This document shows, piece by piece, positions 1-64,000 of a stretch of 64,000 nt of DNA. Source of the stretch: a virus (lineage: Duplodnaviria; Caudoviricetes); the IMG/VR virus record IMGVR_UViG_3300043409_003130, positions 1-64,000 of that record, one strand, 5' to 3'. The notes beneath the pieces are model-generated. The model saw only the letters and a list, made by a program, of their open reading frames with translations, ran no database searches and had not been told where the DNA came from. The translations under genes and the position numbers were made by a program. Each line of letters opens with the position of its first letter. Position 1 is the stretch's first letter.

Positions 1-1
1 A

Positions 2-3000
2 ATAGCATTTACTAATATTGAAAATATAAAAGCTGAATTACCTAATATAATTGTTAAAACTACAACCGACTGGTCTAAAATTAATAGAATATGTAATTCA
101 AGCTCAATCCTTAATTCTCAATTAACCACTTCAACCATTTCTAACTATTTAAGTACAGCAACTTTAATATTAGAAGATAAAGAAGAAGTTCAAATCAATT
201 ATAATTCTATTGAACTTAGAAAAATTGTAAAACCTAAATTAGGTATTTTATCAATGTTTGAAATTAAAGATTTTAATTTTGAATACCATTCAACTCAATA
301 TTCTAAAATACCGGAAATTGATCTATATCAATACTATTATATACCTAAAGATATTGCTATTTTAGATTTTACTAAATATGTGTATAGAGCAATCGGTTCA
401 GGTATTTTTTTAATAAACGAAACCCAATATAATATATCAGTAGGGTCAACTCAATATATTTCACAAAGTATAGCAGGTTTACATAAATATTCTGTACTTT
501 CTGGAAATGTAATATTAATTCAAACCAATTTAATTCCTCAAAACCAGACAGCTCGACGCCTTGATATTGCAATATTAGATCAGGATCAAAACTTTCAAAA
601 TTTTACTGGATTTTTTGGATTTGGAGCAGACCACAGTGCCCCAGACCCAAATTCAGCAACTTATCAATATAAAGAAAAATTTAAACCTAATAATTTAATT
701 AGCGAATATGCTGCATATTTAGAGAATTATTCAACTGAATTTGCAAATGATAGTAAAATTATTCCATATATTTCAAAATGGGGAATCATTGACTCGACTG
801 ATGCTAGAGGTAATCCATACCGATTAAATTCCGATATTTTATTTGGAAAAGATAATTTTGGACCATCACATAGAGAAAAGTCACCAAATGCTGAAAAGTT
901 AACACACGAATGGTTTTATATTGAATCTGATTTTAACTATTCAAGTAATATTGACCTACTTAAACAAAATTATTACTATTTTAATTCTCCATTAGACATT
1001 AATTTATTAATTAGTGAGGCTTCTTATTTTGAAAAATATTTTACATATGTTCCAACTCTTGATAATATTGAAGTAGATTTTCCACAGTTTAGATATTCTA
1101 AATTAATGAATAACTCATTTAGTCGTCAATATAATACACTATTTAATGGAATACAATTTAGATTTTCAGAATTAGACAGTAGCGGCGTGGTTTCACCTGG
1201 AACTACCCGATTTGAAGACTATAATTTTAGTATTTTATTAAAACCTGTACCTGAGGATTTAAAAAATCCGCAATCTCCAATTAAATATAGAATTATTGAA
1301 AATATTAATGCAAAGTCAATATTAATATTGATTGAAGTTGCACTTAGTGATATTTCAAAAATTAGTAATGAATTATTGTCTATTCCAACCGATTCTGACT
1401 TTGCTCGGGATAGTCGAGTTGACCAGAGTAATATATTAACGGGTAATGGTCTCATCACTGAGGATCAGGTTAGTAGTTTTCAAATAGACACAATCGTTGA
1501 GGTAACTAGCGTTGAAATAATTAAAAAATTATTTCTTAATAATTACTATTTAGATTTAATAGAGGCATTTACCGGGGCAACCGTAACTGACTCAATAACC
1601 GGAGAGGTTATTGTTAATGATAGAGTTAATGGGCTATATGTACCAATTGCTGGCGAAACGGTTTTAGTTAAATATACAGACTCATATAATATTATTCTTG
1701 CATTTTCTGAAAGTAAATTATTTAATGAAATAAAGTCAGGTAATATTACAAACGGCTCAGTTAATAATGCAGATGCAAATCAAAAATTTAATACAAGTAA
1801 AATATTACCAGCCTACATATCTACTGGAATTAGCTCAGGCATATACGGGCCGTCTAATTTACCGTTACCTGAACCAAAAGCCACTATTAATGTAGTTAAA
1901 GTGGTTGACTATCGATCAGTGGCCTATCCACCTGTATTAACTGGATCAAACAAATTAGCACTAAATATCGTTAAAACTGCGCTATTATCAATATTTGGAG
2001 ATTATAGAATTTCATTTAATTCAAATGGTGTCTCTAATTTAACCTATGCCTTTTTGTATGCAGCAAAAGATAAAAAATATAATACAACGGCCTCTGCCTT
2101 TTCAACGGTTAAGCTTGCAGTTGGCGTTGATTTAAGTCCGGGATTAATTAATTTAACCAGCAATGGTTATGTTATACCTGGTGCTAATCTTAAAGATCTT
2201 CCAGAAAACTATTTTAAACTAGAGGAATTTATTAATCCAACGAGTGCAAGTCATTCAACTCTAACTAATCCAACCAACGGAGATATTGCACCATTACCTG
2301 CATTTTCTCCATTAATGTTTATTAATTCAGTTGGTGAAATTTCAATATTATTAAAAACCAGCGCAGAATTTAATAATAATTTAACAAATACCTCATTAGA
2401 TATTAGTCGATCTGGAACAACCACCCATGCACTTAAAACTGTAAATAACAATTTATTAATAATTGATTCGCCTACTGTTATTTATGATATATTAAGTGAA
2501 GTTATTCCATTTAGTACTACAACAACTAGCACAAGTACTACAACAACTACCACAAAGGCCGGAGCAACGACAACAACTACCACTCTAGCCGGCGGTGTAA
2601 CTACTACTACCACTACGGTTATTAGTCAATTAAATTTAGCAATTAACTATGTTGGACAAAGCGTAATAACTAAATCATTTACTCTTCCATCTAAATTTAA
2701 AATTGGAGATATTGTTAAAATATATGCTATTGCTCAACCGACTGTTCATTATTTAATTGGTGCGGTTACTTTGGTAACTGAGACAGTATCTAATAGTGGA
2801 AATTTTTATGCGCTTACTGTATTAGTTCGTAGTCAAACCACGGCAGCCACAACAACTGTTCCAGATTGGGGTATTACCTGTACTCAAAATATTATTGTAT
2901 TAAAGCCGGCAGTAGTTACCAATGGTTCTACTGGGGTTAACCAAATTATATTAAATAAATCAAATTTTCCAAGTGGATCATCCTCTGAATGGTTATTAAA

Positions 3001-4228
3001 TACCCAACAATTTCAACTATTTGGTGGTAAAAATTACTTCTCAAATTTATTTAAAAATCTATCATTTGCTAATTTTAGTGAATTATTATTAAATCAGACA
3101 GATTTAATTTCCTATGAATCTTATATGGATGGAACGCTTTTGCCTGGTAAACAAATACAAATATCAGTTGAGCAAGCTGAACTTGTTAACAAAAATACAA
3201 TTATTTCAACGAGTCCAGAGTTTGTTCAAACCTCAAGTCAACAATTAATGGGAGGAGTAATTCATAGTGAATCTCTTTCTATTCCATACGAGATTTTTAG
3301 ATATTCTGGCGAATATGATATTGTGTATAAACCGGTTTCGAGTTTTAAATTTAATTCTAAATTAGGCTCAACTGATTTATCTGCATCAAATACATTCTTT
3401 AATACTGAGATTAAAAATTTCTTTACTATACCTGAATTTTATTTAGTTAAATATGCAGAGTCTAAAATTTTAGATTTTGAAGATTCTCAATCGTATTTAC
3501 CAGTATATCCATTAATTAATGAGTCACCTATTGATAAAACCAGTTATAATGCCCTATCTAGTAGTTGGGATTTTAATTATCACCAGTTATATAACACTAA
3601 AAATACCTATTCTTTAATACCTGGAAGTAGAAGAATTACTGAAGACTATTCATTTGTTTCAAAACTTATTAATTTACCAATGAGTATTACGGCTGAATCA
3701 TTTAATGTAGTTGAATTACCTATTTTTAATTTTGAAATGAATGATGCTACTTTTAAACAGTTTAATCCAAATGGACAATTTGTTGATTTTATATATGCGA
3801 TATACCCAAATGAAATTAGATTTAAAATAAACTTTGAACTCTTAATTTCAAGAGCCCTAATTATAAATGGCTTAAGATACCAGTTTAATAGATTTTTTAT
3901 TGATGGAAATACAATATTAACTAATGATTCTTTAGTATTTGGAACCTTAACCCAAGAGCAATATCTTTTAGCCTATTGTAAAGATAATTTATCTAAATTA
4001 TATAAGTTAGGCCAGGCTGAATTTTATATAAAATCAAATGGCGGATTAAAAAATACCGTTAATTTTGCGCAAGTTTCCTATGCTAATTTAGCAAGTAATG
4101 GATACACATTAGACTTAAATAATATTCAAATAAATAACACAGGTTCCGCAATATTAACTGGCTCAATACCAGCCGGCCAAAGCACCGGATTTAGCGTAGT
4201 TCCAAAATTAAAAATTAACTATATTTAA
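2..4228 (+). CDS. Large putative virion structural protein, 5'-truncated by window edge
   Basis: Frame is open from position 2 (IAFTNIENIKAELP...), so the Met at 254 is internal. Contains Thr-run linkers (STTTTSTSTTTTTTK) and lies in the structural gene cluster. No catalytic motif recognised. Confidence 0.6.
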   Translation: MAFTNIENIKAELPNIIVKTTTDWSKINRICNSSSILNSQLTTSTISNYLSTATLILEDKEEVQINYNSIELRKIVKPKLGILSMFEIKDFNFEYHSTQYSKIPEIDLYQYYYIPKDIAILDFTKYVYRAIGSGIFLINETQYNISVGSTQYISQSIAGLHKYSVLSGNVILIQTNLIPQNQTARRLDIAILDQDQNFQNFTGFFGFGADHSAPDPNSATYQYKEKFKPNNLISEYAAYLENYSTEFANDSKIIPYISKWGIIDSTDARGNPYRLNSDILFGKDNFGPSHREKSPNAEKLTHEWFYIESDFNYSSNIDLLKQNYYYFNSPLDINLLISEASYFEKYFTYVPTLDNIEVDFPQFRYSKLMNNSFSRQYNTLFNGIQFRFSELDSSGVVSPGTTRFEDYNFSILLKPVPEDLKNPQSPIKYRIIENINAKSILILIEVALSDISKISNELLSIPTDSDFARDSRVDQSNILTGNGLITEDQVSSFQIDTIVEVTSVEIIKKLFLNNYYLDLIEAFTGATVTDSITGEVIVNDRVNGLYVPIAGETVLVKYTDSYNIILAFSESKLFNEIKSGNITNGSVNNADANQKFNTSKILPAYISTGISSGIYGPSNLPLPEPKATINVVKVVDYRSVAYPPVLTGSNKLALNIVKTALLSIFGDYRISFNSNGVSNLTYAFLYAAKDKKYNTTASAFSTVKLAVGVDLSPGLINLTSNGYVIPGANLKDLPENYFKLEEFINPTSASHSTLTNPTNGDIAPLPAFSPLMFINSVGEISILLKTSAEFNNNLTNTSLDISRSGTTTHALKTVNNNLLIIDSPTVIYDILSEVIPFSTTTTSTSTTTTTTKAGATTTTTTLAGGVTTTTTTVISQLNLAINYVGQSVITKSFTLPSKFKIGDIVKIYAIAQPTVHYLIGAVTLVTETVSNSGNFYALTVLVRSQTTAATTTVPDWGITCTQNIIVLKPAVVTNGSTGVNQIILNKSNFPSGSSSEWLLNTQQFQLFGGKNYFSNLFKNLSFANFSELLLNQTDLISYESYMDGTLLPGKQIQISVEQAELVNKNTIISTSPEFVQTSSQQLMGGVIHSESLSIPYEIFRYSGEYDIVYKPVSSFKFNSKLGSTDLSASNTFFNTEIKNFFTIPEFYLVKYAESKILDFEDSQSYLPVYPLINESPIDKTSYNALSSSWDFNYHQLYNTKNTYSLIPGSRRITEDYSFVSKLINLPMSITAESFNVVELPIFNFEMNDATFKQFNPNGQFVDFIYAIYPNEIRFKINFELLISRALIINGLRYQFNRFFIDGNTILTNDSLVFGTLTQEQYLLAYCKDNLSKLYKLGQAEFYIKSNGGLKNTVNFAQVSYANLASNGYTLDLNNIQINNTGSAILTGSIPAGQSTGFSVVPKLKINYI

Positions 4229-6600
4229 TGGCAATAAACATTAACCTAAAAGAAATATTTTCAAACGATAGCGCTGGAGACATTTCATCTAAATTAAATT
4301 TTAATTTTAATCAGTTACTTGCACTTGGTGTAGGCCAAACTGGTTTACAGGGAGAAACTGGATCAAGCGGTTCAGCTGGACCAATTGGCCCAACTGGCTT
4401 AACTGGCGAAAACGGCCCAGTAATATGGTCATCTACTAGTGGATCAACCTCATCACTTGGAGCAAGCTCACCTGCGAATTCAGTAGTTGGAGACTATTAT
4501 ATTAGTGATGACGCTATTTATAAAAAAAATACAGCAGGTACCGATTGGGAAATTATTACAAATTTTAGTAATTTATTTAGTGCAGTTTCTGTAGCTGGAA
4601 CAGTTTCATGGCAAACTGGCATAAATAGTTCTGCTATTTCTAGACTTATTGTAAATACTAGAAATTCAAATGGCCTTGACCGAATTACTACACTTGGAAC
4701 AAGTGGAAATTATGATACAAATTTTCCAAATTGGAAAGCAGCCGATGCTACTTCTCAAAATTCACAAGCTACCCTTTTTAATTTTGATGCAAATACGGTA
4801 AAGTATTATATAGCAGGTAGCGCTGATACTAATGGATATACAGTTACGCCAACTACTAATCAAGCAGGTAGTGCATTAACCGATGAAGTTTTTCCGTATA
4901 CTTCACTACTTTCTCTATATTCATTTTTTAATAGTGCAGATGCGCCAACCGAAGCTAGTCAATATTCTGGAAATATTGGATATAGACACCAGCTTGAACT
5001 AGGTTCAGTTGACGAATTAACTGAAGGTTTGCATGGAACTGCTGGTGCAAGTTCAACATATGTAGTAAGTCCAACCTATCAAAATTTAAGAATTAGAAAA
5101 TATAGAATTGCTGATACCGGTGGAAGTTTTGGTGGAAATAGTGTTATCCTAACTGATTTTAATCTACATGCAGAGGATGGCGTAACCACACCAGCCTTAA
5201 CGTCAAAAATGAGGTGGAGAGTTAATAAAAAAACATCTGCCACTAATAGTACAGGTTCAGTAATTACCTTAACTTTAAATGCTGGAATAGCTGAGGCCAG
5301 TTCAAGTAATAGTATTAGAAACAGTTTAATTACTGAAGTTGACGGTCTTCATTTAGTATCCAGTGAGTCTGGTGGGGGAGTAGGCCCATTTAGATTAGCA
5401 ATTGGGTTTGACTCAGCTAATATTACTAATACTACGAACAAAGCTATAATTAGTTCAGATAGTACAAGTTCAGTAAGTTCAATTACATTTGCTAAATTAC
5501 CAATTACGATAACCAATTCAGCTGCTAATATTACATTGGCTACTACTGGAATTACCTCAAATTCAGTTACTACAATTTCATCAACCAGTACACCAGGTGC
5601 AGGCGATGATGGTATTACAATAAGTTCAACCGGTGGCGGTATTGGTTTATATTCTGGAACAAGCGGTCGATCCATTAAAATTGGCGGAACCAAGGCAAGT
5701 CCAGCAATTACTATTTTAAATACCAGATTAGCGAGTGCTATTCCATTTGCAACCTCTACTGGTACAGCCCCTACCTATTCAAGTACGGATGCCAATACTC
5801 TCGATGAATATCAAGAAGGTACGTTTGTGCCAACTGTTGCATATCTATTTAATGGAGCACCTTTAAATCTATTACCTGCTGAAACTGGTATATTAAGTGC
5901 AAATGAACCAACTATTAGTGGAAATTATGGAATTTATACAAAAATTGGAAAATTAATTCAATTTACAATTAAATTTTCAATAGAAAATTGGTATATTTCT
6001 GCTACTTCAGCTCTAGCTGCTCAGGCTCCGCTTAATGCATTTACCGCATATGATAATATTGATAAATTAAATGTTGGAAATATTGCAAAAACTGCAACTG
6101 ACTTTTATCACTATTATGGTCAAGAACAATATCAAATTGCAATATCTGGAATACCAAATCACTGGCCTGATCTAAACGGAACTGGTCAAAGCGGATACGG
6201 GACAGCCGATATGCACTTTAATGTTTCATTAAATCCAAGAACTCTTACCAATACCGACTCTTGCATTAGAACCTTTCCAATGGACTATTCATATGGAGCT
6301 GGAAGCACAGCGTCAACCCATCCTTTTGAAGCAATTGATCCAGCCTCTATCTATGCACAATTTAATAAACAGGGAAGCGGCGCAGGTGCTACTCCTGAAC
6401 TTAGACTATACGGCAATCGTAAAAGTTGGTCTGATTTAACATCAAATCCGTTTGCTGGTTTATTAGGTAATGTAAGTGGAATACGCTCAAATGTATCAAT
6501 ATATGATTTTTTAACCATTAAGAATCCTATTGCTAACGGTAATATAATTGATGTTGTTATAAGTGGCAGTTATTTAACTGGACACACAACTGCACCTTAA
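4228..6600 (+). CDS. Tail-fibre-like protein with short collagen-like segment
   Basis: N-terminal KLNFNF motif followed by G-X-Y repeats (GQTGLQGETGSSGSAGPIGPTGLTGENGP). C-terminal NTLDEYQEGTFVPT resembles the 'LDDYEEGTWTP' phage fibre motif. Confidence 0.6.
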   Translation: MAININLKEIFSNDSAGDISSKLNFNFNQLLALGVGQTGLQGETGSSGSAGPIGPTGLTGENGPVIWSSTSGSTSSLGASSPANSVVGDYYISDDAIYKKNTAGTDWEIITNFSNLFSAVSVAGTVSWQTGINSSAISRLIVNTRNSNGLDRITTLGTSGNYDTNFPNWKAADATSQNSQATLFNFDANTVKYYIAGSADTNGYTVTPTTNQAGSALTDEVFPYTSLLSLYSFFNSADAPTEASQYSGNIGYRHQLELGSVDELTEGLHGTAGASSTYVVSPTYQNLRIRKYRIADTGGSFGGNSVILTDFNLHAEDGVTTPALTSKMRWRVNKKTSATNSTGSVITLTLNAGIAEASSSNSIRNSLITEVDGLHLVSSESGGGVGPFRLAIGFDSANITNTTNKAIISSDSTSSVSSITFAKLPITITNSAANITLATTGITSNSVTTISSTSTPGAGDDGITISSTGGGIGLYSGTSGRSIKIGGTKASPAITILNTRLASAIPFATSTGTAPTYSSTDANTLDEYQEGTFVPTVAYLFNGAPLNLLPAETGILSANEPTISGNYGIYTKIGKLIQFTIKFSIENWYISATSALAAQAPLNAFTAYDNIDKLNVGNIAKTATDFYHYYGQEQYQIAISGIPNHWPDLNGTGQSGYGTADMHFNVSLNPRTLTNTDSCIRTFPMDYSYGAGSTASTHPFEAIDPASIYAQFNKQGSGAGATPELRLYGNRKSWSDLTSNPFAGLLGNVSGIRSNVSIYDFLTIKNPIANGNIIDVVISGSYLTGHTTAP

Positions 6601-7391
6601 GCTTTTAATTTAAATGGAATGCTCTTTTGCTTTTCCAATAGTCTATGGAAATCTAAAAGAGCATTTGCATCAAAGCCGTGCAACTGATTCATAATTCGAT
6701 TTAATAAAATTGTATCTTTTGCTAAATAAATTCGGTTTATTGGATCTATATTAAGTCCGCCTCCGATTACCATTACATTTTTATCAGGATCAAAATCGTT
6801 AAGTAGTGGCATCTCCTTTAATAGTCGGTCTTTAAATTTATTCTCTTTTAAATTAGGTAATTTAATTGTTTTCATTACCGATACTGAATATCCAAGATTT
6901 CTAGTACTTTTTAAATTTAACTTAATAATTTCATAGTGATCTGGCTCAAGCGTTTTACACACTAAATAAACCCGGTCTTGATTATGAATCCACGAATTAT
7001 TAAAATAAAAATGTATTTTTTCTAAACTCAATATCTGTTTCTCTAAATATTCAGTCATTGTCTCTGCTAAAATTAACGAAGTTTCTTTGATAATTTCTTT
7101 ACCTAGACTATCAGTCTTTTGAGAAAGCTGAGAAATAACAGATAATAAATTAATATTTGTATTAACCACATTAAGGCCAGAATCATATAATTTACCATCT
7201 GATATAATTGTATTAATATTTAAATAGTGAAAAACAATTTCATAAAAATTATCAAATTTTCCAAGTTCTAGATTTTTAAGATATGCCTGTTTTGCCCCAA
7301 GCAGAAGATATGTATAATATTCAAGGTCGACTTTATATGCTTGACAGATCCATGTAGGGTCAAGTATTTGTTTAGGGTTTAGAGATTTCAT
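6597..7391 (-). CDS. Hypothetical protein; likely start MKSLNPKQ at 7391 rather than 7475
   Basis: The longer start overlaps the divergent gene and its promoter. An ATAAATA motif at 7412-7418 (minus strand) lies just upstream of the ATG at 7391. Stop overlaps the convergent stop (TTAA 6597-6600). Confidence 0.6.
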   Translation of the reverse strand: MKSLNPKQILDPTWICQAYKVDLEYYTYLLLGAKQAYLKNLELGKFDNFYEIVFHYLNINTIISDGKLYDSGLNVVNTNINLLSVISQLSQKTDSLGKEIIKETSLILAETMTEYLEKQILSLEKIHFYFNNSWIHNQDRVYLVCKTLEPDHYEIIKLNLKSTRNLGYSVSVMKTIKLPNLKENKFKDRLLKEMPLLNDFDPDKNVMVIGGGLNIDPINRIYLAKDTILLNRIMNQLHGFDANALLDFHRLLEKQKSIPFKLKA

Positions 7392-7469
7392 AAAGTAACC
7401 CAGTTTATTATTATTTATTTGAGAGGTATTTCCGGTAACACTGGGATAAATAACAAAAAGATGGTTTAA

Positions 7470-9539
7470 ATGCAAATTGTAGCTTATAAAATAATACCAG
7501 ACGTATCTAAAAATTCAATTAGTTTCAGTAAAAATTACAGGATTTTTTCAACCGGAGAACCATTAGAGCAGGCAATTCAAATAACTGGGTTCGTTGATGA
7601 TATTGACTTGGGTTCAGCCAATTCAGCCTACATTATTAGAAAATTAAGATATTCAACAGATAAGGCAAATTGGTCGCTATGGTATTCATTTACTGAAGAC
7701 AATTTAACTAATTTAACAGATTTAGCCTTTTCAGAATCTAATATTTTCTTTGAGGTTAAATATGAATATGACGATTCTACCTATTCGGCAATCACAACTC
7801 CATTAGCCGTAAATGAAATAAAAATCAGAGTTAAGAGTTCTAAAATACAGGCTGATTTATTTACACCAACCACATATTGTTCATCAGAACAGTGTCCAGC
7901 CCTAATTGCCGAACGTGAAGCAAGCTTTAAACCATATGAACTTAATACAGCAATCGGAATTGCTCATGAATTAAGCTTTCAAACCAATAAATTATTTGGG
8001 CATGAGGTTATCTATTTTAAAACTGAGCCAGATAGAGAAGGAACAGATTTTATATTTAAAGAATATACCTTATTTAAAACAACTGATCGTCAGTGTATTA
8101 AAATACTTGTGCCTGAAAATAAATTCCCAGATAATAAGCCTAACTTTACTGATTTTGGAGTTGATTTTGCAATGGATATACCATTTGAAATTCATATTGA
8201 TAATACCTATTTTCAAATGATTTTTGGAAAAAAGTCTCAGCCTAGAAAACGCGACTATATATTTATTCCATTAGTAAATAGAATGTACGAAATACAGGGT
8301 TCATATCTATATAGAGGATTTGGACTAGAGCCAATTTATTGGAAAATCCAACTGGTTAAATTTAATCCAAATATTGATATGTTTATGAAAGCCGCAGATC
8401 GAACGTTTTTAGATAATATTATTGTATCGACTGAGCAATTATTTGGTGCAGAGGCTGAAGTTCAGAAAAAAGATGCTCTTAATAAACAGCAATTTTCTAC
8501 TATTTCTACCAAATTTGATGAATCCAGACAAAGACTACACCCAGATATAAAAAATAAAATTTTAGATATTACTTTTAACTATTCTCCACTAATTGAATAT
8601 TATTATGATCTTAGCGGCGTATTACCAGCAATTGTTAATTATACGTTAACTGAATCTGCATCGTCCTCTGCCCAAATACTGACAACAACCTCTCCATATG
8701 AAGTTTATGCATATGAATCCAGTAATATTTTTAGTAATTGGCTATCAAATGATTTGGTTACTGGTGATGCTGCTGTAATTAGTGCAACCCAAAATGCCGT
8801 AATTAAAATGAACGGCCCAAAGGATTCATTTACTGCTTCTGGTAAATATGTAGTTGTTGAAGGTTATAAAAACCTTGGCCTAAAATCAACTGAGCGTAGA
8901 GATTTAGTAGCCACGGCTAATGTAATTCAACTTAAGCAGGCTGAGCATGCGGTTGTCTATAAAAAGCCAGCCTCAACTACTGATACTCCAAATATGACAT
9001 TTAGTGCAATTGTTAACTTTAATAGGGTTGCCCAGAATGTGATATTTTTTAGAGGATATGATGATTATACACAAAAAGGATTAGTCATCTCAGGCACAAT
9101 TGTAGATAACTCAGGCGTACCTAATCTAACCATTTATGTCAAAATAAATGAAACGCAATATTCATTTCCAGTAGGTAATATTGAATATTTAAAATGGTAT
9201 CCACTAATTGTTCCAATTTCATCTGAATTTAATCAGCTTGAGGTTAATATGTACTCGCTAAGACAGGACCCTGCAAATATTAAAAACTTTAATAAAATTC
9301 TTCCAGTGTATTCGCATTATGTAAAAACTCAGGCCTTTACTTTTAATACAACTTCATCTTGGTCAATTCCTAGTGCTAATTATTCAATTGCAAATATTAG
9401 ACTCTTTAATACAATGATCCAGACTGAAGATCATGAATTTATTGTAAGCCAGCTGTTTATTAGGGATGAATCTGTTCTGTCAATAATTGATAATGCTCGA
9501 CCTAGATTAAATATTCCATTCATTGGAATTAATAGATAA
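7470..9539 (+). CDS. Neck/head-closure protein (T4 gp14-like core) with extra N- and C-terminal domains
   Basis: LFGHEVIYFK...DFIFKEY...FEIHI...FG...PRKRDYIFIPLVNRMYEI resembles the gp14 pattern. C-terminus (IANIRLFN) is LamG-like. Confidence 0.6.
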   Translation: MQIVAYKIIPDVSKNSISFSKNYRIFSTGEPLEQAIQITGFVDDIDLGSANSAYIIRKLRYSTDKANWSLWYSFTEDNLTNLTDLAFSESNIFFEVKYEYDDSTYSAITTPLAVNEIKIRVKSSKIQADLFTPTTYCSSEQCPALIAEREASFKPYELNTAIGIAHELSFQTNKLFGHEVIYFKTEPDREGTDFIFKEYTLFKTTDRQCIKILVPENKFPDNKPNFTDFGVDFAMDIPFEIHIDNTYFQMIFGKKSQPRKRDYIFIPLVNRMYEIQGSYLYRGFGLEPIYWKIQLVKFNPNIDMFMKAADRTFLDNIIVSTEQLFGAEAEVQKKDALNKQQFSTISTKFDESRQRLHPDIKNKILDITFNYSPLIEYYYDLSGVLPAIVNYTLTESASSSAQILTTTSPYEVYAYESSNIFSNWLSNDLVTGDAAVISATQNAVIKMNGPKDSFTASGKYVVVEGYKNLGLKSTERRDLVATANVIQLKQAEHAVVYKKPASTTDTPNMTFSAIVNFNRVAQNVIFFRGYDDYTQKGLVISGTIVDNSGVPNLTIYVKINETQYSFPVGNIEYLKWYPLIVPISSEFNQLEVNMYSLRQDPANIKNFNKILPVYSHYVKTQAFTFNTTSSWSIPSANYSIANIRLFNTMIQTEDHEFIVSQLFIRDESVLSIIDNARPRLNIPFIGINR

Positions 9540-9551
9540 ATACTATAAGAT

Positions 9552-10904
9552 ATGTATACTGATATAAACAAGCGCAACCTATTTGAAAATGTAAATCTTG
9601 GATTTGAATTCGAGTTTTTTTCACCAACTAGTAGAAAAGAACTTTCTGAAAAATTAACTAAATATCTTGGTAAAAAGGTAGAATGGTCTGAATCATATCA
9701 TTCACGGCAACCAGTATCTCAAAATGTATTTAAAATTGAACCTGATTTTTCAGGAGGCTTTAAAATGAATGAGCTTATTACTGGAGTAATGCCGTATAAT
9801 GAAGCAATTCATGTAATGTTTAAGGTTTTTAATTTTATTGCAGAACATGGATTTACGAGTGAAAGAACTGGAATTCATATTAATATTTCATTAAATGAGG
9901 ATGCTTTAGAGCTAAAAAGTAAATTACAGACCTTAAATGTATTTAAATATATTTTAAATTTAGATGAGGCTAAAATATTTGAAATGTGGCCATCTGCTAA
10001 ATCTAGGACCCAACGAATTTATAAAAACTCAGTATTAAACATTTATCCAAAAACTAAATTTATTGCTGAAAAAAGTTTGCTATATTCTGGTCCAGCAAAC
10101 CCAAGTAATTTTAACCTACCGCATTCTAAATATTTTGGTTTAAATTTTACAAAGTTATCAAATAATTATCTTGAAGTTAGATATGCAGGCGGTGAAGGTT
10201 ATCAAAATAAACGAAAAGAGTCAGTTGACCTAATTAACTATATTGCAGAAAGCCTCTACTCAGTTTTACAAACAAATAATGAATATTCAGTAAACGAAAC
10301 CCGAAAAATAAATGATATATTAAAGGTTCATACTGATTTAATAAACTCAGTTAAAACATTTGAAGGATTTAAGAGATCATATCCTGACCTTGAGCTATAT
10401 ATTGACTTAAGAGATGATCCTCGAATTGTTGAAGCTAACTATGCCAATGTTAAAGAAAAAATATTTGAGTTAATTACAACTGGTAATCTCCGAAAAGGCT
10501 TAATTAATTATGATACTTCGGCCCAACGGCTTCAATTAAAGGACTCAAAACTAAAAGAGGGATTTTCAATTAATAATATTGATTTTATAAATTGTTCAAT
10601 TGAAGGAGAAATCACAAATTGTAACCTATTTGGTAGTAAAGTAAGATCATCACATATTAGAGAGTGTAGAATTATAACTGGTAATGATATACGATATTGT
10701 TATATTAAAAATTGTCAATTTGAAAGAGACGGAGTTAACCGAATTGACCTTACCTATATTAAAAGTAAACCTGAATATCCTATTTATGCTGATTTAAATG
10801 AGTGTATTATTAGATCAGGAACACTTGGCCTAAACTGTAAAGTTGATTCAAAAACAGAATTTATAAAAGCATATACACCATCCAATAATTCAGATAAGTT
10901 ATAA
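9552..10904 (+). CDS. Putative amidoligase (COOH-NH2 ligase family)
   Basis: Motifs GFEFEF, IEPDFS, ELITG, TGIHINIS, KYFGLN and YLEVRYAGG appear in family order. C-terminal repeat region resembles a beta-helix. Confidence 0.75.
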   Translation: MYTDINKRNLFENVNLGFEFEFFSPTSRKELSEKLTKYLGKKVEWSESYHSRQPVSQNVFKIEPDFSGGFKMNELITGVMPYNEAIHVMFKVFNFIAEHGFTSERTGIHINISLNEDALELKSKLQTLNVFKYILNLDEAKIFEMWPSAKSRTQRIYKNSVLNIYPKTKFIAEKSLLYSGPANPSNFNLPHSKYFGLNFTKLSNNYLEVRYAGGEGYQNKRKESVDLINYIAESLYSVLQTNNEYSVNETRKINDILKVHTDLINSVKTFEGFKRSYPDLELYIDLRDDPRIVEANYANVKEKIFELITTGNLRKGLINYDTSAQRLQLKDSKLKEGFSINNIDFINCSIEGEITNCNLFGSKVRSSHIRECRIITGNDIRYCYIKNCQFERDGVNRIDLTYIKSKPEYPIYADLNECIIRSGTLGLNCKVDSKTEFIKAYTPSNNSDKL

Positions 10905-10950
10905 TACGATTAGCAATAATAAATAAAGAAAAAGATACCAATTAATAAAC

Positions 10951-13900
10951 GTGGCAGTTCAAGTTAAACTTACCTCAGTTAAAAAATTAAGTTCAGTTAG
11001 TACAGCGGCAATGGTTGAACTATCTAACTTTAATTTTACACAAATTGCATCCGCCGTTAGAGAATTTTTAGTATCTATTAGTTATCAACAAGGAGTTGAT
11101 GCCGTATCCGTTGATATTAATACAATTTCAGCCGATACTTTAAATATTAGAAATGGACTTTCGGTATATGGTGCTCAATTAGAAAGTGGTAATTATCCAA
11201 AAGTTATTGAATTAGACCCAAGCGGCTCAATTATTTCTAAAAATATTATATTAGAAGATGTAGTTGATGCAAGGCGAGTTAGATTAAGAGTTTTTGGACT
11301 TTTACCAAGTGTAGGTATTCCTGGTGAACTGGTATATATTGGTACTCAACTTTCTAAATCTGAAGGAATTTACGTTTGGTTAAATTCAACCGGCTGGACC
11401 CTATTGGCTGGAGGAAATGGAGTTGCTAAGTGTATGCAAGAGGTTTCAATGACAGCCACCTCTAATGTTATTAGTGCAGATAATTCAGTTGTTTCTCCTC
11501 AAGGTTTATTTCTATTTCCAGCCCCGCTTGCTGCAACTGGTTTTTTACTATTTGTTAATGGCCATCAAATTACAGTAGGAAATTCGGACTTAACTGCCCC
11601 GGCCTATTTAAGTAAAGATGCTGGAGTCACTGCCTCTTCTTTTAATGAAGTTGATGTGACAGATCAATTATATTGGAATCCATCAGTTGCTGGATTTAAT
11701 TTAGATACTTCTGATACAATTACACTAAGGTATTTTACAGAAGATCCATATTGTTCGCAAACTGGCTATACTTGCATAACCGGAATTTCAAGCTCTTCTA
11801 CTACTACTTGGAATCAATTTACTATTCAAATAATTGGAACCCCAACTGAGCCCGGCCCAATTACTATTTGTAAAATACCTAATTTAACTACCGGCTCTGC
11901 CACTTTACCTACCGGATATTCATTAAGTAATACAATATTATCATATACAATATCTGATCCAACTGGAATCTATCCAACTGGAGCAATTATTAAATTTAAA
12001 GTACCTCAATCACTAAGTGAAGCCGAGTTTAATTTAATTAAAATATTTCATGAGGTTGATTCAGTACTCGTTGATGAAACCGTTAAGGTTGGAGATATTG
12101 TTGGAGATTTATATATTCCAAACTATGCAAGCCGATTAATTTATGCACAAGTAGATTCGTTTAGTCCATTTTATTTAATTCAAGGCCAGAGTATCACAAC
12201 TACTACAAGTTCAACAAGTACAACCACTACTCTTAACTTAACTACAACTACTACCTGTGCGCCTAATTTAATAAATTATTTAATACCTAGTGTATTAGCA
12301 CCAACGCAAATTACTTTTTATGGAACTCCGGCGGGTCCGTTCAATGTAGTATTTACCGATTCAGCCGGCGGAGTCCATGACTTAACCGGCATAACTGGCT
12401 CAATGATTAGATTAGGTTGGAATTTTAACTTAAATAATCCAAACTATTCAGGTATTCCATCTACTGTTGGAACATATATATTTACAAATTCATCAAATTG
12501 TTCTTATACAATTTCAGTACCAGTACCTGAGCTTAATACAACCACAACAACTACTCAAGCCTATGCAGGTGGAACTACCTCTACCTCTACCACAACGACA
12601 ACCACAGCTTCGTGTGCAAACTCATTAACTGCAACCCCTAATCCATTTAATAATCCAGCAACGATAACTTTTGTAGGCTCGCCGATCGGTCCATATTCAG
12701 TTATGTTTACTGAATTAGATAGTGGAATTCAATATTATTTGGGTGCAGGAATTAAAACTCCATGGGTATTTGATAGAAAAAATTACTACTTAGGCGCTAT
12801 TAATAGTTCATATGGAACCTATAAATTTATTTCGCCTATTTGTACTATTAATATACCTGTAATTAGAGCAACAACATCAACTAGTACAACCAGTACCTCA
12901 ACGAGCACTACAAGTACCTCAACGAGTACAACTAGTACTACAAGTACAACCACAGCAGCACCAACTAGTACCTCAACTACTACAAGTACAACTACTGCTG
13001 AGCCAACTACTACGAGTACTACAAGTACAACAACGGCTGAGCCAACTACTACGAGTACTACAAGTACAACAACGGCTGAGCCAACTACTACGAGTACTAC
13101 AAGTACAACAACGGCTGCTCCAACAAGTACAACCAGTACAACAACCGCTGCTCCGACTAGCACAAGTACAACCAGTACAACAACCATTGCATTCCAAACT
13201 CTAACTGGCTATGTTAATAATAATTCAACTAAATTCTGTGCAGCCAATGCAAATAGTGCATTTACAGTCTATACTGCAGCGGATTCAACGCTAGCCTCTG
13301 CCTATGCTAATAGTTCTCCAACTCGTGGTATTTTCTCAGATACTGCATTAACAACCCTAGCTGCTGCAGGTATTTACGGTAACTCAGATGGAGGAAGCGG
13401 AGTCATTTGGTATGATTGGAGTGGTGCAGCATTTACTGCGACTGGTACTTGTGCAGTCGGTTCAACTACTACTACTACTAGTACAACTGCTGCTCCAACT
13501 AGTACAAGTACTACAAGTACAACAACTATTGCATTCCAAACACTAACCGGCTATTCTAATAGTAATTCAACTAAATTCTGTGCAGGCGATGCAACAAATA
13601 CAGCGGTTACTGTCTATACAGCAACCCAAACAACATTAGCCGCTGCCTATGCTAATAGTGCTCAGATTTTCTCAGACACTACATTAACAACCTTAGCTGC
13701 TGCAGGTATTTACGGTAACTCAGATGGAGGCACTTGGTATACTTGGAATGGTACTGCATTTACCACAACTGGTACTTGCGCAGGCGGTTCAACTACTACA
13801 AGTACAACTACTGCTGATCCAACTACTACTAGTACTACAAGTACAACAACGGCTGAGCCAACTACTACGAGTACTACAAGTACAACAACGGCTGAGCCAA

Positions 13901-14397
13901 CGACTACCAGTACTACAAGTACAACAACCGCTGAGCCAACGACTACCAGTACAACAAGTACAACAACCGCTGAGCCAACGACTACCAGTACAACAAGTAC
14001 AACTACTGCTGAGCCAACGACTACCAGTACAACAAGTACAACTACTGCTGCAGCCTCACCAACTAGTACTACAACAACTACTGTAGCTCCAAATACATTT
14101 AATGTAACTGCGAGTGGTTCATCTGCTTATATAATAAATGGACAATCAAATCCAACACTAACACTATTTGAAGAACAAACTTATACATTTAATATAGCTG
14201 CAACTGGCCATCCATTTTGGATTAAACTCGTAAGCTCAACCGGTCCATACAATGAATATCCTGGTATAACTAATAACGGTACAGATAATGGATCAATATC
14301 ATTTACTGTGCCACCTGGTGCAGCTAGCGGCAGCCCTATTTATTATAATTGTGAAAATCATATTAGTATGGCAGGTACAATTAATATATCAGCGTAA
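10951..14397 (+). CDS. Mucin-like Thr/Ser/Pro-rich putative virion surface protein with C-terminal cupredoxin-like domain (GTG start)
   Basis: Contains (AEPTTTSTTSTTT)n arrays and a duplicated Cys-bounded domain. C-terminus GHPFWIK...YYNCENHISMAG has His/Cys/His/Met type-1 copper-like ligands. Confidence 0.65.
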   Translation: MAVQVKLTSVKKLSSVSTAAMVELSNFNFTQIASAVREFLVSISYQQGVDAVSVDINTISADTLNIRNGLSVYGAQLESGNYPKVIELDPSGSIISKNIILEDVVDARRVRLRVFGLLPSVGIPGELVYIGTQLSKSEGIYVWLNSTGWTLLAGGNGVAKCMQEVSMTATSNVISADNSVVSPQGLFLFPAPLAATGFLLFVNGHQITVGNSDLTAPAYLSKDAGVTASSFNEVDVTDQLYWNPSVAGFNLDTSDTITLRYFTEDPYCSQTGYTCITGISSSSTTTWNQFTIQIIGTPTEPGPITICKIPNLTTGSATLPTGYSLSNTILSYTISDPTGIYPTGAIIKFKVPQSLSEAEFNLIKIFHEVDSVLVDETVKVGDIVGDLYIPNYASRLIYAQVDSFSPFYLIQGQSITTTTSSTSTTTTLNLTTTTTCAPNLINYLIPSVLAPTQITFYGTPAGPFNVVFTDSAGGVHDLTGITGSMIRLGWNFNLNNPNYSGIPSTVGTYIFTNSSNCSYTISVPVPELNTTTTTTQAYAGGTTSTSTTTTTTASCANSLTATPNPFNNPATITFVGSPIGPYSVMFTELDSGIQYYLGAGIKTPWVFDRKNYYLGAINSSYGTYKFISPICTINIPVIRATTSTSTTSTSTSTTSTSTSTTSTTSTTTAAPTSTSTTTSTTTAEPTTTSTTSTTTAEPTTTSTTSTTTAEPTTTSTTSTTTAAPTSTTSTTTAAPTSTSTTSTTTIAFQTLTGYVNNNSTKFCAANANSAFTVYTAADSTLASAYANSSPTRGIFSDTALTTLAAAGIYGNSDGGSGVIWYDWSGAAFTATGTCAVGSTTTTTSTTAAPTSTSTTSTTTIAFQTLTGYSNSNSTKFCAGDATNTAVTVYTATQTTLAAAYANSAQIFSDTTLTTLAAAGIYGNSDGGTWYTWNGTAFTTTGTCAGGSTTTSTTTADPTTTSTTSTTTAEPTTTSTTSTTTAEPTTTSTTSTTTAEPTTTSTTSTTTAEPTTTSTTSTTTAEPTTTSTTSTTTAAASPTSTTTTTVAPNTFNVTASGSSAYIINGQSNPTLTLFEEQTYTFNIAATGHPFWIKLVSSTGPYNEYPGITNNGTDNGSISFTVPPGAASGSPIYYNCENHISMAGTINISA
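12997..13113 (+). repeat. 39-bp tandem repeat x3 (AEPTTTSTTSTTT)
   Basis: Unit gctgagccaactactacgagtactacaagtacaacaacg read directly from the sequence. Confidence 0.9.
13186..13782 (+). repeat. Internal duplication of an ~85-90 aa domain (IAFQTLTGY...TGTCA), copies starting at 13186 and 13528
   Basis: Both copies contain NSTKFCA, IFSDT.LTTLAAAGIYGNSDGG and AFT.TGTCA. Confidence 0.9.
13813..14046 (+). repeat. 39-bp tandem repeat x6 (A[D/E]PTTTSTTSTTT)
   Basis: Six consecutive 13-codon units read directly from the sequence. Confidence 0.9.
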
Positions 14398-14422
14398 ACC
14401 TACTTTACTTTATTAGTATAAT
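14396..14422 (+). promoter_or_regulatory. Candidate promoter AAAC-N14-TAGTATAAT
   Basis: The same bipartite motif recurs before the genes at 28401, 52081, 53088 and 57821. Confidence 0.6.
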
Positions 14423-14427
14423 TTAGT

Positions 14428-15384
14428 ATGTTAACAAAGAAAATCGTATTTTTATCAGCTCAACCAGATGTGCCGTATTTTCATTGGCAAGTTGAGGTAA
14501 TGATTCATAATTTTATTAAACACGGAATTAATCCAAATTGGATTGAAATTCTATGGGCATACGATAATGAACCTTCTGTAGAACTATTATCATTAAGTGC
14601 AAAATATCCATATGTTAGATTTTTTAGCTATAAAAAAACCCCTATTGATAATTTTGGATATATTCCAATTCTGAGGCCTGATATTATTGAACAACACTTT
14701 ATTAAGTATCCAGAACTTAGAGGTGAAACTATTTTATATCATGATTCAGATATTATTTTTAGAGAATTACCAAATTTTGATGAAATGCACGGGGATCTTT
14801 ATTGGTATTTAAGCGATACAATTTCGTATATTGGTGCTGAATATATTAGATCAAAATCAAATGATCTATTTGTTGATATGTGTAATATTGTTGGAATTTT
14901 ACCAGAGGTGGTTGATCAAAATCAAAAAAATTCAGGCGGAGCCCAATATTTAATGAAAGGCGTAACCGCTAATTATTGGAAAGGTGTAAAAGATGATTCA
15001 CTAGCTCTTTACAAATATATGGTAGATCGAGAAAATTTAGAAAGAACCACCTTAACTCCAGAAGAATTACAGGTGTATAATCCTGTTCAAAAATGGTGTG
15101 CTGATATGTGGGCAGTTCTTTGGGGAGCTTGGAAATTAGGTGCACAAACGGTAATTGAGCCCGGCCTTTCATTTAGTTGGGGTAGTTCTAATTTAGCTGA
15201 ATATTTAAATAATAATATAATGCACAATGCTGGAATTACCTCAAATCAAGAAGGCAAGGTTTTTTATAAAGGAGAATTTATTAATAAGAATCCATTTGAA
15301 TTTGATTTTTCCAATATAGATCAGGATACTGCATCCGCTAAATATGTAGATGCAATTATTTATGCAAAAGAAATGAGGTCCTAA
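14428..15384 (+). CDS. GT-A glycosyltransferase resembling plant peptidyl-serine alpha-galactosyltransferase (SGT1, GT96) / hydroxyproline arabinosyltransferase (HPAT, GT95)
   Basis: Motif pairs with SGT1 as recalled: YFHWQ..MIHNF (YFDWQ..LMHSF), YIPILRP (YPAINKP), ILYHDSDIIFR with a DxD (VILDADMIIR), KWCADMWAVLWGA (GWISEMYGYSFGA). Confidence 0.7.
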   Translation: MLTKKIVFLSAQPDVPYFHWQVEVMIHNFIKHGINPNWIEILWAYDNEPSVELLSLSAKYPYVRFFSYKKTPIDNFGYIPILRPDIIEQHFIKYPELRGETILYHDSDIIFRELPNFDEMHGDLYWYLSDTISYIGAEYIRSKSNDLFVDMCNIVGILPEVVDQNQKNSGGAQYLMKGVTANYWKGVKDDSLALYKYMVDRENLERTTLTPEELQVYNPVQKWCADMWAVLWGAWKLGAQTVIEPGLSFSWGSSNLAEYLNNNIMHNAGITSNQEGKVFYKGEFINKNPFEFDFSNIDQDTASAKYVDAIIYAKEMRS

Positions 15385-15440
15385 TTTATTATCTAGGTTT
15401 TTGCTGATAAATAATATCAGAAGAAAAAACCTTTACCTAG

Positions 15441-17732
15441 ATGTCGAATAAGATTAAAATTAAACAAATTGACCTTGCCGGGGTTTCTCAAGATAATACT
15501 AAAACTAGATTTCTAGCAATAAATGATACTGGAACAGTAGTATATTGGAATGATTCTCCACAGGCTGGAACAAGTGGAACAGGTGGATCAGGCTCTAGTG
15601 GAACTTCTGGTACATCAGGTATAAGTGGTTCAAGTGGAATTTCTGGTTCTAGTGGAACTTCCGGTACATCAGGTATAAGTGGTTCAAGTGGAACTTCTGG
15701 TATGGATGGTTCAAGCGGCACATCTGGTACATCAGGCGTAAATGGTTCAAGCGGTTCTTCTGGAACTTCAGGTATAAGTGGTTCAAGTGGAACATCCGGA
15801 ACCGGCTCGTCAGTTGCAATACAGACAAGCGGAACTTCTGTTTTATCAAATACTCAAATAATAAATTTTGGTTCAGGCCTTACGGTTTCAACTTCTGGAA
15901 CATCAGGTCAAGTTGATGTAGCTGCCTCTGGTGGTTCAATTCAATTTTATGATGAAGGCGGGCTCGTTGGATCATATGCAAAGGTTAACTTTGTTGGAAC
16001 CAGTGTTTATGCAGCTGAAAAACCTGGAGACGCTTCAACAATCAACATCTATATTCCAACACCAACATATGCAAGTAATTATAATTCAACTTCTGGAACA
16101 AGTTCAGGCGCAGTTAGTGAAAGCGGAATTACTAGAAGAACTGTTCGAATTAGCTCTCCAACAACAGAAGGTTCTCCATATTATACTGGTGGAGGTTCAA
16201 ATTCACTGTGGGCTGCAACCTCTCAAGCCTCGGTAACACATACAACCTCTCAACCGACTGTTACTTTTTCAACAGCAAATGCGGTAACTGGAGTTGGTGG
16301 AAATTCAACGGTTAAAGTCGAAATGTTTAGCGGAGATGGAACCACCGTCCTTGCAACATATACAACTCCGTCAATCACTGCAAATGCGGTAAATACCTCT
16401 TCTTCGCCGAACGCCGGAATAACTGTAACTATTACTAATTATGCAGCAGACGGTTTAAAATATAAAGCCTCAATTGTAGCAGCGGTAAATGTTGGAACGG
16501 TATTTACGGCAGTTTCATTAAGCGGCGGCCGATATAATATTAAAGTAACACATACTACGGATACGGCAACTGACGGTGGAACTGAATATTCATATATTCA
16601 ACCTGGTGCTTTTTATGACTTAAATGGCTCTACTCCAAGTTTTGGAGGTGCATCGGTTGCTACCATTTCTGAATCAGGTACCTCAGGTAATATTTTAACA
16701 AAACACCTTAGTGGCGTTGAATATTATATTCTTGGTTCTAGATTTGTAGGCGCGGTTGATAAAATTAATAATTTAAATCAAAATACACAGGGCCGAGCAA
16801 ATGCCGCAAATACAAATTTTTCATTTACTGCAGCAAATTATGGAGTTACAGCACTTGCTGAATATTCATGGTCTCAAGGACCTGGTACATGGACTGGCTG
16901 GACCAATGCCTATGACAATACTGATGCCAGCTATTCCTATGCAAGTTGGGATGTTTCTACCTCAAATTATAGATATCGTGGAACTAGTGGAAGTGCCTCG
17001 GCTATATTATATGATCCATGGAGCAATAGTGCAACCAATACTTCAGCCAATACTTCAATACTAGTAGACTCATATTCAACCTCAGGTAATAGCACTCAAT
17101 ATATTGAGTATTTTAATGATGAACAGTGGAGATTAGCCTCAAACTATTCAACTGCATGGGATCCAACTGCTGCTTTATCAAATGGCGAAGCTTGTGTTGT
17201 TGGTGGAACCATCGTTAGACCAGATAGATTCTTTTTAACTGATCCAAGTACGGCAACTATTCAACCTAATCTTGCTGCGTATAAACCTGATAAAAATGGT
17301 ACAAATCCTAACTATACCGGTTTTTCAAATGATGCAAGTTTTTATAGGTTATTTTATACAACACTAAGTGCCTCAGTTACTCCAATTCCAAGCTTTTCAA
17401 TGGTATTTTCTGGAACCTTTGTTGGTACTGCACTAAGCGATTTACAAAATCAATATTTAAAAGTATTTGTTAGAAAAATTGGAGCAACATCCGGTAACTA
17501 TGGAACAGGTTCACCGCCTCTTCTACTACATGGTGCAGAATATGATAATGGTACATTTGTTGATGGAAGTACATCAGGTACTGATACTCCAGGAATTAGA
17601 TTAGGCTCTTCAAGTGGAGGTACAATTAATGGTACCTTTGGAGGATTTAATGCAACAAACGGAATATATGTTGAAATTAGAATTTGTAATAGTGGAATAA
17701 AAATTGATACAGTAACCGTTGCCTTTAATTAA
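15441..17732 (+). CDS. Putative virion structural protein with N-terminal G-[ST]-S repeats
   Basis: MSNKIKIKQI start, then roughly 27 GTS/GSS/GIS triplets and a Ser/Thr-rich beta-type body. Preceded by ATAAATA at 15407. Confidence 0.6.
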   Translation: MSNKIKIKQIDLAGVSQDNTKTRFLAINDTGTVVYWNDSPQAGTSGTGGSGSSGTSGTSGISGSSGISGSSGTSGTSGISGSSGTSGMDGSSGTSGTSGVNGSSGSSGTSGISGSSGTSGTGSSVAIQTSGTSVLSNTQIINFGSGLTVSTSGTSGQVDVAASGGSIQFYDEGGLVGSYAKVNFVGTSVYAAEKPGDASTINIYIPTPTYASNYNSTSGTSSGAVSESGITRRTVRISSPTTEGSPYYTGGGSNSLWAATSQASVTHTTSQPTVTFSTANAVTGVGGNSTVKVEMFSGDGTTVLATYTTPSITANAVNTSSSPNAGITVTITNYAADGLKYKASIVAAVNVGTVFTAVSLSGGRYNIKVTHTTDTATDGGTEYSYIQPGAFYDLNGSTPSFGGASVATISESGTSGNILTKHLSGVEYYILGSRFVGAVDKINNLNQNTQGRANAANTNFSFTAANYGVTALAEYSWSQGPGTWTGWTNAYDNTDASYSYASWDVSTSNYRYRGTSGSASAILYDPWSNSATNTSANTSILVDSYSTSGNSTQYIEYFNDEQWRLASNYSTAWDPTAALSNGEACVVGGTIVRPDRFFLTDPSTATIQPNLAAYKPDKNGTNPNYTGFSNDASFYRLFYTTLSASVTPIPSFSMVFSGTFVGTALSDLQNQYLKVFVRKIGATSGNYGTGSPPLLLHGAEYDNGTFVDGSTSGTDTPGIRLGSSSGGTINGTFGGFNATNGIYVEIRICNSGIKIDTVTVAFN

Positions 17733-17747
17733 AAATAAATCATAATA

Positions 17748-17975
17748 ATGGAAAAAAGCTTTGATAAAAAACTAAAAGTAAAAATAAATAAAGAAAAACA
17801 GTCAGTGTCTTTAAGTATGAAGGTTTCAGATGAAATGGTTAACGTATTTAAAACTAGTCTAAACGAATTTAATATTATGGTTGCTGAATATCAAGCTCAG
17901 CTATTTAGTTTAGAAATTGATGAAAATACTATAGTACCTTCAACTGAAATAGATGAAACACCTGAAATAATTTAA
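17748..17975 (+). CDS. Small hypothetical protein, possible fibre chaperone
   Basis: 75-aa ORF filling the gap between two fibre-like genes; acidic C-terminus. Confidence 0.55.
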   Translation: MEKSFDKKLKVKINKEKQSVSLSMKVSDEMVNVFKTSLNEFNIMVAEYQAQLFSLEIDENTIVPSTEIDETPEII

Positions 17976-17982
17976 TAATTAA

Positions 17983-20900
17983 ATGGCCGGATATACTGAT
18001 AGTGAAAGATTAAAACTAGTATTTAAAGTTCAAGCAGCAAACGTAATAGATGCTGCCTCTAATTTTAGTTGGTATGAGGCCAAATTTGCTTTTAATCCAA
18101 ATATTGCAGCAAATAGGGTATTAACTCAGTTTGCGACAATTAAAGCTAACCCAGTTGCAAATAAAGCAGCTGCTCTTGCTTTATTAGGCACCGGAAATCC
18201 ACTAGATGGAATAGTTGCAAATGCATATACTACTGGAATAAGATTAACTCAAGTTATATCTGGTAATAATACTACCTGGGTAGTAGCCGGTACCTATGGA
18301 GATATAACAACTCAAATACTTGATTGGATTCAACCTCAAAAGATTTTACAAACAAGCGGCTCACCATCAATCGGTTGGGCTATTGAATTTTGGAATGGTG
18401 ATCCTGCCAGCGGAGGTACCCAAATTACAACAACTGCTAATGCTGGTACTGAGGTAAGTTGGGTATTTAATTATGATAATGGTCTTTTATTATTATCAGA
18501 TTCAATGGTAACCTATTTAACTTCAACATATGGAACAATTAATCCATATATTCGTGGTTTTTATTATATTGGTGATACCCTTGCGGATAGTGTAGGTACG
18601 AGTGGAACATCTGGTACATCAGGTATTACTGGGTCAAGTGGAACTAGCGGCTCTTCTGGAACCTCAGGTTTAAGTGGAAGCTCTGGAACTTCAGGTTTAA
18701 GCGGAAGCTCAGGAACAGCAGGTTCGTCTGGAACATCTGGTTCAAGCGGTACTTCCGGTATAGATGGTTCAGCTGGAACCTCAGGTTCAAGTGGAAGCTC
18801 TGGAACCTCAGGTTCAAGTGGAAGCTCTGGAACATCTGGTATAGACGGTTCTTCTGGAACTTCAGGTTCAAGCGGTAGCTCTGGTTCTTCAGGTTCAAGC
18901 GGAACTTCAGGTTCTGATGGTTCAAGTGGTAGCTCTGGTTCTTCTGGTTCAAGTGGAACCTCAGGATCAAGCGGTTCAAGTGGTAGTTCAGGTTCAAGCG
19001 GAACTTCTGGTTCTAGTGGAACGGCCGGTTCGAGTGGAACTTCTGGTATTTCAGGAATAAACGGAACGTCTGGTTCTAACGGTACTTCTGGTACAGCCGG
19101 TTCAAGTGGAACTTCTGGTTCGTCTGGAACTTCTGGGTCTAATGGTTCTAGTGGAACTTCTGGTTCTAATGGTTCAAGTGGAACAAGTGGTATAAATGGA
19201 TCAAGCGGTACTTCTGGTATTTCCGGTATAAATGGAACATCTGGTTCAAGCGGAACTTCTGGTTCATCTGGAACCTCTGGGTCTAATGGTTCAAGCGGAA
19301 CTTCCGGTACTTCTGGTTCTAGTGGAACGGCCGGTTCTAGTGGAACAAGTGGTATAAATGGTTCTTCCGGAACTTCAGGTATATCAGGAATAAATGGAGC
19401 AGCAGGTTCAAATGGAACTTCTGGTACATCAGGTTCTGACGGTTCAAGTGGTAGTTCGGGTATTTCTGGTTCAAGTGGTTCTTCCGGTTCAGATGGTTCA
19501 AGCGGTAGTTCAGGAACATCTGGTTCAAGTGGTACTTCTGGTATAAATGGTTCTTCCGGAACTTCCGGTATTTCTGGTATAAATGGAACATCAGGTTCAA
19601 GTGGAATAAGCGGTAGTTCAGGTTCAAGTGGAACAAGTGGAATTTCTGGAACTTCTGGTTCTAGTGGAATTTCTGGTTCTTCAGGTTCAAGTGGTTCTTC
19701 TGGTTCTTCAGGTTCAAGTGGTTCTTCTGGTTCAAGCGGTAGCTCAGGAACATCAGGTTCAGATGGTTCAAGCGGAACTTCTGGTACAGCTGGAACATCA
19801 GGTTCAAGTGGTACGTCTGGTATAAATGGTTCAAGCGGAACAAGTGGTATAAATGGTTCAAGCGGAACTTCTGGTATTTCAGGAATAAATGGAACATCAG
19901 GTTCAAGTGGAATAAGTGGTAGCTCAGGAACTTCCGGTTCAAGCGGTAGCTCAGGTATTTCAGGTTCAAGCGGTACTTCTGGAATTGACGGTTCATCTGG
20001 AACTTCAGGTTCAAGTGGAATAAGCGGTAGCTCTGGTTCTTCTGGTTCAAGTGGAACCTCAGGATCAAGCGGTTCAAGTGGTGAATCTGGTTCAAGCGGA
20101 ACTTCTGGTTCTTCTGGTACATCAGGTTCAAGTGGAACAAGCGGTATAAATGGTTCAAGTGGCACTTCTGGTATTTCTGGTATAAACGGTACTTCAGGTT
20201 CAAGCGGAATAAGTGGTAGCTCAGGAACATCAGGAATAAGTGGTAGCTCAGGAACTTCAGGGGTAAACGGTACCTCCGGTACATCAGGTTCAAGCGGTAT
20301 AGACGGTTCAAGTGGTACTTCAGGAACGGCTGGTTCTTCTGGTACGGCTGGTTCGAGCGGTAGTTCTGGTTCTTCCGGTTCAAGCGGTTCATCTGGTTCA
20401 AGTGGAACTTCTGGTTCTTCTGGTTCAAGTGGTAGCTCGGGTATTTCAGGTTCAAGTGGAACTTCTGGTATATCCGGTATAAATGGAACGTCTGGTTCAA
20501 GTGGAACTTCTGGTATATCGGGATCAAGTGGAACTTCTGGTATATCAGGATCAAGTGGAACTTCTGGTATTTCAGGTTCAAGCGGTAGTTCTGGTTCTTC
20601 GGGAATAGACGGTTCAAGTGGAACTTCCGGTTCAAGTGGTAGCTCTGGTACTTCAGGTTCAAGCGGTATATCCGGTTCTTCAGGTACATCCGGTACAGCT
20701 GGAACATCTGGTTCAGACGGTTCTTCTGGTACATCAGGTTCAAGTGGAACATCCGGTATAAATGGTTCTTCTGGAACATCGGGTATTTCTGGTATAAATG
20801 GAACATCAGGTTCAAGTGGTACATCCGGTTCAAGTGGTATTTCAGGTTCAAGTGGTACTTCAGGAATAAGCGGTAGCTCCGGTACATCTGGTATATCCGG

Positions 20901-23900
20901 TTCAAGCGGTAGTTCAGGTTCTGATGGTTCAAGTGGTAGCTCAGGAACTTCAGGTATATCCGGTTCTAGTGGAACTTCTGGTTCTTCAGGAATAGACGGT
21001 TCAAGTGGAACATCAGGTTCAAGCGGCAGTTCCGGAACATCAGGTTCAAGTGGTACGTCTGGTATAAACGGTTCAAGTGGAACTTCAGGTATTTCTGGAA
21101 TAAACGGTACTTCAGGTTCAAGTGGAACATCCGGAATAAGTGGTAGCTCGGGAACTTCCGGTTCAAGTGGAACTTCTGGTTTAGCTGGTTCTAGTGGAAC
21201 TTCTGGTTTAGCTGGTTCTAGTGGAACATCTGGTTCAGATGGTTCAAGTGGAACATCCGGAATAAGTGGTAGTTCAGGAACGTCCGGTTCAGATGGTTCT
21301 TCTGGAACATCAGGTTCTTCAGGTTCAAGTGGTACATCTGGTTCTTCAGGTTCAAGTGGTGCATCTGGCTCAAGTGGTAGTTCTGGAACATCCGGTATAA
21401 ATGGTTCTTCTGGAACTTCTGGTATTTCAGGAATAAATGGTACGGCCGGTTCTTCTGGTTCAAGCGGTACATCAGGTATAAATGGCTCAAGTGGAACTTC
21501 TGGATCTAGTGGTATAGGCGGTTCAAGCGGTACATCTGGTTCAAGTGGAACTTCAGGCTTTGATGGGTCATCTGGTTCAAGTGGAACCTCTGGTATATCA
21601 GGTTCAAGTGGAACATCTGGTTCAAGCGGAACCTCAGGATCAAGCGGTTCAAGTGGTGAATCTGGTTCAAGCGGAACTTCTGGTTCAAGCGGTTCTAGTG
21701 GAACTTCTGGTTCAAGCGGAACAAGTGGTATAAACGGTTCAAGCGGTACATCCGGTATTTCTGGAGTAAATGGAACTTCCGGTTCAAGTGGAACTTCAGG
21801 TAGTTCAGGCTCTAGCGGAACTTCTGGTTCAAGCGGTGAATCTGGTTCTTCCGGTTCAAGTGGAACTTCTGGATCAAGTGGAATAGACGGGTCTTCTGGT
21901 ACATCAGGTTCAAGCGGCACATCTGGTTCTTCAGGCTCAAGCGGTAGCTCAGGAACTTCTGGTACATCAGGTGCATCAGGTTCAAGTGGAACAAGTGGTA
22001 GCTCAGGTTCAAGTGGAACTTCCGGTTCTTCAGGTTCAAGTGGAACTTCGGGTATAAACGGTTCAAGCGGTACTTCAGGTATTTCTGGAATAAATGGTAC
22101 ATCAGGGTCAAGTGGAATAAGTGGTAGCTCTGGTTCAAGCGGTAGCTCAGGAACTTCAGGCTCAAACGGTACTTCAGGAACAGCCGGGTCAGATGGTTCA
22201 AGCGGAACTTCTGGTTCTAGTGGAACATCTGGTATAAACGGTTCAAGTGGAACTTCTGGTTCTTCTGGATCAAGTGGAACAGCTGGATCTTCAGGAACCT
22301 CTGGTTCTTCAGGAACTTCAGGTTCAAGTGGAACTTCTGGTTCTTCAGGTTCAAGTGGAACTTCTGGTTCTTCTGGTTCAAGCGGAACCTCTGGTATAAA
22401 TGGTTCAAGTGGAACTTCTGGTATTTCTGGAGTAAATGGAACTTCTGGTTCAAGTGGAATTTCCGGTTCTTCTGGAACATCAGGAATAAGTGGAAGCTCA
22501 GGAACTTCCGGTTCTGACGGTTCAAGCGGTAGTTCAGGGTCAAGTGGTGCTTCGGGTTCTTCTGGTTCAAGCGGCACTTCTGGTTTGGACGGTTCAAGCG
22601 GTAGTTCAGGCTCTAGTGGAACTTCTGGTTCTTCTGGTTCAAGCGGTGAATCTGGTTCTTCTGGTACATCAGGTTCAAGCGGTTCAAGCGGTTCTAGTGG
22701 AACAAGTGGTATAAATGGTTCAAGTGGAACGTCCGGTATTTCTGGTATAAATGGAACATCAGGTTCAAGTGGAATTTCCGGCTCAAGTGGAACTTCTGGT
22801 ATTTCAGGTTCAAGTGGTAGTTCAGGAACTTCTGGATCAAGCGGAACTTCTGGTATTTCAGGTTCAAGCGGAACATCTGGTTCCGATGGATCTAGTGGTA
22901 GTTCAGGTATTTCTGGTTCAAGTGGGACTTCTGGTTCTTCTGGAACTTCCGGTTCAAGTGGAACTTCTGGTTCTTCTGGTTCAAGTGGAACCTCTGGTTC
23001 TAGTGGTAGTTCTGGTTCTTCAGGTTCAAGTGGTACTTCTGGTATAAACGGTTCAAGTGGAACGTCAGGTATTTCTGGAATAAACGGTACTTCAGGATCA
23101 AGCGGAATAAGTGGTAGTTCAGGTTCAAGTGGAACATCGGGTTCAAGCGGTACATCTGGTTCAAGCGGGTCAAGCGGAACTTCTGGTTTAGCTGGATCAA
23201 GTGGAACATCTGGTTCAGATGGCTCAAGTGGAACATCAGGAATAAGTGGAAGCTCAGGAACTTCAGGTTCAGATGGTTCAAGCGGTAGTTCTGGTTCTTC
23301 AGGTTCAAGTGGAACTTCTGGTTCTTCTGGTTCAAGCGGAACCTCTGGTTCTAGTGGTAGTTCGGGAACATCTGGTATAAATGGTTCTAGTGGAACATCT
23401 GGTATTTCAGGAATAAATGGTACATCCGGTTCTTCAGGTTCAAGCGGTACATCTGGTATAAATGGTTCAAGTGGAACCTCTGGTTCTTCTGGTTCAAGTG
23501 GTGAATCTGGTTCTTCCGGTTCAAGCGGAACTTCTGGATCAAGTGGAATAGACGGGTCTTCTGGGACGTCAGGTTCAAGCGGTAGTTCTGGTTCTTCAGG
23601 TTCAAGTGGTAGCTCAGGAACTTCTGGTTCAAGTGGAATTTCAGGATCAAGCGGTAGTTCTGGTTCTTCAGGTTCAAGTGGTACCTCTGGTATAAATGGT
23701 TCTTCTGGAACATCAGGTATTTCTGGAGTAAATGGTACATCTGGTTCAAGCGGAACCTCAGGAATAAGCGGTAGCTCAGGAACTTCTGGTATATCAGGTT
23801 CAAGTGGTAGCTCAGGAACTTCTGGAACATCAGGTTCAAGTGGGACTTCAGGTTCTTCTGGAACTTCAGGTTCAAGTGGAACTTCCGGTAATGATGGTTC

Positions 23901-26900
23901 TTCCGGTTCAAGCGGAACTTCTGGTATTTCAGGTTCAAGCGGTTCAAGTGGAACTTCTGGCTTAAGCGGTAGTTCAGGAACTTCTGGTATAAATGGTTCT
24001 TCTGGAACTTCCGGTTCAAGTGGAACTTCAGGTATTTCAGGAATAAACGGAACATCAGGTTCTAGTGGAACTTCAGGTATAAATGGTTCAAGCGGAACTT
24101 CAGGTTTAAATGGTTCTTCTGGAACCTCTGGCCTAAGTGGTAGTTCAGGAACTTCAGGTTCAAGCGGTACATCCGGTTCAAGTGGTACATCTGGTATAAA
24201 TGGATCAAGTGGTACATCTGGTTCAAGTGGGACTTCGGGTTCTTCCGGTTCAAGTGGAACTTCTGGAACATCAGGTTCAAGTGGGACTTCAGGTTCAAGT
24301 GGTACATCTGGTTCTTCAGGTTCAAGCGGAACTTCTGGTTTAAATGGTTCAAGTGGAACATCTGGTATAAATGGTACTTCTGGTTCAAGCGGTACTTCTG
24401 GATCAAGTGGAACATCTGGTTCTAGTGGTAGCTCAGGAACTTCAGGTTCAAGCGGATTAAGCGGAGTAAATGGAATAGACGGTTCAAGTGGAACTTCTGG
24501 TATAAATGGTTCAAGTGGAACATCTGGTTCTTCTGGATCAAGCGGAACTTCTGGGTCTAGCGGAACTTCAGGTTCTAGTGGGTCTAGTGGAACATCTGGT
24601 TCTTCTGGATCAAGCGGAACATCTGGTTCTAGTGGTAGTTCAGGAACTTCAGGTATAAATGGTAGTTCAGGAACTTCGGGTATAAATGGTTCAAGTGGAA
24701 CTTCAGGCTCAAGTGGAACTTCGGGTTCAAGTGGTTCTAGTGGAACTTCAGGTTCAAGTGGTTCTAGTGGAACGTCTGGTTCTTCTGGAACATCTGGGTC
24801 TAGTGGAACATCTGGAACTTCTGGTTCTAGTGGTACTTCTGGATCAAGCGGAACTTCTGGTATTTCAGGAATAAATGGTACTTCAGGTTCAAGCGGTATT
24901 TCAGGTTCAAGTGGAACTTCTGGAATATCTGGAACTTCAGGTTCAAGTGGTAGTTCAGGCTCTAGTGGAACTTCTGGTATTTCAGGTTCAAGTGGAACTT
25001 CTGGTTCAAGCGGTAGTTCAGGTTCAAGCGGAACGTCTGGTTCTTCAGGTTCAAGCGGTAGTTCAGGAATATCTGGTTCTTCTGGAACTTCTGGTTCAAG
25101 TGGTTCAAGCGGTTCATCTGGTACATCAGGTTCAAGTGGTACTTCTGGTATTTCAGGAATAAATGGTACATCTGGTACATCTGGTGCAACTGGTTCAAAC
25201 GGTTCTTCTGGAACTTCAGGTTCAAGTGGTAGCTCAGGTACATCAGGTTCAAGTGGTAGTTCAGGTTCAAGCGGAACTTCTGGTTCTAGCGGTAGTTCTG
25301 GAACATCAGGTATAAATGGTTCAAGCGGTAGCTCTGGAACTTCTGGAAATTCAGGTTCAAGTGGGACTTCGGGTTCTTCAGGCTCAAGCGGTAGTTCAGG
25401 TTCTTCAGGTTCAAGTGGTAGTTCTGGAACATCAGGCGTATCAGGTTCAAGTGGAACATCTGGAATATCTGGAACTTCTGGTTCAAGTGGTAGCTCAGGT
25501 ACATCAGGTTCAAGTGGTAGTTCAGGTTCAAGTGGAACTTCTGGTTCAAGTGGAACTTCTGGTTCTTCAGGTTCAAGTGGTAGTTCTGGAACATCAGGTT
25601 TAAGCGGTTCAAGTGGTACTTCTGGTATTTCTGGAGTAAATGGAACTTCTGGTACTTCTGGTGCAAATGGTTCAAGCGGAACCTCTGGTTCAAATGGTTC
25701 AAGCGGTACTTCTGGTAATTCAGGTTCTAGCGGGTCAAGTGGAACTTCCGGTAACTCAGGTTCAAGTGGTACGTCTGGCTTAAACGGTGCAAATGGTTCA
25801 AGCGGAACTTCAGGTTCAAGCGGAACTTCTGGTTCTTCAGGCTCAAGCGGTAGTTCAGGTTCTTCAGGTTCTAGTGGTAGTTCAGGAACTTCCGGTTCTT
25901 CAGGTTCGTCAGGTTCAAGTGGAACTTCTGGTATAAATGGTTCAAGCGGAACCTCTGGTACGTCAGGTGCAACTGGGTCAAATGGCTCTAGTGGAACATC
26001 AGGTTCAAGCGGTAGCTCTGGAACATCAGGCTCTTCTGGTTCAAGTGGAACAAGCGGCAGCTCAGGTTCAAGCGGTAGTTCAGGAACATCAGGCTCAAGC
26101 GGTTCAAGTGGAACTTCTGGTATTAGTGGCAGTTCAGGTACTTCAGGTATTTCTGGAGTAAATGGAACTTCTGGTACATCAGGCGGAACTGGTTCAAACG
26201 GTTCAAGTGGAACTTCAGGTTCTTCAGGTTCTAGCGGTACGTCCGGTGCAACTGGTTCAAACGGTTTAAATGGTTCAAGTGGAACTTCAGGTTCTTCAGG
26301 TTCTAGTGGTGCAACCGGCTCAAACGGTTCTTCTGGAACTTCAGGTTCTAGTGGATCAAGCGGTTCAACTGGTTCAAATGGTTCTTCTGGAACTTCAGGT
26401 TCTAGCGGTACTTCTGTTGCTGTTTCTGGAACAAATAATACCCTTGTTAAATTTACATCTTCTTCAACTGTTGGTAATTCAACAATAACGGATGATGGAA
26501 CTAATATAAAAGCGACAACAACTTCATTAGTCGCTGGATATGACCCAACTCCATTAGCTGGAACCATACGAGACGGGGTAACATCAGTGCTAGGTGATTT
26601 AAATTCATGGAATAGTAATTTCTATCAAGGAACTGTATTATATTCAGAAACAGCAGGAGCAACAATTACCTTTGGTCAATTATGTTATAGAACACAAAAC
26701 GAAACTTGGGAATTAGCTGATGCAACAGCAATTGCATCCGCAGCAACTAACATGTTAGGCATTTGTGTTAAATCTTCAACTTCAACTAATCCAACTTCCA
26801 TACTAATTAATGGGTTTGTTGAAACTGCTACTTATGCAGCTATTTTAAAATCTGGAGAACCTTTGTATATGGCTATAACTGCAGGCAGTATGACTAAAAC

Positions 26901-27018
26901 CGCACCAACCACTGCTGGAAACATAGTTAGATTAATAGGTCATACATTTTGGGACTCTAATACAAATTCAAAAATAGTAATACGCTTTAATCCTGAAAAT
27001 TCTTGGATAGAATTATAA
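17983..27018 (+). CDS. Giant 3011-aa Gly-X-Ser repeat fibre-like protein with C-terminal capsid-cement-like domain
   Basis: About 200-aa N-domain, then about 2600 aa of G-[STILAEN]-[SND] triplets. C-domain GQLCY...WELADA...MLGICV...GEPLYM...AGSMTKTAPT..GNIVRLIG resembles phage cement/fibre-tip domains. Confidence 0.75.
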   Translation: MAGYTDSERLKLVFKVQAANVIDAASNFSWYEAKFAFNPNIAANRVLTQFATIKANPVANKAAALALLGTGNPLDGIVANAYTTGIRLTQVISGNNTTWVVAGTYGDITTQILDWIQPQKILQTSGSPSIGWAIEFWNGDPASGGTQITTTANAGTEVSWVFNYDNGLLLLSDSMVTYLTSTYGTINPYIRGFYYIGDTLADSVGTSGTSGTSGITGSSGTSGSSGTSGLSGSSGTSGLSGSSGTAGSSGTSGSSGTSGIDGSAGTSGSSGSSGTSGSSGSSGTSGIDGSSGTSGSSGSSGSSGSSGTSGSDGSSGSSGSSGSSGTSGSSGSSGSSGSSGTSGSSGTAGSSGTSGISGINGTSGSNGTSGTAGSSGTSGSSGTSGSNGSSGTSGSNGSSGTSGINGSSGTSGISGINGTSGSSGTSGSSGTSGSNGSSGTSGTSGSSGTAGSSGTSGINGSSGTSGISGINGAAGSNGTSGTSGSDGSSGSSGISGSSGSSGSDGSSGSSGTSGSSGTSGINGSSGTSGISGINGTSGSSGISGSSGSSGTSGISGTSGSSGISGSSGSSGSSGSSGSSGSSGSSGSSGTSGSDGSSGTSGTAGTSGSSGTSGINGSSGTSGINGSSGTSGISGINGTSGSSGISGSSGTSGSSGSSGISGSSGTSGIDGSSGTSGSSGISGSSGSSGSSGTSGSSGSSGESGSSGTSGSSGTSGSSGTSGINGSSGTSGISGINGTSGSSGISGSSGTSGISGSSGTSGVNGTSGTSGSSGIDGSSGTSGTAGSSGTAGSSGSSGSSGSSGSSGSSGTSGSSGSSGSSGISGSSGTSGISGINGTSGSSGTSGISGSSGTSGISGSSGTSGISGSSGSSGSSGIDGSSGTSGSSGSSGTSGSSGISGSSGTSGTAGTSGSDGSSGTSGSSGTSGINGSSGTSGISGINGTSGSSGTSGSSGISGSSGTSGISGSSGTSGISGSSGSSGSDGSSGSSGTSGISGSSGTSGSSGIDGSSGTSGSSGSSGTSGSSGTSGINGSSGTSGISGINGTSGSSGTSGISGSSGTSGSSGTSGLAGSSGTSGLAGSSGTSGSDGSSGTSGISGSSGTSGSDGSSGTSGSSGSSGTSGSSGSSGASGSSGSSGTSGINGSSGTSGISGINGTAGSSGSSGTSGINGSSGTSGSSGIGGSSGTSGSSGTSGFDGSSGSSGTSGISGSSGTSGSSGTSGSSGSSGESGSSGTSGSSGSSGTSGSSGTSGINGSSGTSGISGVNGTSGSSGTSGSSGSSGTSGSSGESGSSGSSGTSGSSGIDGSSGTSGSSGTSGSSGSSGSSGTSGTSGASGSSGTSGSSGSSGTSGSSGSSGTSGINGSSGTSGISGINGTSGSSGISGSSGSSGSSGTSGSNGTSGTAGSDGSSGTSGSSGTSGINGSSGTSGSSGSSGTAGSSGTSGSSGTSGSSGTSGSSGSSGTSGSSGSSGTSGINGSSGTSGISGVNGTSGSSGISGSSGTSGISGSSGTSGSDGSSGSSGSSGASGSSGSSGTSGLDGSSGSSGSSGTSGSSGSSGESGSSGTSGSSGSSGSSGTSGINGSSGTSGISGINGTSGSSGISGSSGTSGISGSSGSSGTSGSSGTSGISGSSGTSGSDGSSGSSGISGSSGTSGSSGTSGSSGTSGSSGSSGTSGSSGSSGSSGSSGTSGINGSSGTSGISGINGTSGSSGISGSSGSSGTSGSSGTSGSSGSSGTSGLAGSSGTSGSDGSSGTSGISGSSGTSGSDGSSGSSGSSGSSGTSGSSGSSGTSGSSGSSGTSGINGSSGTSGISGINGTSGSSGSSGTSGINGSSGTSGSSGSSGESGSSGSSGTSGSSGIDGSSGTSGSSGSSGSSGSSGSSGTSGSSGISGSSGSSGSSGSSGTSGINGSSGTSGISGVNGTSGSSGTSGISGSSGTSGISGSSGSSGTSGTSGSSGTSGSSGTSGSSGTSGNDGSSGSSGTSGISGSSGSSGTSGLSGSSGTSGINGSSGTSGSSGTSGISGINGTSGSSGTSGINGSSGTSGLNGSSGTSGLSGSSGTSGSSGTSGSSGTSGINGSSGTSGSSGTSGSSGSSGTSGTSGSSGTSGSSGTSGSSGSSGTSGLNGSSGTSGINGTSGSSGTSGSSGTSGSSGSSGTSGSSGLSGVNGIDGSSGTSGINGSSGTSGSSGSSGTSGSSGTSGSSGSSGTSGSSGSSGTSGSSGSSGTSGINGSSGTSGINGSSGTSGSSGTSGSSGSSGTSGSSGSSGTSGSSGTSGSSGTSGTSGSSGTSGSSGTSGISGINGTSGSSGISGSSGTSGISGTSGSSGSSGSSGTSGISGSSGTSGSSGSSGSSGTSGSSGSSGSSGISGSSGTSGSSGSSGSSGTSGSSGTSGISGINGTSGTSGATGSNGSSGTSGSSGSSGTSGSSGSSGSSGTSGSSGSSGTSGINGSSGSSGTSGNSGSSGTSGSSGSSGSSGSSGSSGSSGTSGVSGSSGTSGISGTSGSSGSSGTSGSSGSSGSSGTSGSSGTSGSSGSSGSSGTSGLSGSSGTSGISGVNGTSGTSGANGSSGTSGSNGSSGTSGNSGSSGSSGTSGNSGSSGTSGLNGANGSSGTSGSSGTSGSSGSSGSSGSSGSSGSSGTSGSSGSSGSSGTSGINGSSGTSGTSGATGSNGSSGTSGSSGSSGTSGSSGSSGTSGSSGSSGSSGTSGSSGSSGTSGISGSSGTSGISGVNGTSGTSGGTGSNGSSGTSGSSGSSGTSGATGSNGLNGSSGTSGSSGSSGATGSNGSSGTSGSSGSSGSTGSNGSSGTSGSSGTSVAVSGTNNTLVKFTSSSTVGNSTITDDGTNIKATTTSLVAGYDPTPLAGTIRDGVTSVLGDLNSWNSNFYQGTVLYSETAGATITFGQLCYRTQNETWELADATAIASAATNMLGICVKSSTSTNPTSILINGFVETATYAAILKSGEPLYMAITAGSMTKTAPTTAGNIVRLIGHTFWDSNTNSKIVIRFNPENSWIEL
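18595..26415 (+). repeat. 9-bp-period coding repeat (about 869 G-X-Y triplets: GSS, GTS, GIS, GIN, GSD)
   Basis: 7821 bp dominated by ggttcaagt/ggaacttct variants with synonymous variation. Confidence 0.95.
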
Positions 27019-27028
27019 TATTTAATTT

Positions 27029-27976
27029 ATGAAAATTAAAGGAGTAGATACAACGGTTATTGTTAAAATAAATGGAATTGCTCGAGCTTCAATTGTAAAA
27101 GCCTCTGGAGTAGCCCTTCCAGTTATATCAACTACCACTACAACAACCTCTGGTGGATTTACCTCAGCAACTGGTGGAACCGTAACAACTTCTGGTGACT
27201 ATAAAATACATACATTTACTAGTGTAGGCAGTACAAACTTTGTAGTTAGTACCGTTGGAACTGCTCCAAATAATAAGTTTGAAATATTATTAGTTGCAGG
27301 CGGAGGTGGTGGAGGTGGACAGTATGTAGGAGGCGGTGGCGGTGGCGGCGGAGTCATTGAAAATACAAACTATGGTTTATCAAGTGGTGCAACAACATAT
27401 AGTGTAGCAGTAGGTGGTGGTGGAGCTGGAAGTAGTTACTTTGAAACAGCCGGCGGTAACGGTACAAACACAACTTTTGATAGTAATACGGCAGTCGGCG
27501 GTGGCGGCGGAGCAAGCCATGGAGCTAATGCTCAAGTTGGAGGTTCAGGTGGAGGTGGTGCCGGTCTACAATATAACAATCCAACACAGGAATTAGGAGC
27601 AGCTGGAACAGCAAGTCAAGGTAATGCAGGTGGTAATGGTTCTGGTGCAGGTCCATACTATGGTGCAGGTGGTGGAGGAGGAGCCGGGGCAGTTGGAAGT
27701 GTTGGAACTGGTACAAATGGCGGAGCTGGTGGAGCCGGAGTAGTATCAGCAATAGATAGTAATTACTACGGTGGAGGCGGCGGAGGCTCGGTTTATACAG
27801 CAAATGGAACCGGCGGAGCTGGAGGAACTGGCGGCGGTGGAGCTGGAAGTGATGGAGGCGGAACGAATGGCACTGCTAATACCGGCGGTGGAGGCGGTGG
27901 TTCTGAAAGAAATGGAACAGCTACCGGTGGTTCAGGTGGTTCAGGTATTGTAATAATAAAATATAAATTTCAATAA
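27029..27976 (+). CDS. Glycine-rich domain protein (adhesin/fibre-tip-like)
   Basis: TGGTVTTSGDYKIHTF, LLVAGGGGGG and terminal GGSGGSGIVIIKY are typical of polyglycine-rich phage domains. Confidence 0.75.
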   Translation: MKIKGVDTTVIVKINGIARASIVKASGVALPVISTTTTTTSGGFTSATGGTVTTSGDYKIHTFTSVGSTNFVVSTVGTAPNNKFEILLVAGGGGGGGQYVGGGGGGGGVIENTNYGLSSGATTYSVAVGGGGAGSSYFETAGGNGTNTTFDSNTAVGGGGGASHGANAQVGGSGGGGAGLQYNNPTQELGAAGTASQGNAGGNGSGAGPYYGAGGGGGAGAVGSVGTGTNGGAGGAGVVSAIDSNYYGGGGGGSVYTANGTGGAGGTGGGGAGSDGGGTNGTANTGGGGGGSERNGTATGGSGGSGIVIIKYKFQ

Positions 27977-28345
27977 ATGGCACATTTTGCACTTATAAAA
28001 GAAACTATTGTAATTGCAGTAATTATAGTTGATAATAATGCAATTACCGATAATGGAGTTGAGGTTGAACAATTAGGTATTGACTTAATAGACTCTTTAA
28101 ATATTAAAGGGCTTTATGATTATGATACGGTAAGACAAACCTCTTATAATTCAAATTTTAGAAGTAAATATGCCAGAATAGGAGACACTTGGAATGAAAT
28201 TAATAATGTTTTTATTTCACCTAAACCCTTTCCAAGTTGGGTATTAGATGCTAATTTTAAATGGAAATCACAAGTAACCTATCCAAGTAGTGGTCACTAT
28301 ACCTGGAATGAAACCCTATCTGAATGGGTACCTTTATCATTTTAA
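27977..28345 (+). CDS. Phage protein commonly paired with glycine-rich fibre genes
   Basis: MAHFA start and QTSYNSNFRSKYA..G, FISPKPFPSWVL motifs; abuts the Gly-rich gene. Confidence 0.65.
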   Translation: MAHFALIKETIVIAVIIVDNNAITDNGVEVEQLGIDLIDSLNIKGLYDYDTVRQTSYNSNFRSKYARIGDTWNEINNVFISPKPFPSWVLDANFKWKSQVTYPSSGHYTWNETLSEWVPLSF

Positions 28346-28355
28346 TTAATCTTAA

Positions 28356-28382
28356 AAACCACTAGTGTAATATAAGTATAAT
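28356..28382 (+). promoter_or_regulatory. Candidate promoter AAAC-N14-AAGTATAAT
   Basis: Same spacing as the 14396 motif; lies directly upstream of the glycosyltransferase fusion. Confidence 0.55.
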
Positions 28383-28400
28383 CTTAAAAGATTTAATTAT

Positions 28401-30725
28401 ATGTCAAATTTAAAAATAAAGGCTCATACTTCGTTTATTGGAACCACCGGTTATAATAATCATGCTCAGTCATTTTTTAAAACCCTATCAAAGTATACAC
28501 CAGTTGAAGTTAGAAATTTTACAATAGGTAAAAGCTGGACTAATTATTCAGATGAACCACATAATGGTGAGCCTTATTTAGATAATACCCTAAAAACAAT
28601 GTTAGTTCAACAAAGTTTATGGGATCATAATAAGCGGCTGTCGGACTATCCAATTTATAAAAATTGGCATAATCCAGGCAAAGCGGATATTAACTTAGTT
28701 TTAAATGAAACCAATCATCACTATTTTTATCAAGACTATCAAGGCTATTCAATTGCCTATAACGTTTGGGAATCAACTTTACAACCTGAAGCTTTTTTTA
28801 ATAGACTATTAGACTTTAATGAATTATGGGTTCCTTCAAAATGGCAACGAGACTGTACGATTGCTCAAGGTTATCCAGCTGATAAAATATTTGTTATACC
28901 AGAAGGCGTTGACTCTGATATATTTTTTCCAGAAGAGGTTAGCCATCCACTAACCAGTAATGGCAGATTTACCTTTTCTATATTTGGAAGATGGGATTAC
29001 CGAAAGTCAACCAAGGAATTAATAGAAACTTTTTTATCTGAATTTTCAAAAGACGAACCGGTTGACCTAATATTAAGTATTGATAATCCATACTCTGGTG
29101 ATGGGCTAACGAGTACAGAAGAGAGACTTGCCCATTATAACTTTACAGATGACCGCCTTAAAGTATTACACTTACCGCCTAGAGAAGAATATATTAAATT
29201 ATTAAAGTCAACTAGCGTATTTCTTTCATGTGCCCGAGCCGAAGGTTGGAATCTTCCATTAATTGAGGCAATGTCATGCGGAACTCCATCAATCTATTCA
29301 AACTGCTCAGCTCAATTAGAATTTGCAGAAGGTAAAGGTTTACCAGTTAAAATAGTTGGTGAAAGGCCGATTAGTGAAAGTACCTATGCTCATTTTAATG
29401 AGAGTATTGGAAACTATTATGAGCCTGACTTTGTAGACCTAGCAAAGGTAATGAGATCAGCCTATACAGATTGGGCTAAATATAAAAAGGAGGCACTATC
29501 CCAGGCCAAGGAAATTCATAAAAATTTTAATTGGGATAAAATTGCAAAAGAGGCAATGGATCATATTAATAGTCAGTCTGAAATCATTAACCGTGTGAAC
29601 TCAGCTGCTAGCAAACCGCTAAATATTGGCCATCATTTTGTTAGAGGCGCACATATTGAGTTATCCGGAGGCGATCCTAATCAATATTGGGTTGAATTTA
29701 TAAATCAATCAACCGGCAAAGTTGAACACTCTGGAGAAATTTCAAATAGTATGTGGATTAAAACCAGTAAAACCTATTTTATTGACTGGTTAATAACTGT
29801 AAAAGACCTTTCGTCAGGAGAAATTGTGTTTAACAAAAAATTAGATCTATTAGATAAACGTGTCTATATTTCGCTTGATTCAAAATCATTAGGTGATACC
29901 CTAGCCTGGTTTCCAGCAGTTGAAGAATTTCGTAAAAAACACAAGTGTAAAGTTATATGCTCTACTTTTCAAAATGATTTTTTTGAAAAAACCTATCCAG
30001 AAATAGAATTTATTAAACCTGGAGATGAAGTACACGATGTAAAAGCCCTATATTCAATTGGGTGGTATTATGGTGAAAATGAAGAATTAAATCCAAATAT
30101 GAATCCTAACGAGACTAAAAATCAACCAATGCAAAAAACTGCATTTGATATTTTAGGGCTTGAATATCAAGAAGTTGTTCCAAAATTAAGTATTCCAACT
30201 GAAACTAAAAAGAAACAGGTTGCCATTGCAATTCATGCAACTTGTCAGGCTAAATATTGGAATAATCCAACCGGTTGGCAAGAGGTTGTTGACTGGTGTA
30301 GTTCCCATAATTATGAAGTTGTCCTAATTTCAAGAGAAGATTCAGGTTTCATGGGAAATATTCAGCCTACTGGTATTAGAAAATTACCAAGCGGTCCAAT
30401 TGAGGCAGCTATTTCTGAAATTTCAAAGTCTGAAGCTTTTATTGGAATAGGCAGTGGTCTAAGTTGGTTAGCATGGGCATTAGGAACTCCAACTATCCTA
30501 ATTTCAGGATTCTCACATGACTATACCGAACCACTTACAAATACCAATAGAATTTGTTCACCGGCTGGTAAATGTGCAGGTTGTTTTAATACTCATAAAT
30601 TAGATCCAAGCGACTGGAATTGGTGCCCGATCCATAAAGGAACTGACCGCCAATTTGAATGTTCTAAATTAATTACAGCAGACTCGGTAATATCTCAATT
30701 AAAGACGATACTTGGTCTCGTATAG
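28401..30725 (+). CDS. GT4 glycosyltransferase fused to an Aah/TibC-like autotransporter O-heptosyltransferase domain
   Basis: GT4 EX7E motif EGWNLPLIEAMSCG. C-half has KRVYISLDSKSLGDTLAWFP, FIGIGSGLSWLAWA, LISGFS and four iron-finger-like Cys (CAGC...WCP...FECSK), as in TibC/Aah. Confidence 0.85.
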   Translation: MSNLKIKAHTSFIGTTGYNNHAQSFFKTLSKYTPVEVRNFTIGKSWTNYSDEPHNGEPYLDNTLKTMLVQQSLWDHNKRLSDYPIYKNWHNPGKADINLVLNETNHHYFYQDYQGYSIAYNVWESTLQPEAFFNRLLDFNELWVPSKWQRDCTIAQGYPADKIFVIPEGVDSDIFFPEEVSHPLTSNGRFTFSIFGRWDYRKSTKELIETFLSEFSKDEPVDLILSIDNPYSGDGLTSTEERLAHYNFTDDRLKVLHLPPREEYIKLLKSTSVFLSCARAEGWNLPLIEAMSCGTPSIYSNCSAQLEFAEGKGLPVKIVGERPISESTYAHFNESIGNYYEPDFVDLAKVMRSAYTDWAKYKKEALSQAKEIHKNFNWDKIAKEAMDHINSQSEIINRVNSAASKPLNIGHHFVRGAHIELSGGDPNQYWVEFINQSTGKVEHSGEISNSMWIKTSKTYFIDWLITVKDLSSGEIVFNKKLDLLDKRVYISLDSKSLGDTLAWFPAVEEFRKKHKCKVICSTFQNDFFEKTYPEIEFIKPGDEVHDVKALYSIGWYYGENEELNPNMNPNETKNQPMQKTAFDILGLEYQEVVPKLSIPTETKKKQVAIAIHATCQAKYWNNPTGWQEVVDWCSSHNYEVVLISREDSGFMGNIQPTGIRKLPSGPIEAAISEISKSEAFIGIGSGLSWLAWALGTPTILISGFSHDYTEPLTNTNRICSPAGKCAGCFNTHKLDPSDWNWCPIHKGTDRQFECSKLITADSVISQLKTILGLV

Positions 30726-30735
30726 ATAATTCTAT

Positions 30736-31353
30736 ATGATTTTAAACTCAAGACAGAATGGATTTCTAATAAATTTACCGCAGGATTTTTTTAATGCTGA
30801 GGTTCAAACCCGATATGATAAATATTACAGAAATTTATTATTACCGTATAAGTCAATTTCAGATTTTATGGCATCTACCATTCAAGGAGTTAATTTTCCA
30901 GGTTTAACAACGGTATTGCCTACTCAAATTAGAACACTAGGCAAAATTCAAGAAGTGCAAAGTGCAAAACCTATTGCGGATATGTTTACTAGAGAGTTAA
31001 AATTAACTTTTAAGTTAACTGATGCATATCTTAACTATTTTATATTTTTAGATAATGCACTAAATTATTTAGAACCAGCAAACACCTCAACCTCGTATAT
31101 TGGAAATACGGCACTAGGCCAATCGTTAACCGTTCCGCCAATTGCCAATAATAATCATCCATTTTTTAGTCCAATCCGATTAACTCTATTAAATAACGAA
31201 GGGTATGCAGTAAGTTCAGTAATATTTAACCGGCCTCAGCTTAAACAGCTCAGTGAATTAACCCTAAGTTATTCAGCAGTGGTTCCAAAGTTTAGCTTTT
31301 TTACTGCAACTTTTAGCTATTATAATTTTGATTTAGAATTAGACTTTGACTAA
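30736..31353 (+). CDS. Tail tube-like / tail completion protein (T4 gp3-like)
   Basis: IQGVNFPGL, ELKLTFKL, IRLTLLN and terminal FTATFSYYNF follow the gp3/gp19-fold pattern. Confidence 0.55.
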   Translation: MILNSRQNGFLINLPQDFFNAEVQTRYDKYYRNLLLPYKSISDFMASTIQGVNFPGLTTVLPTQIRTLGKIQEVQSAKPIADMFTRELKLTFKLTDAYLNYFIFLDNALNYLEPANTSTSYIGNTALGQSLTVPPIANNNHPFFSPIRLTLLNNEGYAVSSVIFNRPQLKQLSELTLSYSAVVPKFSFFTATFSYYNFDLELDFD

Positions 31354-32147
31354 TCGATTCCGCCTGGAATTACTAAACCTTCTTCTGCTAGTTTAGCTCG
31401 ATACTCTTTTAAAATAAGAGGCATATTTAATTTAGGATTAGTACTTTGACTAGCGGTTGTTAATAAAGCGAGCGTCTTTTCGTAGGTATTCCATTTAGCA
31501 TATGGATAATTTTTTCCAAATAATATATCTGAAATTTCAGGAATTGTATCTGCAATAAGCTTGCGATCAACTATTTTATAATTAATCTTTTTTAATTCTT
31601 TAGTAAATTGATATATTCCGTCCGGTCTAAACATATATCCTTTAAACTGGGTTACAGTACTGTTCTTTTCAATTTTATCAAACTGCATAGAGTCTAGTGC
31701 ACAAAATATCAAAAAGACTCGGTGCTTAGTGGAATAGTCTTCTTCATCAATTGACTTATAGAAAATATCATTTATATTACGATTTGTGTCTAATGGTTTG
31801 ACAAACATATCAAATTGTACAAAGTGCCCTTTAGAAATTTCAAATTTAACTGACACAATATTAAATCCATAAAATATTTTTGTTTCGTATCCAGCCGTTT
31901 GAATTTTTGCTGATATATCAGGCAAACTAAGCTCAGAATAAAATAGTGCATCAAGATCTCCGGAAATATCTTTTTGTCTCCATGAACCAATTAATTCAAG
32001 TTCAGCTTCTCCAAATAATTGAGTCATTGCACTTTGGAATTTAGCAAAGGCCGGCTCAACTTCTGCACGATTAAGACTCTGTGCATCCGGAAAAGCATTT
32101 CCACCTTCGGTAACGGTAAATGTTTTAAACTCTACTAGATACTTCAT
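31350..32147 (-). CDS. Pol-beta-superfamily nucleotidyltransferase
   Basis: LIGS...SGDLD motif (hGS-x-DxD) plus VQFDMF third Asp. Leader MKYLVEFKTFTVTE-GGN resembles a capsid-targeting sequence. Confidence 0.7.
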   Translation of the reverse strand: MKYLVEFKTFTVTEGGNAFPDAQSLNRAEVEPAFAKFQSAMTQLFGEAELELIGSWRQKDISGDLDALFYSELSLPDISAKIQTAGYETKIFYGFNIVSVKFEISKGHFVQFDMFVKPLDTNRNINDIFYKSIDEEDYSTKHRVFLIFCALDSMQFDKIEKNSTVTQFKGYMFRPDGIYQFTKELKKINYKIVDRKLIADTIPEISDILFGKNYPYAKWNTYEKTLALLTTASQSTNPKLNMPLILKEYRAKLAEEGLVIPGGID

Positions 32148-32911
32148 ATATTTGGATCTTGGCCGGTTGTTTGATCAACCCAACCACTTGTTAGTGTATT
32201 ATTATTAATTGAATCCTTTTTAACTATACCAATTTTGTCCATAATATTAGAACTTTTACGTTTAGAAGTTTTTTCAAAACTAGGGAAATACGTTTCAACC
32301 GCAACTGCTAACGAAACCGTTATTTTATTATCCGTGTTCATGGTAAATGTTGAATATTTTTTATCAACCAGTTCAGTAGACGGAAATGAAAATTGTGCAG
32401 GAATTCGAACTCCATTATATTGAAAATACATTACTCTATTTGAATAATATATGTCTAATAACTGTTCAGCAATTTTAAATGCTTTATTTAAATTATCACA
32501 AATAATTTTAATATCAAATTTTACAGAGAGCGGAAGTGTATAGAGTTGAGCTGAATAACCAGTAAGAATATTTGCATCATTTGCTCCCTTTTCAGTAGCT
32601 GAAAATTGTCCTCTAACAAATTTATTTGTAATATCAGCCGAGCTCACCTCAAAAGAAGTCAATGATACAATTCCTCTAGGAATAATATCGTAAGCTCCTT
32701 CCGCTACCGGTATTTCACAGTTATCCGGTAAACCTACATAAAAATCCTTTAAGAAACCTTCATCGGTTGCAAAATTATATAAAAATGGCACTGAAAATGT
32801 CTCTTTATGATCTGCTCTAGAAATAGTAAGATGCATTTCGCTATTTAATAAGTCAAGCAGAGAAATTGTTAAATTTCTTAAAAATATATCATCGGTATTT
32901 AATGTATTCAT
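32144..32911 (-). CDS. Tail terminator / sheath stabilizer (T4 gp15-like)
   Basis: VPFLY, IIPRG and LPLSVKFDIKIICDNLNKAFKIAEQLL parallel the gp15 pattern. Confidence 0.6.
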   Translation of the reverse strand: MNTLNTDDIFLRNLTISLLDLLNSEMHLTISRADHKETFSVPFLYNFATDEGFLKDFYVGLPDNCEIPVAEGAYDIIPRGIVSLTSFEVSSADITNKFVRGQFSATEKGANDANILTGYSAQLYTLPLSVKFDIKIICDNLNKAFKIAEQLLDIYYSNRVMYFQYNGVRIPAQFSFPSTELVDKKYSTFTMNTDNKITVSLAVAVETYFPSFEKTSKRKSSNIMDKIGIVKKDSINNNTLTSGWVDQTTGQDPNI

Positions 32912-32920
32912 ATTTATTAT

Positions 32921-33334
32921 TTAATTTGATGAAAATCCGATTACTGCTAATACTGCAAATACACCAGCTGCAATTTTTATAATTTTATTCTTACTACGTT
33001 CTTTCTTAACGTCCTTTTCTAAACCTGTAACAATTTGGGTGTACTTAACCTCTTTTTGTCTATATAAATCAATTTGTGATGAAAAATTAGCTACTTTAGA
33101 AACATATGTATTAACCAGTCTCTCATTAGTTAAATTCTTTTCTTCTAACTGATTTACTAATATAATAGTTTTAGTTAATTCTATTTTAGCAGAGTCACCT
33201 CTTACTAAATCTATTGCAATCTGCTTTGCAATACTATCTGGAAAGCAGTGAACTTTTTTATTTGTAGCGATTTGTGAAAAAGTCATCGAGCTCAACAGGA
33301 GTAGCCCGACTAATATCTTTAATTTTCTTACCAT
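32921..33334 (-). CDS. Secreted coiled-coil protein with C-terminal TM helix (spanin-like partner)
   Basis: Signal peptide MVRKLKILVGLLLLSSMTFS|Q, coiled coil and C-terminal hydrophobic helix; overlaps the upstream gene by 77 bp. Confidence 0.55.
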   Translation of the reverse strand: MVRKLKILVGLLLLSSMTFSQIATNKKVHCFPDSIAKQIAIDLVRGDSAKIELTKTIILVNQLEEKNLTNERLVNTYVSKVANFSSQIDLYRQKEVKYTQIVTGLEKDVKKERSKNKIIKIAAGVFAVLAVIGFSSN

Positions 33335-33611
33335 AATAATTTTGTATTTCTTTTATTTTATTTTTAGTTGAGTCAATTTGTTGATCTGCAACAACTAAGT
33401 TATGTTGATACCCTATAATTAGGCTATCGTATTTAAGTTGATCCTTTTCTAATTTAGAGATAATTGTTGATAAACTATCAATTTGTGACTTTTCTTTACT
33501 ATACTTGTCTGACTGGTCTGGGTCAATTGAAATACACAGTGATACAATTAAAATTACAATTATAATTACCAAGGTCCAAATTAGTTTGGTTCCATTTTCT
33601 AGTCCTGTCAT
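33258..33611 (-). CDS. Membrane-anchored coiled-coil protein (i-spanin/Rz-like)
   Basis: N-terminal TM (LIWTLVIIIVILIVSLCISI) followed by a heptad-rich periplasmic-type segment. Confidence 0.55.
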   Translation of the reverse strand: MTGLENGTKLIWTLVIIIVILIVSLCISIDPDQSDKYSKEKSQIDSLSTIISKLEKDQLKYDSLIIGYQHNLVVADQQIDSTKNKIKEIQNYYGKKIKDISRATPVELDDFFTNRYK

Positions 33612-33649
33612 ATAGTTATTTATATTAAGTTTTAGTTACTTTACCTATT

Positions 33650-33686
33650 AAAAAATTATGCACTACTGTTGAGATAGTGCATAATT
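33650..33686 (-). terminator. Intrinsic terminator downstream of tmRNA
   Basis: Inverted repeat AATTATGCACTA/TAGTGCATAATT followed on the minus strand by a T run. Confidence 0.75.
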
Positions 33687-33693
33687 ATTCCCG

Positions 33694-34075
33694 TGGAGGC
33701 GGAGAGATTCGAACTCTCGTCCGTATAGCCTCAAATTAGGCCTTCGTTTACATGCTTAGTTAATTTTGCTAAACTAACAAACTTCACAGTTCCCTTATTG
33801 AATAGGTCGGTTTACTGAGAACTTATCTTCTATATCACTTTTAACGATATTGATCATATCGGTTTGCAACTTTGGGTTACTTAAGCAGTTGCCGCTTACC
33901 ACTTATGCAGCTAATAAAAGCTCTTCAGTAGCTGGAGTGTTAACTTGGTTAACAAGGCTCCAGAAAGTTATATTGTTGTCAATTAACTTACAGTAATACC
34001 AGGTTTACGAGCTTTAAGTATCATCCTCGACATGCAGACTCAATTGGATAACTAACGTCAAATCCGGTCGCCCCC
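33694..34075 (-). ncRNA. ssrA: tmRNA (transfer-messenger RNA)
   Basis: 5' end GGGGGCGACCGGATTTGAC; 3' end GGACGAGAGTTCGAATCTCTCCGCCTCCA. Seven-bp acceptor stem with G3:U70 and discriminator A; T-loop TTCGAAT. Tag frame 33980-33903 encodes DNNITFWSLVNQVNTPATEELLLAA*. CCA is not encoded. Confidence 0.95.
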
Positions 34076-34144
34076 AATTAGTATAATAATAATATACTAT
34101 AATTATTTATCTGGTATCAAAAATTAGGTAATAAATATTGGGAT

Positions 34145-34152
34145 TATAAATA
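34145..34152 (+). promoter_or_regulatory. T4-late-like promoter TATAAATA
   Basis: Exact T4 late consensus 22 bp upstream of the baseplate gene. ATAAATA recurs before many structural genes. Confidence 0.6.
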
Positions 34153-34174
34153 ACTAAAAAGAAGTCTCAAGATA

Positions 34175-36037
34175 ATGGCTAATTTATCAACTCAAAATAA
34201 TTCGCTTAGGCTATTTACAAGCCTTAAAATAAGAATCGGTGATATCTTAGGTGAAACTATTGGTTTTTTACAGGAAACCTTTAAACAAAGTAAAACAATA
34301 TTTACTGCAGCTTCTCCATTTGGCCAATTACTAATTGTTTTTGAAAACTTAAGTCAATTAATTTTTTATTATATTGAAGATTCAATTACTGAACTTAATA
34401 TTTATGAAGCGTCTAGAGCATCTTCAATATATTCGTTAGCTAGTTTAGCTGGACACAATCCAAGCCGAGCCATTGGAGCAATTGCCCAAATTAGAATTAA
34501 ACCAAAGACTGGTATATCATTTGAAAATAATATCATAGTATTAAATGATTTGCTTAAACTTAGGTGTACAAATAATGGACTTCAATACGTGCTTGAATTA
34601 CCACAAGATGAACTTAGGCTTGACTTAACAGATTTTCAAACCCTAACTGTTTTAGGTATTAGACAGGGGGAGGTTCAGTCCCAGACCTTTACGGCAAAGG
34701 GTATTGCATTTGAGAGTTATCAAATGGGTTTAGAAAATAATTATTATGTTGATAATTTTAAAGTAAATGTTTATGTAAATGGAGAAATATGGACTAAATA
34801 CGAGTCCCTATTAGATATTCCGCGCGGTGATAAAGGTTTTATTATTAAAACTGGAATAACCAACGGTTTAGATCTGTATTTTGGAAATGGATCATTTGGT
34901 AAAATACCAACTCTTGGCTCTACTATTGTTGTTGAATATCTTAGTTCAGAAGGAGCTGGCGGCAATATCAAAATAGATGATGCTAGACAAATTAATTTTA
35001 CGTTTGACGAAACAGGTTTTTCAATAGTAGGCGATGAAATTGACTTAAATTCAGTATTAGAAATTACCGTAATAAGTCCTCCAAGCTTTGGAGTTGACCC
35101 AGAAGAGCTTGAATTAACCAGATTAATTGCACCAAAGGCATCTAAGAATTTTGCACTAATTAACGTGGATAATTATGAAGTCTTATTACACAAATTACAA
35201 ATGTTTTCAACTATTCGAGTATTTTTAGCTCCGCCTCCTGCGCCAACTTCGAATACTATACCTGCTGTAATTGCTGCTACTGGCCTGGTTGTTACTGGCC
35301 CGGTTACTGGTGTTGCTTTACCAACTACTGTATCGGGTAGTTCCCCTACTATAACTGCTGCACTTGGAGGTTCTTCACTTGCGCGTATGATTAATTTATT
35401 TTTAATACCCGATGTTTCACAGTTATTTGCAAATGGTAGTGACTATTTTAAACTAAATACCGATAAGTTTAAATTAACAAATTATCAAAAAAATCAACTT
35501 TTAAATTTTATAGAACGATCTGGAACTAAAATGATTTCTACCGATATTATAATTATTGACCCTATCATAACTAAATATGTTTTAAATATAAGTGTTATTG
35601 GATTTGAAGATGTTTCAAATGATATAATTAAATCGGATATAACTAATGCAATTGGTCAATATTTTATTAAATTAAGTAGATATGATCGAGTTCCAAAAAG
35701 TGATTTAATTAAAATTATAGAAGAGGTAAATGGAGTAGACTCAGTAAGTATCACCATATTATCTGAACTAAATGAAAAGGCTGCAATTGATAGAGCCACT
35801 CTTGTGTTAACTGGGGCGAGTTCCACAACTAACCAAATTCAATCTGAAGTATTAATTGGATTAGATGAATTTAACGATATCATTATTAATTCTAATCAAT
35901 TTCCAGTTATTAGAGGAGGCTGGAGAGATCGTGCCCAAAATTTGTATAGTGAAGTTATCTCAACTACTGAACTTAGCCCAATTAATATTGAAATAAAAAC
36001 GGTTAAAACAAAACGTAACAAAATAACATTATTATGA
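34175..36037 (+). CDS. Baseplate wedge protein (T4 gp6 / baseplate J-like)
   Basis: ASRASSIYSLASLAGHNP, LYFGNGSFGKIP, IVVEYLSSEGAGGN and IIEEVNGVDSV are gp6-like motifs. Confidence 0.8.
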   Translation: MANLSTQNNSLRLFTSLKIRIGDILGETIGFLQETFKQSKTIFTAASPFGQLLIVFENLSQLIFYYIEDSITELNIYEASRASSIYSLASLAGHNPSRAIGAIAQIRIKPKTGISFENNIIVLNDLLKLRCTNNGLQYVLELPQDELRLDLTDFQTLTVLGIRQGEVQSQTFTAKGIAFESYQMGLENNYYVDNFKVNVYVNGEIWTKYESLLDIPRGDKGFIIKTGITNGLDLYFGNGSFGKIPTLGSTIVVEYLSSEGAGGNIKIDDARQINFTFDETGFSIVGDEIDLNSVLEITVISPPSFGVDPEELELTRLIAPKASKNFALINVDNYEVLLHKLQMFSTIRVFLAPPPAPTSNTIPAVIAATGLVVTGPVTGVALPTTVSGSSPTITAALGGSSLARMINLFLIPDVSQLFANGSDYFKLNTDKFKLTNYQKNQLLNFIERSGTKMISTDIIIIDPIITKYVLNISVIGFEDVSNDIIKSDITNAIGQYFIKLSRYDRVPKSDLIKIIEEVNGVDSVSITILSELNEKAAIDRATLVLTGASSTTNQIQSEVLIGLDEFNDIIINSNQFPVIRGGWRDRAQNLYSEVISTTELSPINIEIKTVKTKRNKITLL

Positions 36038-36279
36038 TAAGAAATTCAATTTATTGGGGTATATACAATAGAAAAGACCTTCGACTAAATTTAGGATTTA
36101 GATATAAAGGTCAAGTTTTAAAAAAGACCCTATCTAATCAAATGTTTGGAGTTAATCCAATATTAGATGGATTTATTGACTATATGGAATCATTTATATA
36201 TGAACATATTGAGGCAGTAAAACAAATAAAAATCTTTGCCAATCCGGCACTAGATAAAAACGAAAACCGACTAAATTAA
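36034..36279 (+). CDS. Small hypothetical protein, probably baseplate-associated
   Basis: ATGA-coupled to the gp6-like gene. Confidence 0.5.
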   Translation: MIRNSIYWGIYNRKDLRLNLGFRYKGQVLKKTLSNQMFGVNPILDGFIDYMESFIYEHIEAVKQIKIFANPALDKNENRLN

Positions 36280-36286
36280 ATAATTC

Positions 36287-37024
36287 ATGGCTCAAGTATT
36301 TAACAAAGAAAAAAAGGCACAAATTCGCGGTGAACTTGAAGACCTATTATCCACATACCAAGGCGGACCAAATCCAGTAGATGATATTGCGGATTCTCAA
36401 CTAGGTGAAATTGCAATGGCTCCGCCGCTTGATTTTGAAGAGATGAATTCTAACTTTGAAAAACAGGCAAAGGATATTACAAATTCAATGCTTAAATTTT
36501 ATGTAGAATTAGGAGTACTTGAAAAACATGAATATTTAAAACAGAAACAGATTTTAGATAATTCAAATATTCAAAATATCTTTTTTCAGTTAAAAACAAT
36601 TCGAATGGCAATTGAAAAAATAACAGAAGAAATTAATCAAGGCAATACTCATCCACGACTTTTTGAAGTATTTGGGCAGTTACAGGATAAATTAACAATG
36701 GTTGTAAAAACCCAAGCCAATTACATGTTATTTCTAGAGGATACCTATAAAAAAGTACATCAAGATATTGAACAACGAGGCAGTGGATCTTCTAAGTCAG
36801 TAACTCCATTAATTGAGTCTAGTAATGAATATTATATAACAGCCGGCACTAAAAATTTAATAAAAGAGATAACAGTTGAGGAAATTGATAAACCATCAGA
36901 TACTCGCCACCTAACTCATCCTGATCGAAAAACTGAAGTTATGCAAGAACGCGGATTAACTCAAATAATAAAGCCTGAAACTTTGATCGATGATTTGTCA
37001 GATGATGTTAACTCGTTAATATGA
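36287..37024 (+). CDS. terS: Terminase small subunit (T4 gp16-like)
   Basis: HPRLFEVFGQLQ matches the gp16 'PRxxEV' motif; lies immediately upstream of and coupled to TerL. Confidence 0.7.
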   Translation: MAQVFNKEKKAQIRGELEDLLSTYQGGPNPVDDIADSQLGEIAMAPPLDFEEMNSNFEKQAKDITNSMLKFYVELGVLEKHEYLKQKQILDNSNIQNIFFQLKTIRMAIEKITEEINQGNTHPRLFEVFGQLQDKLTMVVKTQANYMLFLEDTYKKVHQDIEQRGSGSSKSVTPLIESSNEYYITAGTKNLIKEITVEEIDKPSDTRHLTHPDRKTEVMQERGLTQIIKPETLIDDLSDDVNSLI

Positions 37025-38970
37025 AAGATTTTATAACAAATAGTGGAGGAACCTCTAAATTAAAACTTTCAAATTTAGATCCTGAGAATAATGCAATTTG
37101 GACATCCGAAAAGATTAATCAACTATTAGAAGATTTTGAAAATGGAGTAATTGATATTAAAACAATCAAAAATTCTCCGTTTAAAGATAATGATCCAGCC
37201 TGGAAAAAAGCAAATCTAGTATTTGAATATACTCCAGAAGAGCTTGATGAAATCCGAAAGTGTAAAGCTGATCCTGTTTATTTTGCAAGTAGGCATGCTC
37301 AAGTAATGCAGGAACAGGGCATTGAGCAAATTATGCTAAGAGATTATCAAGAAGAGATAATTAAATCATTTAAAGATAACCGATTTAACTGTTTAATGGC
37401 GTCTAGACAAATTGGAAAAACTGTAATGTCTGGCCTATTTATTGCATGGTACCTAGTATTTCATACTGATAAAAATGTATTGGCTGTAGCCAATATTGCA
37501 TCAACCACTAAGGAGGTTTTAGATAAAATTAAATCAGTACTTGAAAATTTACCGTTCTTCTTAAAACCTGGCTGTGTTTCAAATAATGTAATGTCAATGA
37601 AGTACGATAATGGGTGCAGACTAATTGGCCGTACTACCACTAAAAATACTGGTATTGGTTTTACAATCCATGTACTCTATATTGACGAATTTGCGCATAT
37701 TAATGCCTCATATTTGGACTTTTTTTATCGAGCAATTTATCCAACTATTTCAGCATCAAAGAACTCAAAAATCATAATAACTTCAACTCCAAATGGTATG
37801 AATCGTTTTTATGAAATTTACATGGATGCAATGAATCATAATAATGAATATGTTCCATTAAGAGTAGATTGGTGGCAGGTTCCTGGAAGAGATGATGAAT
37901 GGAAACGCAGTACAATTGCAAACTTAGGCTCAGAAGAAGACTTTAACCAGGAATATGGGTTGCAATTCTTTTCATCAGATAAATTATTACTACAGTCTAA
38001 AGATCTTAAAAAAATATTTGCCCTTAGAACTCAATACGTCATCCCAGAGTGGGCTCAAAACCCAACTACATTAGATCTATTACACGGACTTACCGTTCAC
38101 CCAAACTTTAACAAGTTAACCCTAAATGATATTAAAAATGATAAAAACTACTATATATTTTCAATTGATACAGCTGACGGTTTAAATCGTGACTATTCAG
38201 TAATTAATATTTTTAAGTTTATTGCACTGCCATTAAAAATGCTGACTCCAGTAAAGGAGTTCATTAAAAACGAAACTGATATTTTTTCGCTAGTTCAAGT
38301 TGCAACGTTTAGAACAAATACCAAAGATATTAATCAATATTGTAATTCGTTAGAGTATTTATTATATACGGTATTTAATACTGATAAGGTAAGATTATTA
38401 GTCGAGTTAAATCATAAAGGCGAATATGTAATGGATAAAATTATGAAACATGAAGCCTATTGGAGTGGACTCCTTGTTTTTTCAAAGCATACAGAATCTG
38501 CACAGCACCTTAAACCTGGCCTTAAATTAACCACAACTAATAAAATTAAATTTTGCGAACGATTTAAATACTTAACGGCGGTTAATAAGATATTACCAAA
38601 TGAATTTAAAACAGTTCATGAGCTTGGAGCATTTGGCCGAACTTCTAATGGTACATACCGCAGCCAAAGTGGCAATGACGATTTGGCAATGACGTGTGTT
38701 AATTCAGCAGCATTTTTTGAATCTCCTAATTTTTTTGAATTAGCCAGTGATGAACTTGATAAACAGTCACCAGAATATATGGCAGAACTCTACTTAAATT
38801 TTTTAAATGAAGTATATTTATCAAAAGAGTCAAATTATGATTTTGAAATGATAAATTCTATGAATAGTGCAGGCACGGCTAGAACCAGTAATGCTAGCCA
38901 CCGACTAGATGAAAATTATATTGATAATCATAAATTAACTCTACAAAAATTTTATGGAAACACTGACTAA
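37021..38970 (+). CDS. terL: Terminase large subunit (T4 gp17-like)
   Basis: LRDYQ, Walker A ASRQIGKT, Walker B LYIDEFAHI, ITSTPNG, FNQEY, and nuclease motifs SIDTADG..DYS and NDDLAM. Confidence 0.95.
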   Translation: MKDFITNSGGTSKLKLSNLDPENNAIWTSEKINQLLEDFENGVIDIKTIKNSPFKDNDPAWKKANLVFEYTPEELDEIRKCKADPVYFASRHAQVMQEQGIEQIMLRDYQEEIIKSFKDNRFNCLMASRQIGKTVMSGLFIAWYLVFHTDKNVLAVANIASTTKEVLDKIKSVLENLPFFLKPGCVSNNVMSMKYDNGCRLIGRTTTKNTGIGFTIHVLYIDEFAHINASYLDFFYRAIYPTISASKNSKIIITSTPNGMNRFYEIYMDAMNHNNEYVPLRVDWWQVPGRDDEWKRSTIANLGSEEDFNQEYGLQFFSSDKLLLQSKDLKKIFALRTQYVIPEWAQNPTTLDLLHGLTVHPNFNKLTLNDIKNDKNYYIFSIDTADGLNRDYSVINIFKFIALPLKMLTPVKEFIKNETDIFSLVQVATFRTNTKDINQYCNSLEYLLYTVFNTDKVRLLVELNHKGEYVMDKIMKHEAYWSGLLVFSKHTESAQHLKPGLKLTTTNKIKFCERFKYLTAVNKILPNEFKTVHELGAFGRTSNGTYRSQSGNDDLAMTCVNSAAFFESPNFFELASDELDKQSPEYMAELYLNFLNEVYLSKESNYDFEMINSMNSAGTARTSNASHRLDENYIDNHKLTLQKFYGNTD

Positions 38971-39275
38971 TGAAATTTACAGATTTAGAAAAACCGGATT
39001 TTTTAAAAGATAAGCATGTAATTTTTACTAAAATTATTAATGCAATTGAACGCTCTCATTTAAAAAAGTCTCCAAATATTTTCATTAAGAATATTAAATT
39101 AATGGAAGAAGTTGTTGATGTAATCGCAACCCGTGATGAATGGCCAGGTTGTTTAACTAGAGCCTTAACATTTTTTGAAAGTATTGAAGATTATGAATCA
39201 TGTCAAAGGTGTAAAAATCTTAATCAATTAATTAAATTACCAATTAAAAAAACTAGAAAAAATGGAAAATCGTAA
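38970..39275 (+). CDS. Hypothetical protein with UVR-like C-terminal motif
   Basis: LTFFESIEDYESCQRCKN motif; coupled to terL and phoH. Confidence 0.55.
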   Translation: MKFTDLEKPDFLKDKHVIFTKIINAIERSHLKKSPNIFIKNIKLMEEVVDVIATRDEWPGCLTRALTFFESIEDYESCQRCKNLNQLIKLPIKKTRKNGKS

Positions 39276-40002
39276 GGATTCTAAAAAACCGGCCAGGTCA
39301 AATAAACCTAAACGTGAGACGTATGAAATTTCAAAAAAGGATTTAAGAAATATTACGCTAAAGCAGTCTCAACAAATATATTTTAATAAAATTATAGCAA
39401 ATGAAATAACCTTTTGTTATGGACCAGCTGGAACGTCTAAAACGTTTACTGCATGTCTAGCGGCTCTTCAATTATATTTAGATGGCAAAATAAAAAAGAT
39501 CATTTTATCTAAGCCTATCCAAGAGTCTGGTGAAAAGCTTGGATTTTTACCTGGAGAAATAAAGGACAAAATTGATCCATTTATGGAAAGTTATCGATCA
39601 AATTTAGTAAAATTAATACATGACCCAAATTTAGTTAGTTGGTTAGAGTCAATTGGAGTTATTGAATTTAGGCCACTTGCCTATATGAGAGGCGCAACCT
39701 TTGATAATTGCTTAATGATATTAGATGAAGCTCAAAATGCAGATTTTAAACAATTAATGTTATTTGTAACCAGAATGGGAAAAGATTCTAAAGTATTGAT
39801 TTGCGGAGATGTAAGCCAATATGATATTGCAAAGAGTAAAGTAGCTTTACCGGATTTTATAAATGTGCTATCTGGAATTAACGGATTAGACGTTCATAAA
39901 TTTAACGATGAAGATATTGTAAGAAATAAAATTTTAATTCAAATAGCTGACCGCTATGATAAATGGAAAGAGTCAAACCCAAATCATCAATTTTTTAAGT
40001 AA
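39262..40002 (+). CDS. phoH: PhoH-like ATPase
   Basis: GPAGTSKT, LGFLPG, PLAYMRGATF, ILDEAQN, TRMG and GDVSQYD motifs. Confidence 0.95.
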   Translation: MENRKDSKKPARSNKPKRETYEISKKDLRNITLKQSQQIYFNKIIANEITFCYGPAGTSKTFTACLAALQLYLDGKIKKIILSKPIQESGEKLGFLPGEIKDKIDPFMESYRSNLVKLIHDPNLVSWLESIGVIEFRPLAYMRGATFDNCLMILDEAQNADFKQLMLFVTRMGKDSKVLICGDVSQYDIAKSKVALPDFINVLSGINGLDVHKFNDEDIVRNKILIQIADRYDKWKESNPNHQFFK

Positions 40003-40019
40003 GTTTTAAAAACCAAAAT

Positions 40020-40646
40020 ATGAGCGCATACGACCTAATAAACAAGCAACTCAATAATGAGATGCAAAAACTTGCTGAAAAAATAAAAAGCAAAGACTAT
40101 ACTGAACGTGATCGAAACCGATTAGCATCAATTATGTATCCAAAATTAAAATATTTTATATGGAAATTTTTTAATGATGAAGATGAAACTGCTGAAGTAT
40201 TGCATAATACTTTATTTAAAATATTTAAAGGCCTGGATTCGTATAATGATACATTTAGATTTACTACGTGGATTTATACAATTGCAAAAAATGAGGCACT
40301 ATTACATAAGCATAAGTTAATTAAAAATTATGCTATCAGAATTGATAATATGACTCGACCTTTAAATATTGAAGATGATAGTGTTTTTAATTTTGATAAA
40401 GAAATATACATTGAGTCTCTATATAAAATGACAACTGATGAATTGCAATCTCTGCCGGACGGTATTGAAAAATCAATTTTAGTAGACAAGGAAATTCATT
40501 CAATGAAAGGCGATGCAATTGCCTCTAAATATAATATGAATTTGAATACAGTTAAGACTAAAATTAGAAAGGCTCGAAAGATGCTAAAGGATTCTGTGCT
40601 TATTAAAAATCCACAAATGAAAGAAAATTTAACTACTTATTTTTAA
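40020..40646 (+). CDS. ECF-type sigma-70 factor
   Basis: Region 2 EVLHNTLFKIFKGLDSY...FTTWIYTIAKN; region 4 LP...IASKYNMNLNTVKTKIRKARKML. Confidence 0.88.
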   Translation: MSAYDLINKQLNNEMQKLAEKIKSKDYTERDRNRLASIMYPKLKYFIWKFFNDEDETAEVLHNTLFKIFKGLDSYNDTFRFTTWIYTIAKNEALLHKHKLIKNYAIRIDNMTRPLNIEDDSVFNFDKEIYIESLYKMTTDELQSLPDGIEKSILVDKEIHSMKGDAIASKYNMNLNTVKTKIRKARKMLKDSVLIKNPQMKENLTTYF

Positions 40647-40649
40647 ATT

Positions 40650-41150
40650 ATGAAAGATTTTATTAATCCTGTTACTTTTTATGAAACTATTGTAATCATA
40701 GTTAAAAATTTAAAAAATTTTATTTTTTATAGAACCAAAATGTCAGCTATCAATAAAAGTGGAGTTCTAAAACAGACAGGTTTAAGATTAGACCTTCGAG
40801 CTAGGGCATATTACGTATTAAATATTGAACCTGAATTATTAATGATGGGCCAAGATACACTAGAGTTAGAAAAAAGTAGAGTATTTGAGTCATTAACTAA
40901 AAAGAAAGAACTTTTTGAAAACCATAATTTAACTGAATTAATTGAGGCAAAAACTGACCGAATTAAAACCTCTGACTACTATGCCTACCTAATTCAAATT
41001 AAATATAGACCCATGGCTACTGTTTCAAACCATATATATGTATTAAGCTGGTTAACCTGTTTAGGTTTTATTGCCTATTGGATATACCTAGGTTTTTTAA
41101 ATTACAATGAAATCCAAACCGGATTAGGGGACTTGCTTAATAAAAAGTAA
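40650..41150 (+). CDS. Membrane protein with C-terminal TM helix (possible anti-sigma)
   Basis: Hydrophobic segment IYVLSWLTCLGFIAYWIYLGFL; directly downstream of the sigma gene. Confidence 0.5.
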   Translation: MKDFINPVTFYETIVIIVKNLKNFIFYRTKMSAINKSGVLKQTGLRLDLRARAYYVLNIEPELLMMGQDTLELEKSRVFESLTKKKELFENHNLTELIEAKTDRIKTSDYYAYLIQIKYRPMATVSNHIYVLSWLTCLGFIAYWIYLGFLNYNEIQTGLGDLLNKK

Positions 41151-41176
41151 ATAAATAACTAAAAAATAAATTATAA

Positions 41177-41479
41177 ATGAAATTTATAGATCAACACTTT
41201 ACTAAAATTGTAATTATCATATTGTTTATTGCCTTTATACAAACCTGTACAATTTCACGAAAGTCTTCAAGTTTAGAAAAGCAGTCAAAAATAACAAATG
41301 CAAGATTAGATTCAATTCAGGCTATCTTATTTACTAAAAATGATATTGCTAAATTAATTGAAATTGAAGGTTTAAAATCTGAAAAAAGAATGATTCAATC
41401 AACTGACCGTAAGATATTTGATGTAAATCGTCAAGCCGAAATTGATAAAGAGATTAAAAAGATTGAATCAACTAAGTAA
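41177..41479 (+). CDS. Membrane-anchored or lipoprotein-like coiled-coil protein
   Basis: KIVIIILFIAFIQTC hydrophobic segment ending in Cys, then a coiled coil. Confidence 0.55.
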   Translation: MKFIDQHFTKIVIIILFIAFIQTCTISRKSSSLEKQSKITNARLDSIQAILFTKNDIAKLIEIEGLKSEKRMIQSTDRKIFDVNRQAEIDKEIKKIESTK

Positions 41480-42168
41480 TGGGGTCAAATACTGTTAAAT
41501 ATTTTATAATCAGTACATTTGTAACTCTATACCTGTTAGTATCCGTTATCTCTACAATTCACGTAATTAGCTTTTTTGAATTATCAAATCCGCAATGGTT
41601 AGCTATAAGCTTGGCTATTGCATTTGAAATTGGAGCAGCTGCCTCATTAGCATCATTAATAACCCTTGATAAAATGAATAAGGGTATTGTATGGGGCCTT
41701 TTTATTATATTAACATGCATGCAGGCAATGGGTAATACATATTATGCCTATATTAATTTAGAAAACTTTCAAGGTTGGATTGAACTATTTGGATTAAGTG
41801 AAGAGGACCAAATTTATCAAAAACGAATTTTATCAATTGTAAGCGGTGCAATTTTACCAGTCATTGCCTTGGGTTTTATTAAAGCACTGGTTGACTATAT
41901 TAAGCCAACCCCTGAGCAAATTGAGGTTAAAACTGATAATATAGTTGAGCCTGACATTAAATCAGCAATTCCTATAATAAATAGTATTGAGCCTGATCCA
42001 ATTGAGGACACTGATACTACTTATATGGATCAATATTTACCAAGCAAACCGGCTGAGCCAGTTGTTATAGATACGCCCGAAATTAATAAAACTCGGGTAT
42101 CCACTAAACTAACAGATTCAGCCCTTGCAAGAGGGTTTAGTGGTTTAAAAAAACCATTTGACCCATAA
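41479..42168 (+). CDS. Multi-pass membrane protein (about 4 TM) with acidic/Pro-rich tail
   Basis: Four hydrophobic helices in the N-terminal 140 aa. Confidence 0.6.
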   Translation: MGSNTVKYFIISTFVTLYLLVSVISTIHVISFFELSNPQWLAISLAIAFEIGAAASLASLITLDKMNKGIVWGLFIILTCMQAMGNTYYAYINLENFQGWIELFGLSEEDQIYQKRILSIVSGAILPVIALGFIKALVDYIKPTPEQIEVKTDNIVEPDIKSAIPIINSIEPDPIEDTDTTYMDQYLPSKPAEPVVIDTPEINKTRVSTKLTDSALARGFSGLKKPFDP

Positions 42169-42184
42169 AAATATTAACCAATGA

Positions 42185-42853
42185 ATGCCGTATATTACAT
42201 ATAAGGATGATCCTTTAGCCAAAAGAGTTAGTGCAGCATATGCCAATCTGTGTAGTAAATTTCCAAGTAAGAAATTTTTAAAACTAGTAGACCGATGTTT
42301 TGCTATTTTTAATGGGTCAAAGAAAGAGGCTAACTTTTGTGAATTAGAAGAGTTTATTTATCCAGTAGATGGACAATTATCAATTAATTTTGAAGTATGT
42401 GCAAATGAAACCTTATCAATATTTGATAATGGATTAGATGATATTAGTTCATACACTGCATCTGGGACTCCATCTAATTATCCACTTGGAGCTGACGCTG
42501 AATATATTGAATCGGTTGGAAATGGTACAGTTTTTTACTTAACGGCAAATGACCGAAACTATGCTAGAGGCTGTATACTATATGTAACCTATCCATCGCT
42601 TGATAAAAACGGAGATGATATATTACCAGCAGATCATGAATGTAACTTAATATTAACAAATAGAACTCTTGAAACCTATACAGTTTCATTACATCAGTTT
42701 TTCGCTCATTTCTCTAATCCTGAAACCAGGGGAGCGGATAGTTTGATAAATAAAATAGAGATATTTAATCCAAATGATAATTTTAGTATTAAAGTAACTG
42801 GATTAATTGTATATGTAAAAAGTAATGAAGACCCAAGCGATTGTGCTTGTTAA
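42185..42853 (+). CDS. Hypothetical protein
   Basis: 222-aa ORF, Cys-containing, ends in DCAC. Confidence 0.55.
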   Translation: MPYITYKDDPLAKRVSAAYANLCSKFPSKKFLKLVDRCFAIFNGSKKEANFCELEEFIYPVDGQLSINFEVCANETLSIFDNGLDDISSYTASGTPSNYPLGADAEYIESVGNGTVFYLTANDRNYARGCILYVTYPSLDKNGDDILPADHECNLILTNRTLETYTVSLHQFFAHFSNPETRGADSLINKIEIFNPNDNFSIKVTGLIVYVKSNEDPSDCAC

Positions 42854-42868
42854 AAAAAAGATAATAAA

Positions 42869-43195
42869 ATGATCGGACCTCCTGCTAAATTTTTAAGAAA
42901 ACATACCTCTGCTGAGAATTCAACAAATTATACCCCAGCTTTTACTGACCTATCGGGTTTCGGAAGCTCAAATGGATCAGTTGGTTCATGGACTCCTCTG
43001 TATTATGGTGTACATAACTATAGTGCTGCTCAAACAATTTCAGTATGGACAGTTGAACAAGGAACTGCTGGAACTGGAGTAAGCGTTTATGTATCTCAAG
43101 GAGGTACGTTTTATGCAAATATTTCAAAATTAACGGTTGGAACCAGTGGACCAGTTACGTTACTCGGTACAACAAATACTCAAGTTTCTCTATAA
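42869..43195 (+). CDS. Small Ser/Thr/Gly-rich hypothetical protein, possibly structural
   Basis: 108-aa ORF, TAATG-coupled to the next gene. Confidence 0.55.
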   Translation: MIGPPAKFLRKHTSAENSTNYTPAFTDLSGFGSSNGSVGSWTPLYYGVHNYSAAQTISVWTVEQGTAGTGVSVYVSQGGTFYANISKLTVGTSGPVTLLGTTNTQVSL

Positions 43196-43647
43196 TGGTA
43201 CCAGTTTTAACCTTTGGTCAAAGACAACAAGCACTAACCGGTCTTCCATTTTATGGAAAATCTGACTTTAATTTTGTTGCCTCAAAATCACCATTCAGTA
43301 ATGGTATTTCAATTAAATTACTGCCGTTGGCTGATTTATCTAGACCTGAAGTGGTTGCAACTGATGAATTTGATATGGATCTTAGAGCTCTAAACAATCA
43401 ATTTAAAAAGGGCTCTAGAATTACTGGTGTAAAAATTAATTCAACATTTACCAATAAGAAAAAGGAACCAACTATGATAATTGGTAAATTTGAAGGCATG
43501 ACAATAGATAAAGGAACCAAGACAATTCGAGCATTTATTACTGATCAACAAACCTTCAAGAAAGTTGAAGTTTATCCAGAAAGTTTAAACCGATTAACTG
43601 AATCCAAATCATACCTAGCGAAAACCTTCCTAGCATTTGTGATATAA
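43195..43647 (+). CDS. Hypothetical protein
   Basis: 150-aa ORF; C-terminal LTESKSYLAKTFLAF. Confidence 0.55.
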   Translation: MVPVLTFGQRQQALTGLPFYGKSDFNFVASKSPFSNGISIKLLPLADLSRPEVVATDEFDMDLRALNNQFKKGSRITGVKINSTFTNKKKEPTMIIGKFEGMTIDKGTKTIRAFITDQQTFKKVEVYPESLNRLTESKSYLAKTFLAFVI

Positions 43648-43670
43648 TTATCTAAACAACTCAATTAATT

Positions 43671-44696
43671 ATGATAGAAGAAGAACAACCATTAGATGAG
43701 GCTGCGCTTTTTTTGGAAAATCAAGATAAGATTTACGGAAAAAATGTTGATATTAACCAGGCAATTAAAACTGCTCAAACTGCTCAACCTGCTCCAATTA
43801 CTTCATTAGGTAATGCCTTAACTCCAATGCTAGAGTCTACAATTGGTGGACCAAATGATTCACTTTGGAAAAATGTGCCAATTGAAAACCTGCCAAGTAA
43901 AGGCCTATTTTATCCAGCAGACGCGGAGATTACGATAAAAGCCGCAACCGTTGCTGAAATTAGACACTGGTCTACAATTGATGACTCTGACATATTAGAT
44001 ATTGATGATAAACTAAATTATGTTATTGAGAAGTGCAGTCGATTTAAAATAAAGGGTGGAACTTCATGGTTATCATGGAGAGATATTTCAGAATTAGACA
44101 GAGTTGCTATAATTTTTCTAATTCAAGAATTAACATTTCCGGCTGATCAAAATTCATTATTTTCAGAATTTGAGTGTACTGAATCATGTAAAGGCCAGGT
44201 TAAATGGAAAGACTCTGTCAAGATTAAGAGTTCAATGTTAACCTTTATAGAATTACCTGAAGAGATAATGAAATATTATTCAGCTGAATATCGATGCTTT
44301 GAAGTAAAGTCAGAAAAATTAAATGAGATTTTTTATCTATACATGCCAACAATTGGAGCAATTGAAAGGTTAAGAGCCAGAATTGCTGAGGCTCGATCTA
44401 AAAATCGAAAACCTGATATGGCATTTTTATCAGTAGCGGCCTATTTAATTCAAGACTGGCAAGCATTTACTCAACAAGAATATTATAACTTGGTTAATAC
44501 CTCTTACGCTTGGCATATTAATAAATTTACATTTATTAAAAAGTTTACTGAATTAATAGAAAATGCTAGAGAATCGGTTGTAAGTACAGTTTGTCCAAAT
44601 TGTGGAAACAAGGTAACATCACCTCTTTTTACACAGTCCAGCTTCACGTTCAGGGATTTTTTCCTTATTTCAGGTGGACTTGACGAACTTATTTGA
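43671..44696 (+). CDS. Baseplate hub / tail assembly chaperone (T4 gp26-like)
   Basis: LPSKGLFYP, ITIKAATVAE, DRVAIIFLIQ, CPNCG and FRDFF near the C-terminus; lies upstream of the tape-measure-like gene. Confidence 0.7.
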   Translation: MIEEEQPLDEAALFLENQDKIYGKNVDINQAIKTAQTAQPAPITSLGNALTPMLESTIGGPNDSLWKNVPIENLPSKGLFYPADAEITIKAATVAEIRHWSTIDDSDILDIDDKLNYVIEKCSRFKIKGGTSWLSWRDISELDRVAIIFLIQELTFPADQNSLFSEFECTESCKGQVKWKDSVKIKSSMLTFIELPEEIMKYYSAEYRCFEVKSEKLNEIFYLYMPTIGAIERLRARIAEARSKNRKPDMAFLSVAAYLIQDWQAFTQQEYYNLVNTSYAWHINKFTFIKKFTELIENARESVVSTVCPNCGNKVTSPLFTQSSFTFRDFFLISGGLDELI

Positions 44697-44853
44697 TATT
44701 AACCGGATTCTGGCAGTGAAGCTTAATCAATCATTTAATAGTCTATATGAATTACCTTATTATGAATATATGTACTATTTAAAACTTTTAATAAATGAGA
44801 CTAGTGAAAATTCAAATGAAGTCTTTGAACTTGAACCAAACCGGCCAACGTAA
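44674..44853 (+). CDS. Unannotated 59-aa ORF (GTG start, or frameshift extension of the gp26-like gene)
   Basis: MDLTNLFDINRILAVKLNQSFNSLYELPYYEYMYYLKLL..., in the +1 frame overlapping the 3' end of 43671-44696; resembles the second part of tail chaperone pairs. Confidence 0.65.
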   Translation: MDLTNLFDINRILAVKLNQSFNSLYELPYYEYMYYLKLLINETSENSNEVFELEPNRPT

Positions 44854-44873
44854 TTAGCCAGTTTGGTTTTTTT
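44834..44873 (+). terminator. Intrinsic terminator
   Basis: AACCAAACCGGC...GCCAGTTTGGTT stem followed by a T run. Confidence 0.7.
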
Positions 44874-44913
44874 ATTATAAATAACAAAAAGAAATACTAA
44901 ATTATTTAAGTAA

Positions 44914-46980
44914 ATGGCTAATTCTAAGGAAATCGTAATTAAGATAGAAGGAGTAACTGACTTGGCTGCAAGTGGCGGAGCCCAAATAGTTGAATGTAAT
45001 AGTACTGGAAAGTCAAATATGCTTGGACCATTAGCTAAAGGTCTTAACCAAAACTCAACATGGAACGCTACCGTTTTAAATGATAAAGGTACAGTTACAA
45101 TTCCTAATATATCAATTTCTACATACTATTTAATACAGTTAGTTGGTACTCTGCCTGCTATAGTTAAGTCAGATGACCTTAATAAATCAGGTGAAGTTGT
45201 ATTAAAAAGAGACCCTAACACTGTTCTTGCGGAGCAGGAGGTGATTACCGATAAATTTGTTAAACCACCAGATGAGATAGAGGAGACCCCTGCTAGCACA
45301 GAGGACGGTGCCAGATTTGAATATGAAATTAATAATGATGTAAAAAAATCCAGAGTATCCGTTTCATTATACGGAATACTTCAACATAATGGAGTAATAG
45401 TAGACGATAAATTAATAGGAACTAGCGAAATCAAAAAATATAAAAAAGGTGACACTGGTGCAGATAGTATAGAGGTTATTGCCTCTGAGTTAAAAAGGCA
45501 AATAATTTATGATTCTCAAAATTTTATTCAATATAAGTATGATACTTATATTGAAACTGATAAAGTCAAAGAACGAAATGCTAAAAAGAGTGTACCGTCT
45601 AAAGTAACAAAAGCCGAAGCTGAAGCTATTACTAAGGACTTATGGAAAAAAATTGAAGCAAAGCGCGCACAAGACATAACGCCAACTAATGTAATTAATA
45701 CAGAGAATAAAGCCAACAGCCAATCCAATACCAAAAAAGGAGCGCTTAATTTGATGAAAATAGAGGGCGGCCATAATCTATTAGACGCGGACCCAGCTGC
45801 ATTTTATGAAAAAATAGATAAGACTGGTAAAGAGCCTAAGGTCGAACAAATTCCTTCAAATAATCAGTCAACTAATATATCCAAGATAATTACTGATAAT
45901 TCAGTTAAACAAGATAAAGATGGAAATATAATTACCTATTCAAATTCAAAAACTCAAAATATATCTAACAATAGCTCAAATGAAATAACTAATTCTATAG
46001 TCAAAACAGGTAGCCCTTCATCTGATGACAAATATAAAGATGCAGCAAAGGCAAATATTAATACCTATCAAGAATCTCAAAAGGTTCTGAAAGATGCACT
46101 TGGAGATCCTACGATAGATAAAGCGGGTAAAGCTGCAATAAAAAAAGAACTTGCTGCGGTAACTGCCACTCTTAAACAAGAAATAGCTAATTACAATAAA
46201 GAGTATCCTGATGATAAAACATACCAATCCGCTGGGGCTAAAGCAAATGTTACTAAAACAAATAAAAAAATATCAGCTGAGGCAAAAACTGAAAAAAAGG
46301 CTGAAACTAAATCCGCTGATGCCAAAACCGGACAAAAACTTGCTGAACCGGCTAAAACTGCTTTAGATAGCAAACAAAAAACTGAATCTGGTAAATCAGC
46401 CGACAGTGTATTACAGCAGCTTAGTGGAATGGATGATAAAAAAGATCCAGAGGTTAAGTCTAACACAAGTAGTTCAGTTGAAGATATTCAAAAGATTATT
46501 AATCAAGAATTAGATTATGACCCTCGTACAGATGCTGAAATTACTGATACAGTTAAGTCTGACTCTGGTATTAGTGCTGCTTCTGAGAAGTCAACGTTAA
46601 AGAACCAACCCCAACCTAAAATCAAGGTAAAAAAAGAAAAACAGAGTACCAAATCCATATTGGAAGAGAAGCCTAAGGCTATTGAATCTAAAACGGTTAA
46701 GGAATTAACTGCACTTAACAATAATATACAAAATTTAAACAAAAACCCAGTCAATATTGATAACGGGAGCCAAATTACAAATACCAATACTAATAATAAT
46801 AATACTAATCCAGTTGACCTTTATAAGAATCCTCGACCTGCGTCCAAACCTGGTAGCATGGCTAAAGAAACAAAAGAGAAACCTGAACCGGTTGATAATT
46901 CACAATCGGCTCTTAATTCTCAACTATTACATGCAATATACGATTTACTAAGTACCGGAATAAAAGTAAAATACTCATAA
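44914..46980 (+). CDS. Putative tape-measure / baseplate-hub-like protein
   Basis: Lys/Ser/Asn-rich extended protein with NNN-rich C-terminus and terminal amphipathic helix; follows the chaperone pair and TATAAATA at 44876. Confidence 0.4.
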   Translation: MANSKEIVIKIEGVTDLAASGGAQIVECNSTGKSNMLGPLAKGLNQNSTWNATVLNDKGTVTIPNISISTYYLIQLVGTLPAIVKSDDLNKSGEVVLKRDPNTVLAEQEVITDKFVKPPDEIEETPASTEDGARFEYEINNDVKKSRVSVSLYGILQHNGVIVDDKLIGTSEIKKYKKGDTGADSIEVIASELKRQIIYDSQNFIQYKYDTYIETDKVKERNAKKSVPSKVTKAEAEAITKDLWKKIEAKRAQDITPTNVINTENKANSQSNTKKGALNLMKIEGGHNLLDADPAAFYEKIDKTGKEPKVEQIPSNNQSTNISKIITDNSVKQDKDGNIITYSNSKTQNISNNSSNEITNSIVKTGSPSSDDKYKDAAKANINTYQESQKVLKDALGDPTIDKAGKAAIKKELAAVTATLKQEIANYNKEYPDDKTYQSAGAKANVTKTNKKISAEAKTEKKAETKSADAKTGQKLAEPAKTALDSKQKTESGKSADSVLQQLSGMDDKKDPEVKSNTSSSVEDIQKIINQELDYDPRTDAEITDTVKSDSGISAASEKSTLKNQPQPKIKVKKEKQSTKSILEEKPKAIESKTVKELTALNNNIQNLNKNPVNIDNGSQITNTNTNNNNTNPVDLYKNPRPASKPGSMAKETKEKPEPVDNSQSALNSQLLHAIYDLLSTGIKVKYS

Positions 46981-47210
46981 TGAAATATCTAGACCAAATA
47001 AAGAAAATCGTATTAAATTACGATAAAATTCAGCAATCTTTAAATTTATTAGAAGAACAGGCTCATATACTAAATTTAAGTAAAAATGCAATTGAATTAC
47101 AGTTAGCTGAAGTAAAAGAGTCAGAACGACTCCTAATAGATAAAATAAAGTCTGAAACTGGAGAAGTTCCTGACTTTTATAAAATTTTACAAGAATTACA
47201 AAAAGTATGA
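46980..47210 (+). CDS. Small coiled-coil protein
   Basis: 76-aa heptad-rich ORF coupled at both ends. Confidence 0.6.
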   Translation: MKYLDQIKKIVLNYDKIQQSLNLLEEQAHILNLSKNAIELQLAEVKESERLLIDKIKSETGEVPDFYKILQELQKV

Positions 47211-50137
47211 TTTCAAATTTTATAAATTTATCAAGTTATTGTGTACTTGAATTTAGAGCAACCCCAATTGGCGATGCAAATCCACCATTATTAACTTCAC
47301 AATTTTATCTAGTTGATAATAAACACTTAGGTATTAAACAAATTTATAATACTGATGGATATTCAGCAACAACTCGCAATACTAGAAATTTTAGTCTTAT
47401 TGGACTAGGCGGATCTAAGTTAATATATAATGATATTACATTAATCCCAATGTATTCAGATTTTGATCCATTAATAACAGAAACCACTGTTTCTAGTGAA
47501 TTAAGTATTAATATGGTAATGGACACAATGCGATTTCATTTTGCATCAGGTTTTAATTTTACTGACGTTGAACATATAATTGTTGGAGCCCGTCATAAAC
47601 TTAATAATATTACTCAAATCCAATTAGCCAATATTATATTAAATGCAGTAACCACTGCCGCACTTTTTAGTTATAATACCCGACCTCTATTTTTAGCCAA
47701 TACAATATATGATAAGTATATTGATATTAAAATTCCATCAATTCCATGGCTAGATGCAGACTTTAAACAGTTTGGAGCCAGTTCATTTGAACATGCAATA
47801 ACTGGTGGTATTGGTTTCATTAAAAATGCCCCAATTACAGTATTTTTAGCAGAAGCGACCCAATCTGATTACTTTGCACCAAATAATATAACATATGAGC
47901 AATATCAAATTACTCAATATTATGAAGGTTCAGTTTCGCAAATTAATAAATTTGATACACTAGGTTGCCAAATTGCCGAGGCAGAGGACGGCGACTATAT
48001 TGAATTTTTTGCAACCTGGAATGGAGCATTTCCAGATTCATTAATTGCAACCCTAAATGAGAGTGGAGCTGATCAAGAATGGATAATATCACATCAACTG
48101 ACTATATACGAACATATTGGTTCAGATATTGTGCTATCTGGAAATTCTTTAATTTATCAAGAGTCTAATTTTGATACCCCATTAACCTATCGGCCTATAT
48201 TAAAACAGGCTGGCTTTGCGGTAGCAATGTCAATTGACTATATAATGAGATTAATCAATAAAAAAAATGGGGACCAAGTAATAAAAAGTGCCTCAATGAG
48301 TATTATTAATCCAAACCGATATGGTAAAAAATTAGAAAAAATTGAATTATTAAACGGCCCGCAGTCAATGCGAATATACAATAAAATTGAGCAAAAAAAC
48401 TTTGAGACCAATGCAATTTTTTCAGGATCAGTACCGTCAATAAGCACAAGTGCTCCAAGTACTACACTCTTAACTAATCAAATTACGTTATTAACCTCTC
48501 AAAGAGATACACTACAGGCCCTATATACTAGTGCCCAAATTCCAATTACGTCGGTTATTAAACAGATAAGTATTCAATTAAGTAGCGGTAATGCACTATC
48601 CCCAATTGGTGAACAGCTTATTTATGGACAAGGTCGAGCGGTGTTAGTAATTGATCCAGTTGATAATTTAATAAAATTAACACTTTATAAAAAAGAAACT
48701 CTAGGTACCTCAATACTAAGTTTAGCCCCAATAAATTTAGTGGCTGGATTTAATAGCGTAACATTTAAATTAACATTCGGTACCACTAACGATTTTATAT
48801 TTTCAAATACTTCAATTGGTAACATATCTAGTTTGGCAAACGGCGAACTTTTATTTAGAATTCCAAAGGTTCAGGCTAAATTACTATTAGAGAATTCAGA
48901 GAATACGTTTATGGTAACCAAAGTTGACCCACTTGGAACCGAAACTCTTATGTATACTGGTACCTGGTTATCATCATCTGATTACCAAGCCGCAAATACC
49001 GCGGTTGATATTGCCAGAGAAAATGCCGTAACCGCTGCTGCCTTAGCCACTGCCCTTGCAACAATTAATACATTAAATCTTGAAAAGAGTTTATTAACGA
49101 CTCAGAAAAATGCAGCAATTGCACAGAAAAATACAGCAATTGCAGAGAAAAATACAGCAGTTACGGCATTTGCAACGCATATGGCAATACCGCATAATAC
49201 CGGAACTGGCGGCGGTCCGCCGCCACCGACAACTACAACAACTACGGCGCCAGCAATAGTTGAAGCAATTTCAGGATTTGGTCCACAAACCGGAAACGTT
49301 GGATCAACGGTTGCCTTAAGTGGAAATTTTAATTTTGGCAACCCTGGAACTATTAAGGTTGGAAGTACCCCAGCGGTAATTAGCCTGCTACGTCCAAATG
49401 ATAATGCGATTAACTTCACTATTCCAGCTGGTGTAAATATTGGAACAGGTAATCTGTCAGGTACTCCAAATTTAATATATTATACTGGTTCAAATGGAAG
49501 TGTTAGCACAAGTGCAGGTCCATTTACTGTAACTGAACCTGCTAATACAACTACAACGGTTCACTATCATGTATATGTAGGTAATAGAACTGGATCAGCT
49601 GGTGCATATACCTATGCTGACTGGCCAATGGACAGTCCGACTACAATGTTCTATTACAACATGTTTGAAATACAAACGGAAATAATGGTTAATGGAGTTG
49701 GACAAGGATTTAGCAATCCAAGTACACAAAAGGTATTTATGAGGTCTCCAGCTAGTACATATTCAGGGTTAACCCAGCTTCAAATAACTGGACCAAATCC
49801 AGCGGCTGCAGTATATGTAAACGGTCTATCATATGATAGTGGATGGGTTAGCGGAACCTTTACCATGCTTAAAACTGATAGATTTAAAATAATTAGAAGC
49901 TCTAGTACAAGTAACAATGCCACAAGCATATCAGATTCGGTTTGGTTAACTGATGATCAGATCTATCGTAGAAATTACACAAGCGGCCAATTTGGATATA
50001 GTGCTCCATATAACATTGGATTAGGAAACGGGCTTCCATATAGTGCACAAGTTTCAAATGGATATATCTATTTTACTGAGGAGCAGTTATCTGGTAAAAC
50101 GATACATATTTGGTCTGGCGCAAAAAGCGCATATTAA
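47207..50137 (+). CDS. Large putative structural protein with IPT/TIG-like domain
   Basis: ISGFGPQTGNVGSTVALSGNF (IPT-like), [QE]KN[AT]AIA heptad repeats and a GGGPPPPTTTTTT linker. Confidence 0.55.
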   Translation: MISNFINLSSYCVLEFRATPIGDANPPLLTSQFYLVDNKHLGIKQIYNTDGYSATTRNTRNFSLIGLGGSKLIYNDITLIPMYSDFDPLITETTVSSELSINMVMDTMRFHFASGFNFTDVEHIIVGARHKLNNITQIQLANIILNAVTTAALFSYNTRPLFLANTIYDKYIDIKIPSIPWLDADFKQFGASSFEHAITGGIGFIKNAPITVFLAEATQSDYFAPNNITYEQYQITQYYEGSVSQINKFDTLGCQIAEAEDGDYIEFFATWNGAFPDSLIATLNESGADQEWIISHQLTIYEHIGSDIVLSGNSLIYQESNFDTPLTYRPILKQAGFAVAMSIDYIMRLINKKNGDQVIKSASMSIINPNRYGKKLEKIELLNGPQSMRIYNKIEQKNFETNAIFSGSVPSISTSAPSTTLLTNQITLLTSQRDTLQALYTSAQIPITSVIKQISIQLSSGNALSPIGEQLIYGQGRAVLVIDPVDNLIKLTLYKKETLGTSILSLAPINLVAGFNSVTFKLTFGTTNDFIFSNTSIGNISSLANGELLFRIPKVQAKLLLENSENTFMVTKVDPLGTETLMYTGTWLSSSDYQAANTAVDIARENAVTAAALATALATINTLNLEKSLLTTQKNAAIAQKNTAIAEKNTAVTAFATHMAIPHNTGTGGGPPPPTTTTTTAPAIVEAISGFGPQTGNVGSTVALSGNFNFGNPGTIKVGSTPAVISLLRPNDNAINFTIPAGVNIGTGNLSGTPNLIYYTGSNGSVSTSAGPFTVTEPANTTTTVHYHVYVGNRTGSAGAYTYADWPMDSPTTMFYYNMFEIQTEIMVNGVGQGFSNPSTQKVFMRSPASTYSGLTQLQITGPNPAAAVYVNGLSYDSGWVSGTFTMLKTDRFKIIRSSSTSNNATSISDSVWLTDDQIYRRNYTSGQFGYSAPYNIGLGNGLPYSAQVSNGYIYFTEEQLSGKTIHIWSGAKSAY

Positions 50138-50219
50138 AAAGCTAATTTATTATAAAAAGCCATAGATAAATAAAGTTAGAGAATATATTAAATAAATAAT
50201 AAAAAAGATAACTAGTTCA

Positions 50220-51758
50220 ATGAACAGTCTCATACAAGAATTAACAACAGAGTTAAAATCAAATACTCAAATCAAAGATAGTATTGTCGTAAAGGTAGTA
50301 TTAGAGTCAATTAATAATTCAGTACTATTAGGAGTCTCTTCTTCTGATGTATTGGAAAATGCACTTTCTACACTTGACCAGTTAGCCCAGGCTACAGTTA
50401 ATGAAAACTTAAAAGAGGTGGTTGCTAAATTTAAAAAAATGGCAGTAAAACCTACACAAAGACTTCAAAATATGGCAAAAGAGGCTGGCATATCAATAAA
50501 GATTAAGGCCTTAAAAGAGTCAGCGATGTATGGAGATCCAACTTTTAAATATACAATTTCTAAAATTGAAGAAAAGTTAGCCGGTATTCCAGAGTTTAGA
50601 CTAATTGGAGTTATTTCTGAAGCATTAACACCGTATTCATATGACAAGAATGTTGCCGATACTATTTCTGAATTAGCAAAATATGTAAATGAAAATCGTG
50701 CAAAATTAGAGGTAATCAATGCAATATTTGAAATGAGACAAACAAGTTCAATGATTTATAGCGAATCTATTGCAGAACTTGAAAATTCATTATTAGAAAA
50801 TTCATATAGTTCAGATACGCTTAAGATGAAAATGCGTGGAAAATCTACACTACCTATTGTAAATAGACTTATTAATACCTTAAGTATGGTTGAGTCTAAA
50901 TTATCAGGTAAATTTAATATTGGACTAGGAAATGGAGATGCAAAAGTTAATTCAATTATTGCTCCGTTCTGTAAAATATCAGAGTCAGAAGCAGTTGTTT
51001 TTGTAGATAATAAGTTTATTAAATTAACTGAAGAGGATAGCCCTAAGCAGGTAGAAATTTCAGACCTTGCTGAATTTCCAGAATTTGTTGAAGTTTGCGA
51101 AGCTTTTGCAGGTTTAAATTTCCAGGAGCAAGATAATTCAATTGTTACAAACGGTAGAAATTTACAAATTAAGTTCTCAATAAATGAAAATGGTAACTTA
51201 ACCCTATTTGTTAATAATAATATAGTTGAAGACTTAACTAAAATGAACTTGTCTGAATTATTTGTTATGGAACAGTTTGAAACTCGTTCTAAATTAACAA
51301 AGATATTTAATTCATTAGACACTATTGTTAATTTGGAATTTGCTAAGAAAATCGTAAATGAAAGATTAGATAAAGACTCATTGGTATTTACACTTGGAGA
51401 AACTCTTTATATCTTTGAAAAGTTAGGTCAAACCAGACTTATCAAGAAAATGGATGGTTTACAATTTCATAATTACGTAATGGAAAATTTCAAATATGAT
51501 GTTAGCGAACTATATTCAATTCAGTTAGAAGATAATGAATTTAAACTTCGTGAACTTGAAGAAGATAAAAAGATAATTGAGTCAGACTTATCTAAACTAG
51601 AATTATCAATTTCTAAATTAGAAGAAGCCTTAACCGACTCTACTTTATCTGAAGAGTATCAAACGCAATTATCTGATCTTAAAGTTTCAATTGAAAAGAA
51701 CGTAAACTCTCTTAAGAATCACTATATTCAATTAGATCAATCGAAAAAAAAAGCATAA
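50220..51758 (+). CDS. Putative prohead core/scaffold-like protein
   Basis: Acidic helical protein with many hydrophobic-x-E sites (VNEN, LKES, ISEA, LLEN, INEN, LTEE) like T4 gp21 cleavage sites. Ends in a coiled coil and an A9 run. Confidence 0.45.
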   Translation: MNSLIQELTTELKSNTQIKDSIVVKVVLESINNSVLLGVSSSDVLENALSTLDQLAQATVNENLKEVVAKFKKMAVKPTQRLQNMAKEAGISIKIKALKESAMYGDPTFKYTISKIEEKLAGIPEFRLIGVISEALTPYSYDKNVADTISELAKYVNENRAKLEVINAIFEMRQTSSMIYSESIAELENSLLENSYSSDTLKMKMRGKSTLPIVNRLINTLSMVESKLSGKFNIGLGNGDAKVNSIIAPFCKISESEAVVFVDNKFIKLTEEDSPKQVEISDLAEFPEFVEVCEAFAGLNFQEQDNSIVTNGRNLQIKFSINENGNLTLFVNNNIVEDLTKMNLSELFVMEQFETRSKLTKIFNSLDTIVNLEFAKKIVNERLDKDSLVFTLGETLYIFEKLGQTRLIKKMDGLQFHNYVMENFKYDVSELYSIQLEDNEFKLRELEEDKKIIESDLSKLELSISKLEEALTDSTLSEEYQTQLSDLKVSIEKNVNSLKNHYIQLDQSKKKA

Positions 51759-52048
51759 ACGAGGCTGAGTCGATTACACTAGTTTCTCCAAAAACTTCAA
51801 AATATAGTGTTGGAAAACGGGTTGTACTAAATGATAATACTTCAGGTACAATTATTGGAATAGATGCAGTTAGTGGAACTTATCTATTAATGACTTCAGA
51901 TAACAGGTCAATTCGGGTTAAAACCTCAGATATTGAAAGTTTAGAAAAACCCAAGGATAATGACTATCAAATATCTGGAATTAATCCAGATAAAACTGAT
52001 GAACTTTCAATTAAAGATACTCCATTTGATTTAAACCAAGACAAGTAA
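51743..52048 (+). CDS. Start-less -1 frame extension of 50220-51758 (98 aa after the A9 slippery run)
   Basis: Open frame SINEAESITLVSPKTSKYSVGKRVVLNDNTSGTIIGIDAVSGTYLLMTSDNRSIRVKTSDIE...NQDK* fills the whole 290-bp gap. Confidence 0.7.
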   Translation, partial: EKKSINEAESITLVSPKTSKYSVGKRVVLNDNTSGTIIGIDAVSGTYLLMTSDNRSIRVKTSDIESLEKPKDNDYQISGINPDKTDELSIKDTPFDLNQDK

Positions 52049-52060
52049 TTATAGTATAAT
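52033..52060 (+). promoter_or_regulatory. Candidate promoter AAAC-N15-TAGTATAAT
   Basis: Recurrent bipartite motif, 20 bp upstream of the methyltransferase ATG. Confidence 0.55.
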
Positions 52061-52080
52061 AGTCTAAACATTATAGAAAA

Positions 52081-52881
52081 ATGGCAGACGTATTATGCTC
52101 AATTGAGGAAGCTAGAGAAGCTGGAACTCTTCAAGTCTTTGAAAAAAAGACTAAATATCACGAATATAAATTTCTGGTTAGGTCAGAAGAAGAGATCAAA
52201 TTCAATGTTTCTCAAAATATCTCAATGAAGCCGACTGGTGGAGAGTATTTTAAACCATTATTTTTACCTCACTATGCACAGGACGGTAATCCATTAAGCC
52301 TGGATGATCTTAATCAAGAAGATACTTGGTTAGATGCTGGAGCCCATATTGGTATATTTGCAACCCGACTACTTACCCAATTTCCAAAAATTAAAAAAGT
52401 TTATTCATATGAGCCGTTTCATAATAATGTAGAATTTGCTCAACAGAATATTGAAATGAATGGTGTACAAGATCGTTGCGAAATTATTGAAAAGGCTGTT
52501 GTACCTGGTGACGAAACCTCAGTAGACTTTTTTCTTTCTCAAGATTCAGGTAAACACTCAGTTCATCCAGTAAAAGGTAGAAAAGTAATGACTGTGCCTG
52601 CTGAGAATATTAATGAAGTTCTTAAAAAGGTTAACTGTGTAAAGATGGATATTGAAGGTCTAGAATATGAGATGATTAAGTCAATTACTGACTGGAGTAA
52701 AATAAAATTATTTATTGTAGAATATCATTTTCATTATAGTTGGCTACTTGAAAATCGCACTCAAAAGTTTAATGAAGTAATGTCAATTATGGAAAATAAC
52801 TTTGATCGTATTTTTGTAAACCGAAATGCTGGAACAAGTAAGCATTTCATAACTCACTTTGCTGGATTTAAAAATGTGTAA
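52081..52881 (+). CDS. FkbM-family SAM-dependent methyltransferase
   Basis: WLDAGAHIGIF, YSYEP, VKMDIEGLEYEMI and IVEYH motifs. Confidence 0.9.
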   Translation: MADVLCSIEEAREAGTLQVFEKKTKYHEYKFLVRSEEEIKFNVSQNISMKPTGGEYFKPLFLPHYAQDGNPLSLDDLNQEDTWLDAGAHIGIFATRLLTQFPKIKKVYSYEPFHNNVEFAQQNIEMNGVQDRCEIIEKAVVPGDETSVDFFLSQDSGKHSVHPVKGRKVMTVPAENINEVLKKVNCVKMDIEGLEYEMIKSITDWSKIKLFIVEYHFHYSWLLENRTQKFNEVMSIMENNFDRIFVNRNAGTSKHFITHFAGFKNV

Positions 52882-53064
52882 ATGGAAGTATTAAAAGTAA
52901 TTGAAGAGGCTAGAGAAATTGTAGAGTCAATTGGTGAAACTTGCCCAGTCTATGTTGGATTTGAAAAATCTGAATATATTGTTACTGGCAAGCAGATGCA
53001 AAAAATCGCCGAGGCTCTTTATTCAGCAGACTGTGAACTTTATAATATATTAAATAAAACTTAA
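52882..53064 (+). CDS. Small hypothetical protein
   Basis: 60-aa ORF abutting the FkbM stop. Confidence 0.5.
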   Translation: MEVLKVIEEAREIVESIGETCPVYVGFEKSEYIVTGKQMQKIAEALYSADCELYNILNKT

Positions 53065-53082
53065 TTATCTAAATAGTATAAC
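53057..53082 (+). promoter_or_regulatory. Candidate promoter AAAC-N13-TAGTATAAC
   Basis: Variant of the recurrent motif, 5 bp before the ATG at 53088. Confidence 0.45.
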
Positions 53083-53087
53083 TAGAT

Positions 53088-54152
53088 ATGCAAACTACTG
53101 AATCTAAATCTTTATATGCTTATTTTGGAGAATTAGGTTTATTTAGTGGAAATATTCCAGGCCATACCTTTTATCAATTAGGTTTACTTGACTCCATTTC
53201 TGAAAAATATGGAGTTAGCCGATTTGATTTTTTAAACTATATAGATGATGCTCCGCCAGTCGATATGGTTCCAATTTTTGGAGATGGTAAATTAGGTTCA
53301 ATATTTCATACCTATAGCAAAAAATTAATTGATCATTACCGAATAGGCTTTAATCGAGTTATTTCTAATATTGAGGATAAGCGGTATTCAAAATTATTTC
53401 TAAAAGCCAGATTTCGTAATTTATCAACTCTTGAAAAAAAATTAACGGATGCTTCAAAATTTGAAAAAATTATTGAAGTTGCAATTAACTCAGGTTATGA
53501 CCCAAAAGATATTGTAGTATTAGATACTGACCTTTCACTTAGTGAATCTTTTATTGCCAGACTGGCTGAATTAGGAATCACTAGGGAAATTCCATCAATT
53601 ACAATACCTGGCATAGGCAAATCATTTTTGAAAAGTTGCATGGATCTACATCAAAAGTCAAGTGTTATTAAGCCAGCGAATCTTATATACTATGGAAATT
53701 TATCATTTGAAAATTATAAATCTGGCCACAGTAAAAATACAATTATTAATGATATTATTAATAATGTAGACCATATGACACTATTTAGCGGTGACTCTTT
53801 TAAAATGACTGTTGCTGCAAAGTCAACTCCTGAACTTGAGCAATGGATTAATTCAACTAAGTTGGTTAAGTTATGCCCTAGAGAGAACCGTAAAGATATT
53901 TGGACTGCGCTGGAAAATTCACTGGTTTCGGTAAATGTAAGTAAAGATCTCTATTTAAAAGAAGGTTTTATTCCAGCCCGGGTATACGAATCAGTTATAT
54001 TTGGAACCGTTCCAATTTCATATAAGGTTGGAAGCCAGCCTGCACTAACCTTCAATACAGTATCTGAATTTGAAGAAATTTGTAAATTTCTAAAAGACTG
54101 TTCCGGGGCTGACTATTTTAAAATACTTAGCCAAATAGCAGATTCACTTTAA
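53088..54152 (+). CDS. Putative GT-B glycosyltransferase (CgeB-like / T4 beta-glucosyltransferase-like C-domain)
   Basis: LIYYGN...SLVSVNVSKDLY...FIPARVYESVIFGTVPI parallels the 'RvwE' donor-binding segment of these GT-B enzymes. Confidence 0.55.
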   Translation: MQTTESKSLYAYFGELGLFSGNIPGHTFYQLGLLDSISEKYGVSRFDFLNYIDDAPPVDMVPIFGDGKLGSIFHTYSKKLIDHYRIGFNRVISNIEDKRYSKLFLKARFRNLSTLEKKLTDASKFEKIIEVAINSGYDPKDIVVLDTDLSLSESFIARLAELGITREIPSITIPGIGKSFLKSCMDLHQKSSVIKPANLIYYGNLSFENYKSGHSKNTIINDIINNVDHMTLFSGDSFKMTVAAKSTPELEQWINSTKLVKLCPRENRKDIWTALENSLVSVNVSKDLYLKEGFIPARVYESVIFGTVPISYKVGSQPALTFNTVSEFEEICKFLKDCSGADYFKILSQIADSL

Positions 54153-54193
54153 TTAATATTTCACTAATAAATAATAAAAAGTATTAATGATTA

Positions 54194-56551
54194 ATGAAAT
54201 TTATAACATCATCGACTGAATTTTTTGAACTTCATAATAATCCTAAATTAATTAAACTTAGGGAATCTATATTAGCAGTTCCTATTGAGAATTGGAAATA
54301 TATCAGTACTCTTAAATTTAAACAAGCTAAGGAAATTTCTAAACAAGAGGCCTGGGCCATAACTTCTCACCAAATATACCTATTAGAAAATTTTGATAGA
54401 ATTTCAGATATTAATAGAAATGAAAGCTTACTAACCAGATATGGATATAATTCAGTCTCTTTAACTCTAGAAGGAGCATATTTAGAAACGCTTGAATCAC
54501 TTGAATCTTTAAATGAAAGTTTGTTCTCTTCAGTTAAAGACTTTTTATCTATGATGACCGATGGCGGCACGCCAATGGGTGTATTACATTTTGTATTAGA
54601 TATTATTGGAATTATTCCAGGCTCATGGATTGGTTTTCCTAGTGATGTTATTGCAAACTTATTAAATGCACTAATTTATGCTTTTCAAGATAAACCAAGT
54701 TATATACTAGCTTTTTTGAATCTTGCATTTGCATTTTCTGGCCCAATTGGAGCGGGTTTTAAAACTTTATTTAAACCGTTTATGGTAGGCGGAGAAAAAT
54801 TAATTGCTTTAATATTTAAGGGTTCAAGTTCAGCAGCATTAAGGGCTGGAGTAATGGACTTTAAAGCTGGTGCACTTGCTATTGATAAAGGAGCGGCAGC
54901 CGGTATTATTCCAAAATTTGGAGACCTATTAAAAGGAGTTGGGACATTTATTATTACCACTGGCCTAAAGATAATTAAATCATTAATTTCAATTATATCT
55001 AGTGCAGTTAAATTTGTATCGGTCGGTATAATTGATTTAAAAAAACTATTACCAGTAACTAAATGGATTGATGAACTTGTTATTAAAGCAACCGCTGCTG
55101 GAAAAGCCTCAACTGAAGCTGGTGAACTTTTACTAAAACAAGATGCCCAATTAGTGGCTGGTGCTGAACGCACGGCCGCTGCTGGTTCAGCCTTATCCAA
55201 GGATGCAGCTCTTGCTTTAGGTAAAGATGCAACAGCTGCTGCCGAAATTGAAGCTAAAACATCAAAAGCCCTTGGTGATCTTGAAGGATTAAGTGCAAAG
55301 ATTGAAAATGATATTCTAAAATCTGCTGAGTATGAAGCATTTTTGCTAGCCAAGCCAGGCGAAGCAATTAAAGCACTGTATAAGAAATCTGCCACTACTG
55401 AAAAATTAATAGGCGGCGTTCTTAATACTAAATCAGCAAGTTCAATTGTAAATTTAATGAAAGAGACTAAAATATCTAGTGAACTTGTAAAAATGGGCTG
55501 GAAGCCAGGTGAAGCTGCTCTAGTTAAGGCAATCAAAACTGGAGACGCTGCTACTATTTCTAAATTATTTGGTCAAATGGCAGAAAATCCTAAAATTATG
55601 GAACAGATTCTGTTAAAGGAACCTCGGGTTGCAGCAACATTATCTATATTTAAAGAGGCACCTGAGGCCTTAATTGCTGGAACTAAAAACCTTAAGGCTA
55701 TTCAAAAAACTCTTACTAAATTAACTGGTGGCTTGGCATATCGTGGAATTACCCTAAAAGCCCTTATTGGATTTGTTTTAAAACAGTGTATGAAAGGCGA
55801 ATGTGCACAATCTATAATAAATGGAGGGCCTGATAAAATTTTATCAAATGTATCAGCCGCTGCATCTGGCGCAGCAACCTCTGCCTTAATGAGTTCAATG
55901 AATGAACTATTATCTAACGTTACAATAAATGAAGAATCTGATCCACTTTCTGAAATAAGTGCAGCTGATCTTGAAGAATTTAAAACCAATGACCCTGAGC
56001 AATATCAGATATTATCTAAGCAAATAGCTGATGCCAAATCGGCTAAGTCAAAGTTAATTAAAGAAACTAACGCTGACCCATGCCAATTGGAAAGTAACTT
56101 AGCTGAGGCTAAGACTGGTGTTGTGTTAAAGTGGCATCATGCATATCAAGAAGGAAAGGTTGTAACCAATTTAGTTACACCTGAGGATTGGGAACAATCC
56201 GGCCTAAATGAATATAGCAAATCATTTCTTACCCTAGTCGGAGAAGATTCTAATATTGATGCACAGCATCCAATATCTGCATCGGATCCTTATCATGTAG
56301 CATATTTATCAGAGATATTTGACCATAAATCTGGGTCAATATTAATTAATGAAACTGATAAGTCTAATTTAGATAAAACGCTTGAAGAATTGGTAGAGGA
56401 AGGATCATTAAATCCATCTAAAAAAGAAGAGGTTAAGAAAGAAACTCTTGATCATTGGAAAAATGGAACAGTACCAAAGTCATTTGGTCTTGATGATGTT
56501 AAGTTAGATGAATCTTTTTTTAAAATTGGAAAATTAATAACACGTAGATGA
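54194..56551 (+). CDS. Large Ala/Gly-rich helical protein with pre-toxin-TG-like segment (possible ejection protein)
   Basis: HFVLDIIGIIPG...DVIANLLNALIY motif, hydrophobic helices and LNES/INEE/LDES sites. Confidence 0.45.
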   Translation: MKFITSSTEFFELHNNPKLIKLRESILAVPIENWKYISTLKFKQAKEISKQEAWAITSHQIYLLENFDRISDINRNESLLTRYGYNSVSLTLEGAYLETLESLESLNESLFSSVKDFLSMMTDGGTPMGVLHFVLDIIGIIPGSWIGFPSDVIANLLNALIYAFQDKPSYILAFLNLAFAFSGPIGAGFKTLFKPFMVGGEKLIALIFKGSSSAALRAGVMDFKAGALAIDKGAAAGIIPKFGDLLKGVGTFIITTGLKIIKSLISIISSAVKFVSVGIIDLKKLLPVTKWIDELVIKATAAGKASTEAGELLLKQDAQLVAGAERTAAAGSALSKDAALALGKDATAAAEIEAKTSKALGDLEGLSAKIENDILKSAEYEAFLLAKPGEAIKALYKKSATTEKLIGGVLNTKSASSIVNLMKETKISSELVKMGWKPGEAALVKAIKTGDAATISKLFGQMAENPKIMEQILLKEPRVAATLSIFKEAPEALIAGTKNLKAIQKTLTKLTGGLAYRGITLKALIGFVLKQCMKGECAQSIINGGPDKILSNVSAAASGAATSALMSSMNELLSNVTINEESDPLSEISAADLEEFKTNDPEQYQILSKQIADAKSAKSKLIKETNADPCQLESNLAEAKTGVVLKWHHAYQEGKVVTNLVTPEDWEQSGLNEYSKSFLTLVGEDSNIDAQHPISASDPYHVAYLSEIFDHKSGSILINETDKSNLDKTLEELVEEGSLNPSKKEEVKKETLDHWKNGTVPKSFGLDDVKLDESFFKIGKLITRR

Positions 56552-57276
56552 TAAGACCATTTGATGAGTTTCAAGTTCATGATATTTTCTCTAAAAAAAT
56601 TGCCTTAATTGGAGAAAACCATAATATTCCTGACCTATTTAATAGTGATGCAAAGATTAGCGTACAAATTACCCCAAATGAATATTCAACACATCAAGTA
56701 TTTAATAGATTAGCCGGCTCAGACTTAATTCCAGGATTTGTAGGAGACCGATTTAAGGCTATGAAATTAAGGACACCAATTTCAGTAATTTCTCCAAACT
56801 CTACTATTCAAACTTTTCCAACATTTAGACACCTGAATAGTGCAAATTTATTAAAGGGTTCAATTTATTTTAGTAAACCAAAAATTGATACTCAAATTCA
56901 GGTTGCTACATATGAAGGGCGTATAATTGGAGCTAGAGAAATAATTGACGGCAGGCCAATTCATTTAAATATCTCTCGATATCCTGAGATTCCAATATTA
57001 TCTCAAATTTCTGAAAACTTATATTCTAAATTATCATCGGAATTTTCTAGATTTAGAATAGGTTTTACTAAATCTGGTCCAATCCTATTGGCAATGGAAA
57101 ATTTTAAATTAAAAACACCTGAGCTTGTTGATTTATATTTCCAAGCATATGAATCTAAACTTGGAAAAATCCCAAACTGGTATAGACACCAAACCTCTAA
57201 ATCATTAGTTGAAAAATATTTAAGTGAGTATATTAATAGAGAGGAGATTTCCAAGAAGTGTCCTTATCTACTTTAA
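56548..57276 (+). CDS. Hypothetical protein, possibly degenerate ATP-grasp-like
   Basis: QVATYEGRIIGARE...RIGFTKSGPILLAMEN loosely resembles an ATP-grasp C-terminus; ATGA-coupled. Confidence 0.4.
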   Translation: MIRPFDEFQVHDIFSKKIALIGENHNIPDLFNSDAKISVQITPNEYSTHQVFNRLAGSDLIPGFVGDRFKAMKLRTPISVISPNSTIQTFPTFRHLNSANLLKGSIYFSKPKIDTQIQVATYEGRIIGAREIIDGRPIHLNISRYPEIPILSQISENLYSKLSSEFSRFRIGFTKSGPILLAMENFKLKTPELVDLYFQAYESKLGKIPNWYRHQTSKSLVEKYLSEYINREEISKKCPYLL

Positions 57277-57285
57277 TAACTAACT

Positions 57286-57768
57286 ATGATTAATACATTT
57301 GAAAAGTTCGCTAATCGTGACTCTAAAAAAAAGAGAGACAGTGCAGGAATTGCAATAATTTACAATTCAAAAAATTCTAAACCTAAAATTTTATTGGTTC
57401 ATGCAACCAATGGTAGCTGGGCCAAGCCAGTTATGGGAATTCCCAAGGGTAAAATAGAGGATGGCGAATCTCCAGAAGATGCTGCAGTTAGGGAAACATA
57501 CGAGGAAATTGGCATACTGATTAAGCCTAATCAAGTAGAGCCACATACTGAAATAATTCAGGTATATTCTGGCAAAACGGTTATTAATAATATTCACTAT
57601 TTAATTTGTAATATCGATAGCCTATCTGAAATTGGCTTAACTGGTTTAACCGTGCCTAAATCACAATTACAAAGTGGCGAAATTGACTGGGCTGGGTTTA
57701 TTGATATTGAGCTAGCCTATTCTAAAATAGCAGCAGCTCAGCGAATAATTTTAGATAGATTTTCCTGA
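57286..57768 (+). CDS. Nudix hydrolase
   Basis: Nudix box GKIEDGESPEDAAVRETYEEIG. Confidence 0.92.
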   Translation: MINTFEKFANRDSKKKRDSAGIAIIYNSKNSKPKILLVHATNGSWAKPVMGIPKGKIEDGESPEDAAVRETYEEIGILIKPNQVEPHTEIIQVYSGKTVINNIHYLICNIDSLSEIGLTGLTVPKSQLQSGEIDWAGFIDIELAYSKIAAAQRIILDRFS

Positions 57769-57794
57769 AACTTGCCTATTTTTTTTAGTAAGAT
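57768..57794 (+). promoter_or_regulatory. Candidate promoter AAAC-N14-TAGTAAGAT
   Basis: Variant of the recurrent motif upstream of 57821. Confidence 0.4.
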
Positions 57795-57820
57795 AATCTA
57801 AATATTAAACTAAATAATTT

Positions 57821-58345
57821 ATGAAACAAACAAAAGACCTAATTACTGATTCACTAGTAATGGATGCGCCTGATACTGAAATAGTTGCAGGACCTGAGTC
57901 ATCTACCGAAACTACCACTGAGCCTGAGGCTAAAGAAATGTCAGAAGTTGACAAATTAATTAATAAGCGTACTGGCTATTGGGCTGTTAATTTAGACTTG
58001 GCTGATTTAAAATGGATTAAAAATGGCTGCAATAACAAATTTCCATTTACTGGTCCAAATGAGGCTTTTATGTTAATGAATTGCTACTTAGGATTTGCCT
58101 CTGCAATTGGAACGCTAGAGGCAGCAACGAATAGCGGAATTGATAACTCTACTGCAAATTTATCAGCATCTGCAATTGAAGCCTGTGCCTTAATTTTAAA
58201 TAGATATGATGGCTCTGGATTAGATACTGCTCAACGAGTATTTAGAATTGCAATTGCATTAAATAATGTAATTATGGAAATGAAATCATTAGATTCTCAA
58301 ATTGCAAAATTACGAGAAGCTGAAACCACTCCAGACTCTAATTAA
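57821..58345 (+). CDS. Hypothetical protein
   Basis: 174-aa ORF with acidic N-terminus and coiled-coil C-terminus. Confidence 0.6.
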   Translation: MKQTKDLITDSLVMDAPDTEIVAGPESSTETTTEPEAKEMSEVDKLINKRTGYWAVNLDLADLKWIKNGCNNKFPFTGPNEAFMLMNCYLGFASAIGTLEAATNSGIDNSTANLSASAIEACALILNRYDGSGLDTAQRVFRIAIALNNVIMEMKSLDSQIAKLREAETTPDSN

Positions 58346-58548
58346 TGGGATATCATAAGCGATTATTAGATATTGATCTAATTAAATTAGCAGCAGCTTC
58401 ATCTAGCCATGAATTATTTGAAAAATACATGACTGCTGCAGATGCCTATTCATTTATGGATACTGAGTCCTCTATTCTTTGGGATAAATATTCAAATGGA
58501 AATGCTAAAAATAGACTAAAACTCTATAATACAATTAAACTAATGTAA
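58345..58548 (+). CDS. Small hypothetical protein
   Basis: 67-aa ORF, TAATG-coupled. Confidence 0.55.
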   Translation: MGYHKRLLDIDLIKLAAASSSHELFEKYMTAADAYSFMDTESSILWDKYSNGNAKNRLKLYNTIKLM

Positions 58549-58567
58549 AATCGTTTTATTTCAAATT

Positions 58568-58593
58568 AAAAAGCCGCATTAGCGGCTTTTTTT
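58568..58593. terminator. Bidirectional intrinsic terminator
   Basis: AAAAAGCCGC-ATTA-GCGGCTTTTTTT between convergent genes. Confidence 0.85.
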
Positions 58594-59706
58594 GGTAAGA
58601 TCCTTTAATAGTCGTTTGGCATAGTCAACTGGCCTTTGAATTGCAGTTTTTCTAATATCAGGTAATATTTTAAATAAATTTCTTCCTGGAATTGAATTTA
58701 CCTCTAACATGTAGATTTCGCCACTTTGATCTATTAAAAAATCCAATCCAACTTCGCCAATCGGACCAGACTTTTTATCTAAAATATCAAATATTACCTG
58801 TGATGAATCTCTAATTGACTGGGCAATCGGGCCGTCTATGTCTTGGTTAAATATTGATTTTAAAATATTACTTAGGGTTTCTTTACTGCCGCCTTGATGT
58901 AAATTTGCTGTAATTTTACTGGGCTTAGCCAATCTAACTGCCATACCTGTTCGTATAGGTTTTTTAGCCTTATCTCGTTGATATATTACCCTAACGTCAA
59001 ATACTCCTCCGTTATATTGAGGTAGAGCAATACACTCCTGAATAATATAGGTTCGGCCATTAGACCTCATGCTTTTACGAACTTCATCAATACGGTCTAC
59101 TAAATTTAAGTCAGTTGCCGTGGTTGACTTATCTAAATATTTAATTAAATAGCCTGACTCTTTTTTAGCTACCTTAATTATACCTTTACCGCCGGATCCA
59201 AATCTAGGTTTAATAATTGCTTCTGGGTAATTACTCATAAACCTAATAAGATTAGATTTACTGTATTTTTGGGTATGCGGAATCTTTAATTTGCCAAGGT
59301 CTTCATTTATTAAGGTTTTGTGTGTTAAATATTTATCAAGTGAAACTTTTCTAAAATCTGGACTGTTTAGCGGAGTACACCCAAGATTTAATAAAAATCG
59401 GGTATTTGAAGTTTTACCGGTATTGGTTTTATTTTTAAAGCTTCTATCATAAAATACCGCAGGTAGTCCTCTAACTGATGAGGTCCAATCATCATTAACT
59501 AGGGTCCAGGCAGTACAGCCAGTTGAGGTAAAGTCAGTAAATACAAATGCATCAATCTCTGAGTCATTTGCATATTGAATTAATTCTTTAAAATAGCCGG
59601 TTTGTTCACCAAATTGAGAGTCCTCACCGGTGTCACCAAGTATCCCAAATGCCTGATCCTGTGCAGTTGAATCTAAATATTCTGCAAATTCAAAAAGATA
59701 CTTCAT
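58579..59706 (-). CDS. YheC/YheD-like ATP-grasp ligase
   Basis: FYDRS, DKYLTH, IIKPRFGSGGKGI, YIIQECI, FDVRVIYQR, ITANLHQGG and EVGLDFLID...LEVNSIPG motifs. Confidence 0.88.
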   Translation of the reverse strand: MKYLFEFAEYLDSTAQDQAFGILGDTGEDSQFGEQTGYFKELIQYANDSEIDAFVFTDFTSTGCTAWTLVNDDWTSSVRGLPAVFYDRSFKNKTNTGKTSNTRFLLNLGCTPLNSPDFRKVSLDKYLTHKTLINEDLGKLKIPHTQKYSKSNLIRFMSNYPEAIIKPRFGSGGKGIIKVAKKESGYLIKYLDKSTTATDLNLVDRIDEVRKSMRSNGRTYIIQECIALPQYNGGVFDVRVIYQRDKAKKPIRTGMAVRLAKPSKITANLHQGGSKETLSNILKSIFNQDIDGPIAQSIRDSSQVIFDILDKKSGPIGEVGLDFLIDQSGEIYMLEVNSIPGRNLFKILPDIRKTAIQRPVDYAKRLLKDLTKKSR

Positions 59707-59796
59707 ATTAATTTATTTATCTCTACTGTGTTCTATATAAATAACTATGTATAACTAAGATATTATTTAGTTAATTATAAAAAAGTAAATAAATTT

Positions 59797-60828
59797 ATGA
59801 TATTTAAATCATTTAATCAGTTTATAACCGAATCAAATTCAGCAAGTTTAGTACCGGTTAATGAAGGTATTTTTCAACAGGACGTAGTTTTTAAACTTAA
59901 AAAAAGAACAGCAGACGAAGACGGCGGTGAACGTGCTAAGCTTTCAATGATTGCAAAAGTTAATCCACCAAACGGTACTCCTGAACCTGCAGCAATAGAG
60001 TTAGTTAGACAAATGGCTCAAGATAAATTAGCAAATGATGCACTATTTAAAGTATCAACGGAAGGTAATATTGTATTTATTACAATAGATAAAAATAGAC
60101 AAAGATTTGTGATTAATGACCAGGCAATATTAATTGCCGTACTATCATTTAGAAATTCTGATAATTTTGATATGTCAAAGGCCGATAGTTTAAACTTAAA
60201 ACCGTTTATGATAGCCGGTGATATACAAATTTGGGAAGACAAAGATATGGCTGCCTTATCTAAATTAAATGTAACTAACCCCATTAAACAAGGGAAAAAT
60301 CAAGAGATTATTGATGATGAGCATAAAGAGAATAAAGAGAATAAGCAGACTGATCAAACTCCAATTAAGTTACCTACTGCTGATTCTGATGTATTGGCAT
60401 TTTTAAAAGAAAAGCTGTTAGGCGATGCTGGAAAAGTAGTTGAATCAGTTAATGGCACAGTTGCACTTGCTAAATCTGGAATAAAGAGTAGAGAAGTAAA
60501 ATTTGCCCAGTTAATATTATTAGCTCCTGAATTTAGTAAAGAATTACCTAATATAAAACTTGCAAGTACGCTAGGTTCAGCAGACGGATCCTACGGACCA
60601 AAAACAGCAGCGGCATATGGTCTTCTACTTGATGGTAAGTCAGATACTTCACGTAATTCGCTTGAAGTAGCCGACATTGAAAAACTTGCTCAATACTGTA
60701 CCTTAGTTAAATTAACCAAACCTAGATTACAACAAATATGGGATGCATCTGAGTTAAAAACTGGAGGTGAAGATAAATCCGATACCAGCGGTAAGGACGG
60801 GTCATTTACCTTTGTTAATAAACCTTAA
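59797..60828 (+). CDS. Protein with peptidoglycan-binding-like domain
   Basis: EVKFAQLIL...ADGSYGPKTAAA resembles PG_binding_1; leader MIFKSFNQFITES. Confidence 0.55.
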   Translation: MIFKSFNQFITESNSASLVPVNEGIFQQDVVFKLKKRTADEDGGERAKLSMIAKVNPPNGTPEPAAIELVRQMAQDKLANDALFKVSTEGNIVFITIDKNRQRFVINDQAILIAVLSFRNSDNFDMSKADSLNLKPFMIAGDIQIWEDKDMAALSKLNVTNPIKQGKNQEIIDDEHKENKENKQTDQTPIKLPTADSDVLAFLKEKLLGDAGKVVESVNGTVALAKSGIKSREVKFAQLILLAPEFSKELPNIKLASTLGSADGSYGPKTAAAYGLLLDGKSDTSRNSLEVADIEKLAQYCTLVKLTKPRLQQIWDASELKTGGEDKSDTSGKDGSFTFVNKP

Positions 60829-60849
60829 ATATTTAAAAAAATTCCAAAT

Positions 60850-62505
60850 ATGAAACATATAAATTTAACAAACTATGCAATTCTTACTGAGAATAAAAGT
60901 AGTGGATACTATTCAGTAACTGAAGCTGATATTGTTGCACCAAAGATTGCGGCAAAACCACTCTCAATTGATGCTGGAGACTCTGAAGAAATTAAGGCAA
61001 TAAAGGGTGTAATTATTAACAAGACTCCAGTTGAGGCATTTAATGCATTAACCGCAGGAGCTACTGCTTTAGCTGCTTCTACTTCTGTAAAATCAGTAGT
61101 TGATATTACAATTGATACTAAAACCTATAAGGTTGACTTAAATAAAATAGCTGATACAAAACCTTCTCAAATTTGGATTGACTATGACAGTGCAAGTCTA
61201 AAATTAATTGAAGGCTTAAATTTAGAATATATTACAAATTATATAAGGGAACAAACCGAGGGTATTGGAACAGCTGAGGAAGAACTTGCCTCAATGGCTG
61301 GTGCAATATACGCATATTGTAGAGAAAACGGTGGCAATACTAAAGCCGTAATGGCAGCAGTTGCAGACTACTATACTAAAAATAAAGGTCAAGAATTTTA
61401 TTCAATGTTAGATGATGACTTTGATGGTTCTCCTAAAGTATTAGTTGATGCCTTATTTGGAAAAACTGTTACTCAAGATCAAATTAATACTGCATTAATG
61501 GTGGATGCAGGTCAAAGTTTATTAGTTGATTTAACAATTATGTTAGGAACTTGGGGATTAACGGCCCTTAGTGCTGGCGCCGCTGCTCCAGCTGCGGCTG
61601 TTCAAACTGCTAGGGTTGGATCTACCTTAAAAAATATATTTACTTTTGGAAAATCCGCAAGGACAGCCAAAGCTTTAGAAACTGGAATTGTTGCAGCTGA
61701 AACTGCATTAACTGGAGCTAAGCTACTAACTGGTGCTAATAAACTAAGACAACTAGGCTCTGCAATTAGTCTAAGTGCCGAAGAGGTTAAATTAATACAG
61801 GGTGTTAAAAATGCATCTCAGATTAATAGGTTCCTAACTGCAACCAAAGGCGGTTCCATGAGTTTGAATGGACAAAAAATGGCAGCTGAACTTGCAGCAG
61901 ATTCTCCTGGTTTTTTTAAATCAATTAAGGAGCTATTTAAAATTTCTCCAGGTGTAGTAACCAAATTAGTTGCAGCAGTTGGTGGTCCTAAAACTGCTAC
62001 ATTAATCGCAACTGCGCCTGGAGCAATAGATACTATTCTTGATACCACTGCCTGGGTAACCAGTAATCCAGAAGATGAAAATGAAACTGGTTCAAGTACT
62101 GATATTAGCGAAGATGGTATTAATAAACTTGTAAATGCACTATATAATGAGGCTAAGAGCGGAACTTTTGGATATACAGATGGAGGCGCTGAACTTAAAA
62201 TTGCATTTTTAATGTTGAGTTTAACTCCACAAACATATGAGTTAGTAGATAAAGCCTGGACAATTTCATATGGCGATAAATACGGAAATTTATATGATTC
62301 ATGTGTTGCTGGAGAATTAGATTTTGATCTATTTGATTTAGTTAATGGCTATTTAGGTAGTTTTGGAAAAGGCGAACTTGCCGGACAGGTTGCAAAACTT
62401 AAAGCTAATATAGCTAAGCCAGCTAGCGCTGAACCAGTAAAACCAATAAAGGAGTCAATTACACAAGCTAGGCTAAAAACGTTTAATGATTTTTACAAAA
62501 AATAG
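60850..62505 (+). CDS. Protein with two annexin-like repeats flanking a hydrophobic Ala-rich segment
   Basis: IREQTEGIGTAEEEL...YYTKNKGQEFYSMLDDDF and LYNEAKSGTFGYTD...YGNLYD..AGELD resemble annexin GxGT(D/E)E repeats. Confidence 0.5.
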   Translation: MKHINLTNYAILTENKSSGYYSVTEADIVAPKIAAKPLSIDAGDSEEIKAIKGVIINKTPVEAFNALTAGATALAASTSVKSVVDITIDTKTYKVDLNKIADTKPSQIWIDYDSASLKLIEGLNLEYITNYIREQTEGIGTAEEELASMAGAIYAYCRENGGNTKAVMAAVADYYTKNKGQEFYSMLDDDFDGSPKVLVDALFGKTVTQDQINTALMVDAGQSLLVDLTIMLGTWGLTALSAGAAAPAAAVQTARVGSTLKNIFTFGKSARTAKALETGIVAAETALTGAKLLTGANKLRQLGSAISLSAEEVKLIQGVKNASQINRFLTATKGGSMSLNGQKMAAELAADSPGFFKSIKELFKISPGVVTKLVAAVGGPKTATLIATAPGAIDTILDTTAWVTSNPEDENETGSSTDISEDGINKLVNALYNEAKSGTFGYTDGGAELKIAFLMLSLTPQTYELVDKAWTISYGDKYGNLYDSCVAGELDFDLFDLVNGYLGSFGKGELAGQVAKLKANIAKPASAEPVKPIKESITQARLKTFNDFYKK

Positions 62506-62525
62506 TTTTACTTAAATAAATTTTT

Positions 62526-62554
62526 AAAAAAGCTGAAGAAATTCGGCTTTTTTT
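62526..62554 (+). terminator. Intrinsic terminator
   Basis: AAAAAAGCTGAA-GAAA-TTCGGCTTTTTTT. Confidence 0.8.
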
Positions 62555-62577
62555 GTTTTATTTAGTATAATAGTTTT

Positions 62578-63873
62578 ATGCAAAATGATTTTATACAGTT
62601 ACAAAACTTTATTGAAGAGATGAAATCTAACTCTTCAGTCCTTATAAAGAAAGAGATTCTATTAAAATATGATTCTCCATTCTTAAGAAAAATATTTGAA
62701 TATACCTATTCTCCATTTAAACAGTACCATGTAACCTCTGCTAATCTTAAAAAGCGATCAGATCTAACCCTAGTATATAACTATAATGACTTATTTCAGT
62801 TACTTGATGATCTAAACGATAAGCATGTGACTGGCCACACTGCAATTCAGTGTGTTAATGGTTTTATTGCAACATATCCGGAGTTCTCAAATGTCATCTA
62901 TGATATTGTTGATCGTAATATAAAAACCCGAGCAACGGCCACCCTAATTAATTCAGTTTTACCTGGAACAGTTCCAACTTTTAATGTAGCCTTGGCTGAA
63001 AAATTTGAATCTGCTGAAAAAAAGATAGACTTTGAGACTCAAACCTGGTGGGCAAGCCGTAAACTTGATGGAGTCAGGTGTATTGCAGTTATCGATAAGG
63101 CTGGAGAAATAAAGTTTTTTTCCAGACAAGGTAAAGAGTTTTTAACCTTGGCTAATCTAGCTACTGATCTTAAAAAATTAGGCTTAAGGTCAACTGTGCT
63201 GGACGGAGAAGTTTGCCTAATGCAAGAGTCTGGTCTTGAAGATTTTCAGGGTGTAATAAAAGAAATTGGTAAAAAAGATCACGTAATTAAGTCTCCAAAA
63301 TATCATATATTTGACCTATTAACGCTTGATGAATTTGAAAAAGGTATTGGCGAAATATCATTAACTGCCAGGCTGGTAATAATAAGTAAACTATTTGAAG
63401 AGGTAGAACTTGAATTTGCCGAGCCACTGTATCAGTTTAAAGTAGAGAGTCGTGATCATTTTGAAGTATTAGTAGCTGATGCATCAGCAATGGGCTATGA
63501 AGGTATAATGATTAGACATGATGTTGGGTATGAAGGCCGTCGCTCAAAAAATCTGTTAAAAGTTAAAAAGATGCATGATGCTGAGTATACAGTAACTGGA
63601 CTAGATTCAGGTATAAATCGTATTATTGATGCAGGTAAAGAGGTTGAAGAGGTTATGTTAAAGGCTGTAATCGTAGAGCATAAGGGCAATACGGTAAGAG
63701 TTGGTTCAGGTTTTAATCTTGAACAGCGCAGGTATTATCATCAAAACCCAAATGAAATTTTAGGTAAAATAATAACAGTACAATTTTTTGAAGAAAGTCA
63801 AGATATGAAAGGTAATTTTTCTCTCAGATTCCCAGTATTCAAAGGTATATACGGAAAAGCTAGAGAATTTTAA
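62578..63873 (+). CDS. lig: ATP-dependent DNA ligase
   Basis: KLDGVRC (motif I), FSRQGK, VLDGEV, IFDLL, EGIMIR, LLKVK, VGSGF and SLRFP. Confidence 0.95.
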   Translation: MQNDFIQLQNFIEEMKSNSSVLIKKEILLKYDSPFLRKIFEYTYSPFKQYHVTSANLKKRSDLTLVYNYNDLFQLLDDLNDKHVTGHTAIQCVNGFIATYPEFSNVIYDIVDRNIKTRATATLINSVLPGTVPTFNVALAEKFESAEKKIDFETQTWWASRKLDGVRCIAVIDKAGEIKFFSRQGKEFLTLANLATDLKKLGLRSTVLDGEVCLMQESGLEDFQGVIKEIGKKDHVIKSPKYHIFDLLTLDEFEKGIGEISLTARLVIISKLFEEVELEFAEPLYQFKVESRDHFEVLVADASAMGYEGIMIRHDVGYEGRRSKNLLKVKKMHDAEYTVTGLDSGINRIIDAGKEVEEVMLKAVIVEHKGNTVRVGSGFNLEQRRYYHQNPNEILGKIITVQFFEESQDMKGNFSLRFPVFKGIYGKAREF

Positions 63874-63876
63874 AAT

Positions 63877-64000
63877 ATGAAACACAAACGAATAATATTA
63901 GTAGGCAAGGCTGCAAGCGGCAAAGACTATATTCGTAAAACATTTGAGGCTCAAGGTTTTAAATATGCAGTAAGCTATACAACTAGACCTCCAAGACCAG
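63877..64000 (+). CDS. gmk: Guanylate kinase-like protein, 3'-truncated
   Basis: MKHKRIILVGKAASGKD...VSYTTRPPRP: P-loop plus the TTRPPR guanylate kinase signature; not in the ORF track. Confidence 0.85.
   Translation, partial: MKHKRIILVGKAASGKDYIRKTFEAQGFKYAVSYTTRPPRP

Follow-up and report, generated by a model that had tools for sequence, protein, structure and literature searches.

The gene at 14428..15384 (plus strand) of the 64,000-nucleotide stretch analysed here, hereafter the window, encodes a glycosyltransferase that is likely to be a soluble, cytoplasmic protein O-glycosyltransferase. Its presumed acceptor is the set of poly-Ser/Thr linkers in an 1148-aa protein that the phage encodes immediately upstream. 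The source is a large freshwater phage, with a record of 82.5 kb. The frame begins with ATG and specifies 318 aa. The protein matches the profile of an unannotated family, phrog_4417, over its full length (E 8.1e-63, 213.2 bits; residues 8–312 on profile positions 3–290 of 293), and searches of Pfam (at E ≤ 1), NCBIfam and PDB sequences gave no match. The translation contains four motifs in the predicted order: YFHWQVEVMIHNF (residues 17–29), YIPILRP (78–84), HDSDIIFR (105–112) and WCADMWAVLWGA (223–234). These are conserved family motifs and not chance strings, because they fall on residues that are invariant across 32 diverse relatives (W20 and Q21; Y78, R83 and P84; H105, D106, D108 and F111; W223, D226 and W228). 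Q173, H266 and K281, like H105, D106, D108 and D226, do not vary among these 32 relatives, whose identity goes down to 31%. The original prediction presumed the four motifs to be those of the plant enzymes SGT1 and HPAT, a point taken up below. It also held that the protein lacks a signal anchor, and this is borne out. Residues 7–13 form the first beta-strand of a compact model that is globular from residue 7, the sole N-terminal hydrophobic run is the six-residue IVFLSA, and no hydrophobic helix, N-terminal or other, was found in the protein. The enzyme is soluble and, therefore, cytoplasmic.

The AlphaFold model (pLDDT 94.4) has the Rossmann-like alpha/beta/alpha fold common to solved GT-A enzymes. 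The DxD motif, H105-D106-S107-D108 (14740..14751, plus strand), assigned to metal and nucleotide-sugar binding, comes right after beta-strand 101–104 in the model, and a position directly after a central beta-strand is the usual one in GT-A enzymes. The confident model, the fold and the invariant DxD support the glycosyltransferase identity, and by its modelled fold the protein is a GT-A glycosyltransferase. A second motif near the C-terminus, H266-N-A-G269 (15223..15234, plus strand), has H266 and G269 invariant in the 32 relatives; H266 is a candidate third metal ligand, a role we assume from GT8 enzymes. The enzyme is probably metal-dependent and retaining. Foldseek comparison to retaining GT-A enzymes of the GT8 clade gives TM-scores of only 0.40–0.48 at 6–13% sequence identity, so the phage enzyme's family is a separate one. 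The protein-acting members of the clade, namely glycogenin, GlyE of the pneumococcal serine-rich-repeat protein pathway and the UGGT catalytic domain (GT24), differ from the phage enzyme by that same margin, and Pfam GT8 (Glyco_transf_8) matches neither the 318-aa enzyme at E ≤ 1 nor the 32 members at E ≤ 10. The top structural match is the Skp1 alpha-galactosyltransferase AgtA (GT77, 6mw8) at 10% identity. AgtA lengthens a glycan that is already attached to a single hydroxyproline of Skp1 and, unlike the phage enzyme, has no Thr-tract context.

The upstream neighbor was described in the original prediction as a mucin-like gene 30 bases away, and so it is, ending at 14397 where the enzyme gene starts at 14428. 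It occupies 10951..14397 on the plus strand and encodes a modular protein with 23% T and 12% S, containing 22 runs of at least 4 S/T, the longest being 28. Defining a tract as at least 10 of 12 residues S/T, this one protein accounts for 15 of the 16 poly-Ser/Thr tracts in the whole 82.5-kb record, in which 2 of 72 ORFs bear tracts. The tract region (12187..14052, plus strand; 225 aa of tract in total) is made up mostly of 13-residue PTTTSTTSTTTAE repeats set between globular modules, and at the DNA level there are tandem repeats of period 39 at 12927–13184 and 13794–14055. The record's only other tract, PFSTTTTSTSTTTTTTKA (2507..2560, plus strand), lies inside a large ORF at 2..4228. No Pfam or PHROG family was found for the 1148-aa protein. 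Orthologs of it stand upstream of the enzyme in related phages. It would be a virion component and is the most likely acceptor substrate. By eye, its C-terminal 109 residues resemble a cupredoxin copper site, but a search of PDB sequences with them gave nothing better than E 0.38.

We propose that the enzyme would act in the cytoplasm of the infected cell, taking a nucleotide sugar as its putative donor, and would initiate glycosylation at the side chains of Thr (and Ser) within the unstructured PTTTSTTSTTTAE-type linkers of the 1148-aa protein. It may also modify the record's second protein with a tract. Coated with sugar, the linkers would be stiffer and better protected in what would be a surface-exposed fiber. 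Other transferases may extend or complement the glycan. A possible partner is a second glycosyltransferase of 774 aa (28401..30725, plus strand), in which a GT4-like N-terminal half is fused to a C-terminal half like the protein O-heptosyltransferases of the Aah/TibC type. Residues 405–770 match TIGR04414 (E 2.4e-81, 273.6 bits vs. a cut-off of 200), and the protein also matches phrog_2170, Glyco_transf_9 and Glycos_transf_1. The polypeptide GalNAc-transferases (GT27) are our working analogy. In mucin-type glycosylation, these retaining, metal-dependent GT-A enzymes add the first sugar to Thr/Ser in Pro/Thr/Ser tandem repeats. They differ in being Golgi membrane enzymes with a lectin domain, and we saw no sequence link or specific fold link to them. 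No plus-strand terminator-like site was seen between the three genes of the enzyme locus, and promoter-like sites were not enriched (30 found vs. 38 expected from shuffled sequence). In contigs from RNA libraries, parts of the enzyme gene were covered in three of the four runs examined, with DNA carry-over a possible source; parts of the stretch had no cover, and depth cannot rank the genes.

The predicted link between enzyme and mucin-like neighbor has strong statistical support and is seen again in phages that are unrelated. Among 88 loci, tracts are carried by 73 of the 174 ORFs adjacent to the enzyme gene, as opposed to 13 of the 269 ORFs three or more genes away. Tracts occur at 75 of the 88 loci, which are not independent, 63 of them being from the window's own lineage. 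Collapsing the loci into lineages at 80% enzyme identity leaves a tract within one gene in 31/42 and within two genes in 34/42; at 60% identity, the figures are 9/15 and 10/15. Under this strict criterion, a tract within two genes is missing in five of the 15 lineages, including those of VPE25 and LP65. There are also three close relatives (L067, L069 and L073) whose neighbors have only about 10% S/T. Isolated phages were examined for 5 of the 77 matching records. In Enterococcus phage phiFL1A, the enzyme gene comes right after the major tail protein, and both the tail protein and gp45 end in poly-Thr. Lactococcus phage 1706 is arranged likewise, its tail protein and orf10 both ending in poly-Thr. 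The tail protein of VPE25 has the C-terminal end TTTDTTTTTTTTTT, and in Chryseobacterium phage MA9V-3, there are pure S/T runs in two upstream proteins. Since many phages without close kinship share this pairing with tracts, the proteins that the enzyme coats with sugar are probably those of the phage itself.

There is a precedent in the mycobacteriophages, where phage-encoded transferases glycosylate capsid and tail-tube subunits at their C-terminal ends (Freeman et al. 2023, as reported in PMC12619734). According to PMC12619734, glycosylated phage particles have been demonstrated so far for mycobacteriophages only. As in systems of that type, the transferase gene adjoins structural genes with Ser/Thr-rich stretches, and the homologs in phiFL1A, 1706 and VPE25 have as neighbors capsid or tail-tube genes whose products end in poly-Thr. 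The differences are that the enzyme here belongs to an unannotated family without a Pfam model, and that the presumed acceptor in the window is a long modular linker protein rather than the C-terminus of a capsid or tail-tube subunit.

The acceptor could instead lie downstream. The next gene (15441..17732, plus strand) encodes a 763-aa fiber-like protein with a collagen-like stretch of Gly-Ser-Ser/Gly-Thr-Ser (Pfam Collagen E 1.1e-09; phrog_31482 and several tail-fiber PHROGs), and after it comes a 3011-aa collagen-like tail-fiber protein (17983..27018, plus strand; S 40%, G 30%), whose C-terminal 305 aa match tail-fiber PHROGs with a best E of 1.4e-20. BclA, the glycosylated collagen-like exosporium protein of Bacillus, is a model for such an acceptor. 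That these fibers, and not the Thr-rich linker protein, are the main acceptor is in our judgment unlikely. Collagen-like neighbors are present within two genes at 28 of the 88 loci, all of them in the window's own lineage (44% of 63) and none in the other 14, whereas tracts are found at 75 of the 88 loci and in 10 of the 15 lineages. The family-wide partner is, therefore, the tract and not the Gly-X-Y repeat. The 763-aa neighbor as a second acceptor, in addition to the linkers, is possible.

Two further explanations would take the enzyme away from protein altogether. As a GT8-type transferase, it might build a host envelope glycan (lipopolysaccharide, capsule or other polysaccharide) and so alter the cell surface, with its place among the fiber genes being incidental. 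A GT8-like fold is just as characteristic of the transferases of lipopolysaccharide and polysaccharide synthesis. However, this leaves unexplained the recurrent position, in small siphophages, right after capsid or tail-tube genes whose products end in poly-Thr, the enrichment of tracts beside the gene and the bacterial branch of the family in exported-peptide clusters. The enzyme also lacks any membrane segment, and the scanned ORFs of the window showed no flippase or lipid-carrier gene. We consider an envelope role quite improbable. The other explanation, glycosylation of modified bases in the phage DNA as an escape from restriction, is what phage glycosyltransferases are classically known for, and enzymes of many types carry it out (bioRxiv 10.1101/2023.12.21.572611; PMC12619734). 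Against it, the gene sits in the tail/fiber module and not in the replication module, and no hydroxymethylase-type gene was recognized among the scanned ORFs. Moreover, small temperate siphophages carry the gene between tail genes, and the bacterial homologs are in peptide-export clusters. We see hardly any chance that DNA is the substrate, and retain the poly-Ser/Thr linkers as the probable one.

The original prediction went further and made the enzyme a homolog of plant-type peptidyl-serine galactosyltransferases and HPATs. The glycosyltransferase, its solubility and the link to a mucin-like neighbor stand; homology to GT95/GT96 was not recovered by any alignment. When 125 family members were scanned singly (32 at E ≤ 10, 3 phage homologs at E ≤ 1 and 90 representatives at E ≤ 0.001), none was hit by the HPAT profile PF23452, whose cut-off is 23.9 bits; HMMER filters hide most matches above E 0.1, making a very weak likeness possible. 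PF23452 did not match the 318-aa enzyme at E ≤ 1 or anything within the whole record at E ≤ 10, and it is absent from all 201 matches listed with precomputed Pfam assignments. PF23741 matched none of the same 32, 3 and 90 relatives and nothing in the phage's own record. In the five genomes behind the studied loci, PF23452 gave sub-threshold scraps only. It was not found in the 301 Bacteroidota genomes, 401 Pseudomonadota genomes and 30 virus records searched. Control genomes were silent as well in each of the searches of the record and of these genomes, so that the nulls mean only absence from the sequences searched. Neither plant SGT1 nor PF23452 turned up among the 77 fused forms found in a search for longer proteins. 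When viral contigs were scanned with a degenerate DNA pattern representing a short HPAT-like motif, the hits were mostly out of frame in a repeated element, and the four longest in-frame ORFs from it were one DUF2827 protein and three without a significant family. An attempted bridge through the most divergent phage homolog, LP65 orf49 (21.6% identity), led to only four relatives, none with a Pfam family. The sole positive sign of kinship is a language-model neighbor list. In the ESM Atlas feature search, PF23452 is present in 11 of the 30 nearest clusters, and when only named clusters are considered, in 22 of the nearest 30. The list comes without alignment or E-value; in the best PF23452 cluster, 58% of the members carry PF23452. 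Kinship to HPAT/SGT1 is not shown. The GT8-type structural matches, with no PDB match named as GT95/96, formally count against it, and they say little because a relationship to GT8 is on record for the HPATs as well (PMC4908140).

What the phage enzyme would share with HPAT1-3 (GT95, PF23452) and the peptidyl-serine alpha-galactosyltransferase SGT1 (GT96) of plants and green algae is a role, predicted for the phage, as an initiating peptide O-glycosyltransferase. GT95 and GT96 are mutually related (PMC8012813). In plants, these enzymes are described as type II membrane proteins of the Golgi or as ER/Golgi proteins (PMC4908140; PMC8012813), membrane-anchored in the secretory pathway, whereas the phage enzyme is soluble and without an anchor. 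The plant acceptors are Hyp, or Ser beside Hyp, with a prolyl 4-hydroxylase acting earlier in the pathway, whereas Thr makes up about 60% of the phage tracts, in which every 13 residues hold one Pro. No 2-oxoglutarate oxygenase or prolyl hydroxylase was recognized in the 36 window ORFs scanned against Pfam, many of which have no family at all. Thr in the Thr-rich tracts is a more likely acceptor than extensin-type Ser or Hyp. Only tentatively would we entertain the family as a prokaryotic and viral sister of plant GT95/GT96 that runs a general "poly-threonine tag" glycosylation in phages and Bacteroidota, a reading we hold as rather doubtful. If it were true, plant extensin-type O-glycosylation would share a root with a phage and bacterial system, in which tailed phages of Gram-positive and Gram-negative hosts sugar-coat capsids, tails and fibers, and Bacteroidota glycosylate exported Cys-rich peptides.

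At 50% identity, the family falls into 1025 clusters, and Pfam has no model for it; the representative search covered the best 150 of these 1025 clusters, with the distant tail outside that view. Relatives are encoded on at least 568 IMG/VR contigs. There are 77 cultured phage records that carry the family, including phages of Enterococcus, Lactococcus, Lactobacillus and Staphylococcus, and among the 60 of these 77 records whose naming was covered, none calls the protein a glycosyltransferase. The carriers include phages used in therapy and in dairy research. If the function suggested by context is true, virion protein glycosylation would be widespread, and coating capsids, tails and fibers with sugar would matter for antibody recognition and host range as well as for stability and adhesion. 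Protein glyco-engineering would also gain a soluble enzyme whose acceptor tag, poly-Thr, is simple. Given the cultured carriers, the idea is directly testable.

The bacterial branch was sampled as 28 Bacteroidota chromosomal loci, which are bacteriocin-like clusters. Near the domain, there is a C39-peptidase ABC exporter in 21 of the 28, a LanC-like protein in 19 and small, Cys-rich peptides with double-glycine leaders in 13. A short Ser/Thr cluster opens most of the peptide cores. The family also directs attention to a class of Bacteroidota peptides that are probably glycosylated and have gone unstudied. The gene content recalls glycocin systems, in which a glycosyltransferase is likewise found next to a C39-peptidase ABC exporter and a Cys-rich peptide with a double-glycine leader. 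SunS, the glycosyltransferase of a glycocin-type bacteriocin, is a GT2 enzyme, whereas the Bacteroidota enzyme is of another family, and its clusters add the LanC-like protein and a second glycosyltransferase domain, to which the Bacteroidota domain is usually fused. Across the family, the fusion partners are GT7C, GT2 and GT6 domains and, once, radical-SAM/SPASM.

The ORF at 14428..15384 (+) is real and encodes, from an ATG start, a protein of 318 residues in which the four motifs named by the original prediction all appear in the order claimed. They are real family motifs, since they fall on residues that do not vary among 32 aligned relatives, down to 31% identity (W20 and Q21; Y78, R83 and P84; H105, D106, D108 and F111; W223, D226 and W228). 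D226 also belongs with the further invariant residues H266 (in H-N-A-G), Q173 (in G-G-A-Q) and K281. Searches of Pfam (E ≤ 1) and NCBIfam gave no family for the protein, and its best PDB sequence match has E 0.28; along its whole length it matches phrog_4417, a phage protein family without an assigned function (E 8.1e-63). An AlphaFold2 model from a 38-sequence alignment (pLDDT 94.4, pTM 0.91) is globular from residue 7 and has no membrane helix, in keeping with the predicted lack of a signal anchor. The modelled fold is that of a GT-A glycosyltransferase, with D106-S-D108 placed behind a central strand, the usual DxD position in such enzymes. By Foldseek, the model reaches TM-scores of only 0.40–0.48 at 8–13% identity against GT8-like enzymes, so we regard the enzyme as a separate family inside the GT8-like group. 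In a viral structure library just two proteins match closely, one from a phage, uncharacterised and 69% identical, and the other Orf49 of Lactobacillus phage LP65 (TM 0.70); giant-virus GT8-like enzymes come next. The GT8-like group uses a retaining mechanism. As modelled, the protein is a soluble, well-folded glycosyltransferase from a large unannotated family; it would be metal-dependent and nucleotide-sugar-using, and is probably configuration-retaining.

The original prediction had gone further, reading the enzyme as a phage homologue of the plant SGT1 and HPAT enzymes. Passages of PMC4908140 relate the HPATs (GT95) to GT8, and passages of PMC8012813 relate GT95 to the GT96 family of SGT1; the GT8-like fold cannot decide plant kinship because a relative of GT95/96 should show that fold too. 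The alignment-based checks all came out negative: the HPAT profile PF23452 matches none of the 125 family members scanned and nothing in the window's own record, and among the relatives listed with a precomputed Pfam column not one has it. Plant GT95/96 are also defined by a membrane anchor and a Hyp context, and the enzyme here lacks the anchor and apparently the Hyp context as well. The one positive sign is the neighbour list of an ESM Atlas feature search. After the enzyme's own kind, PF23452 occurs in 11 of the 30 nearest clusters and DUF7164 in four; among the nearest 30 named clusters the counts are 22 for PF23452 and six for DUF7164, and none is listed as a GT8 set. The scores behind this (0.96, with 207 of 256 features shared) come without alignment or E-value, and the family is present in only 58% of the members of the top-ranking PF23452 cluster. 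Specific kinship to GT95/96 seems to us doubtful, and the name "plant-type SGT1/HPAT homologue" is best kept as a lead.

A word-indexed search found 2804 related proteins at E ≤ 0.001, and the best 120 of these all lack a Pfam domain. When 1.84 billion representatives were searched with a profile, 1025 clusters were recovered at E ≤ 0.001, 827 at 1e-10 and 584 at 1e-30. Relatives are encoded on at least 568 IMG/VR stretches, and a full-length one (22–40% identity) is found in 77 of 50,697 GenBank phage records, the hosts being mostly Lactobacillus, Enterococcus, Staphylococcus, Lactococcus and Clostridium, plus one Chryseobacterium phage. A glycosyltransferase annotation is missing from all 60 phage-record relatives listed, which appear as "hypothetical protein", "prophage pi2 protein 34", "lpxB motif", "Orf45" and "unknown". 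One additional phage relative is annotated "major tail protein", which we take for a mislabel because the tail protein in phage phiFL1A is the adjacent gene. Among the literature matches listed on phage HPATs, virion glycosylation and Thr-rich fibres we found no published work on the family, and no phage paper among those listed has the word "polythreonine" or "poly-threonine".

We think it fairly likely that the enzyme is a protein O-glycosyltransferase of the initiating kind, acting on Thr/Ser-rich tracts in proteins that the phage itself encodes; if true, this would add a new variant to the known virion glycosylation by phages. The mucin-like gene placed just upstream by the original prediction is there: it is an 1148-aa ORF (10951..14397, +) ending 30 bases 5' of the enzyme gene. 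Defining a tract as at least 10 Ser/Thr per 12 residues, only two of the 72 ORFs in the window's 82.5-kb record have any, and 15 of the 16 tracts (225 residues) fall in this gene, mostly as 13-residue PTTTSTTSTTTAE repeats separating globular modules. The pairing was followed over 88 loci (the window, 80 IMG/VR loci, two phage-type loci from genome collections and five GenBank phages). Tracts occur in 73 of 174 ORFs adjacent to the enzyme gene and in 13 of 269 lying three or more genes away. These loci are kin, and lineage counts are the fairer figures because 63 of the 88 share one lineage. With the enzyme clustered at 60% identity, a tract lies within one gene in 9 of 15 lineages and within two genes in 10; at 80% identity the counts are 31 and 34 of 42. 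The five lineages with no tract within two genes are all single-member: L002 (phage VPE25), L238 (LP65), L100, L109 and L117. At loci L067, L069 and L073, the enzyme's neighbours are only about 10% Ser/Thr. An earlier, cruder measure (a 60-residue window of at least 50% Ser/Thr) was positive for 47 of 77 ORFs upstream of the enzyme, 16 of 76 downstream and 12 of 183 background ORFs.

The cultured phages examined make up five of the 77 records. The homologue in Enterococcus phage phiFL1A is gp51, whose gene comes immediately after that for the major tail protein gp50 and before those for the tail chaperones and the tape measure. The C-terminus of gp50 is TTTTTSTTTTTTSSTTTTTTT, and that of gp45, encoded in the head gene block, is TTTTTKPTTTTTKPTTTTTTT. 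In Lactococcus phage 1706, the homologue orf14 likewise comes right after orf13, the major tail protein, whose last ten residues are Thr, and orf10 ends in KPKTTTTTTTT. The tail protein of Enterococcus phage VPE25, five genes from the homologue, ends in TTTDTTTTTTTTTT; Chryseobacterium phage MA9V-3 has pure Ser/Thr runs in two upstream proteins, and the repeats nearby in LP65 are solely of a Thr-x type. Passages of PMC12619734, citing Freeman et al. 2023, describe mycobacteriophages whose capsid and tail-tube subunits bear glycans at their C-terminal ends, and the Ser/Thr-rich ends near the homologues here match that placement.

Relatives also occur in bacterial genomes. A scan of one genome per species gave 31 loci, of which three stand apart: a contig of 254 kb assigned to a Bacteroidetes genome bin (L004), where amidoligase, Ser/Thr-rich protein, enzyme and fibre genes follow in the window's order; a phage-type contig (L019) with an 809-aa protein, 38% Ser/Thr, directly upstream of the enzyme; and a 1.4-kb contig (L005) with the neighbouring genes absent. 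The other 28 are Bacteroidota loci, most on large chromosomal contigs, from genera including Pedobacter, Chitinophaga, Mucilaginibacter, Sphingobacterium, Dyadobacter and Spirosoma. There, the enzyme domain usually forms the N-terminal half of a larger protein (505–829 aa), and any C-terminal half that Pfam recognises is a further transferase domain (Glyco_transf_7C, GT2). Neighbours within 6 kb include a C39-peptidase ABC exporter (21 of 28), a LanC-like protein (19), an HlyD-like protein (12) and, at 13 loci, small peptides, one to three per locus, that combine a classic double-glycine leader (e.g., ...LTRSQLKNVLGG) with a Cys-rich core; Pfam confirmed examples of these neighbours. Most cores open, immediately behind the cleavage site, with a short cluster of Ser/Thr (SAVSTT, SSTPTT, NNSVTT, FNLDTSST). 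Judged by gene content, this would be the layout for an exported, modified peptide, and it appears to fit an enzyme that glycosylates Ser/Thr of peptides. The clusters (L006–L034) look like a putative class of exported peptides, so far undescribed, that would be glycosylated and perhaps also thioether-bridged; no lanthipeptide dehydratase stood out among their genes. Partner domains among 77 longer relatives are GT7C, GT2, GT6, PF04488, a methyltransferase and, once, radical-SAM/SPASM; a second GT domain is recognisable in 13 of 90 representatives. The radical-SAM/SPASM fusion is P0279 (683 aa), and such domains are typical of peptide maturases. A poly-Thr linker lies inside the enzyme itself in two fused relatives (P0306 and P0310; e.g., NRTSTTSTTSTTTTTTTTTNSE), and such proteins may modify themselves.

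In the window, the enzyme ORF sits inside a co-oriented block of large fibre-type genes, and collagen-like proteins are a second type of candidate acceptor. A 763-aa ORF (+) starting 56 bases 3' of the enzyme gene contains a Gly-Ser-Ser/Gly-Thr-Ser collagen-like stretch and matches Pfam Collagen (E 1.1e-09) and tail-fibre PHROGs. Next comes a 3011-aa ORF (17983-27018, +) made nearly entirely of the same triplets (S 40%, G 30%), with a C-terminus matching tail-fibre PHROGs. Collagen-like neighbours (at least 8 Gly-X-Y) occur at 28 of the 88 loci, every one in the window's own lineage, and tracts at 75 loci and in 10 of 15 lineages; for this reason we take the Ser/Thr tract to be the family-wide partner. 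The tract partner in this phage is therefore the 1148-aa protein, plus a single tract in ORF 2..4228, and the collagen-like fibres are possible extra acceptors. The 1148-aa protein matches no Pfam or PHROG family, and its location among fibre genes is the sole argument that it may be part of the virion. Its C-terminal 109 aa (14068-14394, +) contain ..GHPFW.. and ..YYNCENHISMAG..; a likeness by eye to small blue copper proteins (a His...Cys-x2-His-x2-Met ligand pattern) is unsupported, since the best match in a PDB sequence search has only E 0.38. A 2667-aa ORF (18564-26567, −), composed of Pro-Glu-Val-Pro-Leu-Glu repeats, is most probably no gene and only a shadow ORF arising from the plus-strand repeat. 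We found no terminator-like sites on the plus strand between the enzyme gene and the neighbouring fibre-type genes, and promoter-like sites were no more frequent than in shuffled sequence. Short metatranscriptome contigs from three coded studies cover parts of the enzyme gene, at 14482-14689, 14446-14673, 15239-15378 and 15167-15317, and another (15377-15527) spans its junction with the next gene, all differing from the window at 0–7 positions. This is only a weak hint of expression because RNA libraries may contain DNA.

Other modifying enzymes are encoded nearby. Directly 5' of the Thr-rich 1148-aa gene, an order also kept in L004, a 450-aa protein (9552-10904, +) has an Amidoligase_2 domain (E 1.5e-05, above the cut-off) and may likewise serve the module by modifying proteins. 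A 774-aa two-domain transferase (28401-30725, +) is encoded just beyond the giant collagen-like gene and the gene for a Gly-rich protein. Its N-terminal half is GT4-like (phrog_2170, Glycos_transf_1), and its C-terminal half matches TIGR04414, the Aah/TibC autotransporter O-heptosyltransferases (E 2.4e-81; 273.6 bits against a curated cut-off of 200); by these matches, it would be a second type of cytoplasmic protein O-glycosyltransferase within the same fibre module. Farther along are an FkbM-type methyltransferase (52081-52881, +; E 9.4e-12) and a YheC/D-type ATP-grasp enzyme (58579-59706, −; E 1.1e-55), both kinds having frequent ties to sugar or peptide modification.

The source of the window is an IMG/VR virus record of 82,525 bases, about 30% complete by CheckV. 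Its gene content is that of a large tailed phage, with a large terminase, a baseplate wedge protein, a T4 gp15-like tail-sheath stabiliser, PhoH and DNA ligase. ARAGORN calls a tmRNA gene at 33693-34075 (−) with the tag peptide DNNITFWSLVNQVNTPATEELLLAA. Near-identical DNA is present in freshwater metagenomes, where 18 DNA runs from 14 coded studies contain at least 28% of the sampled words. Outside the window, at 75756-77624 (+) of contig C1 in the same record, a 622-aa ORF beginning MGKIIGIDLGTTNS looks by eye like a DnaK/Hsp70 chaperone; large freshwater Bacteroidota phages with DnaK genes are described in passages of PMC12619734 as "moraphages".
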